A stretch of DNA of 64,000 bases from Nitrosopumilus sp. (lineage in GTDB: Archaea; Thermoproteota; Nitrososphaeria; Nitrososphaerales; Nitrosopumilaceae), in contig OZ244650.1 of the NCBI GenBank assembly GCA_965218785.1, positions 1,408,001 to 1,472,000 on the forward strand. Reading direction: 5' to 3'. The notes beneath the pieces were generated by a model. It did not search any database. It had not been told where the DNA came from and worked only from the letters and a program-made list of their open reading frames with translations. Position numbers and translations under genes: made by a program. Numbering within the stretch: position 1 is the first letter of the stretch; every line of letters begins with the position of its first letter. Below are positions 1 to 64,000 of this stretch, one piece after another.

Positions 1-1282
1 GGGCACGTTTAAACATCCGTTTACCGGAGAGACATTTCCAGTCAGGGCCAACTGGCAGGTTCAAACCGCAGGACCAGACGGAAAACTAGGCGTTCCAGAA
101 GATGCCATGATATGGAATCCGTCAGTACAGGGATGGGAGGGTGTCGGTCCGGATTCATTTGCAACAAGCAAGGTGACATTTGACTTTGAATTTAGCAACT
201 GGCATAACGGAGAAAAGATGGACATCAATGACATTTTACATTCATTATACTTTACAATAGAATGGGGGACACAGGCAGATGAGAACGACAAGACTTTTGA
301 TGCGGAATTCACGCCAAGAGCGGCCCAGAGTGTCCAGACAATTATCGGCGTAAAACAGATAGACGTGGATACGATTGAAGTTTATGTCAATTATTGGCAT
401 TTTGATGAGGGGGAGATTGCAGACTGGGCAGTAATATGGAATACAATGCCGTGGGAGATCTCATCTGCGATGGAAAAGGCAGTCACGGATGGAAAGGTCT
501 CATTTTCAAGATCCGGTGCCACAAGCAAGAATGTAGGCTGGTTATCACTAATTATTCCAAATGACGCGGATCTTATCAGGGATTACCTGCAGGAATTCAG
601 GGATTCTGGCTATATTCCTGCACCGTTAAAGGAGGGCAACAACTATGAATACTTTCAAGCAAGGTACGACTCTTCAATAAAATGGATCAACGAGAACAAT
701 CATGCAGTGATTAGTAACGGTCCGTTTTATCTAGAGTCATATGCGCCAGAGTCGCGGACCATAACTGTCAGCGCCTTTGATGATGATTCATATCCATTTA
801 AAATTGGGAGATGGTCGGAATTTGAAAAAGAGTCATCACCGGTCATCAGAGATGTCAGCATCAAAAAAAACGTTCAGAGGGGGGAGGTCTTTGAGATTAA
901 ACTCAGAACGGATCACACAGATACCATACTTTATTTTCTGACAGGCAGCGAGGGTAACATGATATCATCAGAGAGCGTCCAGATAAGGGATGGTGAGGCC
1001 ACACTCAGCATACCATCAAAAGACACAGAAAGGCTGGGAGTCGGGGCAAGCAACATCAAGATATTTGCAATTTCAGATTCAGTACTAAAGCCGGATTTTT
1101 ATGAATCAAGTTTTATTGTGACAGACGGCAAGACAGAGCTGCCAGTCAGTACACATCAGGGCGTCGAGTTTGCCAGGGACATGCCAGAATACTGGATTTG
1201 GATGACAATACCAATTCTGATAGTTGCAGTGGCAATAATTTATCTGAGGAAAAGATATCTACGACAATCCAAAGTCCCTTGA
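1..1282 (+). CDS. ABC transporter substrate-binding protein (family 5-like), 5'-partial
   Basis: Frame is open from base 2, so the start lies upstream of the window. Contains 'WHNGEKMDINDI' and 'ISNGPFYLESY' (SBP5-like) and a C-terminal TM anchor with basic tail. Confidence 0.75.
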   Translation, partial: GTFKHPFTGETFPVRANWQVQTAGPDGKLGVPEDAMIWNPSVQGWEGVGPDSFATSKVTFDFEFSNWHNGEKMDINDILHSLYFTIEWGTQADENDKTFDAEFTPRAAQSVQTIIGVKQIDVDTIEVYVNYWHFDEGEIADWAVIWNTMPWEISSAMEKAVTDGKVSFSRSGATSKNVGWLSLIIPNDADLIRDYLQEFRDSGYIPAPLKEGNNYEYFQARYDSSIKWINENNHAVISNGPFYLESYAPESRTITVSAFDDDSYPFKIGRWSEFEKESSPVIRDVSIKKNVQRGEVFEIKLRTDHTDTILYFLTGSEGNMISSESVQIRDGEATLSIPSKDTERLGVGASNIKIFAISDSVLKPDFYESSFIVTDGKTELPVSTHQGVEFARDMPEYWIWMTIPILIVAVAIIYLRKRYLRQSKVP

Positions 1283-1750
1283 GACTGATTTTACCTGATC
1301 CTCATCCTGGACTTTGGCATACTCATCTAGGAGGTTCTGGTTTAGTTCATAAAATGTATGCCCCCACTTGAATTTGTCAAGCAGTTCCAAAGCCTGTTCC
1401 GGGAAACCCAAGACAAACAATGATGCAGACAATGCCTCGACGGTGGTCAGTTTGTTGAGTTTTGAATAATTTACGGGGTTTCCTGCAAGCAATGGCGGGA
1501 GTCTTCGTTTTATCCCGTTGAATTTTTTTGAGAATGCCTGGTCGGCAAGATTCCAGGAGCAGTCAATTCCGACAATGCCGTTAATCTGGGATCTGTCCTT
1601 TGGCAGCAGTGTTTTTTCAGAAAAGGGATCTAAAACCAGACATCTGTTGCCGATTTTTTTGATGTTCCTGGCAAGACCGAATTTTACCATCTTGGCAGCC
1701 GTGCACTTTTTTGGATCATCCTGATAAAACATCAGTACCTGCAATCTCAT
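1259..1750 (-). CDS. tsr3: 16S rRNA aminocarboxypropyltransferase Tsr3 (DUF367)
   Basis: Motifs 'DDPKKCT', 'IDCSW', 'RRLPPLLAGNPVNY', 'LTTVEAL', 'FKWGHTF'. Start placed at MRLQV (1750) rather than 1834. Confidence 0.9.
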   Translation of the reverse strand: MRLQVLMFYQDDPKKCTAAKMVKFGLARNIKKIGNRCLVLDPFSEKTLLPKDRSQINGIVGIDCSWNLADQAFSKKFNGIKRRLPPLLAGNPVNYSKLNKLTTVEALSASLFVLGFPEQALELLDKFKWGHTFYELNQNLLDEYAKVQDEDQVKSVSRDFGLS

Positions 1751-1781
1751 TGATTCAGTCACACCTAACGGTATTTTGAAT

Positions 1782-4700
1782 TTACTGTACGGTCTTGTAT
1801 ATGACTTTGTAGTAAAATCGCGAGGCCTGATCATCTTTTATGACTTTGACGTTCCATTCTGCATCAGGCAGAAATTCCTCAGAGGACTCGGGCAGAATGC
1901 TGAATTTTTCCAGTCGTACGTCCGGACCGCTGTATCTTACGTTAAGGGCGACACCGTCGGCTAGAACAGATTCATAAATCTGTCCGGGTTTTCTAGTGGA
2001 TTCGCTGACAAGACAGCCCTCATCAGGGCCGATTATACACAGTCCGGTATCAGTGGAGACCCGAAGATTCACGTGTGGCTCATCGGCTCTAAGGGGGGTA
2101 ATCAGGGAGCCGGAGATAGCTCTGGGAGCAACAACTGCCGCTAGATCATCTACGGTCTTTTCTGCAACGGGGATTGATATCGTTGTTTCTGGAATTCTGT
2201 TTTCTTTTTCAATTATCGTTTTTAATTTTGATTCGGTTGGTTTTTCAACCACGGTAAACAAGAGTGATTTTTCTTCAAAGTCGGCATTGACTGTCACCTC
2301 GTACTCTCCAACAGCGGATGTCTCATCAGGAATTACAAATTCATGGGTAAAAGAACCCGAAGAGCTCGGCCTGATGTTGACTGTGGAATCGGCATACATC
2401 CCACAGACAAACGTGCCGCAGTTAATTTCAGTATCCGTCTTTTGGATGATGTTTACATCGTATCCCTCAAGATAGATCAGCTTGTTTGGTTTTCCGCTGA
2501 TAGTTACGGTCTCACCAGGATAGTATTCGGGTTTGTCAGTGGATGCCAAGAGTGCCACCGGTCCGTCAAGATCAAAGGCAAAATCATTTGCAACACCAAA
2601 GGTGGACTGTGATCTCGCGTTGATATAATTTGCCTTTATGATGTAGGATCCATCAGTGAAGATTGTAACTGGCAGTTCAAAGAGGCTTGAGAATTCACCG
2701 CCCTGGTCTGGGTATACGGAGGCCTCATGAATCTGTTTGTTCGGGAAGACTCCGTCATGTATCCGGATAGAGACCCTGTCTGGGATGACTAGTCCCTCGT
2801 CATTTTGACTGCGTAAAATGACATTTCCGATGACCTTTAGTTTTTCACCTGCCTTGTATAACGGCTTTTCAGCAGATACGAAGATTGGAGAATCAGATAA
2901 AGAGTCGTTTTCAGGATCAGCTGATACCTTGAAGAAGAGATCGACATACTCAGAGTCAGTAGATACCTTGATTTTGTATACGCCGAAATTTGACTTTAAT
3001 GAATCCTGGATATTGGCAACGTTGATATTTTGATATTTTTCAGAAATCGGGGTTGCCCACGACCATGAAAAACGTTGGTTGTCAACATATGCCCCATAAT
3101 CAGTTCCGGTGCCATCAGGTCTCGTCAGCGAGATTTTGACCGTGTTGCTGCTAGTTGGTTTGACTATTCCCGAAAGGTTGACAGTCTCCCCAAGACCGTA
3201 GATTTCCTTGTCAAGGGTAATGGTTGCATTATCGATCAAATCATCAAACGGATCGGTTATTGAAAAAGTGGTGATTGCAGAATGGGTAAAGTATACTGCT
3301 TTTGCGACATAGTTTCCCAGGGTAAAGACAGTATGCGTGGCATCAATCTGGGTGGAATATCTTCCCGAAATCTCAGGAATGGCCGTAAATTCATATCCTA
3401 CTTTTTGATCATTTTTTGATCTGTTTTGTGCCCCGTTTGACAATGCAAAAATCTCCAGCGGGGTGCCGTCTTCATGGGAGATGGTAATGCGTACCACCGA
3501 GCCGGTCTTGTAAGTGGAATTCTCATGTGGATCCAGAACAAACCCGCTTAGGCTCATCGTCTCGCCAAAATCATAGGATTCTTTGTCAGATTCGATAGTT
3601 AGCGGCTCGGTTATCGCGACAAAGTTTTCAGGATCGGCAACTGCATGAATTACAATGCTTACAGAACCAATGTCCTTTGATACATTGATTCTATAGTCGC
3701 CCAGTCTAAGATCGTTGTCTGGAATTGTAAAAGTATGGGCAAAAGAACCGTCGCCATCTATTGTCAATCCGTCTAGAATTTTAAATCCCGTATCACTGCG
3801 GGAGTTTGCAATGGATGCCTGCTTTGTTTGAATGATCTCCAGATCCAGCGTGCTGACCCAGACCTGGTTTAATCTGCCAGTAATTTTAACCTCATCACCC
3901 AAACCATAAGCGGTTTTATCAGTCCAGAGGGAGATTGGTACGTCTTCTTTAATATCCTCGAGTAGATCAAAGGTGGTAGAGGCGGATTTGTCAGAATATT
4001 CTGCGTCAATCAGATATGTTCCATACACAGGATCCACTGTTGTCATGTATACGCGGGTTGTAAATTCGTCGTTGACTGGGAAAAGAGTTCCACTGGCAAT
4101 TACCTTGTCATCAGGGTCTTTGAGGGTAAATGCCATTCCCTCAAATGGTATTATATCTGTGGCAGTTCCAGTTATCCCAACGTACTCTCCTGGGAGGTAC
4201 TGTGGTTTGTCAGTAAGCAGGTCAGTTAAACCGTCTACTTTTTCTACTTCCTCGATTAGTTCATATCCCACAGAAAAACTGGTGTCTGCTGTCGCATCTG
4301 CATAGATTACAGATACGTCATAAGTGCCTTCACCGACTCCGAGAACCTGCTGCAGTCTAATCGTGGTTTCAAAATTCAGATTCATATCAGGATACAGTCT
4401 CACGGTTTTGACAAAGTTGGGACCGGAGATATCAATCACGACAGAATCGGACTGGAAGAATGGCTTGTAAATGAAAACCTCTTTAGAGACGGTTCCGCTA
4501 ATTACGGCGGTTTGGCCAAAGATGTACGAGGGGTCTGATGAAACAGTTACAGTAACGCCCCGTGATTTCTGTGACTCGATCTGCTTTCCGTTTGATGAGC
4601 CCGCATTGGATGTATCAAATTTCCAATCATATTGACTGTCCAGATCATAACCATCATAGATTCTCTGCCAGGAGGCAAAGTCATTTTGATGGTCAGAGAG

Positions 4701-5069
4701 TGTGGGGGTCTTGTCAACAACGATTCCAGTGTCATCTCGAAGCTCGACAGAGTCTCCAGAGTCAGTAAACCAGATGGGTTGATGTGAATAGATCAGAAAA
4801 TCTCCAGAACCGATCACAGTACCGCCAGGTATCGTCAGTGTTTTTTTAAGACCGACAGTAGATGCAATCTCCCAGCCGCCAATATCGACATCAGAATCAG
4901 TAGGATTGTAAATCTCAATCCATTCAGATACGGAGGCGGCATCATTTCCGGGAGGATTAATGTCTAATTCGTTAATTATAACATGCTCAGAGATTGTCTG
5001 GGCATATGCTGGGGCTAAAAATCCTACAAACAGGACCAAAGACAGTATCATAGGCAGATTCCGGTTCAT
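1782..5069 (-). CDS. Secreted lamin-tail-domain protein with repeated Ig-like (MG2-like) modules
   Basis: Signal peptide, LTD motif 'VIINEL..NPPG...EWIEIYNP', and repeated 'TDK..Y..GE.V.ITG' units; 1095 aa. Confidence 0.8.
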   Translation of the reverse strand: MNRNLPMILSLVLFVGFLAPAYAQTISEHVIINELDINPPGNDAASVSEWIEIYNPTDSDVDIGGWEIASTVGLKKTLTIPGGTVIGSGDFLIYSHQPIWFTDSGDSVELRDDTGIVVDKTPTLSDHQNDFASWQRIYDGYDLDSQYDWKFDTSNAGSSNGKQIESQKSRGVTVTVSSDPSYIFGQTAVISGTVSKEVFIYKPFFQSDSVVIDISGPNFVKTVRLYPDMNLNFETTIRLQQVLGVGEGTYDVSVIYADATADTSFSVGYELIEEVEKVDGLTDLLTDKPQYLPGEYVGITGTATDIIPFEGMAFTLKDPDDKVIASGTLFPVNDEFTTRVYMTTVDPVYGTYLIDAEYSDKSASTTFDLLEDIKEDVPISLWTDKTAYGLGDEVKITGRLNQVWVSTLDLEIIQTKQASIANSRSDTGFKILDGLTIDGDGSFAHTFTIPDNDLRLGDYRINVSKDIGSVSIVIHAVADPENFVAITEPLTIESDKESYDFGETMSLSGFVLDPHENSTYKTGSVVRITISHEDGTPLEIFALSNGAQNRSKNDQKVGYEFTAIPEISGRYSTQIDATHTVFTLGNYVAKAVYFTHSAITTFSITDPFDDLIDNATITLDKEIYGLGETVNLSGIVKPTSSNTVKISLTRPDGTGTDYGAYVDNQRFSWSWATPISEKYQNINVANIQDSLKSNFGVYKIKVSTDSEYVDLFFKVSADPENDSLSDSPIFVSAEKPLYKAGEKLKVIGNVILRSQNDEGLVIPDRVSIRIHDGVFPNKQIHEASVYPDQGGEFSSLFELPVTIFTDGSYIIKANYINARSQSTFGVANDFAFDLDGPVALLASTDKPEYYPGETVTISGKPNKLIYLEGYDVNIIQKTDTEINCGTFVCGMYADSTVNIRPSSSGSFTHEFVIPDETSAVGEYEVTVNADFEEKSLLFTVVEKPTESKLKTIIEKENRIPETTISIPVAEKTVDDLAAVVAPRAISGSLITPLRADEPHVNLRVSTDTGLCIIGPDEGCLVSESTRKPGQIYESVLADGVALNVRYSGPDVRLEKFSILPESSEEFLPDAEWNVKVIKDDQASRFYYKVIYKTVQ

Positions 5070-5207
5070 TGCTGTTTCCTGACTTGCTGTGCCATTGTAC
5101 TCATTTTAGAAGGAAATTGAGGAAAAGTTGAGCTTATGGTTAAAGTCAGATATATCAAAGCCATCAAAGATGAATCTGGTTTTTCGGTATTAAGGCATGC
5201 GTAGGAG

Positions 5208-5462
5208 TTATTCCTCGGAATAGTCGCAGTTTGGGCATTGTTTGTCGTGGATTTTAGAGCCACACTCCAGGCATATTCCCTCTCCGACGTCGCGTGCAAT
5301 CATCTGGCTTCGCTTTGCCACATACACCTTGATTCCAAAATACATGAGAGTCACGATGAGAACCGCATAAATGGGCGCCATAAACGGAATCAGCCCAATC
5401 ATGAAAAGCAAAAGCCCTACAATCAAAAGGATGTCCCGTCTCTCAAATTTCAATGAAATCAA
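5208..5462 (-). CDS. Small membrane protein with C-terminal Zn ribbon
   Basis: Two hydrophobic helices followed by CLECG...CPNC. Confidence 0.7.
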   Translation of the reverse strand: MISLKFERRDILLIVGLLLFMIGLIPFMAPIYAVLIVTLMYFGIKVYVAKRSQMIARDVGEGICLECGSKIHDKQCPNCDYSEE

Positions 5463-5591
5463 TCATCATGGAATTTATAAAAACATGCCGGAGCTCAGAG
5501 CCAATTAGTTTATTTCACATATCATTACTCTAACTCTTCTTCATTGCTCGGCAGTGATGTTATGCGGTAATTTGATAATAAGATATGGTTG

Positions 5592-5668
5592 TGGTGGGAT
5601 CGGCGTGATTCGAACGCGCGACCTCTGCGTCCCAAACGCAGAATCATACCAAGCTAGACCACGATCCC
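5592..5668 (-). tRNA. tRNA-Pro (TGG), CCA encoded
   Basis: Reverse complement reads GGGATCG-TGGTCTAGCTTGGTATGATT-CTGCG-TTTGGGA-CGCAG-AGGTC-GCGCGTTCGAATCACGC-CGATCCC-A-CCA. Acceptor stem, anticodon stem with TGG and T-loop GTTCGAAT are all present. Confidence 0.93.
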
Positions 5669-5739
5669 AGTAAATCATAAAAATCGCCCAATTTAAGCTT
5701 CACAGATAATCATTTTAAAGGCACACAAAGGATCAGTGT

Positions 5740-6636
5740 ATGCAGATCGAGGATTATCTCAAGGCAGGAAAAATTGCCGCCGAAGTAAGGGAAATTGTCA
5801 GGACGAAGGATTGGATTGGAAAGACAGTATATGAGATTTGCGAGTATGTCGAAGGGGAGATTGTAAAGAGGGGGGCAAGATGTGCCTTCCCGGTAAATAC
5901 CAGCATCAACGAGGTTGCAGCACATTATACAGCAGAGCCAGATGATCCGATTACAATCAAGGATACGGACCTGGTAAAGATTGATCTTGGCGCACAGGTT
6001 AACGGCTACATTGCAGATACTGCGGTAACTGTATGTTATGATGTACAGTCTGAGGGACTAGTCAGGGCAGCCGAGGAGGCACTGGCAAATGCAATGTCGA
6101 TGATCAAGGCAGGAGTAAAGGCAAGTGATGTCGGACGGACCATTGAGACTACGATTAAACGGATGGGATTCATACCGATTGCAAATCTTAGCGGCCACTC
6201 GCTGGGACAGTACACGATACATGCAGGAAAGTCCATTCCAAACATTTGGTCAATCGGGGGTTTCTCGCTTTCAGAGAGTTCAGCATATGCATGCGAGCCG
6301 TTTGTGACAACCGGAAAGGGCGGCGGCTTTGTCAGGAACGGACAGATAAAGAATATCTTCGCCATAAATTCACGAAAAAAGACAAAGGATGCAGAAGCAG
6401 ACAAGCTGCTTGATTTTATCTGGGAGAATTTCAACATGCTGCCATTTGCATTGAGATGGATTACAAAAGAGTGGGAGGAAAAAAAGGCAAGGGAGTTAAT
6501 GGCGATTTTGATAAAGAAAAAGGCAGTACAGGCATATCCGATTCTTTTGGAGGTAAATGAACAGAGGGTGGCACAGGCAGAACACACATTCATTCCAAAT
6601 GAAGGCGGCGTGACAGTAACAACCAGGGCACCGTGA
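5740..6636 (+). CDS. map: Methionine aminopeptidase type II
   Basis: Motifs 'AFPVN.SINEVAAHYT', 'KIDLGAQVNGYIADTA', 'NLSGH', 'ACEPF', 'AQAEHT'. Confidence 0.95.
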   Translation: MQIEDYLKAGKIAAEVREIVRTKDWIGKTVYEICEYVEGEIVKRGARCAFPVNTSINEVAAHYTAEPDDPITIKDTDLVKIDLGAQVNGYIADTAVTVCYDVQSEGLVRAAEEALANAMSMIKAGVKASDVGRTIETTIKRMGFIPIANLSGHSLGQYTIHAGKSIPNIWSIGGFSLSESSAYACEPFVTTGKGGGFVRNGQIKNIFAINSRKKTKDAEADKLLDFIWENFNMLPFALRWITKEWEEKKARELMAILIKKKAVQAYPILLEVNEQRVAQAEHTFIPNEGGVTVTTRAP

Positions 6637-6681
6637 TTACATAATTTGGATTAAAATTTTCCACAAGATATGATTTGTACG

Positions 6682-6724
6682 GTTCTGGTGCATTTTGGTA
6701 ATCAGATCACTAGAATCCACCAGA
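6682..6724 (+). repeat. Palindromic repeat, copy 1
   Basis: GTTCTGGTGCATTTTGGTAATCAGATCACTAGAATCCACCAGA; an imperfect hairpin. Confidence 0.85.
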
Positions 6725-6955
6725 CCCAAAATATTATCTGTAATTTCAATGATCATAAATACATCTATGAATAAAAGAGATTCAAATCATGATGTTGTCA
6801 GTCAGGATTGAGATATGATTGCCAGTGATATTTCTTGATTTTGTTTCTTATTCTGTAGTATTTTTTTTGTGTATAATACTTCATGTATTTCTCCAATAAG
6901 TAATCACATTCCTTTTACAAAATGGTATTTGTAACTGATTCTGATTTATCTTTTT

Positions 6956-7306
6956 CTATGGAATTCCGGCTTCAATGTTATCTAGTAATGCTCTTGCAAG
7001 TACCAGATCTTCTGTATTCACATTTTTCCCCACAGTGTATCTAGCTCTAATGCTTAATGTTGAAAGTAAATGGTAATCGGCATATACTGCATTTAGATGT
7101 GTTTCCACCAACTGATTTCTTACATGATGATTTATTTTTGAAGGATATTCTATCTGATTTCTAATAAAAAATTCATCTACCAAATGTAATGCAGTATAGA
7201 ATAATGTGGTAATTTCCCAATCCTTGTATTTTTGATTTTGTGATTGTAGCAAATTATTTGCATCCTTGTTGTGACTAATTTGATCAATTTGAAAATTTGT
7301 TGACAT
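6956..7306 (-). CDS. HEPN-domain-like protein
   Basis: 116 aa, predicted helical. Pattern 'W....LFYTALHLVD', 'NHHVRNQLV', 'LSIRARY' resembles HEPN superfamily members. Confidence 0.65.
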   Translation of the reverse strand: MSTNFQIDQISHNKDANNLLQSQNQKYKDWEITTLFYTALHLVDEFFIRNQIEYPSKINHHVRNQLVETHLNAVYADYHLLSTLSIRARYTVGKNVNTEDLVLARALLDNIEAGIP

Positions 7307-7314
7307 TTTTCAGA

Positions 7315-7914
7315 TTAGAGAATAGTTTTTGTCTCCTTTATTGTGTGAGGCTGGACTTCAGACTCGTGTAGAATCCATGGCTCAATATAATGATCTGGGA
7401 ATCCAGTTTCTAATTTTCGAATAGATTCATCAATTTTCCTGAGCGCATCTGTTTTATCATTAGAAGAATGGATTACAATTATTCTTATTTCTGAATCCTG
7501 TTTTGAATATGCTATTTTTGTGACATATTCCAAATGGTTAAGAGAATTTACTATTCTTTCTTCCTCCATTTGATCTAGTTCTGATGATTTTTTTGTTCCA
7601 GATGAAACAAAGCCGTTCTCATTTAATTTAGTATCAATCATAAAAGAAATCATTTTCTGGAATATGGGCATATTTTCTTCTAGTCTTTTATCTACAACTA
7701 ATTTGATTGTATGTTCGTCATCATACCCTGTACCTCTGATCCTTGCTGCAAAAATTTTCTGGGACGGTCCAGATCTGGAATATTCCAATGTTGGTAAGGA
7801 TTCTGTTGATATATCAACTGAGTTGGATGGTCTACGATATGCGTTTTTAGATGTATATGAAACAGACTTTTTTCCATCTATTTTTTTGATTTCGCTTCCT
7901 TCATTTTCACTCAT
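7315..7914 (-). CDS. Hypothetical protein with C-terminal nucleotidyltransferase(MNT)-like region
   Basis: C-terminal ~85 aa (helix, 'VTKIAYS', 'IRIIVIH', helix, 'IEPWILH') suggests an MNT-like topology. It sits directly upstream of the HEPN-like gene. Catalytic GS/DxD motifs are not evident. Confidence 0.4.
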   Translation of the reverse strand: MSENEGSEIKKIDGKKSVSYTSKNAYRRPSNSVDISTESLPTLEYSRSGPSQKIFAARIRGTGYDDEHTIKLVVDKRLEENMPIFQKMISFMIDTKLNENGFVSSGTKKSSELDQMEEERIVNSLNHLEYVTKIAYSKQDSEIRIIVIHSSNDKTDALRKIDESIRKLETGFPDHYIEPWILHESEVQPHTIKETKTIL

Positions 7915-8683
7915 TCAAATCACCTCTATAGTATACATAAGTTGCAACTGTAAATGCAATCAATACTTTTATTACATTTATTCTTAACTCCATAGGCAGT
8001 TCATCCATTTCTTTAAATTCCTCTTTATGTTCGTTATAAAATTGACTTTTTGTCAAAAGTAAATAGTAATCCCCCGGATTGTCTATTGCTTTTATTATTG
8101 ATGTCTCCCCTCCTCTAATTGAATGATATATTGCCATAGCTAATCTGTAAATCATCGTAGTTGAATCCATAATTTTTTCATTAACAGTTTCTTTTGCAGC
8201 TTGAAAAATCATGTCTTTACTATTTACTTCATCCAAGATGTTGATTGAATGCAACAACTTTTCTGTATTTTTCTTTGCTGACTGTAAATTGAATTCTGCT
8301 TTGTATTTGTCACCGACTATTAATTTTGCAAGACATTCTCTTGAATTTTTTATCCAATTATCAAATGATTCAAACGAATTTAATTTTTTTAAAATATTCA
8401 TTGCTACTATCATATCATATTCCCAATGTCCAAATTGACCTCCATTTGAAGTATGAATAAATATTTCATCTGTAAAGCTTGTGGATTTTATTAATTCATA
8501 TAATTTAGGATTCACTGCAACTTCTAAATTTGTATCCATCTTGGATTCATCTTTTTTTATTTTGATATGTAAGAATGGAAAATTAGGACTAGTTGCAGTT
8601 TTGAGGAAAGTTGCTGTTTGGGATTCTTTTGGATTAGAACCAAAATTAAAGGAAAATCCTTCATGTATGTTATCTTTTAACAT
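7907..8683 (-). CDS. Hypothetical protein
   Basis: 258-aa ORF overlapping the next gene by 8 bp, consistent with an operon. No recognisable motif. Confidence 0.65.
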   Translation of the reverse strand: MLKDNIHEGFSFNFGSNPKESQTATFLKTATSPNFPFLHIKIKKDESKMDTNLEVAVNPKLYELIKSTSFTDEIFIHTSNGGQFGHWEYDMIVAMNILKKLNSFESFDNWIKNSRECLAKLIVGDKYKAEFNLQSAKKNTEKLLHSINILDEVNSKDMIFQAAKETVNEKIMDSTTMIYRLAMAIYHSIRGGETSIIKAIDNPGDYYLLLTKSQFYNEHKEEFKEMDELPMELRINVIKVLIAFTVATYVYYRGDLNE

Positions 8684-8929
8684 ATTTCATATACTCCAAT
8701 ACCTCATATAAAAATAAAATAGAATTCATGTAATCGATTGGATTCCCGCATGGATTTCTTGTCTGTAGATATAGTATATACCATATTGCAATTCATGGCT
8801 AACCTAATTTTTTCATCATCAGTCTGTCTCCTCTTAACCGTTGTCAAATTCTGAAATATGCCTTTCATCATTTACATGAGGTTGTTACTACCTAATTCAT
8901 ATTCATATCTTTTCACCTCGATTTTCGCT

Positions 8930-8972
8930 TCTGGTGGATTCTGGTGATCTGATCACCAAAACGCACCAGAAC
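8930..8972 (-). repeat. Palindromic repeat, copy 2 (inverted relative to copy 1)
   Basis: TCTGGTGGATTCTGGTGATCTGATCACCAAAACGCACCAGAAC. Confidence 0.85.
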
Positions 8973-9079
8973 AGTTTGTACCATTCAGGTGATGATGATG
9001 AGACACAAGACTTCGGAGGGTATGGCAGCAGGGCAGGTATCAGCTGATCAAGGATCACATGCAGCAATCCAAAGGGGTG

Positions 9080-9262
9080 TCACCCCATGGTTTCACCAAA
9101 TATTTTCTCGATGCGTGTTGTACCATCACATGATGTGCATTTTGATGATTCTGCAAACAGGACATCGCCGTCAACGAATCTTCTTTTTCTCTGCATTTGA
9201 CATTTTTGGCATATCTCAACTGTATAGTCGATGATGATCTCCTTGTTCTTCCTCCCAAACAT
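9080..9262 (-). CDS. Small Zn-finger-like protein
   Basis: CQKC...CTSC motifs; start overlaps the stop of the upstream gene. Confidence 0.75.
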   Translation of the reverse strand: MFGRKNKEIIIDYTVEICQKCQMQRKRRFVDGDVLFAESSKCTSCDGTTRIEKIFGETMG

Positions 9263-10395
9263 TACTGTGGCACCCCGGCAGTGTTACCAACGCCGATTAT
9301 CAGTACAGACTGGCCTTCTGTGGTGTTCTCCCGAATCATTTCGTAAACTTGGGAGCGTACCTCGTCGGCCTGATCGGCGATTTCTTTTTTCATCAAGGTG
9401 ATTGCCTCCTTGACTGATTGTTTAATCACGATGGAAAAAACAGGAATCCTGTTGTGTGTTGCAACTGCCTCAATTTGGAACCTGTCAGTTCCAATTCCGC
9501 CAATTGCCGCACCAAAACCCTGTGCAACAGATGCAGAGTCCTCGCCCTCCATTTTCAATGCCGCATCAATCATAATTACCGCATCAATCTTGTTATCAGA
9601 GACGATTGTTTCTAGTGCATCAGCGGGCCGTCCCACCGTAGAAGAGGGTCCCTCTGCCTTTAAAAGAAACAGTTTCCTATTCTCAAATTCAGTCATTGCA
9701 AGGACCGTTTGAAATGCAACGGTCTGTTTTTCACTGTTTAACATCATTCTTCCCACGATCATCGGGCCGATTCCATCACCTACGGGCTGTCCGGCCTTGA
9801 ATGCCGGAATCGCATATCTCATCGCCTCGGCATGTTCTAGTATAAAGGGAAGAAGCATCTGAAGCGGCAGAATCAGCGGATAGTTGTTTTGTTTCTTGGC
9901 AGTCAGATACATGTGGTTGACTATTTTGTAAATAATTTGCAAAGAGGAGGCAATCTCAAGCAGGGTCTGAACCTTGGCCAATTCCAGGTCGTTGATTCCC
10001 GGAAAAATGGATTTTATGTGTTCCCGGGTGTGGTCTTCCCTGGATCTGACAGTATGTTTTACCTTCTCGACGATTCCGCTGGGATCCATATCAACAGGCA
10101 TGATTGTAAAGTAATCCAAAAACCTGTCAATCTTTTTTGCAAAGTCATCCTTGTGGCTCAGATTTTTTTCGGCGTAATTGATCAATTCGGTTTTGGATTC
10201 CTTTCTAAAACCATCAAGTTTCTTTATTGCCTTTTTGATTTCACCAGATGTGACATACAGCTGAATTCTCTGCCCATAAAAAATAAAGAGCACTATTGGA
10301 AGAATCCAGATCAACACCATCAGGGGATTGGTGTCATCGCCCATCCCGAACAGCTGTTCAAAATCAAAATTTATAAAATCCAATAGTGACAACAC
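9262..10395 (-). CDS. DUF1512-like archaeal membrane protein
   Basis: N-terminal TM helix and motifs 'PVGDGIGP', 'KAEGP...VGRP', 'IDAALKMEGE', 'GVGNT'. Confidence 0.8.
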   Translation of the reverse strand: MLSLLDFINFDFEQLFGMGDDTNPLMVLIWILPIVLFIFYGQRIQLYVTSGEIKKAIKKLDGFRKESKTELINYAEKNLSHKDDFAKKIDRFLDYFTIMPVDMDPSGIVEKVKHTVRSREDHTREHIKSIFPGINDLELAKVQTLLEIASSLQIIYKIVNHMYLTAKKQNNYPLILPLQMLLPFILEHAEAMRYAIPAFKAGQPVGDGIGPMIVGRMMLNSEKQTVAFQTVLAMTEFENRKLFLLKAEGPSSTVGRPADALETIVSDNKIDAVIMIDAALKMEGEDSASVAQGFGAAIGGIGTDRFQIEAVATHNRIPVFSIVIKQSVKEAITLMKKEIADQADEVRSQVYEMIRENTTEGQSVLIIGVGNTAGVPQ

Positions 10396-10524
10396 TTGCC
10401 GGATCTAAATTAAATCATTCGTCTTACAGATATCAAAAACATAAAAAAATCGCACAAAATCCAGAGTAAATCCCAGAATGGCGGCGAGTGCTTTTATTAT
10501 AGCTAAAATATAAAGAAATCTGAA

Positions 10525-11085
10525 ATGCCACAGACAAAACCCATTGTAAGCGTGGAGAACGTTGTAGCATCAGCATCAGTAGATCAAAAGATGGACCTAA
10601 ATGAGATTACCAGAACATTTCCAGACGTAGAATACCATCCTGATCAGTTCCCGGGACTTGTTTTCAGATTAAAAACCCCAAAGACTGCGACGTTGATTTT
10701 TACCTCGGGTAAGATGGTGTGTACTGGTTCCAAATCAGAAGACATGGCAAGAAAGGCGGTAAAAACCGTCGTGCAAAAACTTCGAAAGGGCGGAATCAAG
10801 GTCAAAAAGGATGCAGTAGTTGAGATTCAAAACATCGTAGCTTCAATCAATCTAGGCGGAAAAATCCATTTGGAGCAAGCTGCAAGAACATTGCCGCGAA
10901 GCATGTATGAACCAGAACAGTTTCCAGGGCTCATTCACAGAATGGTTGATCCAAAGACAGTGATTTTGTTATTTTCCTCGGGAAAACTCGTCTGTACTGG
11001 CGCCAAAAAAGAACCGGACGTTTACAGATCCGTAAACAATCTGCATGCGTTACTAGAAGAAAAAGATCTGATGATTTACAATTAA
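10525..11085 (+). CDS. tbp: TATA-box-binding protein
   Basis: Two TBP repeats 'NVVAS...YxP.QFPGL..R...PK...LIF.SGK.VCTG'. Confidence 0.97.
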   Translation: MPQTKPIVSVENVVASASVDQKMDLNEITRTFPDVEYHPDQFPGLVFRLKTPKTATLIFTSGKMVCTGSKSEDMARKAVKTVVQKLRKGGIKVKKDAVVEIQNIVASINLGGKIHLEQAARTLPRSMYEPEQFPGLIHRMVDPKTVILLFSSGKLVCTGAKKEPDVYRSVNNLHALLEEKDLMIYN

Positions 11086-11122
11086 TCAGATGCGTCTTTT
11101 AATCTGGCGTTACACAGTCAGA

Positions 11123-11452
11123 CTATTTGATGGGACTTCCAAGTGGGACCTCACCGTCCACTGTAAGCCAGAACGGTTTGTCATCAACATCTGCTGCCAG
11201 CAGCATTGCATTTGATTCGACTCCGGCCATTTTTTTGGGTTCCAAGTTTGCCACAACTATGACGGTTTTTCCGACGACATCCCCGGGCTGGTAATACTGT
11301 GCGCCGCCAATTATCACATCCCTTTGATCATTTCCCCCCAAATCAATCCGTCCTTTGATGATTCGTGATTTGCCTTCAATGGGCTCAGCAGCGATGATCT
11401 TTGCGACCCGGATATCCAGCCTTGCAAAGTCATCGTATGAGATGTTTGACAT
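11123..11452 (-). CDS. tRNA-binding OB-fold protein (Trbp111/CsaA-like)
   Basis: 'DFARLDIRVAKI' and 'VANLEPKKMAGVESNAMLLAA'. Confidence 0.9.
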   Translation of the reverse strand: MSNISYDDFARLDIRVAKIIAAEPIEGKSRIIKGRIDLGGNDQRDVIIGGAQYYQPGDVVGKTVIVVANLEPKKMAGVESNAMLLAADVDDKPFWLTVDGEVPLGSPIK

Positions 11453-11491
11453 AACAGACCCTGGGTGTTCTCGTTAAAATGAATTTCGAAT

Positions 11492-11707
11492 TTACTGCAG
11501 TTCTTTTTTATCAATTCCGCTAGTTTCAATCTCATATCTTAGAGCTGCTGGAAGTTCCGTGTATTTTTTGTTGACTAGCAGGATGATTTGATCCTCAGGA
11601 ACGTTGACTTTGTTTAATAATTTTCCACGCTGGTGGGCATATGCGTTTTTCCAAAACTTGGGACCATCAAGGGTTTGGATTTTTGGCATGTATTTTGAGG
11701 GTTTCAT
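11492..11707 (-). CDS. Small hypothetical protein
   Basis: 71-aa ORF with plausible composition, co-oriented with its neighbour. Confidence 0.6.
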   Translation of the reverse strand: MKPSKYMPKIQTLDGPKFWKNAYAHQRGKLLNKVNVPEDQIILLVNKKYTELPAALRYEIETSGIDKKELQ

Positions 11708-11860
11708 TTTCTTTCAAATTAGTTGACTGTGATGGAAGAGTGGCAAATGCCATTGGAACTGGAGTTAATGTTCCGGATTTTAGGCATGTTACCCACCACA
11801 GTCTATTTGAATTGGAATGGGAATCTAATATATTTAATGCTAAACGGGTGCCTGTAAGGC

Positions 11861-12298
11861 ATGACTAGAATTGAAGTTGAGGTGGAAATCAGCGCCCCGA
11901 TTGACATGGTGTGGGCCGTTGTTTCAGATATTGATAATGAACCCAGGTTTTGGAAGGGGACAAAAGAGATCAGGAACATCTCAAGAGATGGGAACACGGT
12001 AAACAGGGAGATCATAATAGCGTTCAGGGATCAGAGATGCCTGCAGGAGGTAAGGCTCCAACCCAAGGAGAAGATAGAGATAAGATTCACAAAGGGGATC
12101 ATTGATGGAGAGAAGACGATATCCCTTGTTCCCAAAGAAGGCAAAACAGTACTGCAGACAGTCTGGGACGTAAGGTTAACTGGTATGATGGGAGTATTTA
12201 CCGGAATGATAAAAAAACACATCAAAAGCGGCACGGAGCAGGCAATGAAGAGCATCAAGGAAGAAGTCGAGAGGCAGGTCAATGGAATTAATCATTGA
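11861..12298 (+). CDS. SRPBCC/polyketide cyclase family protein
   Basis: 'EVEISAPIDMVWAVVSD...PRFW' and a long C-terminal helix. Confidence 0.85.
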   Translation: MTRIEVEVEISAPIDMVWAVVSDIDNEPRFWKGTKEIRNISRDGNTVNREIIIAFRDQRCLQEVRLQPKEKIEIRFTKGIIDGEKTISLVPKEGKTVLQTVWDVRLTGMMGVFTGMIKKHIKSGTEQAMKSIKEEVERQVNGINH

Positions 12299-13499
12299 CG
12301 TACTCAACTATTCAGTAGCGGCAATTCTAATCGGTGTATGTGGTGCATGGGTATTTCTCATCAAATCAATGACAGATTCATTCAGACTGGCGCCATATCT
12401 TGACAAATTCGAGGATACATCAAAATCAAAATCATCATCACCCATGGTGTCAGTAATTCTTCCTGCAAGAAACGAACAAGAATTTATTGGCAGATGTCTG
12501 GATTCGTTGATTCAGCAGGAATATGAAAACTATGAAGTCATAGTAATTGATGACTCATCAGATGATGCCACATGGAAGATAATTTCAGAGTATGCAGAAA
12601 AATCCCCTAGAATCATCCCCGTCTCTGCAAGACCCAAGCCGGACGGATGGATGGGTAAAAACTGGGCATGTATGGAAGGGTACAGAAAAGCAAAGGGGGA
12701 GCTTTTGTTGTTTACTGATGCAGACACAAGATATTCAGAAAATGTAATATCACTTGCAGTGGCCCACCTGATATCACTTGACCTAGATGCGTTGTCTGTG
12801 ATTCCGAAAATGCTCACGTTTGACTTTTGGACGAGGATTACGCTCCCAATGATCTCCACGTTCTTGCACACCAGATTTTCGGCATTAAATGTCAACAATC
12901 CGGCAAAGAAAACAGGCTACTTTTTTGGAAGTTTCTTCATCTTGAAAAAAGAGACGTACCAGCAGGTGGGAATGCATGAAGGGGTAAAACAGCAAGTCAT
13001 TGAAGACGGCGCATTAGGAGGGAAGGTAAAAGATGCAGGATACAAGATGAGGATGGTAAGAGGCGAGCACCTCATTGATGCTGTCTGGGCAAGGGACAAG
13101 ACCACGCTGTGGTACGGATTGAAGAGGCTGATGGTTCCATTATATCTTCAAAGTGGGAAAATCGCCATCGGGATTTTCTTTGCAGTTACATTTTTGCTGT
13201 TTGTTCCATTTCCGATATTTGCCGCATCAGTGTTGCTGCCAGTGGAGACTGCATCTGCTAGAATGCTTTGTATTGCGGCATCTGCGGCCTCGATTCTAAT
13301 CTACGCGGGGGCAGTAATTGAAACAAGGGTGGGGCTGGGGCTGGGGCTCGTTTATGCGGTATTTGCGCCGCTGGGAGGCCTGGTAGTCGTTTTGGGATTT
13401 CTAAACGGGTTGATTCATGCAAAAGGCGCATCCTCAGTAACATGGAGGGGGCGGGTCTACTCGATGAGGGATCAGACTCAAAACTCGATCAGAGTATAG
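12282..13499 (+). CDS. Glycosyltransferase family 2 (membrane-bound)
   Basis: 'SVILPARNE', 'IDDSSDDAT', 'GWMGKNWA', 'LFTDAD', 'IEDGAL', and C-terminal 'WRGR'. Confidence 0.9.
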   Translation: MELIIDVLNYSVAAILIGVCGAWVFLIKSMTDSFRLAPYLDKFEDTSKSKSSSPMVSVILPARNEQEFIGRCLDSLIQQEYENYEVIVIDDSSDDATWKIISEYAEKSPRIIPVSARPKPDGWMGKNWACMEGYRKAKGELLLFTDADTRYSENVISLAVAHLISLDLDALSVIPKMLTFDFWTRITLPMISTFLHTRFSALNVNNPAKKTGYFFGSFFILKKETYQQVGMHEGVKQQVIEDGALGGKVKDAGYKMRMVRGEHLIDAVWARDKTTLWYGLKRLMVPLYLQSGKIAIGIFFAVTFLLFVPFPIFAASVLLPVETASARMLCIAASAASILIYAGAVIETRVGLGLGLVYAVFAPLGGLVVVLGFLNGLIHAKGASSVTWRGRVYSMRDQTQNSIRV

Positions 13500-13536
13500 C
13501 AAACCTTTTACATAGAAAAGATGGGATAACAATCTC

Positions 13537-14733
13537 ATGGACAGATCAGGCGTGTTCGTAGGAGGAGTCATAGGGGCAGTAATGGTGGTAATCGTCTTTA
13601 CAGTGCTAGTCATATCACCTCCAGAATCATTAAGGCCGGCAATCGTTGCAAGCAACGAACAATTGGCAATCGTTGCAAGCAACGAACAATTGGCAATCGT
13701 TGCAGATAACGGACACTTGGCAAATGCGGTAGAAGAGACGGTACCGACTTATACGACAGGTCTGTCGTTAATTGAAATTTTTGAAAGGACCGAGCCGGGG
13801 GTTGTAAGGGTAAACGTACAGAAAGACGCCGGTCCGGACGGTACAGGCGGGGTAGGCTCTGGTTTTGTTTTTGACAAAAAAGGACACATCGCCACAAACG
13901 CCCATGTTGTTGATGATGCTAAAAAAATCTCAGTCACGTTTCTTGATGGGAGATCATACAATGCAGAAATCATCGGCATGGATGACTATACTGATCTTGC
14001 AATAATCAAGGTGGATGTGGATCCGATGTTATTACATCCAATATTAATCGGGGATTCATCGAATCTCAAAGTAGGCGAAGGCATAGCTGCCATTGGAAAT
14101 CCGTTTGGATTGTCAGGTTCGATGACTTCGGGAATAGTAAGTCAGCTGGGAAGACTGCTTCCATCGGGCTCTGGATATTCAATACCGGACATCATCCAGA
14201 CAGATGCGGCCATCAATCCAGGAAATTCAGGCGGCCCATTACTGAATATGCGTGGCGAGGTTGTCGGCATAAACACGGCAATCCAGTCTGCAACGGGTGA
14301 ATTTACCGGAGTGGGATTTGCAGTGCCGTCACAGACAATTGTAAAGATCATACCAACCCTGATTAAAAAGGGCGAATACAAGCACCCATGGATTGGCATA
14401 TCAGGTCTTGATATCAATCCGGACATGGCAAAGGCGTTGGGGTTGAAGGATGCGGTGGGATTTTTGGTCATAACAGTAATAGAAGACAGTCCGGCTTACA
14501 AGGCAGGAATAATAGGTTCAGAAAAGACAGTCGAGGTTGAAGGAACCAGCTATCAAGTGGGAGGCGACATCATCTTGTCCGTAGACGGAATCGAGGTGAG
14601 AAAGATCGACGATATCCTGATACATCTTCAAAGGGCAAAATCCGTCGGAGATGAAATGGTTTTGGAGATCCTAAGGGATAGCAGAACTACAAATATTACA
14701 ATAATTCTCCAAGACAGGCCAAATGTGAATTAG
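13537..14733 (+). CDS. HtrA/DegP-like trypsin serine protease with PDZ domain
   Basis: 'GSGFV', 'TNAHVV', 'DLAIIK', 'QTDAAINPGNSGGPL'; N-terminal TM and C-terminal PDZ. Confidence 0.93.
   Translation: MDRSGVFVGGVIGAVMVVIVFTVLVISPPESLRPAIVASNEQLAIVASNEQLAIVADNGHLANAVEETVPTYTTGLSLIEIFERTEPGVVRVNVQKDAGPDGTGGVGSGFVFDKKGHIATNAHVVDDAKKISVTFLDGRSYNAEIIGMDDYTDLAIIKVDVDPMLLHPILIGDSSNLKVGEGIAAIGNPFGLSGSMTSGIVSQLGRLLPSGSGYSIPDIIQTDAAINPGNSGGPLLNMRGEVVGINTAIQSATGEFTGVGFAVPSQTIVKIIPTLIKKGEYKHPWIGISGLDINPDMAKALGLKDAVGFLVITVIEDSPAYKAGIIGSEKTVEVEGTSYQVGGDIILSVDGIEVRKIDDILIHLQRAKSVGDEMVLEILRDSRTTNITIILQDRPNVN
13638..13705 (+). repeat. 27-bp intragenic tandem repeat (AIVASNEQL, ~2.5 copies)
   Basis: GGCAATCGTTGCAAGCAACGAACAATT occurs twice plus a partial third copy. 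Confidence 0.9.
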
Positions 14734-15065
14734 CAGCAGTCAAGCCGAGTTCTTTCAGATGAAAAGCCAAAATCGTATGACAGTTAATTGCAGACAAAAT
14801 GATCCCAGGCAGAGTGAATTTTTCACGAATCGTAAAAAAATAGTAAGATCAGCCAAGATCACTATTTTAGAGATAAAAGATGATACTTGGACGTTATATG
14901 ATAAATTCAGGATGCACACGCAGTACCAGTATTAAAAAACCTCATGACACCAGATGGATTATCAATGATCGGCAGGCCAATCCGGAGAAAATTCACATTT
15001 TACCTGTAGATGCGGCAGAACCAATACAATACAAGCATAAATACTTCAAGTCAAGAATCTTTCTG

Positions 15066-16235
15066 TTGAACACGCTTGTGCTCAGTTCTGAGAGTCTAAA
15101 CAACGTTTTGGAAGACAGGGTAATTTCACGCCAAGACATTGTTGAGATTTATCAAAAATCAACAAAGGATCCTCACGAATTATTTTCAGCGGCACGAAAT
15201 TTAAGAAGCAGGTTCAAGGGGGGTTCAGTCACATTCTCCAAAAAAGCGTTCTTTAACATAATCAATTTGTGCAAGGACACCTGCTCGTACTGCACGTACA
15301 AGGCAGAGCCAAAAGAGGCGAAATTATCACTAATGTCAAAACAGCAGATTGCAGAACTGCTACATCTGGCAAAAAAATACGGCTGTGTTGAGGCACTATT
15401 TGTTACAGGTGAGAGACCAGAGCAGAGATACCAGCAGGCTCGCAGCTGGCTTGCCGAAAACGGATTCAAAACGACTGCAGAATATCTAGTTCATGCATCA
15501 GAGATGGCCCTAGAACTGGGATTATTCCCGCATACAAACGCCGGAAATCTCAGTTTTGAAGAGATGAAAGAGCTGAAAAAATCAAATCCATCGATGGGAA
15601 TTATGCTTGAAAATGTCAGCAAGAGACTGACAGAGAAGGGAATGCCGCATTACCTGGCCGAAAGTAAAAATCCAGAAACAAGATTAAAGACGCTAGAAGA
15701 CGCGGGAAGACTTGGAATTCCCATGACGACTGGAATCCTTGTGGGAATTGGAGAGACCATCGAGGAGATAATTGACTCGGTTCTGGCAATAAAACAACTG
15801 CATCAAAGATATGGAAACATTCAGGAAATAATTTTGCAGAATTTTCAGCCCAAGCCAGATACGGGCATGATGAACAAGCCATCAACTAGCGAAGAGTATT
15901 TCAAGACAGTTGTTGCATTATCAAGAATCATGATGCCGGAGATGAACATACAGATTCCCCCAAACTTGTCCCCAGGTTCGTATCAGGATTTCTTATCAGT
16001 TGGAATCAATGACTGGGGAGGCATATCACCGCTGACTCCGGACTTTGTCAATCCGGAATTTTCGTGGCCGGAAATTGACAGCGTGGATGAAAACTCGAAA
16101 AAAGCCGGGTTTGAATTAAAATGCAGGTTTCCAGTATATCCAGAATACGCCTCTTTTCTCAGCAAAGAGCTAAGAGAAAGGATGTCAGTTATTTCAAATG
16201 AGGAGGGGCTGGTAAGGGAGGATTATTGGAGATGA
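15066..16235 (+). CDS. cofG: FO synthase subunit CofG (radical SAM)
   Basis: CxxxCxxC 'CKDTCSYC', 'PHTNAG', 'TTGILVGIGE', 'QIPPNL', 'DWGGISP'. Start is uncertain; the ORF is open from 14880 and the TTG at 15066 was chosen. Confidence 0.92.
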   Translation: MNTLVLSSESLNNVLEDRVISRQDIVEIYQKSTKDPHELFSAARNLRSRFKGGSVTFSKKAFFNIINLCKDTCSYCTYKAEPKEAKLSLMSKQQIAELLHLAKKYGCVEALFVTGERPEQRYQQARSWLAENGFKTTAEYLVHASEMALELGLFPHTNAGNLSFEEMKELKKSNPSMGIMLENVSKRLTEKGMPHYLAESKNPETRLKTLEDAGRLGIPMTTGILVGIGETIEEIIDSVLAIKQLHQRYGNIQEIILQNFQPKPDTGMMNKPSTSEEYFKTVVALSRIMMPEMNIQIPPNLSPGSYQDFLSVGINDWGGISPLTPDFVNPEFSWPEIDSVDENSKKAGFELKCRFPVYPEYASFLSKELRERMSVISNEEGLVREDYWR

Positions 16236-17497
16236 CAGCCAACATGGACTCGTTTTTTAAAAACGCGGATCCCGTAATATCTGAAATCCTGGACAGGGCA
16301 TTATCAGAGAAGGAAATTTCTGCAAAAGAGGGACTAGAGCTGTATCATGCAACAGGGGTCGGTTTTCACCTAGTGGGACTTGTCGCCGATGAAATCAGAA
16401 GACGGAGGGTCGGCGATGTGGTATCATATGTAATAAATCGAAACATCAACTTTACAAACGTCTGCATAAAGCAGTGCGGATTTTGCGCATTTAGCAGGGA
16501 TTTTCGAGGAGAGGAGGGGGAGGGATATCTCCTGCCCATCAGCGAGATTGTGCGAAGGGCAAAAGAGGCGCATCAGCTGGGGGCAACTGAAGTCTGCATT
16601 CAGGCAGGACTTCCGCCGGATATGGATGGGGAACTGTACGAAAACATATGCAGGGAGATCAAAAAAGAGATTCCAGACATCCACATTCATGGGTTTTCAC
16701 CCGAAGAGATTCTGTACGGGGCGTCAAGATCAAACGTGTCAATTGAGGAATTTCTAGGGAGGATCAAGGAGGCAGGAGTAGATACGCTTCCAGGCACGTC
16801 TGCGGAAATTCTTGATCAGAAACTAAGGGACAAGATTTCTCCAGGAAGAATCAGCGTAGATGATTGGGAGAAGGTCATCAAGACCGCGCATAAAATGGGA
16901 ATCAATACAACATCAACTATGATGTTCGGACATCTAGAGACACTAGAGGACAGGGTAAGACACATTGCAAAACTAAGGGAGATTCAAAAAGAGACAAAGG
17001 GATTTACGGAATTTGTCCCTCTAAACTTTATTCCATCTGAGGCTCCAATGTACAAGCACAAACTGCATCAAGGAATCAGGGAAGGGGCAAACGGAAACGA
17101 TGTCTTGCTTACCCACGCGATTGCAAGAATAATGCTGAATAATTCAATTGACAATCTGCAGATGTCATGGGTAAAGGAAGGACCAAAGATGTCTCAGCTG
17201 CTTTTGATGTGGGGCGCAAATGATTTTGGAGGAACACTGATCAACGAGAGCATATCAACATCGGCAGGTTCAGAACATGGCCAGTTACTAAGACCAAAGG
17301 AGGTCAGGAGGATGGCAAGGGAGATTGGAAGAATTCCTGCAGAAAGAAATACGGAATATGCCATTCTGAAAAAGTTTGATGGTCTCAACGATGTCGAGGA
17401 CAAGCTTGACGGGGTTGCAGACACATCACAGTTTGGCTCATACATGGAACTAATCAAGATCAATAAATTCAGGTACAAAAATCCAAGGAGTGAATAG
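16232..17497 (+). CDS. cofH: FO synthase subunit CofH (radical SAM)
   Basis: 'NRNINFTNVCIKQCGFCAF', 'PGTSAEIL', 'SWVKEG', 'GANDFGGTLINE'; directly follows cofG. Confidence 0.92.
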   Translation: MTANMDSFFKNADPVISEILDRALSEKEISAKEGLELYHATGVGFHLVGLVADEIRRRRVGDVVSYVINRNINFTNVCIKQCGFCAFSRDFRGEEGEGYLLPISEIVRRAKEAHQLGATEVCIQAGLPPDMDGELYENICREIKKEIPDIHIHGFSPEEILYGASRSNVSIEEFLGRIKEAGVDTLPGTSAEILDQKLRDKISPGRISVDDWEKVIKTAHKMGINTTSTMMFGHLETLEDRVRHIAKLREIQKETKGFTEFVPLNFIPSEAPMYKHKLHQGIREGANGNDVLLTHAIARIMLNNSIDNLQMSWVKEGPKMSQLLLMWGANDFGGTLINESISTSAGSEHGQLLRPKEVRRMAREIGRIPAERNTEYAILKKFDGLNDVEDKLDGVADTSQFGSYMELIKINKFRYKNPRSE

Positions 17498-18859
17498 TTG
17501 TCGGCCTTAGAAAAGGCGTTAAACCACTCAAGGAACGTGGGAATAGACGAATGTGAAATAATTGTCGTAAAAAAGAAAATAACAACCGTAAGAATCACCG
17601 ATTCGGAGATTGCAGAAGTCAAACAAAACTTTGATGAGGATTACGGCATGCGGATAATTCACGATAAAAAAATCGCGTCAGTTGGGACGACCAGCCAGGA
17701 AGACATGGAAAAAGCAATCGATAGCGCATTTGAGACATCCTCAAAGCTCAGGGTGCAGCAGTTCTGGCAGGGACTGCCCCATCAGGCGACATCTGACAGG
17801 CCAATAGATGGCACATTTGATGAACGGTTAGAGAGGATTTCCGGCACGGATGCGATGGATATCGCACAAAATATGATAAATTCGGCAAATAGTGATATGG
17901 TAAGTACGATTACGGGATCATTGAATATAGTTTCAGAAGACGTTGAGATGGTAAATTCAAACGGGCTGGATCTAAATGACAGGGCAACATACATTTCAGG
18001 AATCATTAATGCAGAATCCGAACACGGGTCACTGCCGGTATCGGGGATCGGTCATGCAAGCGGCAGGACACTGGCGAATTTTTCTGCAGAACAGATAGGA
18101 TGTGATGCGCAGATAATGTGCGCAGAGTCTATAAATCCACAAAAGGTTGACTCGGACAGGTATTCCATAATTTTCGAGCCGTACTCGGTGGGGGAACTGT
18201 TGGCATTTGTCGTGGCAGCAAATTTTAACTTTAAAATATTTTCAGAAAAGAAGAGCTGTTTTTCAAATAATTTCGGAGATAAAATTGCAGATGGGCAGTT
18301 TAATCTAATTGATGATCCACACATTCCTGAGGGAATTGGAACAAAATCAGTAGATGATGAGGGGGTAAAAACCCAGAGAAGGCATTTGATAAAAGACGGG
18401 GTTTTTAAAAACACTTTTTCAAACCTGTTTGATGGCTACAAGGAAGGCGGGCAGTCTTCAGGCAATGCATCAAGACCGGGTTCCCCCATGGGAAGAAGCT
18501 CAGATCCGATTCCAATTTCCGCACCTCATAATCTCATAGTCGACACCGGCGGAATTTCCCAGGAGGAGATGATCAAAAATACAAGACATGGATTGCTAGT
18601 TGGGAGGTTGTGGTACACGTATGCAGTAAACCCAATCAGGGGTGATTTTTCATGTACTGCAAGAAGCGGGATAAGAATTATCGAGAACGGGAGGATAAAG
18701 GGTCCTGGAAAATCAGTCAGGATAATACACAATCTTCCCGCCATGATAAAGGATATCTCAGAGATCGGCAATGACCAAAAAAACGTGATTCAGTGGGCGT
18801 CGCTTCCATCAGTTGCACCGTCAATCAGGGTTGAAAACATCAGGGCAGACCCCATTTAA
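17498..18859 (+). CDS. TldD/PmbA family protein
   Basis: 'DDP...G......DDEGV', 'GNASR', 'GDFS'; 453 aa. Confidence 0.88.
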   Translation: MSALEKALNHSRNVGIDECEIIVVKKKITTVRITDSEIAEVKQNFDEDYGMRIIHDKKIASVGTTSQEDMEKAIDSAFETSSKLRVQQFWQGLPHQATSDRPIDGTFDERLERISGTDAMDIAQNMINSANSDMVSTITGSLNIVSEDVEMVNSNGLDLNDRATYISGIINAESEHGSLPVSGIGHASGRTLANFSAEQIGCDAQIMCAESINPQKVDSDRYSIIFEPYSVGELLAFVVAANFNFKIFSEKKSCFSNNFGDKIADGQFNLIDDPHIPEGIGTKSVDDEGVKTQRRHLIKDGVFKNTFSNLFDGYKEGGQSSGNASRPGSPMGRSSDPIPISAPHNLIVDTGGISQEEMIKNTRHGLLVGRLWYTYAVNPIRGDFSCTARSGIRIIENGRIKGPGKSVRIIHNLPAMIKDISEIGNDQKNVIQWASLPSVAPSIRVENIRADPI

Positions 18860-18878
18860 TGCCGGATTCAGGCACGGA

Positions 18879-19814
18879 TTATTTAAAAAACGTGATTGCC
18901 AGATAGGCGACATATCCGGCAGCCAGGCAGACTCCCATGGTACGGTTTATGATTCCAGTCTTTAAGGCAATGAGTAGTGTAAGGCTAAAGACAATCATAA
19001 TTGCATAATCAACGTACACATCAGATACAATTGCCACGCCGCCAAGTGCGGCACCAACGCCCATTATCATCAGAATGTTATAGATGTTACTTCCGATGAT
19101 GTTTCCAATGCCAATATCTGCATGTCCCTTTCGGATTGCCATGATGGACGTGATTAATTCCGGAAGGGAGGTTCCTATTGCAATTACAGTAAGCCCTATA
19201 ATTTTTTCAGACAATCCAAACTCCTTTGCCAAAATTACGGCGTTATCAACTGTCAGAATCGCACCAACATACAAAAGAACGATTCCAACCCCGATTAGTC
19301 CGATGTGTTTTAGGTATATGCTGCCTTTATCTTGTTGAACTTTCTCCCTGTTTTCCTTTCTTTGTTTCATTGCATCCCTGTAAGTATAAAATCCAAATAC
19401 GCCAAAGCCGACAAGCAGTAAAATTCCATCGTAAACAGACAGACTGCCGTCAATGGAGATTAATACAAGCAAAACAGAGACGCCCAGCATGATTGGGATT
19501 TCTTTTCGTAACACGGATTTGCTGACTAGCAGGGGCGTGATAATTGCCGCAATGCCGATTACCATCCCAACATTTGCAATGTTGCTTCCAATTACGTTTC
19601 CCAAAATGATTGCGCTGTGTTCTCCGGATGCTGCAATACTAGCAGCCAACTCAGGAGTGGAGGTGCCATATGCCACGATAGTCATTCCGATGACAAGATT
19701 GCTTATTTGGAATTTTCTTGCAATGGCAACGCTGCCACTGACTAACCAGTTCCCACCAAAACACAGCAGGGCCAATCCGACCACGGTCAATACCGCACTT
19801 ACTAAAACCTCCAC
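18879..19814 (-). CDS. Calcium/sodium antiporter (YrbG-like)
   Basis: Two alpha repeats 'GTS.PEL...GN.IGSNI.N'. Confidence 0.92.
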   Translation of the reverse strand: MEVLVSAVLTVVGLALLCFGGNWLVSGSVAIARKFQISNLVIGMTIVAYGTSTPELAASIAASGEHSAIILGNVIGSNIANVGMVIGIAAIITPLLVSKSVLRKEIPIMLGVSVLLVLISIDGSLSVYDGILLLVGFGVFGFYTYRDAMKQRKENREKVQQDKGSIYLKHIGLIGVGIVLLYVGAILTVDNAVILAKEFGLSEKIIGLTVIAIGTSLPELITSIMAIRKGHADIGIGNIIGSNIYNILMIMGVGAALGGVAIVSDVYVDYAIMIVFSLTLLIALKTGIINRTMGVCLAAGYVAYLAITFFK

Positions 19815-19970
19815 AATGAAATTTCAAGTTTCGGTTGCTTAAAGTAGATGATTCATTATAATTTCACAATTCCAATAATTGGAGTAAACCTGAATCCAGG
19901 TATCAGGCACAAAATAGATGTAAAAAAATCATCCACATGGATCAATAAAGCCCAAGTTAAAGACTAATAA

Positions 19971-20000
19971 GGTACTATACCGTACTATACAGTATGATAC
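19971..20000 (+). promoter_or_regulatory. 10-bp-period direct repeats overlapping the start codon of the wHTH gene
   Basis: GGTACTATAC-CGTACTATAC-AGTATGATAC. Confidence 0.5.
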
Positions 20001-20341
20001 GCTCAAGACTTACATACGTACCACTAGAAGTAGCCGATCAATTCGAAGATTTCATCATAAAAAGAGACGAACAGGTACTTGATGCAGTAAAAGCAAGGAC
20101 GCGTGACTATAGTACGCTGTCTTTGCTAAAGTTACTGTATCAGCTCCGAGGGAATCCCATGACATTTTCTAAATTGTACTCAAAGTCAAAGATCAGGATG
20201 AAAAAATCATTTCTGAATTATCTGCATCTGTGTGTGAATTACAATTTTATCAAAAAAGAACCGGTCGGAATAAACGTGATTTATTCGATTACAGACAAGG
20301 GACGGACCATGTTAAACCTGTTTATGCAGAAAGGTAATTAG
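19994..20341 (+). CDS. Winged helix-turn-helix protein
   Basis: 'MTFSKLY...FLNYL....NFIKK......YSITDKGR' matches a wHTH wing signature. Confidence 0.8.
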   Translation: MIRSRLTYVPLEVADQFEDFIIKRDEQVLDAVKARTRDYSTLSLLKLLYQLRGNPMTFSKLYSKSKIRMKKSFLNYLHLCVNYNFIKKEPVGINVIYSITDKGRTMLNLFMQKGN

Positions 20342-20363
20342 ACAGAAAAAATCGACGTAAACA

Positions 20364-21089
20364 ATGCAAAAAGAGTTTCCAGAGGCTGAGATCTTTGAGA
20401 CAAAAAAAACCGAATTGAAGAATCCTATAATCTTTGCCGGTTTTGTAGGAGCCGGTCTCGTAGGTCCTGTTGCAATTAACCACATTATTGAAAAGCTAGA
20501 GATGGAAGAGATTGGTGTGATGAGATCAAGATATCTTCCCCCATCCACAGTCTTCATGAGAGGCAGACTGCGTCACCCATTTAGATTCTATGCAAATCAG
20601 GAAGGGACGATATGTGCAATAATCTGCGAGATAACGCTAAAGATGGAAGGGCTGTATTGTTTGGTATCATCGATTTTAGATTGGGCAGAGCAAAAGGGAT
20701 CCAAAGAGATCGTCATTTTAGACGGGGTTGCCAGTACCGAACACGATGACAAAGCATACTGTGCCGCAGAAGAGGATTTGATAAGAACCATGGCAGACAA
20801 GGACATCAGCATGATTCCACAGGGATTTATCACGGGAATTCCAGGAGGCATACTAAACGAATGCCTGGTAAGGGAGATTCAAGGGCTTACTCTGCTGGCA
20901 AAGGCAAACCAGGGTGGGCCGGACTCGGCAGCAGCTGCAACCCTGATTGAGGCACTAAATAGATTCTATGAGATGAATATAGACACGGCAGAGCTTCAGG
21001 AAAACAAGGAAAAGATCAACTCGGAGTTTAGCGAATTATCCCAAAAATATACAGCGCATCGAGAAGAGACATCCGGGATGTACATGTGA
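20364..21089 (+). CDS. Proteasome assembly chaperone (PAC2) family protein
   Basis: 'GFVGAGLVG', 'GIPGGIL', 'PDSAAAATLIEAL'; C-terminal 'MYM' HbYX-type tail. Confidence 0.88.
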   Translation: MQKEFPEAEIFETKKTELKNPIIFAGFVGAGLVGPVAINHIIEKLEMEEIGVMRSRYLPPSTVFMRGRLRHPFRFYANQEGTICAIICEITLKMEGLYCLVSSILDWAEQKGSKEIVILDGVASTEHDDKAYCAAEEDLIRTMADKDISMIPQGFITGIPGGILNECLVREIQGLTLLAKANQGGPDSAAAATLIEALNRFYEMNIDTAELQENKEKINSEFSELSQKYTAHREETSGMYM

Positions 21090-21138
21090 TCCAAACCGCA
21101 GGCAAATTCTTTTATTCACAGCAAGAGCGCATCAAATC

Positions 21139-22161
21139 ATGGTTCTGACCTACAAAAAAGCAGGAGTGGACATTTCTAAAATCAAACAGAGTCAGAGGGC
21201 AATTGGAAGACTGATTGCATCCACCCACAAGCCTCAGAAAAAAGCAAAGACGGCACATGGATTCGGACATTATGCCGGAATTGTGGAGATTCCAGGCGGA
21301 AAGCTTTTAGCTACACACACAGATGGCGTAGGAACCAAGGTAGTGATTGCAAACATGATGAAAAAATACAACACGATTGGGATTGACTGTGTTGCAATGA
21401 ATGTAAATGATATAATCTGTATTGGTGCAACACCCGTTTCATTTGTAGACTATATTGCCGCAAACAAAAATGATCAGCGGATATTCAAGAGGATTGTAGA
21501 GGGGCTGGTAACAGGGGCAAAGAGATCATCGATGCCGATTGTCGGAGGAGAGACTGCAATAATGCCAGATGTGATCGAGGGCAAGGGATTCGCATTTGAT
21601 CTGGCAGGAATGGTAGTAGGACTAGTGGAGAGAAAAGACGTGGTTCTCGGAGATAAAATAAGAACGGGGGATACAATTATCGGCGCAAATAGTACCGGTA
21701 TTCACTCAAACGGATATTCACTGGCACGAAAAGCACTATTAACGAAATACTCTGTCAAAGACAAAGTCAAGGGGGTCGGAACAGTTGGGGACGCACTGCT
21801 AAGACCCACTGAGATCTATGTGAATCCGGTTTTGGAGATGGTTCAAAAATGCAAAATAAACGGTCTTGCCCACATAACAGGGGGGGCATTTACCAAACTG
21901 CTGCGCCTCAAAGAAATAGGCTATCAGATAGACTCGCTTCCAAAAATCCCACCAATTATGGGGCTGGTAGAAGAGCAGGGGGTAAAACCCGAAGAGATGT
22001 ACAAGACATTCAATATGGGTGTGGGATTCTGTGTAATTGCACCAAAAAACCAAGCAGAAAAAATCAAATCAATATTCAAAAAGCACAAAATTTCAAGTCA
22101 GGAGATAGGGCAGATCATTTCAAGAAAGGGGGTTTTTGTAAACTCTAAAAAAATTGCCTAG
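21139..22161 (+). CDS. purM: Phosphoribosylformylglycinamidine cyclo-ligase (AIR synthase)
   Basis: 'TYKKAGVD', 'TDGVGTK', 'GGETA', 'GIHSNGYSL', 'AHITGG', 'TFNMGVG'. Confidence 0.96.
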   Translation: MVLTYKKAGVDISKIKQSQRAIGRLIASTHKPQKKAKTAHGFGHYAGIVEIPGGKLLATHTDGVGTKVVIANMMKKYNTIGIDCVAMNVNDIICIGATPVSFVDYIAANKNDQRIFKRIVEGLVTGAKRSSMPIVGGETAIMPDVIEGKGFAFDLAGMVVGLVERKDVVLGDKIRTGDTIIGANSTGIHSNGYSLARKALLTKYSVKDKVKGVGTVGDALLRPTEIYVNPVLEMVQKCKINGLAHITGGAFTKLLRLKEIGYQIDSLPKIPPIMGLVEEQGVKPEEMYKTFNMGVGFCVIAPKNQAEKIKSIFKKHKISSQEIGQIISRKGVFVNSKKIA

Positions 22162-22368
22162 TCACATCCTGCCGTAATTTGAAATACAAAACAACACACA
22201 GCCATAAAGCCAAATGATTTAGCTGACAATTGGGTTGAAATCGATAAAATCCGGATGGCGTGATTTATACTCGAAACATTTGGCACAAATTGTTTAATTT
22301 AACAACAACAAAATAATTTTCAACATAATATCACCTTATATTACATATTTCTATTCCAAACAGTAGAA

Positions 22369-23607
22369 ATGGCTGTAGAAGGGCAATTCATTGAAACAAT
22401 TATCGGGGTGGGTATTCTTCTCTTTGCAGCCAAATTAATGGCAGAGCTCTTCCTCAGACTAAAGCTTCCAATCGTTTTGGGAGAACTGCTGGCAGGGATG
22501 ATCGTGGGTCCGTTTGCGCTGGGGGGATTCTTTGTAGTGGATGGAAAACAGCTGCTTCAGATTAATGATGAGATAAGAATACTCGGCGAGATGGGTGCAA
22601 TCGTAATTTTATTCATGGCAGGACTTGAAATGACACCAAAAGAATTTCTCAAAGGCGGAAAGGCAGCGCTTACAGTCGGGACACTGGGGGTGGTGGTGCC
22701 GTTTTTTGCAGGTCTTGCAGTCTTCCAGATGTTCGGATTTGATGCGTTACAATCAATGCTGATTGCTACGGCGCTTACAGCAACAAGTATTGCAATCTCA
22801 ATCCAGGTGCTAAACGAGTTTGGCAAAATCAAGACTCCCGAAGCTAGGCTCATCATCGGAGCAGCCATTGTAGATGACATCCTAGCAATTGCAGTGCTGT
22901 CAGTTGTTACATCTATTGCAGGAACAGACGGAGGGGTGAACAACATAGACATTACCGAAGTTATAATTACAATTTTACAGGTATTGGGATTCTTTGCAAT
23001 AATGCTTGTTGTAGCAGTTGTAGTTATTCCAAGAATAATTACGCCAAGGTTATGGAAGGCAAAAGGCAGTGTTGAAGGAATAGCTACTGCATCGTTCTTT
23101 GGTGCAGCTGCCCTTGCGGGATCTATCGGGCTATCACCGATTGTAGGGGCGTTTGCAGTAGGAATGGCACTGTCAACTACCAAGGTCTTTGAAAAAGTGG
23201 AAAATTATGTCAGTAAGATAGGTCTGATTTTTGCACCGCTCTTCTTTGCAATCATAGGTGCACAGGTGGATTTCAGGTCAGTCGATTTGAATATTTTGAT
23301 GTTAAGCGTAATTGTCATTTCAGTTGCAATTGTAACAAAGTTGTTCGGATGCGGACTGCCTGCAATATTATTTTTGAAAAATAAGGAGCAGGGAATGAGG
23401 GTCGGAATAGGAATGATATCAAGAGGAGAAGTAGGACTCATTGTTGCAGGAGTGGGCGTTACTGCAGGAATACTTACATCTGAAGTATATTCGACAATCG
23501 TGATTATGGTGGCAGTAACGACGATCATAACACCAATCTGGTTGAAGATGGAATACAGAAAAGAACAGAAGAGGGAAAGCACTGCAGGCATGGAAAAGTC
23601 GGAATAA
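22369..23607 (+). CDS. Cation:proton antiporter (CPA2/KefB-like)
   Basis: Many TM helices; 'ATSIAIS', 'AAIVDDI', 'GMISRGEVGL'. Confidence 0.92.
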   Translation: MAVEGQFIETIIGVGILLFAAKLMAELFLRLKLPIVLGELLAGMIVGPFALGGFFVVDGKQLLQINDEIRILGEMGAIVILFMAGLEMTPKEFLKGGKAALTVGTLGVVVPFFAGLAVFQMFGFDALQSMLIATALTATSIAISIQVLNEFGKIKTPEARLIIGAAIVDDILAIAVLSVVTSIAGTDGGVNNIDITEVIITILQVLGFFAIMLVVAVVVIPRIITPRLWKAKGSVEGIATASFFGAAALAGSIGLSPIVGAFAVGMALSTTKVFEKVENYVSKIGLIFAPLFFAIIGAQVDFRSVDLNILMLSVIVISVAIVTKLFGCGLPAILFLKNKEQGMRVGIGMISRGEVGLIVAGVGVTAGILTSEVYSTIVIMVAVTTIITPIWLKMEYRKEQKRESTAGMEKSE

Positions 23608-24260
23608 ATTCTCATGCTAGCAAGTAGTGGCGGGTGCTTTCACTACTGTAAAATCAGGGGAGTTTTGCAAAATTATTCCAGTGGTTCTTTAGGATTTATG
23701 TAGTATGATTCAAGATTATTTATCCGATCATATTTTGATTATTACACAATTACAGATCTTTGTAGATCAGATTATAAAAAAGAAACAGAGGATGTTAGAC
23801 TTGAGGAACAAGCAAATTCCAGATGATGAGATACAAAAGATGAAATGATGTATCTCAGGTAGACGTTCATTCAAATGCTGTCTAGATGTCATTCAAATCC
23901 CATCATGATCGCATGGGTTAATGTTGCAATAAATCTGAGAATTGGAGATCTTGTCGCTGTGAGGGCGTTCTTGGACGGGCTTTAGCAGGCAGAGAACAAA
24001 GTATGATATGAATGGTAGTAAAAGTACTGCCCAGATTGGTATTTTGATTAAAAAAGAGGTGACAGAGGATCAGCGTGTGAATCGACGTTCGTAAGAAGAG
24101 CGTGCCACATCTGTAAAGAAAACATTACACAAAAGATCCATCAGAAAATGTTTGATAATACCAAGGCAGGTATGATCGCATTTGCAACAAATATCAAACT
24201 CAAATACGATAGGAGTAAATTCTTAAAAAGTCTTAAATCATAGAATCCTGAGTACAAGAT

Positions 24261-24743
24261 ATGTCAGTAAATACAAACAATGATTCGTTTAGAACAGAAG
24301 TACTTGCAGAGATCAAAAAAATTCAAGAAGAATTAGGCGAATTAAAAATTGTTAAAAGAAATATTGTAAAGAGATCAAATAAAAAACCAGCTAGAAAGAC
24401 TGTCAAGAGGAAATCGGCTAGAAAGACTGTCAAGAGGAAATCGGCTAGAAAGACTGTCAAGAGGAAATCGGCTAGAAAGACTGTCAAGAGGAAATCGGCT
24501 AGAAAGACTGTCAAGAGGAAATCGGCTAGAAAGACTGTCAAGAGGAAATCGGCTAGAAAGACTGTCAAGAGAAAGGCTGTCAAGAGGAAATCGGCTAGAA
24601 AGACTGTCAAGAGGAAATCGGCTAGAAAGACTGTCAAGAGGAAATCGGCTAGAAAGACTGTCAAGAGAAAGGCTGTTAGAAAACCAGTTAGAAAGACTGT
24701 CAAGAGAAAGGCTGGAAATACAGGTGTAAGAAGAAGAAGATAG
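24261..24743 (+). CDS. Lys/Arg-rich repetitive protein (histone H1/HC2-like)
   Basis: Short N-terminal coiled coil followed by about ten 'ARKTVKRKS' units. Confidence 0.75.
   Translation: MSVNTNNDSFRTEVLAEIKKIQEELGELKIVKRNIVKRSNKKPARKTVKRKSARKTVKRKSARKTVKRKSARKTVKRKSARKTVKRKSARKTVKRKSARKTVKRKAVKRKSARKTVKRKSARKTVKRKSARKTVKRKAVRKPVRKTVKRKAGNTGVRRRR
24390..24712 (+). repeat. 27-bp tandem repeat array
   Basis: GCTAGAAAGACTGTCAAGAGGAAATCG repeated head-to-tail with a few variant units and no spacers. Confidence 0.95.
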
Positions 24744-24799
24744 TCTCAAATCGAGCCAAATTATTTAACGAATTTATGTCCATGTCAATATGAGCAGAC

Positions 24800-26392
24800 A
24801 TGATAAAGTTGAATCCTGTTTTTTCAAAAGCATGTAGTGAAATCACTGAAAATCTACTGACAATTAACGAGCCCAGTAAGAAGCAGGTAAAAGACGAAAT
24901 CATAAAGATCTGTGCCAAGTATGCACTGGAAAGAATTCCCAGAAATTACGAAATTCTGTCAATGGCAAAGGAATCTGATTTCAACAAGTTAAGAAAAGTC
25001 CTGTTAAGAAAGCCAGTCAAGACGGCATCAGGAGTCGCAGTAGTGGCACTGATGCCAAAACCGTATGCCTGCCCGCACGGACGATGTACGTACTGTCCGG
25101 GAGGAATTGAGTTTAATTCCCCAAACAGCTATACAGGCAAGGAACCATCCTCGCTTAATGCCATTGAAAATGAATTTGATCCTAAATTACAAATCACATC
25201 AAAGATTGACAAACTAATTGCGTTTGGTCATGACCCATCTAAAATGGAAATTGTTATTGTAGGAGGCACCTTCCTGTTTATGCCAAGAGACTATCAAGAA
25301 AATTTTATCAAATCATGTTATGACGCCCTAAATGGAACAGATTCAAAAAATCTGCAAGAGGCAAAGTCAAACAACGAACATGCGTCAATAAGAAATGTCG
25401 GATTTACAATCGAGACAAAACCAGACTATTGTAAAAAGGAGCATGTCGATTGGATGCTAAACTATGGAATTACGAGAGTGGAGATCGGGGTGCAATCATT
25501 ACATGAAAGAGTTTATCAAATAGTCAACAGGGGTCACAACTACAACGATGTGACAGAATCATTCCAAATTTCCAAGGATGCCGGATACAAAATTGTCGCA
25601 CACATGATGCCGGGACTGCCTACTATGACGCCAGAAGAAGACATTGCTGATTTTAAGAAATTATTTTCTGATTCACAGCTGCGTCCAGACATGTTGAAGA
25701 TTTATCCATCGCTGGTAATTGAAAACACCCCGCTTTACGAGCAATACAAGCAGGGAAAATACGTTCCATATTCGGATGAAGCGATGATCAGGGTGCTAAC
25801 AGAGGCAAAAAGAAACGTCCCAAAATGGGTCAGAATCATGCGCGTGCAAAGGGAGATTTCCCCAAATGAGATCATTGCAGGACCAAAATCAGGCAATCTA
25901 AGGCAGATCGTACATGAAAATTTGGCCAGAGAGGGAATCTCATGCAAATGCATCAGATGCAGGGAGGCAGGACGCACCTCTCAGAAAAAATCAGACGGGG
26001 GGGATATCAAATTAGACAGAGTGAATTATGATTCCTCAAATGGAAGGGAGGTATTCCTGTCTTATGAGGACAGAAATGAATCAATTTACGGATTTCTGAG
26101 ATTAAGAAAGCCGAGTGTGGATGCACACAGGGACGAAGTAGGAACCGACTCTTGTATTGTAAGGGAGGTTCATGTCTATGGAAGATCACTTGGGCTCGGT
26201 GAGAAAGAAGAAAACGAGATTCAGCATTCAGGATTGGGAAAGAACCTGATGAAGGAGGCAGAAAAAATTTCCAGCGAAGAGTTTGATGCAAAGAAGATTC
26301 TAGTAATCAGCGCGATTGGCACAAGAGAGTACTACCAAAAGCTGGGGTATTCGTTATATGGGCCATACATGTCTAAAACATTGAACCGGTGA
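24800..26392 (+). CDS. elp3: Elp3 tRNA uridine(34) acetyltransferase (radical SAM + GNAT)
   Basis: 'CPHGRCTYCPGG', 'GGTF', 'ETKPD', 'KIYP', 'CIRCRE', 'QHSGLG', 'YYQKLGY'. Confidence 0.94.
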   Translation: MIKLNPVFSKACSEITENLLTINEPSKKQVKDEIIKICAKYALERIPRNYEILSMAKESDFNKLRKVLLRKPVKTASGVAVVALMPKPYACPHGRCTYCPGGIEFNSPNSYTGKEPSSLNAIENEFDPKLQITSKIDKLIAFGHDPSKMEIVIVGGTFLFMPRDYQENFIKSCYDALNGTDSKNLQEAKSNNEHASIRNVGFTIETKPDYCKKEHVDWMLNYGITRVEIGVQSLHERVYQIVNRGHNYNDVTESFQISKDAGYKIVAHMMPGLPTMTPEEDIADFKKLFSDSQLRPDMLKIYPSLVIENTPLYEQYKQGKYVPYSDEAMIRVLTEAKRNVPKWVRIMRVQREISPNEIIAGPKSGNLRQIVHENLAREGISCKCIRCREAGRTSQKKSDGGDIKLDRVNYDSSNGREVFLSYEDRNESIYGFLRLRKPSVDAHRDEVGTDSCIVREVHVYGRSLGLGEKEENEIQHSGLGKNLMKEAEKISSEEFDAKKILVISAIGTREYYQKLGYSLYGPYMSKTLNR

Positions 26393-26398
26393 GATGGG

Positions 26399-27985
26399 AT
26401 GTCAGAACAAGAGACTATTGGCAGGGGAACATGGATAGACAAGCTGGCTCATGAATTACTTGAACGTGAAAAGACTCTCGGCAGAAACCTGGATAACATA
26501 AGGGTGGAAAGCGGTCTTGGAGCATCGGGGATTCCACATATTGGAAGCCTGGGCGATGCGGTAAGAGCATACGGAGTCAAGCTGGCATTGGAGAATTTCG
26601 GTTACAAATCAGAGCTGATTGCATACTCTGATGATCTTGACGGGCTGAGAAAAATTCCCGAGGGGTTTCCAGATTCGCTAGAAGAGCACCTGGCAAAACC
26701 AGTTACGCTGATTCCGGATCCGTATGGATGTCACGACTCGTATGGCATGCACATGAGCAGCATTCTTTTGGACGGACTTGACAGGGTGGGAATAAAGTAC
26801 GAGTTCAGAAGGGCAATTGATACCTACAAGCAGGGACTGCTAACTGATCAGATCCACACAATCCTGCAAAACAGTGCAAGAATTGGAGAAAAGATTGCCG
26901 AGTTTGTAGGACAAAAAAAATATCAAAAATACCTCCCATATTTTCCAGTCTGTGCAAATTGTAGCCGCCTATACACGGCAGAATCAACTGAATACATCTC
27001 CGATGAAAGGAAGGTAAGATACAAGTGTCATGATGTTGAGATTGGCTCAAAAAAGATCAGCGGATGTAATCACGAGGGAGAGGCAGACATCAGAAAAGAT
27101 CTTGGAAAGCTGGCATGGAAGGTAGAGTTTGCGGCAAGATGGGCGGCATTTGATATCAGATTCGAGGCGTATGGAAAGGACATCATGGATTCAGTCAAGG
27201 TAAATGATTGGGTGGCAGACGAGGTTTTAGGATACGCACACCCCCATCACGTAAAGTATGAGATGTTTCTAGACAAGGGAGGAAAAAAGATTTCAAAGTC
27301 GCTTGGAAATGTCATAACTGCGCAAAAATGGTTGGAGTTTGGCAGTCCGGAATCAATTTTGCTACTACTATACAAAAGAATCACGGGTGCACGGGAACTG
27401 GGATTTGAGGATATTCCGTCTCTAATGAACGAATACGATGAATTAGAAGACGTTTACTTTGGAAAAACCAGGATGGAGAATCAGGCAAAACTGACAAGAA
27501 CAAAAGGGCTCTACGAGTACGTAAACCTACTTGCACCGCCCAAACAGCCAGGCACGCATGTTAACTACCGGCTATTGGTTGAACTGGCAAAAATATTCAA
27601 AGAAGACAGGGGCAAAAGAATAATGAAGAAACTATCAGAATACGGAGTGCTGAAAAACCCAGAGCCGGAAATTGAAAGACTCATTGGCCTTGCAGGTAAC
27701 TTTGCAGACGAGTTTGATCAGCGTGAAAAGACACGGATTGATCTGGATGATTCTGCAAAAGGGGCATTGAAGATACTGGCCGATGCACTTGATGCAGACC
27801 AAGAGCCAGAGGACATTCAAAACACGATATACCAGATTGCAAAATCAAATGACGTGAAGCCAAAAGATTTCTTTAAAATATTATATCAGATAATACTGGG
27901 AACATCTAGAGGTCCAAAGATAGGACCCTTCATTTCAGACATCGGAAGAAAGCAGGTTGCAAAAACATTATCAGAGTACACATAA
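26399..27985 (+). CDS. lysS: Lysine--tRNA ligase, class I
   Basis: 'SGIPHIGS', 'GKLAWKVEFAARW', 'KISKSLGN', 'GPKIG'. Confidence 0.95.
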   Translation: MSEQETIGRGTWIDKLAHELLEREKTLGRNLDNIRVESGLGASGIPHIGSLGDAVRAYGVKLALENFGYKSELIAYSDDLDGLRKIPEGFPDSLEEHLAKPVTLIPDPYGCHDSYGMHMSSILLDGLDRVGIKYEFRRAIDTYKQGLLTDQIHTILQNSARIGEKIAEFVGQKKYQKYLPYFPVCANCSRLYTAESTEYISDERKVRYKCHDVEIGSKKISGCNHEGEADIRKDLGKLAWKVEFAARWAAFDIRFEAYGKDIMDSVKVNDWVADEVLGYAHPHHVKYEMFLDKGGKKISKSLGNVITAQKWLEFGSPESILLLLYKRITGARELGFEDIPSLMNEYDELEDVYFGKTRMENQAKLTRTKGLYEYVNLLAPPKQPGTHVNYRLLVELAKIFKEDRGKRIMKKLSEYGVLKNPEPEIERLIGLAGNFADEFDQREKTRIDLDDSAKGALKILADALDADQEPEDIQNTIYQIAKSNDVKPKDFFKILYQIILGTSRGPKIGPFISDIGRKQVAKTLSEYT

Positions 27986-27986
27986 C

Positions 27987-28187
27987 ATGGTTCACAGCGG
28001 GCATAACAGGGCAAGAAACAGCGGGGGGTTTGCCCTGATAATTTTTGGGGCGTTGCTGCTATTTCTTGCACCAAACATCTATCCAAGCATGCCTGAATTG
28101 GGCACGATTTCCCTGGTTGGAGGGGCAGTTATTGGCAGTATCGGGTTTTATTTAAAATTCATTAGGACGCGGGTTAAGGAAGAGTGA
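27987..28187 (+). CDS. Small two-TM membrane protein
   Basis: ATG 1 bp after the lysS stop; two hydrophobic segments. Confidence 0.6.
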   Translation: MVHSGHNRARNSGGFALIIFGALLLFLAPNIYPSMPELGTISLVGGAVIGSIGFYLKFIRTRVKEE

Positions 28188-28194
28188 GAAGATA

Positions 28195-28962
28195 ATGGGG
28201 TTTTTTACCAAGAAAAAAACTGAAGAGCAGATTTCAGAAAAAAATGAGCAGTACGTGCAAAAAGAAAAGCTTGAATCAGAGATGGATGGTATCCAGGATC
28301 AATACAGGGCAAAACAGGAGGAGCTCAACGAGATAAGGCAAAAGATCGAGATGGTAAAAGACGAATACGAGGCCACAGTCAGCAGCCTCATGCTAATCAA
28401 AAAGGAGCTCAATCAGAAAAAAATGGATCTAGATGTGTCCATACGCCAGTACAGGGAGATCAATGAAAAAATTAAAAGCTCAGAAAAGATTACAGACTCT
28501 GAATCAATCAGCGAGTTTAACAAAACCGAGGAGAACCTGCGGAGAATAAAACAAGAGTTGAAGAAGATTACAAATGAATGCAATCAAACCAAGGAACAGA
28601 TGACACAGGAGCAGGCATTACTTCGCAACATTAGAAACCAAAACGTGGAATACAAAAAAGAGCTCGAAGAGGCAACGTCCCAGCTGTACAATGCAAAAGA
28701 AGAGTTGGCAAAAAAAGACATGTTTCAGGATACGAGTGTCTTGACTGCCAAAGAAACAGAGTTCATCAAGGGCGGCGATGCAGACCAAAAATCATCTGCA
28801 GGGGTAATTGAGGCGGCAAGTGTGGTGGTAGGATCATTAAAATCAAAACTCAACATGACACAAAAAGAATTAGAGGCAGTTCAGTTACTTTTAGAGCAGG
28901 AAAGAACCGGACATGGAAAGACCAGACAGGAGCTTGACAGGCTAAAAAGGACAAAGTCATAG
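28195..28962 (+). CDS. Coiled-coil protein
   Basis: E/K/Q-rich heptad pattern; N-terminal 'MGFFTKKK'. Confidence 0.75.
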   Translation: MGFFTKKKTEEQISEKNEQYVQKEKLESEMDGIQDQYRAKQEELNEIRQKIEMVKDEYEATVSSLMLIKKELNQKKMDLDVSIRQYREINEKIKSSEKITDSESISEFNKTEENLRRIKQELKKITNECNQTKEQMTQEQALLRNIRNQNVEYKKELEEATSQLYNAKEELAKKDMFQDTSVLTAKETEFIKGGDADQKSSAGVIEAASVVVGSLKSKLNMTQKELEAVQLLLEQERTGHGKTRQELDRLKRTKS

Positions 28963-29397
28963 ATTTTCAAAGTGTTTCTTCCACCTTGTCTTTATCTCCT
29001 GTTCTGAGATTCCCATATCATATAACGGCGAGGTCACCTCAGAGACGTCTGAGACTCTTACTAGTACGATCGAGTTGATCGGGCTTTTGATTCCTTTTTT
29101 TCTATAGTGGTTTAGAATTTCCTCAAACAGGGAATCATCATCGACTGTTTTGGCCTCTCCTTTGAACAGATAACCCTTGCGTAAAAGGGGATCAATTACG
29201 TTAATCTCCACAAAGGAATTGGTCTGCAGATTCCTCATGGTATCAGGCGAACGAATATCTGCAAATGCCAGCATCTCAGACGTCCAGCCAATGATGGTTC
29301 CCTTTGGAGAAATATTTGGTCGGCCATCAGAGGTGACAGTGGCCACGTAACCAAGCTTTTGCAGATCCAAAAAGTCCTTTATCTGCTGAGTGATCAT
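28957..29397 (-). CDS. Pyridoxamine 5'-phosphate oxidase-like flavin-binding protein
   Basis: 'YVATV..DG.PNISPKG', 'T.RNL..N'. Confidence 0.87.
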   Translation of the reverse strand: MITQQIKDFLDLQKLGYVATVTSDGRPNISPKGTIIGWTSEMLAFADIRSPDTMRNLQTNSFVEINVIDPLLRKGYLFKGEAKTVDDDSLFEEILNHYRKKGIKSPINSIVLVRVSDVSEVTSPLYDMGISEQEIKTRWKKHFENL

Positions 29398-29440
29398 CAG
29401 TTACTACCACAAATGAATACGATGTGACTGGTTTGGAAGA

Positions 29441-29638
29441 TCATCGCATGAATTCGGCCGCCTCTATAGAAAAGAAGAAGAATCCGATTCCACCGCCGAT
29501 AATGGCAACCCAAGCCAGAATCTGTTTGGTTTTAGACATTGAAGGGGATTTTTTAGTCTCATTATTGAATCTACTCGGCTTGATGGCGGGGGGCTCATAA
29601 CCATATTCATTCGAATCTGCTTTATTTAGAAATCCCAA
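29441..29638 (-). CDS. Small membrane protein
   Basis: 65 aa with a C-terminal TM helix. Confidence 0.55.
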   Translation of the reverse strand: MGFLNKADSNEYGYEPPAIKPSRFNNETKKSPSMSKTKQILAWVAIIGGGIGFFFFSIEAAEFMR

Positions 29639-29656
29639 TGAAGAGCATAAAGTCTG

Positions 29657-30292
29657 TCACCCCATAGAACGCAATGTTGATTTTAGATCATCTATATTCA
29701 CAGTCATGTCTTGTAACTCAGTTTTGGCATTCCCGTCAGAATCAACAAAAAATATGCCTGATTGAACTCCAGTTATGTAATAAGAGTTTCCCCACCTGGT
29801 CCCAGGAGGATCCTTTGACAGAAATACAAGGACATGGTCACCCAGTTCTATTTGTGGGACATCAAAGTTCACATGCTCTATGTTCCTGTATGTTCCTCCC
29901 GACGTCTTGAACTCGACTATATCCGTGGGTGTACCCTTGATGAAATCTTTTGTCGAAATCGTCCATGTAGTATACACGTATGGAATATGCAGTACCGGCA
30001 CATCCAACGGCCAGTTTGAGAATGTCAAAAATGCCCATGTAAACGCCCATGTAGTAAACGTGTGTGGACTGTCTATATTGCCATTCTTGACCCATGTAAC
30101 TTCTGTTGTCTGCCCGGTTATTGTTCCTTCAAGTGCAAGTGTGCTTTTGGAATATAATTCTGGCTTGTCCATATTGGGAGAAAGACCCATGCTCTGATTG
30201 GTTATGGGTATGTATCCATTATAGTACAAACTTGGAACTGCAAGTATGCCAAATAGCACCAATACTGGAATAATCAGTATTATTTTTTTCAT
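29657..30292 (-). CDS. Secreted or membrane-anchored hypothetical protein
   Basis: N-terminal signal/TM; beta-rich body with 'GDHVLVFL' and 'QSGIF'. Confidence 0.7.
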   Translation of the reverse strand: MKKIILIIPVLVLFGILAVPSLYYNGYIPITNQSMGLSPNMDKPELYSKSTLALEGTITGQTTEVTWVKNGNIDSPHTFTTWAFTWAFLTFSNWPLDVPVLHIPYVYTTWTISTKDFIKGTPTDIVEFKTSGGTYRNIEHVNFDVPQIELGDHVLVFLSKDPPGTRWGNSYYITGVQSGIFFVDSDGNAKTELQDMTVNIDDLKSTLRSMG

Positions 30293-30651
30293 GGGTACTG
30301 GGGATCCAATGCATCTTCATCGCTAGTAGTTATCGTTCCTCTTGATCCGTCCAAATTCAATCCTGCATTAATTACGGGATTACTGTCATGGAAATTATGG
30401 AAAAGAGTTGGCAGGTGATGATGTCCAATCTCATGGATTGCAACTGTTTGAAAATCCACAACTCTTGAATCTGCATCCACATCATCAAAATAATAATGCG
30501 TGTTGTACTGTACATGTGCGGAAATTATTATGCCGAATATTTTAGTTGGAATCATTTCAGCATAACGATTGTTTGCATCCATGTTGATTCCTTTTTGAGG
30601 GATTGCATTTAAATTTGCTTGTGTAATAGACTGAAGAATCTTCCCAGTCAT
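30289..30651 (-). pseudogene. Probable fragment of a matrixin-like zinc metalloprotease
   Basis: 'DFQTVAIHEIGH' (HExxH) and terminal 'D..AL...Y'. There is no signal peptide or good start and the sequence upstream looks degraded. Confidence 0.5.
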
Positions 30652-30934
30652 TACAGCCGCATCAATAATGACATTACATCAGATCCAATGACGCCAGCTG
30701 TCTACCTGTCTTCAGGCATCCTCAAGAATGTCTTTTAATATTTTACAGAATGCGTGTCCGCACAGACTTGCATCTGCTGACTTGCACAAACATCAGGAGA
30801 TGGCTGTACTCATCTCTTGAATTCCTCTTTTTTATCTTCATATGTCCAATTCTCGGAACTTTAAAAGCGAAAATATCATATCTGGACTGAATTCTTACAG
30901 AAATTATAATTAGACTCGTAATGAATCAGCAGTA

Positions 30935-31078
30935 TTGGCAAGTATCAAAGATGTAGGAAAGCTCTTTTTATTCATAGTCGGCGGGATAGTGGCGATAATC
31001 GTAGGCTCCTTTATGATTAGGGGAACGATGCATCTTTGGGACAAGTCAGAGAAGACAGAGGAAAAAGACAAGGACTAA
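30935..31078 (+). CDS. Small single-TM protein (47 aa; below the ORF-track cut-off)
   Basis: TTG start; MASIKDVGKLFLFIVGGIVAIIVGSFMIRGTMHLWDKSEKTEEKDKD. Confidence 0.55.
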   Translation: MASIKDVGKLFLFIVGGIVAIIVGSFMIRGTMHLWDKSEKTEEKDKD

Positions 31079-31104
31079 AAAAAGGGCGTTGAGAAGGACT
31101 GTAA

Positions 31105-31404
31105 TTGCTTCAGGACGCCACAATCAGAAGATCGCTTGACGGATACATCAAAAGAAGAATTCAGGGGATACCCACTGAGATCAGGCAGACGTTTCCAAAC
31201 ATCAAGCAGATCTGGAAGTGTGATGATGAACTAGAGTTTCTTTACGGATACTATGTAGGCAAGATTGAGGAGGGGGCTTTGCACTACCTGCTCAAGGCAA
31301 CCCGTGCATCGGCAGGAGGATACGTCGATACGTTTGAGATCAGGGGAATAATTGAAACGCACAAGGTGGAGCTGCGTGAAACTATAAAATATTCAGTCAA
31401 TTAG
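31105..31404 (+). CDS. Hypothetical protein
   Basis: 99-aa ORF containing 'EFLYGYYVGKIE', a small helical archaeal protein pattern. Confidence 0.7.
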   Translation: MLQDATIRRSLDGYIKRRIQGIPTEIRQTFPNIKQIWKCDDELEFLYGYYVGKIEEGALHYLLKATRASAGGYVDTFEIRGIIETHKVELRETIKYSVN

Positions 31405-31438
31405 TGAAGTAAAAATACTACGTCATCTGTGTAAAGGC

Positions 31439-31612
31439 ATGGTAGGACCGCAAGATGGGGGTTTTGGATTTGATCAGTCTAAAAAATATACGAACGTCGA
31501 TAACATTGAGGAGGTCTGTGTACAGTGCCAGGCAGGCCAGCACAAAAAATGTTTGAAAAAGGCAATGCAGCAAAAAGACTGTGAATGTGAGCACTGTATG
31601 ATTTACGGCTAG
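31439..31612 (+). CDS. Small Cys-rich metal-binding protein (57 aa; below the ORF-track cut-off)
   Basis: MVGPQDGGFGFDQSKKYTNVDNIEEVCVQCQAGQHKKCLKKAMQQKDCECEHCMIYG. Confidence 0.65.
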   Translation: MVGPQDGGFGFDQSKKYTNVDNIEEVCVQCQAGQHKKCLKKAMQQKDCECEHCMIYG

Positions 31613-31878
31613 ATAAAAGATGATCACCGAATCATGAGATGGTGTGCTCTGATGGTTTCAAACCGGGTTGTTGTTCCAGTGCATGTTTTGCCAAAAAGAT
31701 ACGGCGCACGCCTTAGGACGACATAGATGCTGACAGGATATACAGACCGATAAAGTAATGTCGCAGAATTATAAAAAATGAAATGCGGCAGCAAAAAGAT
31801 CGGATATTATCACATATGCCATCCACAGATGAAGGTGGAGGATGTCGGATCAGGGAATAAATGTAAAGGATTTGAAGG

Positions 31879-32211
31879 CTAGAGTCCAGATAACTTGTTT
31901 TCAAGATCCCGAATCTCCTTTTGGGACATCTCAGAAACATTTTGAGAAAATTCCTTGTGTGCTGAAATAATTCCAGTCAGTGCATCCTTGTAATCCGGAT
32001 GGCCCTTTTTTATCACGTCGCATGAATCAAGGGATGTAATGTGTCCCGTTACAGTCGCAGTCGCACCCTTTTGATGGAATTGTACAATTCCGCCAAACGC
32101 CTCAATTAGCATGTAGGCAGATTCCGTCTTGCATTTGTAGGTGACACGACCAGTTTCTGTGTTGAAGAGCTGCGTGATGCCTCCGGGTTTTCTTGTTACA
32201 ACAACGGTCAT
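31879..32211 (-). CDS. Hypothetical protein
   Basis: 110-aa ORF with an ATG start, co-oriented with the ferritin gene. Confidence 0.6.
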   Translation of the reverse strand: MTVVVTRKPGGITQLFNTETGRVTYKCKTESAYMLIEAFGGIVQFHQKGATATVTGHITSLDSCDVIKKGHPDYKDALTGIISAHKEFSQNVSEMSQKEIRDLENKLSGL

Positions 32212-32255
32212 GAAATGATTTAAAACATCCGGTATTAATTATTTTAGAAGACCCA

Positions 32256-32774
32256 TTATGCGGCAGGCTCTTCTGCCGCTGCGACAGACTCTGCTGCAAG
32301 AATTTTGTCGATCTCATTTATTGCTAGTTTGTCCCGTCCAATCAGATCAAACTTTTGCAGGATCGTTTCAAATTTTGTCTCTTCTTGAACCTGTTCGTTT
32401 ACAAACCATTCTAGGAATGCATATGTAGAGTGATCCCTTTCCTTTTGTGCGATATCTACCATCACGTGGATTGCCTGTGTCACTGCCTGCTCGCTTTTTA
32501 GTGCAGTCTTGATTAATCCCTCAAGTGACTTGTATGAATCCGTAGGGGATTTGGTAGCTGGAATTGCCGCCCCGGCTCCCATGGCGTTTAGATAATGAAC
32601 CACCTTGAGCATGTGGGCTCGTTCCTCGTCGGACTGGGCATAAAAATAGTCAGCCCCGCCCTGATAGCCCGTCATTTCACACCATGATGCCATTGCAAGA
32701 TAGCTGCTCGAAGCTGTGGCCTCTAGTGCCACCTGGTCATTTAATGCCTTTGTCATTTTTGCAGAAAGTTTCAT
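32256..32774 (-). CDS. Ferritin (non-heme)
   Basis: 'LNDQVALE...SYLAMA', 'EERAH', 'FLEWFVNEQVQEE'. Start placed at MKLSA. Confidence 0.93.
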   Translation of the reverse strand: MKLSAKMTKALNDQVALEATASSSYLAMASWCEMTGYQGGADYFYAQSDEERAHMLKVVHYLNAMGAGAAIPATKSPTDSYKSLEGLIKTALKSEQAVTQAIHVMVDIAQKERDHSTYAFLEWFVNEQVQEETKFETILQKFDLIGRDKLAINEIDKILAAESVAAAEEPAA

Positions 32775-33166
32775 GATTACAAGTAGAATCAGCTTATTAA
32801 AAAGAATACCGCGAATCCCTATAAAACAGCATTCCTGCAATACTCAATCTTCATCAGGACGGAGGGCCGGGCGTCTTCTCAGGATGCCTTCCTGTGGCTG
32901 GCCGGAAATTAAAGATTGTAATGACGGACGCTATAAGGAGGGATAAGACGGTTGTAAAACCATAGTTCCTCAAGATTGTTTTTGAATTCAAGGATTATTA
33001 ATGCCACCAACTCAATTACAAGCAGAAAGACGACGTAGAATGAAATTTCGTACGTATTTTTGCCTCATTTTTGGCAAGGATCAACCCGACTGTCCTGCCA
33101 ATCCACAGATCCGGCAGTCTGTAAAGCAAGATATCTTTTCATTTACGACGGGAATCCTTTTGAAAT

Positions 33167-33538
33167 CTAAACGGGGTTGACGTTCCAGGATTCATCAACC
33201 CAGACACCCACCACCTTTACACCCAGACCCCATGAGGAGATTACATCAACGCCCTTTCTGATAAATTCAATGTGTTCATCACTGGAGACAGGATTTGCCG
33301 CACAGTTATGATGTCCGGAGAAGACGATCAGCTCTGATCCGTGCGCATGAATTGATATTCTGGATTTGGCTTTGACCGAGTCAGATATCTGGTCCCTTGT
33401 GATGTTCTTATCCACGCCTGGTTCTGTGATTGCATCCACATAGTCAACAGAGTAGTTTTTCTTAATCCAGTCTGCTAGCGGAATCTGTATCCGTCCATCC
33501 ATGCATGAGACAGAGGTTGCAAATTTGTATTCAGACAT
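33167..33538 (-). CDS. Beta-carbonic-anhydrase-like protein
   Basis: Zn-ligand motifs 'CMDGR' and 'HHNCA'. Start placed at MSEYK. Confidence 0.75.
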   Translation of the reverse strand: MSEYKFATSVSCMDGRIQIPLADWIKKNYSVDYVDAITEPGVDKNITRDQISDSVKAKSRISIHAHGSELIVFSGHHNCAANPVSSDEHIEFIRKGVDVISSWGLGVKVVGVWVDESWNVNPV

Positions 33539-33567
33539 GAATTGGGATGGTTCTCCTAGTTTAAAAA

Positions 33568-34131
33568 TTATTTTCGATGCAGAAAACACCCTGATGTATG
33601 GTCATTTACCATGCCTGTTGCCTGCATGAGTGCATAGCAGATTACGGGACCAACAAAGCTAAATCCGCGCTTTTTCAGATCCCGGCTCAGTTTTTCTGAA
33701 ATTTCAGTCGATGCAGGCAGGTCTGCAGGTCTTTTGAAGCTGTTTCTGATCGGTCTGTATCCTACGAATCCCCACAAATACTCATCAAACGAGCCAAACT
33801 CCTCCTGAATTTTGAGAAACTGCCTTGCGTTGTTTATGGCCGAGGTTATTTTGAGTCTGTTTCTAATAATGGAGTTGTTCTGGAGTAGTTTTTCTATGTG
33901 TTTCTGGGTATATCTTGAGACTCTTCTTGGATTAAAATCGGCAAAGGCAGTCCTGTAGCTGTCTCTTCGTTTGAGAATAGTAGTCCAGGAAAGACCGGCC
34001 TGTGCTCCTTCTAGTATCAGGAATTCAAAGAGTTTTTGATCGTCGTGTTGTGGACGTCCCCATTCATCATCATGATACGTGATGTTTGGCTCGTCCTTTG
34101 CCCACTGGCACCGTTTTTTCATGGTTTGCAT
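33568..34131 (-). CDS. tag: DNA-3-methyladenine glycosylase I
   Basis: 'RCQW', 'YHDDEWG', 'LEGAQAGLSW', 'IIRNRLKI', 'GF.FVGP', 'NDH...C'. Confidence 0.94.
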   Translation of the reverse strand: MQTMKKRCQWAKDEPNITYHDDEWGRPQHDDQKLFEFLILEGAQAGLSWTTILKRRDSYRTAFADFNPRRVSRYTQKHIEKLLQNNSIIRNRLKITSAINNARQFLKIQEEFGSFDEYLWGFVGYRPIRNSFKRPADLPASTEISEKLSRDLKKRGFSFVGPVICYALMQATGMVNDHTSGCFLHRK

Positions 34132-34172
34132 CTTGCAATACAAAATATTAACCATCAGGCATTACCAGGATT

Positions 34173-34598
34173 ATGAAGTCAAACCAGCATCTGCTGCAGA
34201 TTAACAGGAATTTTCTAATATGCTTTGTCGCATCAGCCTCGCTGTCGGCAATAGCAGCACAGCTGCTCTCTGATTACGAGAATTATGTAAACACGACAGT
34301 CACCATAGTTATCGGATATGTGGTTTATTTTGGAATTTTTTCATGTCTGTTTTACTGGAATAACAAGGAACGCTACAGGACCATGAGGGGTGATTCAATC
34401 AAAAAAGAGCTGCTGGCACTAGTCTCATCGTTTGGAATAGGGGAGGTAATATATCTCGGAATAAGATGGCCCACACTGTACTATTTTCTCGAAGCCGGAA
34501 CAGAGCCATACGTCGCATCGCTGGTCTCGGAGATCATTGCAACTGCATGCTACATGATGACAGTTACGATATTTCTCAGAAAGACAAAGACCTTCTAG
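34173..34598 (+). CDS. Four-TM membrane protein (GtrA-like)
   Basis: Four hydrophobic helices in 141 aa. Confidence 0.6.
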   Translation: MKSNQHLLQINRNFLICFVASASLSAIAAQLLSDYENYVNTTVTIVIGYVVYFGIFSCLFYWNNKERYRTMRGDSIKKELLALVSSFGIGEVIYLGIRWPTLYYFLEAGTEPYVASLVSEIIATACYMMTVTIFLRKTKTF

Positions 34599-34997
34599 CT
34601 ATTTTGCAAGCTGGTTGACCAGATCGGTGGATGTAATAATCCCGATGACGATGCCGTTGTCAGTTACGGCAAGCTTTCGGATTTTCTTTGTACTCATCAT
34701 TTCTGCTGCGGCAGATATCGGAGCATCGCCATGAATCGTGATTAACGGGGATGACATTATTTTTTCAACCGGGGTGTCAAATGGGAGGTTCTTTGTGGCG
34801 ATTTTTGTGGCAAAATCCCTGTCAGTGATTATGCCATTTGGGATCTTGTCTGCCTTTACAAGAATTGCACCTATTCCTCCCTGTTCCATCATCATTGCAA
34901 TTTGATGGGCAGTGGTAGCTGGGTTTACAGTGATCAGCGCCCTAGTCATTATATCCCGGACTAGAATAGACGGGGTGTTGAAATCTTCACGGCTCAT
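34599..34997 (-). CDS. CBS domain protein
   Basis: 'VRDIMT', 'GIITDRD', 'VEKIMSSP', 'GIITSTDL'. Confidence 0.92.
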   Translation of the reverse strand: MSREDFNTPSILVRDIMTRALITVNPATTAHQIAMMMEQGGIGAILVKADKIPNGIITDRDFATKIATKNLPFDTPVEKIMSSPLITIHGDAPISAAAEMMSTKKIRKLAVTDNGIVIGIITSTDLVNQLAK

Positions 34998-35182
34998 TAC
35001 AGTAGTATCGAGTAATGATATTTAAGATATTCATGAAAAATTCAAGAGGCAGGCGAGTTGATGCCGTTTTGTGGGGAGATGCCACGCAGACGGGCATTTC
35101 ATCCTACGAGAATCTGCCATATTTGGCAGTGTCCAGACAGAACTTTTTTTGATGTGCTTTGCACAGATTCTATCTGAAATGA

Positions 35183-35398
35183 TCAGGTGGTGTTTCTTTT
35201 GGCATCGCCAATGCTTTGGACACGTCCGACCTGCCCGTCTTGCAGCCTGACCTTTATTCCGTGAGGGTGTGAATAACTTGAAGTCAGTATCTCACCTACA
35301 ATACCGTCTGTAAGGCTGCCGGTTCTTTGGTTCTCCTTGGTCACAATCAAGACAGAGTCGCCTTTTTTGATTTGCTCTCTGGTGGGTAGAATGGCCAT
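35183..35398 (-). CDS. YwbE (DUF2196) family protein
   Basis: 'KENQRTG.LT.G.V.EILT....HPHGIKVRL.DGQVGRV'. Confidence 0.88.
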   Translation of the reverse strand: MAILPTREQIKKGDSVLIVTKENQRTGSLTDGIVGEILTSSYSHPHGIKVRLQDGQVGRVQSIGDAKRNTT

Positions 35399-35537
35399 GG
35401 TTATTCAAGATGATTTTCAAATTTAAGTGATGGTTGTTCCACGTGTCATGTAGACTGATGGTGTATGCCGATCTTTGTATGAAAAGTAGGTCCGTCCAAC
35501 CCTAAAAACACAAATGTTGGGAAATAACTAAAGTGAC

Positions 35538-36275
35538 ATGTCGTTAGAAAAAACATATTCGGAAATTAAAAAAACGATTGCAGGCGGTTTGGAATTTGAA
35601 TCATTCAAGGTAGTCAAATCAGTTGACGAACATCGGAATTTTTGGAAGCCAGATAAAGTCAGAGTGTTGCTATTAGCAGAATCTCACGTATTTACCAGGG
35701 ATTCAGAGCACGACAGTACTATGCAATATGACATATTCCCAAAATTAAGGAGTGCCCCCACAGGATATGTGAAACTAGTCTATTGTCTTGGTTATGGGGA
35801 AGGAAATATTGCAAATATTCCAGCTAACAGGGGAACGCCGCAATTCTGGAAGATTTTTGTTTCATGTTTAAATCAAGATTTTGATTCAAAAAAAAAGAAA
35901 ATTCTAATCTCACAAACACCAGAGTTTTGTCAACGAATACGCAACAAGATATCAGTTTTAGAGCAGTTAAGAGAAAAAGGCATTTGGTTATTGGATGCAA
36001 GCATAGTGGCACTATACAACGACACGAGAAAGCCAGAACCGGGCATGATGGAAAAGATAATCAGAATTTCTTGGAGACATTACATATCAAAGATAATTCA
36101 AGATGCAAACCCCGAAAAAATCATAGTAATTGGCAAGGGAGTACACAAGATTCTTCAAGGGGAGTTAAGGCAGACACGCGTTCCAATTCATGTCCAGTTA
36201 CAGCCACAGGGAATCAGAACAAAGACAGGAATGGTCAAAGCCGCTGAGAGATACTACAAACTATGCAATAAATGA
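35538..36275 (+). CDS. Hypothetical protein, uracil-DNA-glycosylase-like fold suspected
   Basis: 'KVRVLLLAES', 'GIWLLDAS' and 'PEKIIVIGK' resemble the UDG-superfamily strand pattern. Confidence 0.5.
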   Translation: MSLEKTYSEIKKTIAGGLEFESFKVVKSVDEHRNFWKPDKVRVLLLAESHVFTRDSEHDSTMQYDIFPKLRSAPTGYVKLVYCLGYGEGNIANIPANRGTPQFWKIFVSCLNQDFDSKKKKILISQTPEFCQRIRNKISVLEQLREKGIWLLDASIVALYNDTRKPEPGMMEKIIRISWRHYISKIIQDANPEKIIVIGKGVHKILQGELRQTRVPIHVQLQPQGIRTKTGMVKAAERYYKLCNK

Positions 36276-36348
36276 GATTGCCACATCAGATGAACCATTA
36301 GTAACCGTTTGGTTTTTTTATTTCATCAAACCTAAAAGGGTCTAGTCA

Positions 36349-37332
36349 TCATCTGTATTCCCCACCACAGTCCCCAAGGACATCAAAGAGGTCATTTGAT
36401 TTTGCAGTGACAGAGTCAATCAATGCCATATCTTGCACGTCTAGTTTTACATCAAAGACTTTGCCATTGTCATCTCTGTGTTCTGAAATCCCCAGCCTTG
36501 CACCAATAATCACCCCTGCAACCTGTGGTTTGTCCAAAACAAAGCGTGTTGCAACATTTGCAATACTGCAATTGTGTTTTTGTGCGGTGTCACTTAACAC
36601 GGCTAACAACTCTTGGAACAACTGCCATCCGCCCCACACGTCAATCATATTTTTGTATTTTTGCAGGCTGGATGTAGTTAATTCACCCCTGTGTGGTTCG
36701 TCAACTCCGATGTATCTCTCAGAGAAAAATCCCCCAAGCAGCGTCCCATAAGACAGGATCTTTATTCCGTGTCTTGCAAAAAATGGGGCCATTACTTTGT
36801 CTGGTCTTTGATCCAAAATAGAATACTGGACCTGGTTGGATATTAGATCATATCCCTGCTCTTTCATGATTTTTACTCGTTCTGTATCAAAGTTTGTCAG
36901 TCCAATGTGCCTGATTTTATTCTCTTTTTGTAATTTTGAGAGGTTATTTAATGCATCAAGATAACGCACGTCATTGTAATCCCACCAGTGAAACTGGAGC
37001 AGATCAATACTGTCTGTCTTCATTTTTTGCAATGACTGCTCGATATGATAAGTTACGATGCTGCTGCTCATAGGACCTGGGTTGGGGACAAACTTTGTCA
37101 GCGCTTGAAAGTTATCGTTACCTGTTTTTTCCCTAAATTCTCCAATTAATGATTCTGCAGGACCGTAAATGTCTGCCAGGTCCCACGTGGTAAGTCCGGA
37201 TTCCTGATATCGTTTCATATCAGATACGGCCGATTCTGAATCAATCAGACCGTGACCGCCTGCAACCTGCCACATTCCGTTAAGAACTCTGGAGATCTCC
37301 AAATCGCCAAGGAGTGTTTTCTCAACTGTCAT
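36349..37332 (-). CDS. Aldo/keto reductase
   Basis: 'GMWQ', 'DLADIYG', 'DLLQFHWW', 'IGLTNF', 'NQVQYS'. Confidence 0.92.
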   Translation of the reverse strand: MTVEKTLLGDLEISRVLNGMWQVAGGHGLIDSESAVSDMKRYQESGLTTWDLADIYGPAESLIGEFREKTGNDNFQALTKFVPNPGPMSSSIVTYHIEQSLQKMKTDSIDLLQFHWWDYNDVRYLDALNNLSKLQKENKIRHIGLTNFDTERVKIMKEQGYDLISNQVQYSILDQRPDKVMAPFFARHGIKILSYGTLLGGFFSERYIGVDEPHRGELTTSSLQKYKNMIDVWGGWQLFQELLAVLSDTAQKHNCSIANVATRFVLDKPQVAGVIIGARLGISEHRDDNGKVFDVKLDVQDMALIDSVTAKSNDLFDVLGDCGGEYR

Positions 37333-37999
37333 ATGAGAACACGGTTTTTCCTTAGGATATAGTTTGCTAGGATACTAAGCAAGACATGCAGAGCTGGAAT
37401 ATTTTGGATATTATAAAAAATGTAGGGTTATTTGCAAATAACAAACATGCAGATCAATTCAGAGCAGATGAACCCCTACTCTAAATAATTTGAGGAAGAT
37501 AATGGCATTAAATGAGCCGTACCCACATGAGCCCAAGGATCGCTAACTGGATCAGCTACCCGTTAGCCCAAGGGATTCGAGTACGGATGATTAGGTTATG
37601 TCAAACCAGTATAATAAATTGTTGGGGTATCCCCCTGGATGCGATCGTTTTTGCAGCAGGTGAGATTGCAAATGCGGTAAAGTTCGTAAGGGAGAAAAAT
37701 GACGAGATTACAGACAGGGTGAATAGAGGGTAATTACGATACATGTCAACACCGGCATTTTCACACCATGAAACATTTCATCTGAGTACGGTTGACCTGA
37801 AAAAAAATCATACAATCAAATACAAGAGGATGCACGATGTGTTTTAATTGGTACAGGCAAGCCACTAAGAGTATATGGTTGATCCGAATGTAGATACTGA
37901 TGTTATCATCAGATCGGGTCATCTTTCTGATCAAAATATTCATCTTGAAGATGATAATCTATTTTATTCCTTTAAGCACATGATCTTAGTTTGTCAAAT

Positions 38000-38392
38000 T
38001 TATACTAAATCATTCATTGTATTTCTAAAAAGATTATCAATTACTTCAATAGTTATATCTGAAACTTTATAGATATTTTCATTTGTAAAATTTGAAAATT
38101 CATTTCTAGAGATTATTTTTATTTGATCTGCTTCAACTAGCGATAATGTAAATATAACATAACTATACCTGATATTGTCAATTACTAGATGCAAACCTGT
38201 CATGCCTGTACCATTATTCCATCCTGTATGAACAGATTCTATTTTGCCGCCAGAAAGACATCCTGATTTTTCCATAAACATTTGATAAATTTTTTGCGCT
38301 TGAATATGATTAGGATATTTTGATTCAGTTTCTTTCCTCTCGATATATTCATTAATTTTTTGTTTTAATTCTTCACAATTATCTTCCAACAT
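38000..38392 (-). CDS. Hypothetical protein (AT-rich)
   Basis: 130-aa ORF with an ATG start inside an AT-rich stretch. Confidence 0.5.
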   Translation of the reverse strand: MLEDNCEELKQKINEYIERKETESKYPNHIQAQKIYQMFMEKSGCLSGGKIESVHTGWNNGTGMTGLHLVIDNIRYSYVIFTLSLVEADQIKIISRNEFSNFTNENIYKVSDITIEVIDNLFRNTMNDLV

Positions 38393-38561
38393 AATATCTT
38401 GTAACTTGTGGTATTTATTCTATTATTTGGCATGTTTTCAAATAGCAATATATCCTCTGACTTAATCTTATATTAGTAAATATTAGGAATTAAAAGTCAT
38501 GAACTACTATACATATTGCCATTAGTGTATAGATGAATATGGTCGACCTAGAAAATAATCA

Positions 38562-39515
38562 TCAAATCTTTCTTATTCGTTGAGATCTAGCTCCTGGTAT
38601 ATCAATTTTATATCTACCATCGCCCAATACCTCAAACCATTCCAACAACACCTGCACATTCCCAGCCAATTCTCGCCTACTTGGCACTGGAACATCTGTA
38701 CAATTATTCTGAATCCATTCCTTGATTCTTCCAAAGTACGCCTCTGGGGCTATAAACTCGTCAATCTTTTGGATAAACGGATGTACAAAAAACTTGATAG
38801 ACAGTTCCTGCAGAAATTCAGTCTCTGAAAGCCCTGTTGCAATCCCATAGTTTATCAGATCATAAAACACACATGCAGTAGTCTCAGGATTCTCCGAGGG
38901 ATTCTGACTAGAGCCAATTCTTTTGTATCCCAAAACCAGATCATCCACGCTACGGGTCATGGGTAATGCAGATATCAGAAAATTGTCACGTTTTGCCGCA
39001 GATACGATATCCTTCAAGTCAACCTGCTCTGGCGGTTTCACCTTGTTTGCCTCACTCCATTTTTCAAGCTCCTCATACATTACATCATCTACCAGTCTTG
39101 CTTCTTTTCGTATCTTCTCAAAATAGAATCGATCCTTGTTTGTCAGATATTCAATTAGTGTTGCTACCTCATAGTTGCCATCAGGTAAAAGCCCCCTATG
39201 TGAGATATTCCCGGTAGCAAGTATTGCACTGGCAAGACCCATGGAATACACCTTGAGATGCATGTCTTCACTCACATACAACGAAATATTCCGTTCCCTA
39301 CAGTACGGATACAGAGCAAGCTCAGATGATCCAAACTGGATGTCTCTTGGCTTCCATGTAGTGACTATTACAATTCTATTTTGTATATCTTTTAGTAATT
39401 TTTCCAACACCTTTGTCTTGACATACGGGACAAAAAGGAATATCGTCTCATCGGGATTATTCTCAAAGTATTTTCTGATGTGATCAAACAGAGGATTGTG
39501 ATAAATCTCGGTCAA
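38562..39515 (-). CDS. Phospholipase D-like (HKD variant) nuclease-domain protein
   Basis: 'FVPYV', 'MHLKVY', 'ATGNIS.RGL', 'NYE' fit a single HxK...GN PLD nuclease module, with the canonical Asp absent. The C-terminal domain is unknown. Confidence 0.72.
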   Translation of the reverse strand: MTEIYHNPLFDHIRKYFENNPDETIFLFVPYVKTKVLEKLLKDIQNRIVIVTTWKPRDIQFGSSELALYPYCRERNISLYVSEDMHLKVYSMGLASAILATGNISHRGLLPDGNYEVATLIEYLTNKDRFYFEKIRKEARLVDDVMYEELEKWSEANKVKPPEQVDLKDIVSAAKRDNFLISALPMTRSVDDLVLGYKRIGSSQNPSENPETTACVFYDLINYGIATGLSETEFLQELSIKFFVHPFIQKIDEFIAPEAYFGRIKEWIQNNCTDVPVPSRRELAGNVQVLLEWFEVLGDGRYKIDIPGARSQRIRKI

Positions 39516-39521
39516 TTCAAT

Positions 39522-40448
39522 TCATCCATAATTTGGAAATCTTTCCTTTATGTATCTGAATTGATCCCTTCCGTCTAGTTTCTCTGCCCTAGGAGTGGGG
39601 CCTCTCACATAGAATGTCTTTTGTTTTGAGGAATGAACATAAAGTGGCTGCTTTGAGGGCAATATCTGGATAATACAAATGATCTTGTCATCGATGTTCT
39701 TGAATCCTATCTGCAATTTGCTTGTGATGAACACTTTATCCTCTAACATATCCCCAAGCCTGTTTCGCATATTATTTGCAAACGAATCATCATAGTCTAG
39801 AAACCCTCCGAATTTCTTGTCTTTGTCCAGTCCTGCAATTGTGCCATCGGACTTTATTCCCAGATACACAAATCCTCCCTTGTAATCATTTCCAAAAGAA
39901 CATACTGCCGTAGCAAATCTCTCTAGCACAGAACGCTTTATGCCGTCTAAGGTTTGTCTATTTTCATTGGATGGTAATTCAGATAATTTTTCATCGTACT
40001 GATAAAATTCTTTAAATTCGTTGTACTTGTTCTCATTCTTTGGTATCTCTTTTTTGTCCAAATCTATGAATCGGGGGGCAGCTGTTCCTTTCATCACTTT
40101 GATATTTTTGACTTCTGTTTTTTGGCTCCATTCCTGATGGTTTTTTCTTCTGGTTTCAACAGCTTTTTTAGCTATATTCGACAGCTCTTCTTTTGATTTA
40201 GTTCGTATACCTATTGATTTATCTGAAATGGATTCGGTGGTATTTCCTTGGGTATCTTCAATGCTTTTGACGCGTCCGATCTGACCGTCCTGCAACCTAA
40301 CCATTATTCCGTGAGGATGTGAGCTACTCGAGGTCAAGATCTCACCAACTATGCCGCTTGTAAGGTTTTCAGTTCCCTGATTCTCCTTGGTCTCAATTGA
40401 AACATAATTGCTTTTTTTGATTTGTTCTCTAGTGGGCAAAACAACCAT
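39522..40448 (-). CDS. YwbE - Schlafen/AlbA_2 domain fusion protein
   Basis: Residues ~1-70 are a close paralogue of the YwbE at 35183-35398. The C-terminus has 'EN.YNEFKE', 'AVCSFGN..KGGFVYLGIKSDG' and 'FYVR', typical of AlbA_2. Confidence 0.8.
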   Translation of the reverse strand: MVVLPTREQIKKSNYVSIETKENQGTENLTSGIVGEILTSSSSHPHGIMVRLQDGQIGRVKSIEDTQGNTTESISDKSIGIRTKSKEELSNIAKKAVETRRKNHQEWSQKTEVKNIKVMKGTAAPRFIDLDKKEIPKNENKYNEFKEFYQYDEKLSELPSNENRQTLDGIKRSVLERFATAVCSFGNDYKGGFVYLGIKSDGTIAGLDKDKKFGGFLDYDDSFANNMRNRLGDMLEDKVFITSKLQIGFKNIDDKIICIIQILPSKQPLYVHSSKQKTFYVRGPTPRAEKLDGRDQFRYIKERFPNYG

Positions 40449-40910
40449 GATTATTCAAGATGATTTTCAAATTTAAGTGATGATTAATTCCATATGATAA
40501 TCTAATTGTCACGTATTGTTTATTTAGTGTGTGAGAAATCTGAAAGAAACATTTTCTAGATGATTATCAGATCGTGAGATCTGCGTATTTTTTATCAACG
40601 CTGAAATCTGATTTTTGGAACTTTAAGAAAAATACGTGCAGATATAGATACGGTGGTAGATGGTCGATATGTCAAGATACTGATATGTCACATATACTAT
40701 TTAACAAAGCATGCTCGAGTAGGGTGATGTGTCAATTCATAACACATCAATTCATGGCAATTAGATCCTGCCATGCTTATAATGATAAATATTTTACATG
40801 TTTCAATATACACAGTAATAAGATCGTTTTATTTTCGCATACAAAACCCAATCAATGAAATGGGTGATTCTCATATACTATATTAATAGGTATTATAGGT
40901 ATTTGATCTT

Positions 40911-42665
40911 GTGAGTCAATACAATCAAGAATCCCGTGAATCAATATCTTCTGAATTAGCGGCAGGGGCGTTTGCTAAAGCCGGTTTCAAAATTGATTCT
41001 GCCATATGTGAAATCGTAGATAACGCAATAGAAGCAAATGCAAAAAACATCATCATAAGATTTGAATGGACTGAAAAATCCTACACTAAAATACGAAAAA
41101 GAGTGGAGAAATTTATTTTCATTGATGATGGTGAGGGTATGAATGATCGAATAATTTATGATTATTTCATAGCTGCAGAATCTACAAAAAAGAATAACAC
41201 ATCAGGTATTGGAAAATTTGGATTAGGTGCTTATATGTCATGTATAAGTCAGGCAAAATGTGGTGAAGTCTATTCAAAAACAGAAGGCGGTAAATGGATG
41301 TATACGATTTTAAGATTTGGTAAAAAAATCCCAAGACCAGTATTACGAGAACCACCAGAAGAATATAGAAGATATGATCACGGAACAATTGTGATCTGGT
41401 CGGATATAACAAATCCATCATTTAAAGACAAAGATATTGTGGATAAAGAAAAAAACCATCAAGATAATGATCAAGAAGAAGAAGAAGACACAGTAGATTA
41501 TGAACCAAAATTAATTGACGAGTTGGGAAGGATTTATAGAAAATTTATTGGGGATAAAAAAAGCGTACCAGCTAACGATGGCTCAAAGACAATTAATAAT
41601 GAAAATAAAATCAAAATAATTCTAGAATTAGAAGATGAAGATCCTATAGACGTCATGCCTTATGATCCACTGTTTATTTCATATGATCAAAATAATGATA
41701 AACCAAAAATTATTTCTCAACGTGTTAAACTAGATACAGGAGATCAAGTTGGCTGGATGGTAATTACATATTCCTATTATCCGGATAACTGGTTGTATGG
41801 ATATCGACCGGGATTATCACATGAGAATCGAATTATACGTAAAATTACTGAAAGAAATCAGGGAATATCTTTAGTTCGTGAAGGTAGAGAACTATATTTT
41901 GGAAATTGGCCAGGAGGACCAATAAAGATTTTAAATGCAAATCAAAGTCCCAGTAACAATCAACATTTTGATAAAGTAGACAGATGGACAGGAATTGAAA
42001 TTGAATTTACTAGAGAATCTGATGATATTTTTGGTGTAGAATTTAATAAAACACGAATACGAATGGAGCGTTTTGCTAGAAGAAAAATTTCTGAGGCCAT
42101 CAGTCCTACAATAATTAAACGACGAAATTATTTTAAAGAAATACGCGATAAGGAAAAAGCAAAAATAGGTGAAACTAAATCCCAAGGATCTGGAGGTACA
42201 TCACGAATACAACCCACAATCTCTACATCAAAACACGATGATGCTACCAAAAAACGTCTAAGGGAGTTTGCAGAAAGATACAAAGATGCTAGTGAAAAAA
42301 CAGAAGATGTATTCAACGATCTGTTGAAGGGTTTTCACATTAGTTTAAGTCATGATCTTGATTCCAAAGGACCTCTAATTTCGTACGAATCCGAAGCAGA
42401 TAGTGTGTTAGTAAAATACAACATGGCTCATTCATTTATACGTGATTTTTTTGAGATATTAGAAAAAATGGAAAACACCGAACAGGAAGACAATATGTTG
42501 AAGATTCGGGAACATTTTGACATATTGTTGGCATCATATGGTTTTGCAATAAAATCAATTCACGATACTACAAAACAACAAGACATTCAAACCACGATTG
42601 ACTATTTGATTTCAAATTGGGGAGTATCAGCTCGCAGATTATCTAACATGAAACCAGATGAGTGA
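40911..42665 (+). CDS. MORC-like GHKL ATPase
   Basis: N-box 'AICEIVDNAIEA', G1 'IDDGEGM', G2 'GIGKFGLG', G3 'HGTIVIW', and an S5-like region 'GISLVREGREL...IEIEF....DDIFGVEFNK'. Confidence 0.85.
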   Translation: MSQYNQESRESISSELAAGAFAKAGFKIDSAICEIVDNAIEANAKNIIIRFEWTEKSYTKIRKRVEKFIFIDDGEGMNDRIIYDYFIAAESTKKNNTSGIGKFGLGAYMSCISQAKCGEVYSKTEGGKWMYTILRFGKKIPRPVLREPPEEYRRYDHGTIVIWSDITNPSFKDKDIVDKEKNHQDNDQEEEEDTVDYEPKLIDELGRIYRKFIGDKKSVPANDGSKTINNENKIKIILELEDEDPIDVMPYDPLFISYDQNNDKPKIISQRVKLDTGDQVGWMVITYSYYPDNWLYGYRPGLSHENRIIRKITERNQGISLVREGRELYFGNWPGGPIKILNANQSPSNNQHFDKVDRWTGIEIEFTRESDDIFGVEFNKTRIRMERFARRKISEAISPTIIKRRNYFKEIRDKEKAKIGETKSQGSGGTSRIQPTISTSKHDDATKKRLREFAERYKDASEKTEDVFNDLLKGFHISLSHDLDSKGPLISYESEADSVLVKYNMAHSFIRDFFEILEKMENTEQEDNMLKIREHFDILLASYGFAIKSIHDTTKQQDIQTTIDYLISNWGVSARRLSNMKPDE

Positions 42666-44356
42666 CTAATCTGATATTAAACCGCTATCTTCCTCAAATA
42701 CAATTAGAAAAGAGCTTAGATAAAGTTAATTTTGATAATCTAGAGTTTATCTTACAACACTACAAAGATATCCAATCAATTTACACAGAAAAATTGATTT
42801 TAGGTCAAATTCATTTTTCAAAAAATTTGCCGAATTATTTAAAAAAATCATTTCGAAAAAAACTCTATAATTATACAAAATCTACAATAGCTGCACAATG
42901 GGAGCGTTATTTTAAAAAATGTGGAATTACTAAAAATATTTCAAAAATGAATGAAAAAGAATATTCAGATATGATGAAACAATGTATTGAATTTGATTGG
43001 AAGCAAGATGAACAAACAAAATTATTTGTCAATTTTTTCAAATATCCTGAATATATAATCCCAGATGACAAAAAAGAATTAAAAACATCTATAGATGTCT
43101 ATGGTACAAATGCTGAATTTGAGCCTTTGAAAATATTACTTGATTATCAATCGAAGATAGTTTCAAAAACTATGAAAAAAATTGAAAATGTTAATTCTAC
43201 ATGTTTGATACAAATGCCGACAGGAACAGGAAAAACAAGAGTTGCAATGGAAATAGTCTCTCGGATATTTAATAAAACTCCAGACATACAAATAATATGG
43301 TTTGCAAATAAATCTGAATTATTAGAACAAGCCTATGAGTCTTTTATGCATGTGTGGAATCATGTGGGGAGATTTCCAATAAAATCTATTGTGGCGTGGG
43401 GAAAAAAACAAATTCCAAAAATTCCAGATAAACGTGTTATTGTTTTTGCAGGTTATAAAAAAATGAATAATTTTTCAAAATCAAATTTACTAAAACCATC
43501 TTATGTCATTATAGATGAAGCTCATCAAATTTTAGCTCCCACATATGATGATGTATTAAAAAAACTAACAGATAAGAACGCAGCAAGGATACTGGGTCTA
43601 ACAGCCACTCCTGGAAGAGGTATTGATGAGAAGCAAAACCAGTTACTAGTTAAAAAATTTCAGGGCAACATTGTTCAGATTGAATTAGATAGGGATGATG
43701 GAAAAAAATATGAAAAAAATATTATAAAATATTTAGAGCATAACGATATCCTAGCTAAATCAGAATTGAATCCACTTAGAACAGATTTTAAATATCAATT
43801 AACTAGTACCGAATTAGATGCATTGGTAAAAATTATTCAAGGTGACCGACAGGAATTTAGCACTGAAATGCTACAAAAACTAGCAAATAACAATACTAGG
43901 AATATACAAATAATTGATAAATTACACAAATTGGCAAATCATGGTAAAAAAATTCTTTATTTTAGCACTAGTAAAAATCAATCAATTTTAATCCATATAG
44001 TTTTACAACAATTAGGGATTAATTCTGCACATGTAGATGGAGATACAGATTCTGTTTTTAGAAGGCAGATTATTCGAAAATTTAAAGAGACAGATCAAAT
44101 ACAAGTAATTTGTAATTATGATGTATTTAGTACTGGATTTGATGTGCCAAATCTAGATGTCGTGTTTATAGGAAGACCAATTAATTCCCCTGTACTGTTT
44201 AATCAGATGGTTGGGAGAGGAACAAGAGGCATTAGTATGGGTGGAAAAAAATCATTCATACTTGTACAGGTAATTGACAAGTTTAAATCTGCACGGATGT
44301 CATTCTCACCATATGAACAATATGGATATTGGGATGATAATTGGAAAAATAAATAG
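42662..44356 (+). CDS. Superfamily 2 (ResIII/DEAH-like) helicase
   Basis: 'QMPTGTGKT', 'IIDEAH', 'GLTATP', 'STGFDVP', 'QMVGRGTR'; 4-bp overlap with the MORC gene. Confidence 0.9.
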   Translation: MTNLILNRYLPQIQLEKSLDKVNFDNLEFILQHYKDIQSIYTEKLILGQIHFSKNLPNYLKKSFRKKLYNYTKSTIAAQWERYFKKCGITKNISKMNEKEYSDMMKQCIEFDWKQDEQTKLFVNFFKYPEYIIPDDKKELKTSIDVYGTNAEFEPLKILLDYQSKIVSKTMKKIENVNSTCLIQMPTGTGKTRVAMEIVSRIFNKTPDIQIIWFANKSELLEQAYESFMHVWNHVGRFPIKSIVAWGKKQIPKIPDKRVIVFAGYKKMNNFSKSNLLKPSYVIIDEAHQILAPTYDDVLKKLTDKNAARILGLTATPGRGIDEKQNQLLVKKFQGNIVQIELDRDDGKKYEKNIIKYLEHNDILAKSELNPLRTDFKYQLTSTELDALVKIIQGDRQEFSTEMLQKLANNNTRNIQIIDKLHKLANHGKKILYFSTSKNQSILIHIVLQQLGINSAHVDGDTDSVFRRQIIRKFKETDQIQVICNYDVFSTGFDVPNLDVVFIGRPINSPVLFNQMVGRGTRGISMGGKKSFILVQVIDKFKSARMSFSPYEQYGYWDDNWKNK

Positions 44357-44456
44357 CATTACATATTTGACATGATGAAGATGCTTAGTCAAATTCGTCT
44401 GATTCTTACAACATAGACACAATTCAAATATTTTATTGTAGAAAATTTTTTAAATT

Positions 44457-45620
44457 TTACACGTGAATTTTGATCAGGGAATCCACACATGAACAAATCT
44501 CATCTGTTGCTGTTTCGATATCTTCACTGGTATTGAATCTGCCACAACCAATTCGTATAGAAGAATGAGCTTGTTCTTCATCCAATCCAAGTGCAAGCAA
44601 TACGTGGGATGGCTCTACTGTCTGGGTGGTACATGCCGAACCAGCAGAGATGGCAATCTTTTTGGATACTGAATTGATTATTGCCTTGCCGTCTATTCCC
44701 TCAAATCTCACATTGAGATTGTGTGCCAGCCTCTTTGTGGGATGACCGTTAAGCTTGCCACCAGCATCTGATAACTGTTTGAGCATCTCATCAGTCCATT
44801 TTTTGAATTTGACATTCTCTGATCCCATCTCCTTTTGTGCAATCTCTACTGCCTTTGCAAAGCCCACGATTCCGGGAACGTTCAGTGTACCGGGTCGGAG
44901 ATTTCTTTCCTGACCTCCACCATGAATAATGGGTTCCAGTTTTACCCGGGGCATGATACTTCTAACATAGAGCGCACCGATTCCCTTGGGACCGTAAATT
45001 TTGTGTGATGAAAACGACATTAAATCAATGTTCATTTTTTGAACATCAATTGGGATATGACCCACTGCCTGTGCAGCATCAGTATGAAACAGTACATTAC
45101 GCTCGTGTACAATACTTCCAATCCCTGCAATATCCTGTATGGTGCCAATCTCGTTGTTTGTAGACATTATCGAGATCAGGACGGTCTCATCTGTGATTGC
45201 ATTCTTTAACTCTTGCAGATTTACCAGTCCGAATTCATCCACGGGAAGATATGTTACCTGGAATCCTGCCTCTTCAAGATGTCGTGCGGTATCAAGTACT
45301 GCCTTGTGTTCTGTAACACATGTGATCAAATGATTCCCCTTTTTTCTGTTTTTTTCCATTACTCCAATCAACGCCAGATTATCAGATTCTGTGGCACCGG
45401 ATGTAAAGAGTATCTCATCCATGTGTGAGCCTATTACCTTTGCAATTTTTTCCCGAGCCTGCTGCACTGCAACTGACGCATCATATCCTACAGAGTGATC
45501 AAGACTAGATGCATTGCCAAATTTTTCAGTAAAATACGGTGTCATCTCCTCAAATACACGCGGATCCACCGGAGTGGTCGCATGGTAATCAAGGTATATC
45601 GGAAATTTATTTTCTGCCAT
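44457..45620 (-). CDS. dndA: Cysteine desulfurase DndA (IscS-like)
   Basis: 'YLDYHATTP', 'FTSGATE', 'SSHKIYGPKG', 'SAGSAC'; located directly after dndE. Confidence 0.88.
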   Translation of the reverse strand: MAENKFPIYLDYHATTPVDPRVFEEMTPYFTEKFGNASSLDHSVGYDASVAVQQAREKIAKVIGSHMDEILFTSGATESDNLALIGVMEKNRKKGNHLITCVTEHKAVLDTARHLEEAGFQVTYLPVDEFGLVNLQELKNAITDETVLISIMSTNNEIGTIQDIAGIGSIVHERNVLFHTDAAQAVGHIPIDVQKMNIDLMSFSSHKIYGPKGIGALYVRSIMPRVKLEPIIHGGGQERNLRPGTLNVPGIVGFAKAVEIAQKEMGSENVKFKKWTDEMLKQLSDAGGKLNGHPTKRLAHNLNVRFEGIDGKAIINSVSKKIAISAGSACTTQTVEPSHVLLALGLDEEQAHSSIRIGCGRFNTSEDIETATDEICSCVDSLIKIHV

Positions 45621-45716
45621 GTTTTACAACTCTCTTTTTTAATTGATAAACACACTCTAGAACTGAATATTTTTTTGGAATACCACATACCGTATAATCA
45701 ATAATTTTTTGAATCC

Positions 45717-46097
45717 TCATCCCATCCTCTCCTCCCTTACAAGATTGTAAAAATCAGCAAGATTTCTAATTCGCAGCCTCAGTGATATCACCCCGCGATT
45801 CAGATGCGCCCGCAGCATACGATTAAGGTAGATTCCCGGATCAAGCTTGTCATGTTTCAATCTGTTGAGCAAGAGTGCCTCGTAGACTCGTTCATTTTTT
45901 CCAAACAGTACATGTGGTACGATTACCGAGCCGTCCTGATTGTACTCATCAGGATTTGGAATGGATCTCTCCTTGAGTGACAGACATATTGCAAACCTAG
46001 ACAGGGTTTCAGGCTCCAGACCCATCTCTGTTCTCATATCCCCCAGATTCTTCTGACTCCGAGTACTCATTCTCATCGTCTCAAACTTTGATTGCAT
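45717..46097 (-). CDS. dndE: DNA sulfur modification protein DndE
   Basis: 126 aa; 'LSRFAICLSL', 'LFG', 'RAHLNRG'; overlaps dndD. Confidence 0.88.
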   Translation of the reverse strand: MQSKFETMRMSTRSQKNLGDMRTEMGLEPETLSRFAICLSLKERSIPNPDEYNQDGSVIVPHVLFGKNERVYEALLLNRLKHDKLDPGIYLNRMLRAHLNRGVISLRLRIRNLADFYNLVREERMG

Positions 46098-48111
46098 GAC
46101 TCTCCTCCAGTTTAAAGTAACCCTCCTCGATCATGGTTCTGCCTTTCTCCGAGTCGTATCTTAGTATGTACGATTTTGCAATGTGTGGAACCAATTTCTC
46201 ATAGTACCTGTCATTTATCTCAGAATCCGTAGAAAGTATTATGGTCTGGTGCGATGCGGCAGGATAAAAATTCTCTACCATGTTTGTCCTGTGTTCCCTG
46301 TCAAGTCTTGCAAGTGGCGTGTCAATCACAAATGGAAACGCCCTGCCTGAGGTCTTTGCAAGTCCCCACACCAGGGTAGTGACATACATCTGAATCTCAC
46401 CTTCGGACATCATTGTCCTTGTTATCTCCTCGCCATCTTGCTTGTACAGTTTGATCTCAAAAGTTTCAGGATCAATGGTTACACTTTCAATAAAGTCCTT
46501 TTTGTGTAAAAGCATCTTTATCCCGTCTAGTATGTATTTTTGCAAAATCTCAATTTTTTTGCGTCTAAGAACAACAGAGTATTCCTCCAATGTCTCCTGT
46601 ATTGCCGGTCCCAGGTCTACTCCGGCAGTCAGTCTTCTGTCACTGCCTCTCTTGCTTATGTTTTGACGTATTCGTGAATTAAGTAATGTAATCATGGATT
46701 TTTCCTGCGCCTCCAAATTCATCAGATTCTCCAGCTCGCTTTCAAGCTCTCCAAGCTTCCGGTTGGTATGTGCAATTTCAGATAATGCGGGTCCTGCCTC
46801 GTCGTCCTGCGGTGACATTTCAAGACCATTCCTTACAATTTCCAGCTTGTCTAGTATCTTGTTGTGTGACTGTGCAAGCTCTTTAATCCTCGGCTCACAT
46901 GATTCGTTGATCTCATTTATCATATTTTTGATGCGCTCCATCTCTGAGAGAGAAAGATCAAAAGTTGTATTTTGTAAATTATGAATTGTGTCCTTTCGCT
47001 TTTGTAACGTTTGCTCTATCTCTGATACAAACATCGCTTTTGTAGAATCATCACATGAATGAAGAAATGAATCAGACTGTATCGTCTCTAGTATGTCATC
47101 AAATGCCTTTTCAAGAATGTCCCGTTCAAAGTTGTCTTTTATCCTTTTTTCATCCTGTTCTATGTCTAGTCTTAACTCTTCTAGCTGGTCAGGTATGATG
47201 CTCATTGGCAGTGTGTCCGAGCACATCTCCCTGATCTTTTTTTGAACCGTCTCAATCTCTGCCTCCATCTTTGATTTTCTGGCAACAAACTCCTCACGGT
47301 TTTTTGCAAACTCTCCGCCTATCTTTGAGAAACGCTCCTCAAGTACACGGATCTTGTACTGGATGCTAGTTATCTGCGCCTTGATGCTCACCTGTTTTTC
47401 CAGTATTCTCTCCAGCCTGTTATCGGCATTGGTTTTTTCTGCCGTTTGTTGCTGTATCTCTTCAAGAATCTTTTGCGTCTGGCCATCAGAGTTTCTCAAA
47501 AGATACACGCCAATATCATCACGGAGTTGCCTTACCAAATCTAGTCCCAAAAGCACATCAAATGATTCCTGGATGTATTTCTGCTCGTCTCCGGCAGTTG
47601 CAATATCTCTGATGTGCTCGCCATTAATGAAGAAGAGTCTCGCAATTCCAACAGGCATCATCTGGTCGATATATGACTGCCAGCCGGACTTTTCTACGGA
47701 ATCCAGTCGGGTGTACTGTCTCTCTGCATCCTTTTTGTATACTGAAAAATCCTCTTGTATACTGCCATCGATATTTTCCCATGATCTTGCCACGCGATAT
47801 TCTGATATTACTCCCCTGTGGGCAAACTCAAACTCTACTGTAATTGATGCCTCTTGTGCAGGTACATGTACTGATGTAGATCGGTGAATCAGCCTTTGCA
47901 TCTTCTCATCGTACTGTTTCTGTGACATCTTTTGTTCAAATGACTGCCGTCCGTAAAGGCACAGCAATATGGACTCAAACACCGTGGTCTTGCCTGCCCC
48001 GTTTGTACCGCCATACAGCACAACTGGTTTTTTTGGCGCGGTTTTAAAATCAAGTTTGTTGACTCCCCCGTACACTCCAAAGTTATCAAGTGTGACCCTA
48101 GTCAGAAGCAT
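46081..48111 (-). CDS. dndD: DNA sulfur modification SMC-like ATPase DndD
   Basis: 'LDNFGVYGG', Walker A 'GTNGAGKT', 'LFFINGE', coiled coil, 'MSEGE', 'IDTPLARLD..HR', 'ILSTDSE'. Confidence 0.93.
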   Translation of the reverse strand: MLLTRVTLDNFGVYGGVNKLDFKTAPKKPVVLYGGTNGAGKTTVFESILLCLYGRQSFEQKMSQKQYDEKMQRLIHRSTSVHVPAQEASITVEFEFAHRGVISEYRVARSWENIDGSIQEDFSVYKKDAERQYTRLDSVEKSGWQSYIDQMMPVGIARLFFINGEHIRDIATAGDEQKYIQESFDVLLGLDLVRQLRDDIGVYLLRNSDGQTQKILEEIQQQTAEKTNADNRLERILEKQVSIKAQITSIQYKIRVLEERFSKIGGEFAKNREEFVARKSKMEAEIETVQKKIREMCSDTLPMSIIPDQLEELRLDIEQDEKRIKDNFERDILEKAFDDILETIQSDSFLHSCDDSTKAMFVSEIEQTLQKRKDTIHNLQNTTFDLSLSEMERIKNMINEINESCEPRIKELAQSHNKILDKLEIVRNGLEMSPQDDEAGPALSEIAHTNRKLGELESELENLMNLEAQEKSMITLLNSRIRQNISKRGSDRRLTAGVDLGPAIQETLEEYSVVLRRKKIEILQKYILDGIKMLLHKKDFIESVTIDPETFEIKLYKQDGEEITRTMMSEGEIQMYVTTLVWGLAKTSGRAFPFVIDTPLARLDREHRTNMVENFYPAASHQTIILSTDSEINDRYYEKLVPHIAKSYILRYDSEKGRTMIEEGYFKLEESHAIKV

Positions 48112-49534
48112 CTTTTTTCACTCCGTCAAGTTCTACGCGGTCACGTACAAGCTCGCCCATTATTTTGTCTGCATCATCCCTCCATTCCTTTATGAGTTCT
48201 TTTCGTATCTTTCCAAATATTTTAGAGTGTGATGTGGCGCCCTGCATCTCAAATTCTGCGTTAAGCAGGCTGCTTACCAGCCTGTATGGGATGTTGCGTT
48301 TCTTGCAGACTGTTTGTAAAAGCTGTTGTTCCGTGCTGCCAAATCCTCCCATGTCTTCTGAATCTTCTTCGAGTCTTTTTCCTATGACATTCTCATAGAT
48401 TTGATATGCAGAGTTTCTCCAGTCCCCCTGTTCCATGCGCCAAATCCGCTGAATCTCGTGAATCTCCTCGTCTAAGATCAGTGTCATGTTGGGGTCTGGC
48501 CCCTCCTTTTGTATCTTCAACTGTCCGCGCAGCAGTTTTTCCAGATAGTCCTTTCTAAACTCCATCTTGTACGGGCCGGGAACATAGTCGTTACTGTCTT
48601 TTCTAAGCTCGACCTTGCCGTTTCTCCTAGTCATCTCCCGTACATCTTCCCACACATTGGAATCCTGGGTTTTTTTGAGCTCCTCTCGCAACTCTGCAAG
48701 TGTCTCCATCCATTCCTCCCCGTTTTCAATTAAACTGGTAAGTGACTTTTGCTTGTCAACTACGGTACATGTCCAGCATCCGAACCGTCCGCTGCCACAT
48801 GATGGCGTACTTGTATCAACTACCAATGGACATTCTGCTGCATTGGCATCCTGATACAAAGAAAGAAGATCCCGGTTGTTGTCCCCCCACGGATTCTTGT
48901 TTTGTAATAGATAATTCCATACATCTTCGGCAGTAAAGTCCACCAGCGGCGTATACACGTATGTCTGGGCAAATCGCTTGTGATGGGATAGTACACTGTT
49001 TTCAATCTCCAGCATGTTCATGCTTTGTTGTCTGGTGCTGCTCTCGCTTTTTCTTGTTCCCAAAAGCACGATTGCCTCGCCATACTGTGAGACCTTTTCC
49101 TGGATGAATCTGTCTGCATTGGCAATCTTGAGCATGTCAGTGCACCATCGAAACATGGACGTGGGTGCAGGATAGCCAAGACCCAGGATTCTTACCCAGA
49201 ACGTATCTGAGATCTTGGGTCTTAGAAGATTGGTGGATATTGGAAGATGTGAGTTTGTTGTTGCTGCCTTTTCTATCTTATCTAGGCTGGTTGTAATCCT
49301 CTCCACTATCTGTGGGGATTCTACTAGTGTGTCCGAAGATATTATGTATATCTTTTTTTGCAGCTTTTCTGCAGGTAATTTGGATAATGCATGCCATGCA
49401 AGCTGTGCCATGCACGTGGAATCCTTGCCACCGCTGAATCCTATGATCCAGGGCCTGTTGTCGTTGAGATACACCTGGCGGATCTCCTCGTAAATGTCTG
49501 CCAAAGTCCTTTGATCAAAAACAGAATCAGTCAT
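48098..49534 (-). CDS. dndC: DNA phosphorothioation sulfurtransferase DndC (PAPS reductase family)
   Basis: 'PWIIGFSGGKDST', 'DTLVE', 'GYPAP..FRWCT', 'ECPLVVD..TPSCG..RFGCWTC'. Alternative start at 49543. Confidence 0.95.
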   Translation of the reverse strand: MTDSVFDQRTLADIYEEIRQVYLNDNRPWIIGFSGGKDSTCMAQLAWHALSKLPAEKLQKKIYIISSDTLVESPQIVERITTSLDKIEKAATTNSHLPISTNLLRPKISDTFWVRILGLGYPAPTSMFRWCTDMLKIANADRFIQEKVSQYGEAIVLLGTRKSESSTRQQSMNMLEIENSVLSHHKRFAQTYVYTPLVDFTAEDVWNYLLQNKNPWGDNNRDLLSLYQDANAAECPLVVDTSTPSCGSGRFGCWTCTVVDKQKSLTSLIENGEEWMETLAELREELKKTQDSNVWEDVREMTRRNGKVELRKDSNDYVPGPYKMEFRKDYLEKLLRGQLKIQKEGPDPNMTLILDEEIHEIQRIWRMEQGDWRNSAYQIYENVIGKRLEEDSEDMGGFGSTEQQLLQTVCKKRNIPYRLVSSLLNAEFEMQGATSHSKIFGKIRKELIKEWRDDADKIMGELVRDRVELDGVKKDASD

Positions 49535-50630
49535 GGTTTTCAAACTCCTCTCTTTGTGGGGATAATGTAATGCCGCATTTTTTCAGAATTAGATTTGCTG
49601 CACGCTCGATTCCAAGCGCGTGTTTTACCATCTGTCCGTTTAAGATCAGACGCCCGTCCCATTCCGGATTGTCCCTTGACCAGTCGATCTTTTTGAGATT
49701 GACGAGTTTCTTATCCCATCTGTCTGGAAACTCTTCGATGAGAATATTTCCAGCTATTCCTAACGCGTTTAACAGATTGGTGTTTGTATGGACAAATTCT
49801 TTTCTTACCTCGTTTGGTTTTACTTTTCCCTGCATTAGAAGCTGCCACTCCGGCATGTTTGTTGCGACAGTATTCCAGAATTTTTCCACGGTTTCTTTCT
49901 CGGCTTTTGTAATTCTCTTCTTTTTGCGTGTGCCAAATAGACGCATTGTCGCATCGGCAATCCCGTTTAATGTGAATACTGTTTTAGAACGGTTTGAGAT
50001 GGTGGTTTTTTCCAGTTCTACCCTGTCTACAAAGACATCTACAATTCTAACAAGCTCGACGATAAACTGGGAAAATTGATCCCTGTAATCATACAAAATG
50101 TTGAGGGATTTTGTGGGTTTTACTGCATTTTTGTTCAAATCCGAGAACATCTGCTGGCTTCGTTTCAGTCCCGAATCCTGAAAAAATACTACGGATATCA
50201 TCTCGTATCCAAGTTTTGGATTCTCCTTAAGTGCTTCCTCGATTGCCTTTCTTCTGTGTTGTCCATCATTTATCAAAAGTTTGGAATCCATGTTTATGTA
50301 AATACGACCGACCTTGGCGTCTGGTCCAAGGGATGGTACTGGGATAAACTTCATCGCACCGTCAACTGATGCCGTAAGTGAGGAGAATGTATAGTCATCC
50401 GGATTTGACAGGATGTAGTCCTTTATGGCAGGTATTCTTGATTCTCGTAGAGTCCTCTGGGCTCTTAGTTCCGGAGGTAGTTCATAATCATTAAAGATGA
50501 ATAATTTTGGGATTATCTTTAACGGGCATATTGCAACATAAAACTCCCGCCCTGCCTGAATTCCACGTATTGCATCAAATCCGTAAGTCTCACTGCCTAC
50601 AGATTCCTCATTTAACGAGTCATTCGCCAT
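49527..50630 (-). CDS. dndB: DNA sulfur modification protein DndB (DGQHR domain)
   Basis: 'AIRGIQAGREFY', 'RAQRTL', 'INDGQHRR', 'QQMFSDLN'. Confidence 0.93.
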   Translation of the reverse strand: MANDSLNEESVGSETYGFDAIRGIQAGREFYVAICPLKIIPKLFIFNDYELPPELRAQRTLRESRIPAIKDYILSNPDDYTFSSLTASVDGAMKFIPVPSLGPDAKVGRIYINMDSKLLINDGQHRRKAIEEALKENPKLGYEMISVVFFQDSGLKRSQQMFSDLNKNAVKPTKSLNILYDYRDQFSQFIVELVRIVDVFVDRVELEKTTISNRSKTVFTLNGIADATMRLFGTRKKKRITKAEKETVEKFWNTVATNMPEWQLLMQGKVKPNEVRKEFVHTNTNLLNALGIAGNILIEEFPDRWDKKLVNLKKIDWSRDNPEWDGRLILNGQMVKHALGIERAANLILKKCGITLSPQREEFENHD

Positions 50631-50640
50631 GCCTAGAAAT

Positions 50641-50692
50641 AATGGAAGTTTAATAAAAGGATTTGGAAGTATCTAAATACACATTGGAAGTA
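50641..50692 (-). promoter_or_regulatory. dndB promoter with three phased direct repeats (putative operator)
   Basis: TGGAAGT at 50643, 50664 and 50685 (21-bp period). A TATA-like TTTTATTAAA lies on the minus strand at 50649-50658. Confidence 0.6.
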
Positions 50693-50698
50693 TGTATT

Positions 50699-50866
50699 TT
50701 AGAATGCCTTTTTGAGCGTGTCCATATCCGCCTTTGAGAGTTTTAAGGTAAACACGTTTGCTTTTGGGTGTTTGGCTACCTTTGCTATCGGATGAAAAAC
50801 TATCTTGATTTTACCGTCTTCCTTGGTAATATCGACAGAACGTCCACCTACATGAGTTTCAACCAT
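50699..50866 (-). CDS. Small basic hypothetical protein
   Basis: MVETHVGGRSVDITKEDGKIKIVFHP...LKKAF, 55 aa from the ATG at 50866. Confidence 0.65.
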   Translation of the reverse strand: MVETHVGGRSVDITKEDGKIKIVFHPIAKVAKHPKANVFTLKLSKADMDTLKKAF

Positions 50867-50944
50867 GATTAGTCTAGAATTCAATATCTTATAGAGTTAT
50901 TGGAAACGATCAAAGATTAAGTGTAATAATGACATGTCAGGTAT

Positions 50945-51379
50945 ATGGAACTTGGAGTGATTCAAGGTGATTATCCAGACTGCCCATCAAACGCAGAATC
51001 TACAAAACGATACTATTGGATATCACGGGATGGAACCTATGATGCTAATGGCGATGAGAATATCGAAGGTGGATGCGTAATCACTCTCAATGTAGCTAAT
51101 AATGTGATTAAACTTGAAGATACTAACATGGATGGGACATGGAACTTTATTGTAGGCAGTACCGCTGTTACAAGCTTTGAGAATGATTTTGGCAAAGGAT
51201 TAGTGAAAATTGGTATGGAATCTACAGATCCAGATAATACAGTAAATTCAAAGTTTGTCAATCTTGATTATTATGATAACCGATGGAATGATTGGGAATC
51301 GGCGAGAATCATAAAGTCGGTAACTGACATAACAAGATGTTCGGCAGATTCGTTTGTACAGGGGAGCACCACATGTTGA
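50945..51379 (+). CDS. Hypothetical beta-rich extracellular-type protein, probably 5'-truncated
   Basis: Rich in Cys, Trp and Asn, with no signal peptide; appears to begin mid-domain. Confidence 0.45.
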   Translation: MELGVIQGDYPDCPSNAESTKRYYWISRDGTYDANGDENIEGGCVITLNVANNVIKLEDTNMDGTWNFIVGSTAVTSFENDFGKGLVKIGMESTDPDNTVNSKFVNLDYYDNRWNDWESARIIKSVTDITRCSADSFVQGSTTC

Positions 51380-52149
51380 AAAAATACCTCCCAGTTGTTA
51401 TTGTTATAGTTGTAATTGGAATATCTGTTCCAATACTATCAGAGTTGACAACCATGCAACCTGATGAACCAATACTATCAGAGTTGACAACCATGCAACC
51501 TGATGAACCAATACTATCAGAGTTGACAACCATGCAACCTGATGAACCAATACTATCAGAGTTGACAACCACGCAACCTGATGAACCAATGGATATTGAG
51601 TTGACAACCACGCAACCTGATGAACCAATGGATATTACAGTAACACCACTAGACCGAGATACATTGTCAAAATATCCCGGACGGGGACTACCTCCGATAA
51701 ATTTGGCAGATAAAGGCATATCATTACAAGCGATAAAAATTTTATTCCCATATGCTGCGGACATGCCGCAAATTTTACCAACAGGCGAAGAATTTGTTTA
51801 TGGTCTGTACGACCTGTATTATGACGAAGCAACTTTGTATTATGCCGATGCCAAGATTCATTCTTTAGTGAAGAATGAACATACCACAGGAGATCTGATT
51901 AATTTAGGCATGGTCATAATCAACTATGAAAGATTAACCAATCTTTCATCAAAGATTGACAGACTAGATACAAACAAGTATACCATCATTGATGACATAC
52001 CATCTGAAAACAAGGGGTATGTATGTCACAAATGCAAAGGCAATCAATTGTTTATAGTATATCCCGAGGATGGAATAGAGCTCAGCATTGTCAAAAATGA
52101 TGCAACGCCTGAAAAACTTAAAACGCTTGTTAAAGATTTAGATCTTTGA
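51373..52149 (+). CDS. Membrane-anchored protein with tandem-repeat stalk
   Basis: N-terminal TM 'MLKKYLPVVIVIVVIGISV', then 13-aa repeats, then a globular domain. Confidence 0.75.
   Translation: MLKKYLPVVIVIVVIGISVPILSELTTMQPDEPILSELTTMQPDEPILSELTTMQPDEPILSELTTTQPDEPMDIELTTTQPDEPMDITVTPLDRDTLSKYPGRGLPPINLADKGISLQAIKILFPYAADMPQILPTGEEFVYGLYDLYYDEATLYYADAKIHSLVKNEHTTGDLINLGMVIINYERLTNLSSKIDRLDTNKYTIIDDIPSENKGYVCHKCKGNQLFIVYPEDGIELSIVKNDATPEKLKTLVKDLDL
51430..51636 (+). repeat. 39-bp tandem repeat (PILSELTT[M/T]QPDE, ~5 copies)
   Basis: CCAATACTATCAGAGTTGACAACCATGCAACCTGATGAA repeated with variant later units. Confidence 0.93.
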
Positions 52150-52185
52150 CTCTTTTTTTTAATAATTTCTTTTACTTGTTGTTTT

Positions 52186-52225
52186 GGATTCTGGTGCAAG
52201 TGATCAGATTGCCAAAATCCACCAG
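52186..52225 (+). repeat. Palindromic repeat, copy 3 (degenerate)
   Basis: GGATTCTGGTGCAAGTGATCAGATTGCCAAAATCCACCAG aligns to copy 1 with a short gap. Confidence 0.65.
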
Positions 52226-52616
52226 TTTGAACACATGATAAAGCATTCCCCATAGTTAATGGTAATGAGCCAACCCCTGTTGTATACTATCCAAAAAGTA
52301 GTTCATCCTCGTCTGGCATGGTATGATTGCAGTAGTTGGCAGTCATAATGGTCCACCAGCAGAAGAGAACTAGACCCGGATCATCTATGTCGTTTGTGAG
52401 GCATGTTATTGTCTTGAGGGTTCTTTGTTGTTTTTAACACCAAATTTTTTTGATATCCGCATTATGATTTTCCAAACCCGCACTTGCTTTTGTTAAGCCT
52501 GTGCGTGTATTGCCCCTTGCAGATTTCCTTTTAGAACCGCTTTTTTTACTACTTGTTCTCAAATCTGAGAATGGAACTAACGGGCTCGGTCGGGTTCAAG
52601 TTCACAGCACAAATAA

Positions 52617-52660
52617 CGGTTCTGGTGCAAAATGATGATCTGATCACCAAAACACACCAC
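52617..52660 (-). repeat. Palindromic repeat, copy 4
   Basis: CGGTTCTGGTGCAAAATGATGATCTGATCACCAAAACACACCAC shares TGATCTGATCACCAAAAC with copy 2 and CGGTTCTGGTGCA with copy 1. Confidence 0.75.
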
Positions 52661-52728
52661 GTCCGGTGAATGCAATGTACCGACACGGCAGGCAGTCTTT
52701 TTGAATCACGATCTTGTACGGATTTATT

Positions 52729-55700
52729 CTAAAGTCCAAACAGGGACTGGAACCAGTCTACAATCTTCTCAAAGACATTACGATCGTCTGCTGGTTCTGG
52801 ATCTTTTCGTATGGATTCTGGATCCATTTCCACTGGTTCTGGATTCATGGGGGTTAGTTCTGGATTCATGGGTACTGATTCTGGATCCATTTCCACTGGT
52901 TCTGGATCCATTTCCACTGGTTCTGGATCCATTTCCACCGGTTCTGGATTCATCCCGTCTGCAGGCTCGGGTTTGTCATCCTCTCCCGATGTTACAGTAA
53001 TGCCATATGTCTTGTCACCGTGCGAAGATAGGATTATTCCACGGTTGTCCTGTAAGAACATGGTAAGACTGCCTGAGAACTCTTCTTCAAATGGTATTAC
53101 TATACTATCAAAACGCTTTGTGGTTTGATCACCGGATTCAGTGTAGTATACCTGTGTCTCAGATAGGATTGAGGAAGAATCACAGGCATAAAGACGGTCT
53201 GACTGGTATTCCTTGCCACTGCATTTGTCATATGTAAGAATATTTGGAATCAACATGTATTGTATCAGGGCGGCGGCCGGAAGTTCCGGTGTTGTGTGAT
53301 CCGAGATGATGATCTCCATCTTTAGGATTTTCTGGCGTATGTCAATGGGCAGTATACGTGGTGCTATTGTAAGTGATGTGTCAGATTCAAGTGTTATCTG
53401 TGATGGACCTGTCAATGCGTTTGCTCCGTCGGATGTAAAGATGAAGGACAGGTCGTATGGTGAACCTCTGCTGGTGCCATCACTGCCACCACCGCCGCCA
53501 CCGCCTCCGCCACCGCCGCCACCGCCGCCACCGCCGCCACCGCCGCCACCGCCTCCTCCGCCACCGCCTCCTGACCTTCTAGGAGCAGGTTCTGGTGTTG
53601 GTTCGGGTTCTGGTTCAACAACGACCGGTGGTGGTGATACCAGATTTGAGCCAAATACTGTAAAGTGTGTAGTCCAGATTATCAGGTCACTGCTAGTGTT
53701 TATGAAGCACTCTCCGGTGCCTTCAAGCTGCTCTGAGACAGGGGTAAGATCATCGGCAGTACACGCTGTAGTTATCTGGGTAGCTGCTTCACCACTCTCA
53801 GAATACCATGGAACGTTGCCTGCCTGGTCTCCAAGCTGTATCCGTATTGGATTATCAGTGTTTATCACAGAGTCTGCTTGCCCTATCTCGATGCAGGATG
53901 CCTGCGCACCAGAGGTTATTGCAGCAGAGTTACAACCAGTGTCAGAGTCAGTGTCAGTTGGCAGAATCAGTATTCCATCAAAGGTAGAAGAGCTAAAACT
54001 GGTGGTGGCAGGGATTGTCACCTGGACGTTTCCTCCACGCAGACCTGTTGCAGTTACTACAATCTGATTGTTTGTCGTAACAGCAGGAGATACTGCTTCT
54101 TCGTCTAGCAGTGATGAATAATCCAGTGTGGCATCGACTGTACTTTGATATCTGATTGTGGCAAGGGTGGAAGCAGGATCAGTTACTGCGATGCGGTTGT
54201 CAGTACCGGCAAGTATGATGTTGTCTTCTGCTGTTACCGGATAGAGACTACCTTGTGGGATCACAAGTGATGGGTCTGATGTCCTTGTTGGACCAGTTAC
54301 GCTGATTGTGACAGTGATTCCGGCTGAGATCTCTGATTCGAGGGTAAGTGATATGGTGTTAGGCGGAGTACTGCTAGCAATTGAGTTTATTTCAGGTGGT
54401 GTGGATCCGTCAGATAAAGTCAACGTATAATCGGTGCTAACAGTAGTTACAGGTACGTTGTAGATTATGGTGATTGTATCAGTGGAGAGTCTTGCAGATA
54501 TTATCTCAGGTATTGCAGTATAGACGATGTTCAGTGATGCTGTATCAGCTAGTGCGGGGGAGTCAGATACGGTGATGGCGCCCATGCCAGATATGGTGTC
54601 AGAGATTGCCGGAGAATCAGAGAGGGCAAGGGAGATCTGGATTGATGCCGTATCAGCTAGTACGGGGGAGTCGGATCCTGTGATGGTGCCCATGCCAGAT
54701 ACGGTGTCAGAGATTGCTGGAGAATCAGAGAGGGCAAGGGAGATCTGGATTGATGCCGTATCAGCTAGTACGGGGGAGTCAGATACGGTGATGGCACCCA
54801 TGCCAGATACGGTGTCAGAGATTGCTGGAGAATCAGAGAGGGCAAGGGAGATCTGGATTGATGCCGTATCAGCTAGTACGGGGGAGTCGGATCCGGTGAT
54901 GGTGCCCATGGTCTGCATGTCTGATTCATCAGATATGGCAGGTGTGTCAGTGTGGGTAATGTGCAGTTCCAGTGATGCCGTATCAGCTAGTACGGGGGAG
55001 TCGGATCCGGTGATGGTGCCCATGGTCTGCATGTCTGATTCATCAGATATTGCAGGTGTGTCAGTGGCGGTAATAAAGAATTTCAGTGATGCCGTATCAG
55101 CTAGTACGGGGGAGTCAGATACGGTGATGGTGCCCATGGTCTGCATGTCTGATTCATCAGATATTGCAGGTGTGTCAGTGTGGGTAATGTGCAGTTCCAG
55201 TGATGCCGTATCAGCTAGTACGGGAGAGTCTTTTTCTGAGATGTAATTTATCATTTGAATGTCTGATTCATCAGATATTGCAGGTGTGTCAGTGTGGGTA
55301 ATAAAGAATTTCAGTGATGCCGTATCAGATATGACCGGAGAGTCAGATGGAGTAAGAGCGCCCATGGTCTGCATGTCTGATTCATCAGATATGGCAGGTG
55401 TGTCAGTGTGGGTAATGTGCAGTTCCAGTGATGCTGTATCAGATATTGTCGGAGAGTCAGATGGGGTAAGAGCACCCATGGTCTGCATGTCTGATTCATC
55501 TGATATGGCAGGTGTGTCAATGGCGGTAATGTGCAGTTCCAGTGATGCTGTATCAGATATTGTCGGAGAGTCAGATGTTTCGATGCTGCCCATGCCAGTT
55601 ATTACATCTGATATGGCAGGTGTGTCAATGGCGGTAATAAAGAATTTCAGTGATGCTGTATCAGATATGACCGGAGAGTCAGATGGAGTAAGAGCGCCCA

Positions 55701-58700
55701 TGGTCTGCATGTCTGATTCATCAGATAGGGCGGGTGTGTCAGTGTGGGTAATGTGCAGTTCCAGTGATGCGGTATCAGATATTGTCGGAGAGTCAGATGG
55801 AGTAAGAGCACCCATGGTCTGCATGTCTGATTCATCTGATATGGCAGGTGTGTCAATGGCGGTAATGCGCAGTTCCAATGATGCTGTATCAGTTATTGTC
55901 GGAGAGTCAGATGCGGCAAAACTGCCCATGCCAGTTATTACATCTGATATGGCAGGGGTGTCAGTGTGGGTAATGACGATATTCAGTGATGCTGTATCAG
56001 TTATTGTCGGCGAGTCAGATGCGGCAACACTGCCCATGCCAGTTATTACGTCTGATATGGCAGGTGTGTCAGTGTGGGTAATGACGATATTCAGTGATGC
56101 TGTATCAGTTATTGTCGGCGAGTCAGATGTGGCAACACTGCCCATGCCAGTTATTACATCTGATATGGCAGGTGTGTCAGTGTGGGTAATAAAGAATTTC
56201 AGTGATGCGGCATCAGTTATTGTCGGAGAGTCAGATGTGGCAACACTGCCCATGCCAGTTATTACATCTGATATGGCAGGTGTGTCAGTGTGGGTAATGA
56301 CGATATTCAGTGATGCGGCATCAGTTATTGTCGGAGAGTCAGATGTGGCAACACTGCCCATGCCAGTTATTACATCTGATATGGCAGGTGTGTCAGTGTG
56401 GGTAATAAAGAATTTCAGTGATGCGGCATCAGTCATGACAGGAGTGTCAGATACGGCAACAGCAGAGTTAACTATGTCTACTGTAACGGCATACATGCCG
56501 GATGCCAGGTTGCGGTTACCTGCAGTATCTGCAGCCACAAGTTTGGGGATTGATACCATGACTGTTCCTTTAAAGGTGACAGTCGCATCAAAGTTGTACG
56601 TGGTGCCAGAACCGACAGGCGCAGAGACAGTCGCAATCGCCGTACCAGATAGTGAAATATCAGATACGGCATCAAAGCCTGTCACCGCCTCGCTGAATGT
56701 GGCAGTGTATGATACGGTATCACTGTTTTGTGTGCCACCATCAGGGATACTGCTCGTTATGACCACGGTGGGTGCACTATCAAATACCTGTATCCTGTTG
56801 TTGCCGGCGTCTGCAACCAGGATGTGCGTGGAGTTTGTCGTGATTTCTTGTGGAAAGTTAAACTGATCCTCAGATGAGCCTCGAGTGCCAAACTTTGTGA
56901 TATAGTTGCCATCAAAATCAAATACCTGTATCCTGTGGTTGGTGGTATCTGTAACCAGTATGTGCGTGGGAGTCGTTGTGATTCCCCGTGGATTGTCAAA
57001 CTGCCCGTCTCCCGTGCCTGAACTGCCAAACTTGCCGACAAAGCCGCCATCCGGATCAAATACCTGTATCCTGTTGTTGCCGGCGTCTGCAACTAGGATG
57101 TGCGTAGAGTTTGTCGTGATTCCTATAGGACGGTTAAACAGCCCGTCATCTGAGCTGGCACTGGGTCTGATGATGCCAATGGTACGGACGTGGTTTGCGT
57201 TGATATCAAATATCTGCACCCTGTGGTTAAAGCTGTCTGCAACCAGTATGTGTGTGGAGGTTACTGTGATTCCTTGTGGAACGTTAAAGTGGCCGTTTCT
57301 AGTGCCGTCAATGCCAAACTTGCTTTGATAGGTGCCATCCAAATCAAATATCTGTACCCTGTTGTTGAGGGCGTCTGCAACCAGTATGCTCGTGGGGGTT
57401 GCCACGATTCCTCGGGGATTGTTAAACTCACCGTCTGCCGTACTAGAAAAGAGGCTGGAACTGCCAATCGTGCTGACGTGGTTGCCGTTGGTGTCAAATA
57501 TCTGCACCCTGTTGTTTTCAGTATCGGTAACCAGTATATGCGTAGAGTTCATCGTAATCCCAATCGGAGTGTTAAACTCACCGTCGGCCGTACCAGCAGC
57601 AGTAGTAGCGCCGCCAATCGAACTGACAAAAGTTCCAATAGGTACAAGGATATTTAATGTAACGGTGTACACACCTGATGCCACATTGCCGTTGCCTTCC
57701 ATATCTGTTGCCATATCTTTGGGGATTGATACTATGACCGTACCATCAAAGATGGTAGTCACATCAAAGGTGTATCTGATGCCGGATCCTACAAAGTTTG
57801 AGACGGTGGGGGAGCCGCCAGCTGCCGTACCGGATATGGAGATATCTGACGCGGCAAAGTCTGTCACGGCCTTGTTAAATGTGACAACGTATGATATGGT
57901 ATCAGTGTCCTGCGTGCCTCCGTTGGGGGTGCCAGTGGCAGTTATGGTTACAGTAAGTGGAATTGCAGACAGGGTGTTTGTTACGGGCATATCGGTAAAT
58001 GTGGCAAGTGCGTTGTTTATGCCATCATGGATGGAGCTGCCCCGATACGATACGGTGGGTGCATCAGTAGATGTTATTGTCGTCTCCACAGTCAGCGTTA
58101 TGATACTGCCAGTTATTGCAGCATCAGATACCTTATTGCCTGATACTGTAAAGTCTGTCGCACGTGCAAAACCGCCAAGGGGATCAAAGGCGGTAATTGC
58201 AATTGTGGTGGCAGACGTGGTTTTAATGGACTTGACAGTCGGCGGGGCGGTATCGACTGTAACGGTGATTGTAGCTGATGCCATGTTGCCGTTGCCTGCC
58301 GCATCTTCTGCTGCATCCTCAGGAATCAGCACGATGACCGTACCGTCAGAGGCGGTTGCCACATCAAAGGAGTAGTCACGATCGATTCCTGCAAAGTTTG
58401 AGACGGTATGCAAGCCTCCGGATGCCGTTCCAGATACGGCGATGCCTGACGCAGTAAAGCCTGTCACAACCTCAGTAAAGGTAACAGTGTATGATACGGG
58501 GTTTGAGTTTGTGATAAAGGTGTTAGGAACGCCCGTGGCCCTGCCTCCCACTATGTGTAGGCCTGCATCCGGTCCCATAGTGTCCAGTATGGTTGGAACT
58601 ATGGGTACGTCCTGGAATGGTGCAAGACTGTTTCCTGCAACATCAGTGAGGTCGCCTCCAAGATAGGATAAAGTTTGGGAATCATCACTGATTGCTTCAA

Positions 58701-61700
58701 GTACGAATAGCCTGATGTTTGTGCTTGCCAGAGAGGCCAGAATGACTGAGTCGACAGGGTCTACACGGAATTGATTGGGACGTGGAGTACCTACGAGCGG
58801 TTCGTTTGCCACGATCAATATATGATTAACATCCTGGTCGGTGCTAACAGAGTTAATAATTGGCGGAGTGGTATCGACTGTAACGGTGTATGTGGCAGAT
58901 GCCTCATTGTTGTTGCCTGCCGCATCTGTTGCCGCATTGCCGGGGATGGACACTGAAATCGTACCATCACCGGTGGTTGCCACATCAAAGGTGTAGGTGG
59001 TACCCGTGGTAACTGTTGCAAAGTTTGATGGTTCAGGCAAGCCGCCTGATGCCGTTCCAGATACGGTAACATCAGTCACATCAAAGCCTGTCACGACCCT
59101 GTTAAAGGTGGCAGTATATGATACAGTATCAGAGTTTGTAATGCGGCCATCAGTGATATTGGCATCAAGAATTACGATTGGTGCTGTACTATTGACTGTG
59201 ACGGTATATGTGGCAGATGCCGCATTGCCGTTGTTTGCCGCATCTGTTGCAGCATTGCCGGGGATGGACACTGAAATCGTACCATCAGAGGTGATTGCCA
59301 CATCAAAGGTGTAGGTGGTACCCGTGGTAACTGTTGCAAAGTTTGATGCGGCAAGTACGCCGCCTGATGCCGTTCCAGATACGGTAACATCTGTCACATC
59401 AAAGCCTGTCACGACCCTGTTAAAGGTGGCAATATACGAGATTGTATCAGAGGACGTAATACCGTTTTGAGGTGTATCGCTAGTTATGATCACAGTAGGG
59501 AAGAGTGGATTTGGTACGTTGTTTTTCACGGATCTAGAATCAAATGGTACAAGCATGTTGCCCACGTCATCTGTGATTGTAGTACCCTTGTACGATACTG
59601 TGAGGGTCTCCCCGAATGTTATTGCCATATCTACTGTCAGTATTACGGTACTGCCAGATATTACCGCATTAGATACGGCATTGTTTGAGACACCAAAGTC
59701 CAGGAGAACAAGCATTCCGGCGAGTGGTTCAGATGCGGTGATTACAACGGTGTTTGCATTAACTGTTTCAGCAAAGTTGAATTCAGGTATGATCGAGTCA
59801 ATCACCACGTCGGATCTGCCGGCAAGTGAATCGGGGGATGCCAGGGCAGGAAGCCTGAGATTTGCAGGCGTACTGTCATCGGCAGACGCAATGGCGCCGC
59901 CGCTTAGGGAATCGGTGTTGACATAATTAAGATCATTTGAGGAATCCCCTGCAGATACCGTATATGTGAATAGTAATTCCACGCCTCCAGAACCAGAGGT
60001 GTAACCTGCCATGCTGGCATTGATGCCAGTCTCAAGTAACAGCTGCGGAGTACCAGATACGTCGACTGGTTCGCTAAAGGTTACGGTAATCAGGACGTCC
60101 TTGCCTGCAGTATACGAGGCATCTGCCGCATCAACAAAGAGTACCAGGGGAACAGTGTTGCTCACAGACGTGCTGTCAGTTATGGGTCTGTCAGAGAATG
60201 AGTCAAGCGGGTTTCCAGCAGCGTCTGTGAGCTTGCCGGTTCCAGTATAACTTACAGTGTGGGTATTATCAGTAATTATGGGGGTTACCAAGAATGTTAT
60301 GAACGTGTCAGATAAAAGAGACGTGCTGATCACGACTCCGTCAGAGACGCTAAATTCTGATGTATCAACAACACCAATGAGGGGTTCATCCACTGTGATC
60401 TCTACAAATCCGCCGGTAATAGAAAGAGTGAAAGGTGCATGATTGGCAGATTGGAACATCGGGGCAATGGTATCTATTACTACAGAATAATTCCCAAGTG
60501 AGAGAGGGGATGACAGTGCCGGAAGCGTGAGATCAGCGGATCTGCGGTCATCGGAGGCCTCGATGGTGCCGTCGTTTAGTGAAAGCGAGTCTGTGGTCTT
60601 GTAGTTTAGCTCAAGGGAGTTGTCATCTGATCCGACCACATAATTAAATAACAGCTGGAATGTGTGGGGGGAAGATGTATAATCAACTAGTGCATCAGTG
60701 GCACCAGTCTCAAGTAACAGCTGCGGGATACCAGATACGGCGACTGGTTCGCTAAATGTTACGGTGATTGGGACGGTATCGCCTTCGTTGTACGCGCCAG
60801 GCGGTGCGGTAACTGAGACTATCGTCGGACCGGCACTAGATGAAACCGCGTTTGTGGCACCCATGGTGAAAAAATCAAGAAAGTTCATGTTAACATCAGT
60901 TATTCCAAGACCTTGGTAACTTACAGAAACCGTATCACCTGGCAGTATGGGGGTGCTGGGAACAAGTATGATTGTATTATCCAGTATATGGGCAGATAAC
61001 ACCGGCGTGCTTGATAACGGACTGGTAGATATTGTAAAGTCGGCAGTGGGGGAGATGATGGTCCCTACAAGTAAGTCAGAGGCAGTAAGCAGTATTTTTG
61101 TAGCGTCTGTGGCCACAATGGATGTTATTGTGGGTTTTACGCCATCTATTACCAGGTTGGAGCCCCCAAGTGAGTCATTTGATGTTGTGGCAGGAAGCGT
61201 AATTGATGCCGGAACGTTGCTTCTAGATACTATAGAGCCGCCGCTTAGTACAAGCGAGCCCTTATCGATATAGTTTAGTCTGTCAGAGGAATGTTCATCA
61301 AATACGATATATAGAAAATTGATGGTATTTGAGTTAGAGCCGCTAAAATATTCTGCAAAATTAAAGTTGTCAGTAGTGCCAGTCTCAAGAAGGAGTCTGG
61401 GGAATCCATTTATGACGACTGGCCTGTCAAAATGAACTGTAATTAAAATCCTGTCAGATAGGCTGTATGTACCGGCGGTTCCAGTTACAGAGAGTATGAC
61501 GGGTGGTGATGCGTCTACTGCCACGTTTGATCCTCCAAGTGAATCACTAGAGGAGGTATCTGGGAGTATCAGCGATGCCGCAGTTCCATCGTCTGCAGAT
61601 GTTATGGTGCTACTACTGCTACCCAGAGTAAGAGGGTCTGTATCCACATAGTTGAGGTCATTTGAGACGTGACCGGCAGATACCGCATACTCAAAGAGCA

Positions 61701-64000
61701 GTTGGGCAGTCCCAGACCCGGAGGTATAATGTGCCGTACCATCGTTTACGCCGGTCTCTAGGAGGAGTTGCAAGCTTCCAGTTACGGTGACAGGTTCGCT
61801 GAATCGTATTGTAATCGGGACTGTATCACCATTTTCGTATGATCCGGCAGGTGCGGATACCTGGATCACCTCGGGGACGCTAGATACGCTGTTTGTCACT
61901 GCAAAGTCGTTAAATCCGGCAAGGGCTTTGCCTGCCATATCAGTGATGCCATTACCGGTATAAGTTACAGTTACTGTATCCCCTAGGACTATCGGACTGG
62001 TAAGAACTATTGTAATCACATTCCCGGATAATGTGGCATTAAATACGGCATTGTCAGCAGATACGCCAGATACCATATATTCTGCAGCAGTAGTTGATCC
62101 CCGCAGATCCTCTGTGGCAACCAGCCTTATTTGCGTGGAGGATGCTGTCATCGCCGATTGTATTGCAGGTACTCTGCCCTCCACTGTGACGGTGTATATG
62201 TTTGAGATCTCGTTGCCGTTGTTGATATCGTTGTTTACCGCGTTTGCAGGGATTGACACAATGACTGTTCCGTCTCCGGTGGCAGTCACAGTAAACGTGT
62301 AAACGATGCCAAATCCTGCAAAGTTTGATGATTCAGGCGCGCCTCCGGATGCCGTTCCAGTAACTGAAATGTCTGACTGGTCAAATCCAGATATGGCCTC
62401 GTTGAATCGGACTGTGTACAGTATGTCATAGGTGGAGATGGTGTCACCGGAGGACGCAGTAGTAGAGGACAGGGTGGCGATGGGCGCACGTGTATCTATC
62501 ACCACATCATGGGTACCAAGCGAGGGGGCGCTATCGGTGTCAGGGAGTACAAGTGATGCCAGAACGGGGGGAATGCCGCCTGCAGCAGATACTGTGGAGC
62601 CGTCTTTTAGTAAAAGCGAGTTTGGGTCCATATAGTTGAGGTTGTTTGAGGCATGGCCTGCAAGAACCTCATACTCAAAGAGCAGTCTGGCAGTCCCAGA
62701 CCCGGAGGTATAATGTGCCGTACCATCGTCTACGCCGGTCTCTAGGAGGAGTTGCAAGCTTCCAATTACGATGACAGGTTCGGTGAATCGTATGGTAATC
62801 GGGACTATATCACCACTCCCATATGATCCAGCAGGTGCGGATACCTGGATCACCTCGGGGAAGCTAGATACGTTGTTTGTCACTGCAAGGCCATCAAATG
62901 GGGCAAGTGCCTTACCTGTCACATCAACCAAGTCATCACCCATATAGGATACTGTAACCACGTCGCTTTGGATTATCGGTGTAACCAGATGCAGTAAAAT
63001 CACTGCATCACCACGTATCTCAACGCTGTTCAGTGGGGACTCTGAGAATATGCCATCTGTGGCAAAATCCAGAATTGTTGCTGTTCCCCTGAGGGGTTCG
63101 GAGGACACAAGTTCTATAATGCGGGAATCTACAGTTGTTGCAGATAGTATGATTGGTGGCAGATTCACATTCACGGTGTATGTGTCAGATGCCGCGTTGT
63201 TGTTGTCTGCAGCATCTGCAGTCACGCCTTCAGGAATGGATATGTAGATGGTTCCATCAGTTACCGGTAGAATTTGAAATGTGTAAACTGACGGGCTCAC
63301 AGATGTAAAATCTACTATGAACGCAGGTCCCAAGACAGTTCCGCCAATTAAAATGTCGGATTGGGCAAATCCAATCACATCCTCGCTAAATGTGACAGTG
63401 TACAGTATCTGCATCTCCTCTACATCCATGCTGTTGGAAGGAACAGAACTGATTGTTATGGTGGGTGCCAGGGTATCTACAACGATGTTTGAGCCGCCAA
63501 GGGAGGCATCAGATGCAGTGGCAGGAAGCGTAAGGTTTGCGGCAGAACCGTCAGCCTCAGATGTTATGGCTCTATCCTCGGCAATAAAAGAATCCACATC
63601 AGGATAGTTCAGATCAGCCGAGTTATCCCCCGGCGTTACCACGTAATGAAGTAGCATTGTATCACCAGAGTGAGAGTTAAACAATGCGGTACCAGGGATA
63701 AAAGAGCCGGTATCAAGGAAGAGGTGCGGGGATTCTCCTGTTACGGTGACTGGTCTGTCAAATTGTATGCTGATTGGAACCGTATCACCTGCGCGGTGTG
63801 GTCCTAGAGGTGCAGATACTTTGAGTATAAAGGGACCATGTGAGGAGAGTTGGACTGCGGGATTTACCGTGGTATCGACAACGATGTTTGAGCCTCCAAG
63901 GGAGTCATCAGATGTAGTGGCAGGAAGCGTAAGGTTTGCGGCAGAACCGTCAGCCTCAGATGTTATGGCTCCATCCTCGGCAATAAAAGAATCCACATCA
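52729..64000 (-). CDS. Giant repetitive cell-surface protein (Ig-like repeats, NHL beta-propeller, S/T/D-rich repeats, poly-Gly), 5'-partial
   Basis: Open frame of more than 3755 aa running off the window end. Contains repeated 'TVTFSE.V.GF...DI.V.G' and 'LLLETG..DG.A.YTSGSGT' Ig-like units and six NHL repeats 'F..P.GI......ILVAD..N.RIQ.FD'. Confidence 0.88.
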   Translation of the reverse strand, partial: DVDSFIAEDGAITSEADGSAANLTLPATTSDDSLGGSNIVVDTTVNPAVQLSSHGPFILKVSAPLGPHRAGDTVPISIQFDRPVTVTGESPHLFLDTGSFIPGTALFNSHSGDTMLLHYVVTPGDNSADLNYPDVDSFIAEDRAITSEADGSAANLTLPATASDASLGGSNIVVDTLAPTITISSVPSNSMDVEEMQILYTVTFSEDVIGFAQSDILIGGTVLGPAFIVDFTSVSPSVYTFQILPVTDGTIYISIPEGVTADAADNNNAASDTYTVNVNLPPIILSATTVDSRIIELVSSEPLRGTATILDFATDGIFSESPLNSVEIRGDAVILLHLVTPIIQSDVVTVSYMGDDLVDVTGKALAPFDGLAVTNNVSSFPEVIQVSAPAGSYGSGDIVPITIRFTEPVIVIGSLQLLLETGVDDGTAHYTSGSGTARLLFEYEVLAGHASNNLNYMDPNSLLLKDGSTVSAAGGIPPVLASLVLPDTDSAPSLGTHDVVIDTRAPIATLSSTTASSGDTISTYDILYTVRFNEAISGFDQSDISVTGTASGGAPESSNFAGFGIVYTFTVTATGDGTVIVSIPANAVNNDINNGNEISNIYTVTVEGRVPAIQSAMTASSTQIRLVATEDLRGSTTAAEYMVSGVSADNAVFNATLSGNVITIVLTSPIVLGDTVTVTYTGNGITDMAGKALAGFNDFAVTNSVSSVPEVIQVSAPAGSYENGDTVPITIRFSEPVTVTGSLQLLLETGVNDGTAHYTSGSGTAQLLFEYAVSAGHVSNDLNYVDTDPLTLGSSSSTITSADDGTAASLILPDTSSSDSLGGSNVAVDASPPVILSVTGTAGTYSLSDRILITVHFDRPVVINGFPRLLLETGTTDNFNFAEYFSGSNSNTINFLYIVFDEHSSDRLNYIDKGSLVLSGGSIVSRSNVPASITLPATTSNDSLGGSNLVIDGVKPTITSIVATDATKILLTASDLLVGTIISPTADFTISTSPLSSTPVLSAHILDNTIILVPSTPILPGDTVSVSYQGLGITDVNMNFLDFFTMGATNAVSSSAGPTIVSVTAPPGAYNEGDTVPITVTFSEPVAVSGIPQLLLETGATDALVDYTSSPHTFQLLFNYVVGSDDNSLELNYKTTDSLSLNDGTIEASDDRRSADLTLPALSSPLSLGNYSVVIDTIAPMFQSANHAPFTLSITGGFVEITVDEPLIGVVDTSEFSVSDGVVISTSLLSDTFITFLVTPIITDNTHTVSYTGTGKLTDAAGNPLDSFSDRPITDSTSVSNTVPLVLFVDAADASYTAGKDVLITVTFSEPVDVSGTPQLLLETGINASMAGYTSGSGGVELLFTYTVSAGDSSNDLNYVNTDSLSGGAIASADDSTPANLRLPALASPDSLAGRSDVVIDSIIPEFNFAETVNANTVVITASEPLAGMLVLLDFGVSNNAVSNAVISGSTVILTVDMAITFGETLTVSYKGTTITDDVGNMLVPFDSRSVKNNVPNPLFPTVIITSDTPQNGITSSDTISYIATFNRVVTGFDVTDVTVSGTASGGVLAASNFATVTTGTTYTFDVAITSDGTISVSIPGNAATDAANNGNAASATYTVTVNSTAPIVILDANITDGRITNSDTVSYTATFNRVVTGFDVTDVTVSGTASGGLPEPSNFATVTTGTTYTFDVATTGDGTISVSIPGNAATDAAGNNNEASATYTVTVDTTPPIINSVSTDQDVNHILIVANEPLVGTPRPNQFRVDPVDSVILASLASTNIRLFVLEAISDDSQTLSYLGGDLTDVAGNSLAPFQDVPIVPTILDTMGPDAGLHIVGGRATGVPNTFITNSNPVSYTVTFTEVVTGFTASGIAVSGTASGGLHTVSNFAGIDRDYSFDVATASDGTVIVLIPEDAAEDAAGNGNMASATITVTVDTAPPTVKSIKTTSATTIAITAFDPLGGFARATDFTVSGNKVSDAAITGSIITLTVETTITSTDAPTVSYRGSSIHDGINNALATFTDMPVTNTLSAIPLTVTITATGTPNGGTQDTDTISYVVTFNKAVTDFAASDISISGTAAGGSPTVSNFVGSGIRYTFDVTTIFDGTVIVSIPKDMATDMEGNGNVASGVYTVTLNILVPIGTFVSSIGGATTAAGTADGEFNTPIGITMNSTHILVTDTENNRVQIFDTNGNHVSTIGSSSLFSSTADGEFNNPRGIVATPTSILVADALNNRVQIFDLDGTYQSKFGIDGTRNGHFNVPQGITVTSTHILVADSFNHRVQIFDINANHVRTIGIIRPSASSDDGLFNRPIGITTNSTHILVADAGNNRIQVFDPDGGFVGKFGSSGTGDGQFDNPRGITTTPTHILVTDTTNHRIQVFDFDGNYITKFGTRGSSEDQFNFPQEITTNSTHILVADAGNNRIQVFDSAPTVVITSSIPDGGTQNSDTVSYTATFSEAVTGFDAVSDISLSGTAIATVSAPVGSGTTYNFDATVTFKGTVMVSIPKLVAADTAGNRNLASGMYAVTVDIVNSAVAVSDTPVMTDAASLKFFITHTDTPAISDVITGMGSVATSDSPTITDAASLNIVITHTDTPAISDVITGMGSVATSDSPTITDAASLKFFITHTDTPAISDVITGMGSVATSDSPTITDTASLNIVITHTDTPAISDVITGMGSVAASDSPTITDTASLNIVITHTDTPAISDVITGMGSFAASDSPTITDTASLELRITAIDTPAISDESDMQTMGALTPSDSPTISDTASLELHITHTDTPALSDESDMQTMGALTPSDSPVISDTASLKFFITAIDTPAISDVITGMGSIETSDSPTISDTASLELHITAIDTPAISDESDMQTMGALTPSDSPTISDTASLELHITHTDTPAISDESDMQTMGALTPSDSPVISDTASLKFFITHTDTPAISDESDIQMINYISEKDSPVLADTASLELHITHTDTPAISDESDMQTMGTITVSDSPVLADTASLKFFITATDTPAISDESDMQTMGTITGSDSPVLADTASLELHITHTDTPAISDESDMQTMGTITGSDSPVLADTASIQISLALSDSPAISDTVSGMGAITVSDSPVLADTASIQISLALSDSPAISDTVSGMGTITGSDSPVLADTASIQISLALSDSPAISDTISGMGAITVSDSPALADTASLNIVYTAIPEIISARLSTDTITIIYNVPVTTVSTDYTLTLSDGSTPPEINSIASSTPPNTISLTLESEISAGITVTISVTGPTRTSDPSLVIPQGSLYPVTAEDNIILAGTDNRIAVTDPASTLATIRYQSTVDATLDYSSLLDEEAVSPAVTTNNQIVVTATGLRGGNVQVTIPATTSFSSSTFDGILILPTDTDSDTGCNSAAITSGAQASCIEIGQADSVINTDNPIRIQLGDQAGNVPWYSESGEAATQITTACTADDLTPVSEQLEGTGECFINTSSDLIIWTTHFTVFGSNLVSPPPVVVEPEPEPTPEPAPRRSGGGGGGGGGGGGGGGGGGGGGGGGGGGGGSDGTSRGSPYDLSFIFTSDGANALTGPSQITLESDTSLTIAPRILPIDIRQKILKMEIIISDHTTPELPAAALIQYMLIPNILTYDKCSGKEYQSDRLYACDSSSILSETQVYYTESGDQTTKRFDSIVIPFEEEFSGSLTMFLQDNRGIILSSHGDKTYGITVTSGEDDKPEPADGMNPEPVEMDPEPVEMDPEPVEMDPESVPMNPELTPMNPEPVEMDPESIRKDPEPADDRNVFEKIVDWFQSLFGL
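52790..52955 (-). repeat. 21-bp tandem repeats encoding (M[D/N]PEPVE)n
   Basis: GGTTCTGGATCCATTTCCACT and variants in tandem. Confidence 0.85.
53484..53570 (-). repeat. Poly-glycine tract (GGN codon run)
   Basis: A (CCN)n run on the + strand encodes roughly 29 consecutive Gly. Confidence 0.9.
54525..56460 (-). repeat. Mosaic array of ~16-18-aa Ser/Thr/Asp-rich units
   Basis: Recurrent 'SDSP[T/V/A][I/L][S/T/A]DTAS' and 'TDTPAISD' units with near-identical DNA. Confidence 0.9.
56780..57575 (-). repeat. Six NHL repeats (beta-propeller)
   Basis: Six 'G.F..P.GI.....HILV.D..N.R[IV]Q[IV]FD' units. Confidence 0.88.

What the first reader, a model, noticed from the sequence alone, without database searches (positions are those of the whole stretch)
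38562..50630. Archaeal dndBCDEA phosphorothioation locus paired with a non-canonical MORC + helicase / Schlafen + PLD module
Seen: a complete dndB-C-D-E-A cluster on the minus strand ends 100 bp from a translationally coupled MORC-type GHKL ATPase plus SF2 helicase pair on the plus strand. That pair is divergent from a YwbE-AlbA_2 fusion and a PLD-like nuclease gene, which lie 6 bp apart. No DndFGH, PbeABCD or SspE-like genes are recognisable in the window. Established: DndACDE install phosphorothioate (PT) marks, the characterised partners are DndFGH in bacteria and PbeABCD in haloarchaea, and prokaryotic MORC ATPases often sit with restriction-modification genes. Inference: these four genes may be an undescribed PT-dependent restriction or abortive-infection module in an ammonia-oxidiser-like archaeon. 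MORC and helicase would scan or translocate, and the PLD DNase and/or Schlafen RNase would act as effectors. It may be a reduced relative of the MORC/Z1/AIPR/helicase ('Mza'-type) neighbourhoods, with Z1, PD-(D/E)XK and AIPR genes missing here.
Basis: partly seen in the sequence, partly recalled or inferred. Interest (0 to 1): 0.9.

Follow-up and report, generated by a model that had tools for sequence, protein, structure and literature searches.

The report
Nuclease cassette that accompanies DNA-sulfur modification genes
Next to a complete set of genes that put sulfur marks on the DNA backbone, this ammonia-oxidising archaeon carries a four-gene ATPase, helicase and nuclease cassette that recurs beside both known kinds of sulfur-marking genes in archaea and bacteria, so it is probably an undescribed cutting partner of that marking system.

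Summary
The window holds dndB-C-D-E-A (minus strand). Beside it lie a MORC-like GHKL+S5 ATPase overlapping an SF2 helicase by 4 bp, and a YwbE-AlbA_2 fusion 6 bp from a PLD (HKD) nuclease with a winged-helix tail.

The new result is comparative. This cassette is conserved and lies beside phosphorothioate (PT) modification operons of either kind, dnd or sspABCD.
- Among loci with a MORC+helicase pair and at least 5 kb of flank, PT genes were present in 8 of 8 (species genomes), 12 of 16 (metagenome contigs) and 19 of 20 (same archaeal family).
- In Bradyrhizobium and Streptomyces records the order is sspB-C-D-helicase-MORC-PLD on one strand.
- In 401 genomes of the family, all 28 with the PLD gene also have dndC or sspD, against 43 of 373 without it.

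No model of DndFGH, SspE, PbeABCD or Mza fits the four proteins above cut-off, and SspFGH as published differs. No paper found links MORC/GHKL to dnd or ssp.

Caveats: the same genome has a second dnd cluster beside a full PbeA/PbeC cluster about 70 kb away, so dnd is not orphan here. The window's cassette looks recombinant, with a low-GC MORC+helicase pair. PT dependence and mechanism are inferred, not shown. Verdict: a probable new restriction partner for PT systems.

The parts
38562..39515 (-). PLD (HKD) nuclease with a C-terminal winged-helix-like DNA-binding domain, 317 aa
   Evidence: H86, K88, N103, G108 and E116 are invariant in 22/22 homologues. Model pLDDT 90.9. Residues 1-153 match SauUSI Z 17.5, Nuc 14.6, BfiI 14.6, R.NgoAVII 11.9. 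Residues 175-317 match N.BspD6I 7.5, ArsR-type wHTH 6-6.8, BrxA 6.5, FokI 6.3, SspB 5.7; these Z values are middling. 90% identical to the copy in G343.
39522..40448 (-). YwbE (DUF2196) domain fused to an AlbA_2/Schlafen-type domain, 308 aa
   Evidence: Pfam DUF2196 76.6 bits and SLFN_AlbA_2 38.9 bits. NCBIfam YwbE 76.3 bits against cut-off 63.4. E139, E144, K146, N187, G191, G192 and R282 are invariant in 15/15 homologues. Found in 15 of 39 metagenome and 13 of 20 family loci that hold the MORC+helicase pair.
40449..40910 (.). Divergent intergenic region between the YwbE-AlbA_2 and MORC genes, 462 bp, GC 0.30
   Evidence: Coordinates, sequence, GC. The 94-aa ORF inside it (40574-40858) has no match in Pfam, PADLOC or NCBIfam and is probably not a gene.
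40911..42665 (+). MORC-like GHL ATPase (GHKL + S5-type transducer + helical C-terminal region), 584 aa
   Evidence: HATPase_c_3 57.6 bits. The profile's best solved relatives by sequence are MORC4, MORC3 and MORC2, E from 3.9e-6, over the GHKL part only. Model pLDDT 79.7. Residues 12 to about 415 match MORC3 Z 20.8, SMCHD1 20.8, GRP94 19.7, MORC2 18.7, TopoVI-B 17.6, MutL 17.3. GC 0.332 against a genome value of 0.406.
42662..44356 (+). SF2 (RadD/Res/Rad25-type) helicase-translocase with an unassigned N-terminal region of about 150 aa, 564 aa
   Evidence: ResIII 95.5, Helicase_C 67.5. Q163, P186-T192 (PTGxGKT), D285-E286-x-H288 (DEAH in the window), A315-T316-P317 and Q515/G518/R519/R522 are invariant in 30/30 homologues. 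Best solved relatives by sequence are RadD 2.8e-48 and SauUSI 4.8e-30. PbeA model 78.1 bits over the helicase part only, positions 194-613 of 672. GC 0.287.
44457..45620 (-). dndA, cysteine desulfurase
   Evidence: PADLOC DndA 560.6 bits; Aminotran_5 293 bits.
45717..46097 (-). dndE
   Evidence: PADLOC DndE 128.7 bits; Pfam DndE 65.9 bits.
46081..48111 (-). dndD, SMC-like ABC ATPase
   Evidence: PADLOC DndD 560.1 bits.
48098..49543 (-). dndC, PAPS-reductase-like PP-loop ATPase
   Evidence: PADLOC DndC 594.3 bits. TIGR03183 501.5 bits, over cut-off, at this place in the genome.
49527..50630 (-). dndB
   Evidence: Pfam DndB 412.6 bits; PADLOC DndB 482.2 bits.

Best explanation
The region holds an intact dndBCDEA phosphorothioation operon. 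Beside it is one member of a conserved cassette that accompanies PT-modification operons, either dnd or sspABCD, in Nitrosopumilaceae. The helicase-MORC-PLD core of that cassette also occurs in bacteria.

I read the cassette as the restriction arm of a PT-based defence system, an ATP-dependent nuclease machine:
- The SF2 helicase translocates on DNA.
- The MORC-like GHL ATPase dimerises or clamps on DNA and gates the reaction.
- The single-HKD PLD protein binds DNA through its winged-helix tail and cuts as a dimer.
- The PT marks written by Dnd here, or by Ssp elsewhere, tell the machine self from foreign. Most likely they spare marked DNA, as with DndFGH and SspFGH.
- The YwbE-AlbA_2 protein is an accessory, either a regulator or a back-up nucleic-acid effector.

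Shown: gene content, folds, intact catalytic motifs, and the conserved linkage to PT operons. Inferred: complex formation, DNA cleavage, dependence on PT and its direction, and the accessory role.

In this genome the cassette looks recombinant. The PLD and AlbA_2 pair is of the lineage seen beside ssp. The low-GC MORC+helicase pair is of the lineage seen beside dnd.
For: 1. Conservation. The order YwbE-AlbA_2(-) | MORC, helicase, PLD (+) | dndA-E-D-C-B (-) recurs in L017, L023, L026, L032, L033, L036, L037 and L041, with partial copies on shorter contigs.

2. Linkage to PT genes. Among loci with a MORC+helicase pair and at least 5 kb of flank on one side, PT genes lie in the locus in 8 of 8 species-genome loci, 12 of 16 metagenome loci and 18 of 20 family loci. 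The family figure becomes 19 of 20 after L142 was extended.

3. Both PT systems. The neighbours were identified as SspC (957-985 bits), SspD 364.7, SspB 299.8 and SspA 434.7. On the helicase tree of 56 rows the dnd/ssp label needs at least 3 changes.

4. Operon fusion in bacteria. The order is sspB, sspC, sspD, helicase, MORC, then a 305-aa gene on one strand in L004 (Bradyrhizobium). L012 (Streptomyces) holds the same helicase-MORC-305-aa trio next to a divergent ssp operon. The 305-aa gene is a PLD homologue by hhalign: probability 99.1, E 4.6e-19, and 98.9, E 9.9e-18.

5. Genome level, 401 genomes of the family. The PLD gene is in 28, dndC in 64 and sspD in 27. All 28 PLD-positive genomes have dndC or sspD, against 43 of 373 PLD-negative ones.

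6. Competent parts. The HKD motif, the SF2 motifs and the GHKL boxes are all invariant. The folds are PLD-nuclease and GHKL+S5.

7. Analogues. The closest fold of the PLD and the second-closest solved relative of the helicase are both SauUSI, a PLD+helicase restriction enzyme. PbeA, a known PT partner, is an HKD nuclease fused to an SF2 helicase.

8. Modification readers. Longer relatives of the PLD protein carry extra C-terminal domains. One has an EVE domain at 23.3 bits against a cut-off of 23. Others have a sub-threshold Mrr_N winged helix.
Against: - No experiment or read data bear on PT marks or restriction here.
- The same genome has a second dnd cluster next to a full PbeA-PbeB?-PbeC-PbeD? 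cluster and HNH genes. So the window's dnd need not depend on this cassette, and a known partner type is present.
- Some cassettes have no PT gene in the DNA available. L061 has 10 kb upstream and 3 kb downstream. L045 and L046 have 10 kb upstream. L047 has 4 kb upstream. L152 is an 11.8-kb contig.
- In 23 metagenome loci with less than 5 kb of flank, only 8 show PT genes. This may simply reflect their length.
- In the family most PLD-positive genomes with dndC carry it far from the cassette, which sits beside ssp instead. Linkage to dnd specifically is therefore the minority case: 5 of 29 places.
- Dnd and Ssp write different PT patterns according to the papers read. One reader serving both needs explaining.
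- MORC and helicase in the window have foreign GC, 0.33 and 0.29 against 0.41. They are only 22-29% and 28-38% identical to those that accompany the window-like PLD elsewhere. The four window genes may therefore not be a co-adapted set.
- Related genomes are not independent samples.
Confidence: 0.55

Rival explanations
1. The cassette is a PT-sensing system of the SspE kind. PT marks on host DNA stimulate it, rather than block it. Its nuclease then nicks or cuts incoming DNA, or foreign DNA carrying other modifications, in an abortive or Type IV-like manner.
For: - The best structural match of the PLD domain, and a strong match of the helicase, is SauUSI, a modification-dependent Type IV enzyme.
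- Long forms of the PLD protein carry reader-like domains: EVE at cut-off and a weak Mrr_N.
- SspE is reported to be activated by PT (passages read).
- HNH genes and SspE-like DUF262 genes sit in the same loci.
Against: - The window's own PLD protein lacks the extra reader domains.
- The winged-helix tail matches sequence-recognition domains of FokI and N.BspD6I only at middling Z.
- Nothing in the sequence tells activation from protection.
Confidence: 0.2
2. The cassette is a self-contained ATP-dependent restriction or abortive-infection system that needs no PT. It lies next to dnd and ssp only because defence genes gather in islands and travel together.
For: - MORC plus SFII helicase plus nuclease operons were predicted as restriction systems with methylases or alone (passages read).
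- L061, L045, L046 and L047 show no PT genes in the DNA held.
- The window's MORC and helicase have foreign GC and seem to have been swapped in.
- Other defence genes (Pbe, HNH, Fic, DUF262) lie in the same part of the genome.
Against: - No methyltransferase was seen as the conserved neighbour. The conserved neighbours in the clustering of 28 family loci were the ssp and dnd genes.
- The core is fused into the ssp operon in bacteria.
- 28 of 28 PLD-positive genomes have a PT system, against 43 of 373 PLD-negative ones.
- The linkage holds in Pseudomonadota, Actinomycetota and Nitrososphaerota.
Confidence: 0.15
3. The cassette does not restrict. It services PT-modified DNA, by analogy with MutL, UvrD and MutH. 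It would load or regulate the modification machinery, or process nicks and oxidative damage at PT sites.
For: - The MORC-like protein shares its two-domain fold with MutL (Z 17.3), and the helicase's best solved relative is the repair helicase RadD.
- GHL ATPase plus helicase plus nuclease is the make-up of mismatch repair (discussed in the passages read).
Against: - 43 family genomes have dndC or sspD without the PLD gene, so modification does not need it.
- The patchy distribution (12 of 27 genera), the foreign GC and the swapping between dnd and ssp are the habits of defence genes.
- The PLD-plus-DNA-binding-domain architecture is that of restriction enzymes such as BfiI and R.NgoAVII.
Confidence: 0.06

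Closest known systems
PbeABCD (PT-linked system of haloarchaea)
   Same: It is linked to dnd. Its effector PbeA combines an HKD nuclease with an SF2 helicase (passages read). The window's helicase matches the helicase part of the PbeA model at 78.1 bits.
   Different: Here the nuclease and the helicase are separate genes. The nuclease carries a winged-helix tail. The ATPase partner is a MORC-like GHL protein, not the CxC-type ABC ATPase PbeC. There is no DndE-like PbeD. A true PbeA/PbeC cluster exists elsewhere in the same genome.
DndFGH and SspFGH
   Same: They are three-gene restriction partners of dnd or ssp that damage DNA lacking PT (passages read).
   Different: There is no homology. TIGR03236/7/8 and the PADLOC DndF, DndG and DndH models gave 0 hits in the genome. 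SspF and SspH are described as Walker-A and FtsK-like proteins, not GHKL, SF2 or PLD.
SspE
   Same: It is a partner of SspABCD. SspE-like DUF262 genes (PADLOC HEC-06/Orf5/SspE models) lie in some of the same archaeal loci.
   Different: SspE is a single DUF262 protein. None of the four window proteins matches it.
MORC + SFII helicase restriction-type operons predicted by Iyer, Abhiman and Aravind 2008 (PMC2292703)
   Same: A GHKL+S5 ATPase sits next to a Rad25-like SFII helicase, in a few cases with an HKD nuclease domain (passages read). This is the kind to which the cassette's core belongs.
   Different: That paper pairs them with DNA methylases and does not contain the word dnd: 0 occurrences, and its one 'sulfur' hit is a genus name. 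Here the modification partner is PT machinery, the HKD nuclease is a separate gene, and a YwbE-AlbA_2 gene is attached.
CglI/NgoAVII and SauUSI (PLD nuclease working with an SF2 helicase)
   Same: The PLD domain resembles R.NgoAVII (Z 11.9) and SauUSI (Z 17.5). The helicase resembles SauUSI (E 4.8e-30). In CglI/NgoAVII the nuclease (R) and the helicase (N) are separate proteins that need each other (title and abstract seen in the listing).
   Different: Those systems have no GHL ATPase, and they use or target methylation, not PT.
Mza (MzaABCDE)
   Same: MzaB is a GHKL ATPase. It is the only defence model that the MORC-like protein touches.
   Different: The score is 24.8-28.4 bits against a curated cut-off of 850, over the GHKL box only. 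The bacterial relatives score 54.1-71.5 bits. No Mza model other than MzaB matched any of the ten proteins scanned.
DISARM
   Same: It has a helicase, a PLD protein (DrmC) and a modification gene. The PLD proteins touch DrmC models weakly: E 0.0073 in the window and 1e-7 in L004.
   Different: No DrmA or DrmB (DUF1998) model matched. No methylase was seen among the conserved neighbours.

Membership tests
Dnd phosphorothioate modification system (DndABCDE) | All five proteins DndA, B, C, D and E are present as one cluster | tested here: met
   PADLOC gives 560.6, 482.2, 594.3, 560.1 and 128.7 bits. The ORFs are contiguous on one strand.
Dnd phosphorothioate modification system (DndABCDE) | DNA actually carries PT marks | not testable with these tools
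   This needs iodine cleavage, LC-MS/MS or suitable sequencing.
DndFGH restriction module | DndF, DndG and DndH homologues are present | tested here: not met
   0 hits in the whole genome (97% complete) with TIGR03236/7/8 and PADLOC DndF, DndG and DndH. For five of the six models the control genomes did not ring either.
PbeABCD | PbeA is an HKD nuclease fused to an SF2 helicase | tested here: not met
   The window helicase covers only positions 194-613 of the 672-position model, at 78.1 bits. The PLD is a separate gene.
PbeABCD | A CxC-type ABC ATPase (PbeC) and a DndE-like PbeD lie in the module | tested here: not met
   None lies among the four genes. The PbeC hits in the window are dndD itself. 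A true PbeA (584.6 bits) and PbeC (287.2 bits) lie at C1:1371470-1376472, outside the window.
SspE | DUF262 (GmrSD_N) N-terminal domain | tested here: not met
   No SspE or GmrSD_N match in the four proteins. The genome's GmrSD_N hits are at C1:102905 and C1:62540.
Mza | MzaB equivalog score, plus the other Mza proteins | tested here: not met
   28.4 bits against a cut-off of 850. No other Mza model matched.
MORC / GHL ATPases | GHKL ATP-binding domain with conserved N, G1 and G2 boxes | tested here: met
   HATPase_c_3 57.6 bits. D37, N38, D72, G74, G76, G99, G101, G104 and G106 are invariant in 40/40.
MORC / GHL ATPases | S5-fold transducer domain following the GHKL domain | tested here: met
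   The model aligns over residues 12-408 with MORC3 (Z 20.8, 296 residues, rmsd 3.6) and over 12-418 with MORC2 (Z 18.7).
MORC / GHL ATPases | Belongs to MORC proper rather than to paraMORC or another GHL family | tested here: inconclusive
   MORC4, MORC3 and MORC2 are the best solved relatives by sequence, but at E 3.9e-6 to 8e-4 and over the GHKL part only. In fold, MORC3 ties with SMCHD1 (both 20.8) and is close to GRP94 (19.7).
PLD/HKD nuclease superfamily (Nuc-like) | HxK...N catalytic motif and the PLD fold | tested here: met
   H86, K88 and N103 are invariant in 22/22. SauUSI Z 17.5, Nuc 14.6, BfiI 14.6. Pfam PLDc_2 matches only below cut-off in relatives, and at cut-off in P0125 (27.3 against 27).
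SF2 helicases (Res/RadD/Rad25 type) | Q motif, Walker A, DEAH box, motif III and motif VI | tested here: met
   The motif residues are invariant in 30/30. ResIII 95.5 and Helicase_C 67.5 bits.
Schlafen / AlbA_2 | AlbA_2 domain present | tested here: met
   SLFN_AlbA_2 38.9 bits against a cut-off of 25.3; 43-53 bits in L027 and L030.
Schlafen / AlbA_2 | Catalytic carboxylate triad of Schlafen RNases | tested here: inconclusive
   E139 and E144 are invariant and D221 nearly so. That these correspond to the Schlafen triad is my recollection, not a tool result.

The most novel reading that the evidence does not exclude
Helicase-MORC-PLD, with YwbE-AlbA_2 added in archaea, is a fifth and so far unnamed class of restriction partner for DNA phosphorothioation. 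It is unlike DndFGH, PbeABCD, SspE and SspFGH. It is used interchangeably with the double-strand (Dnd) and single-strand (Ssp) PT systems from Nitrososphaerota to Actinomycetota and Pseudomonadota. This would imply a reader of the PT backbone mark itself, and a prokaryotic MORC that acts on an epigenetic backbone mark.
Probability: 0.45. Interest if true: 0.85.

Novelty: new variant of a known kind. Interest (0 to 1): 0.72.

Why it matters
According to the papers read here, most dnd and ssp clusters have no known restriction partner. Only 7.3% and 7.4% of 2,678 sspBCD modules were found with sspFGH or sspE. DndFGH is decoupled from most dnd clusters.

A conserved helicase-MORC-PLD cassette tied to both PT systems would fill part of that gap. 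It would give a testable function to prokaryotic MORC ATPases, the relatives of eukaryotic chromatin silencers. It would also point to a defence system in marine ammonia-oxidising archaea, whose virus defences are little known.

The bacterial versions in Streptomyces and Bradyrhizobium make the idea testable in tractable hosts.

Tried and rejected
- Complex prediction on helicase (A3) plus PLD (A2) gave no verdict: score 0.00, mark 0.32, controls not run. This counts neither for nor against binding.
- Mza membership was considered and rejected.
- SspFGH identity was considered and rejected from the paper's own description.
- DISARM was considered. Only weak DrmC matches were found.
- The 94-aa ORF at 40574-40858 has no family match and I treat it as spurious.
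- I tried to name the precomputed domain PF26348.1 on long PLD forms. It is not in the local Pfam copy. P0088 has no solved relative by sequence; the best E is 0.2. I recall it as an SRA-like domain of ScoMcrA-type enzymes, but that is untested recollection.
- The C-terminal domain of the PLD protein was searched only as part of the whole model. A sulfur-binding domain did not appear among the 50 rows shown, which does not exclude one.
- The N-terminal 150 residues of the helicase and residues 420-584 of the MORC-like protein remain unassigned.
- L040 (a 955-aa helicase joined to a penicillin-binding domain) looks like an assembly chimera. It was kept out of the alignments and the tree.
- For the tree I left out incomplete ORFs, ORFs longer than 1.3 times the query, and identical duplicates.
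- Supplementary data of PMC10853773 and PMC8092258 could not be read. They may list neighbourhoods that include these genes.
- I did not run DefenseFinder, any read mapping, or the search of protein representatives.

Full report
**1. What is in the window**

On the minus strand lie dndB (49527-50630), dndC (48098-49543), dndD (46081-48111), dndE (45717-46097) and dndA (44457-45620). All have strong PADLOC and Pfam matches. For example, DndC scores 594.3 bits and DndB 482.2 bits.

Convergent with dndA, 100 bp away, ends an SF2 helicase gene (42662-44356). Its start overlaps by 4 bp the stop of a GHKL ATPase gene (40911-42665; HATPase_c_3 57.6 bits).

Divergent from that pair, across 462 bp, lies a gene for a YwbE/DUF2196 domain fused to an AlbA_2/Schlafen-type domain (39522-40448). 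It is followed after 6 bp by a 317-aa gene (38562-39515) that no Pfam model names.

The genome is 1.99 Mb in 2 contigs and 97% complete. It encodes archaeal AmoA at 392 bits, so the host is an ammonia-oxidising archaeon.

**2. The four proteins**

*PLD protein.* In an alignment of 22 homologues, H86, K88, N103, G108 and E116 are invariant. A model with mean pLDDT 90.9 has two parts.
- The N-terminal domain matches PLD-type nucleases: SauUSI Z 17.5, Nuc 14.6, BfiI 14.6, NucT 14.3, R.NgoAVII 11.9. Foldseek agrees.
- The C-terminal part (residues 175-317) resembles winged-helix DNA-binding or recognition domains, but only at middling Z: N.BspD6I 7.5, ArsR-type 6-6.8, BrxA 6.5, FokI 6.3, SspB 5.7.

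This is the build of PLD restriction enzymes: one HKD half-site plus a DNA-binding domain.

*GHKL protein.* It has invariant ATP-binding boxes in 40 homologues. Its best solved relatives by sequence are MORC4, MORC3 and MORC2. A model (pLDDT 79.7) aligns its first 415 or so residues, both the GHKL and S5-type domains, with MORC3 (Z 20.8), SMCHD1 (20.8), GRP94 (19.7), MORC2 (18.7), TopoVI-B (17.6) and MutL (17.3). 'MORC-like GHL ATPase' is therefore justified. Membership of MORC proper is not settled.

*Helicase.* It keeps every SF2 motif in 30 homologues. It is nearest to RadD and to the helicase part of SauUSI.

*YwbE-AlbA_2 protein.* It keeps E139, E144, K146, N187, G191 and G192 in 15 homologues. 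Whether it is a nuclease cannot be told from this.

**3. The cassette is conserved and tied to PT genes**

*Metagenome contigs.* The MORC-like protein has about 45 full-length relatives at 36-57% identity, almost all metagenomic. Scanning metagenome contigs with their alignment gave 80 loci. Mapping the window's ten proteins onto them showed one recurring order: YwbE-AlbA_2 (-), then MORC, helicase, PLD (+), then dndA-E-D-C-B (-). This order is seen in L017, L023, L026, L032, L033, L036, L037 and L041, with truncated versions on shorter contigs. In the window the PLD gene sits on the other side, behind YwbE-AlbA_2.

*Family genomes.* A search of 400 genomes of the same family with the PLD profile found full-length copies in 27 of them plus the window's genome, in 12 of 27 genera. 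I fetched 20 kb, or the whole contig where shorter, around each of the 28 places. Clustering the neighbours brought out a second set of conserved genes. PADLOC identifies them as SspA (434.7 bits), SspB (299.8), SspC (957-985) and SspD (364.7). Counting the window, the 29 places divide as follows:

| Neighbour within the DNA held | Places |
|---|---|
| dnd genes | 5 (window, L139, L140, L151, L161) |
| ssp genes | 19 |
| No PT gene | 5 |

Of the 5 places without a PT gene, two are short contigs (L152, L160). Three are a diverged 430-444-aa PLD form in another context (L163-L165).

*Bacteria.* The distant relatives found in species-representative genomes behave the same way. All 8 of the 16 loci that have a MORC+helicase pair also hold sspB/C/D. 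They come from Bradyrhizobium (two), Micromonospora, Streptomyces, a Proteobacteria MAG, Nitrosopumilus (two) and a Nitrososphaerota MAG. In L004 the genes run sspB, sspC, sspD, helicase, MORC and a 305-aa gene on one strand. From the ORF starts and lengths printed there and, I compute a gap of about 10 bp between sspD and the helicase, an overlap between helicase and MORC, and a 3-bp gap before the 305-aa gene. That gene, in L004 and in L012, is a homologue of the PLD protein by profile comparison (probability 99.1 and 98.9).

*Totals.* Among loci with the pair and at least 5 kb of flank, PT genes are present in 8/8, 12/16 and 18/20. The last figure is 19/20 after L142 was extended.

*Genome level.* In the family sample, dndC is in 64 of 401 genomes and sspD in 27 of 401. 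All 28 PLD-positive genomes have one or the other, against 43 of 373 PLD-negative genomes. Of the 27 sspD-positive genomes, 22 have the PLD gene. These genomes are related, so the contrast is descriptive, not a test.

*Tree.* On a helicase tree of 56 rows, the dnd/ssp label needs at least 3 changes. The window groups with the dnd-linked contigs L017 and L018 at support 98.

**4. What is not there, and what is elsewhere**

No model of DndF, DndG or DndH hits the genome (most controls were silent).

The PbeA model, however, finds a full-length match (584 bits) at C1:1374340-1376472. Around it lie an HNH gene, a 62-aa ORF in the PbeB position, a PbeC (287 bits) and a 143-aa ORF in the PbeD position.

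Just upstream of that, at C1:1360688-1366832, is a second complete dndB-C-D-E-A cluster. It is 36-64% identical to the window's.

So this genome has two PT-writing clusters: one beside Pbe and one beside the MORC cassette. It also fits a picture of one partner per cluster. The genome has no intact ssp genes, only an SspC remnant.

**5. A recombinant cassette**

The window's PLD and YwbE-AlbA_2 are 90% and 72% identical to those of G343. There they form the same tail-to-head pair, and the locus is ssp-linked. G343's MORC and helicase are only 24% and 36% identical to the window's.

The window's MORC and helicase are closest to the dnd-linked metagenome type: 49% and 56% to L017.

Their GC is 0.33 and 0.29. 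The genome is at 0.41, PLD at 0.41, AlbA_2 at 0.39 and the dnd genes at 0.42-0.46.

The simplest reading is that the MORC+helicase pair was exchanged, or arrived with dnd, while the PLD/AlbA_2 pair is older in this lineage. Whether the present four genes work together is therefore open.

**6. Mechanism**

I commit to an ATP-dependent restriction machine governed by PT status. The helicase translocates, the MORC-like ATPase clamps and gates, and the PLD dimer cuts.

The grounds are as follows:
- The motifs are intact.
- SauUSI and R.NgoAVII plus its helicase are close analogues.
- PbeA, a known PT partner, is an HKD-helicase fusion.
- The operons are linked to PT-writing genes.

I judge protection by PT more likely than activation, by analogy with DndFGH and SspFGH.

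**7. Is it known?**

- The 2024 reappraisal of PT machinery (PMC10853773; outline, sections 17 and 24, and term searches read) lists HKD, HNH, REase, URI, HEPN and PIN nucleases in dnd neighbourhoods. Its main text contains no occurrence of MORC, GHKL, HATPase, MutL, Hsp90, PLD, Schlafen or AlbA.
- Iyer et al. 2008 (passages read) predicted MORC+SFII helicase(+HKD) restriction operons, but with methylases.
- Full-text searches joining PT terms with MORC/GHKL terms found nothing relevant. One search gave 3 unrelated papers. In one search none of the 25 papers listed (of 219 holding at least two terms) held both an Ssp term and a MORC/GHKL term. Searches also found nothing relevant.
- dndABCDE in ammonia-oxidising archaea is already reported (PMC6790972, passages).
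- PADLOC v2 and NCBIfam r20 hold no model that fits even the bacterial versions above cut-off.

I therefore rate it a new variant of a known kind: a new partner type for PT-based defence, built from a previously predicted MORC-helicase-nuclease core.

Noticed in passing
own genome C1:1360688-1377386 (outside the window; loci L167 and L108): A second complete dndB-C-D-E-A cluster, 36-64% identical to the window's. It is followed by two ParB-like genes, then on the minus strand HNH (305 aa), PbeA (711 aa), a 62-aa ORF, PbeC (695 aa) and a 143-aa ORF. A Fic gene and a split HNH gene lie nearby. GC of the Pbe stretch is 0.31.
   Followed up: partly
window 35183-35398 (-): A stand-alone 71-aa YwbE-family gene, 64% identical to the YwbE part of the YwbE-AlbA_2 fusion 4 kb away.
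   Followed up: partly
window 52729-63996 (-): A single open frame of 3755 aa starting at a GTG; its high (5') coordinate lies 4 bases from the window end, so the true start may lie beyond the window. Not examined.
   Followed up: no
own genome C1:1788391-1789365: A 90-aa remnant of SspC next to a homologue of the unnamed 190-aa gene ('c10') that lies between sspC and sspD in archaeal ssp loci. c10 has no Pfam or PADLOC match.
   Followed up: partly
L023:6614-8536, L033:10422-12338, L041:3961-5340; proteins P0084-P0128: Many relatives of the PLD protein are 440-820 aa long with extra C-terminal domains. These are a weak Mrr_N winged helix, an EVE domain in P0163, and a precomputed PF26348.1 whose name I could not read. 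The same extra domain also occurs in HNH proteins of the family.
   Followed up: partly
L002, L048, L077, L080: More distant MORC-like genes of Clostridia-type contigs lie about 4.5 kb from a Pbe-like set: PbeA- and PbeC-like genes with a desulfurase and a PAPS-reductase-like gene. They have no adjacent helicase of the window's type.
   Followed up: no
family survey: 20 of the 27 sspD-positive genomes of the family also carry dndC. The two PT systems often coexist in these archaea.
   Followed up: no
L040:1421-4288: A 955-aa frame joining the helicase to penicillin-binding-protein domains. It is probably an assembly chimera.
   Followed up: no
own genome C1:102674-103528 (-): A 568-aa GmrSD_N (DUF262) protein at 130.7 bits, a possible Type IV or SspE-like enzyme, far from both dnd clusters.
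   Followed up: no
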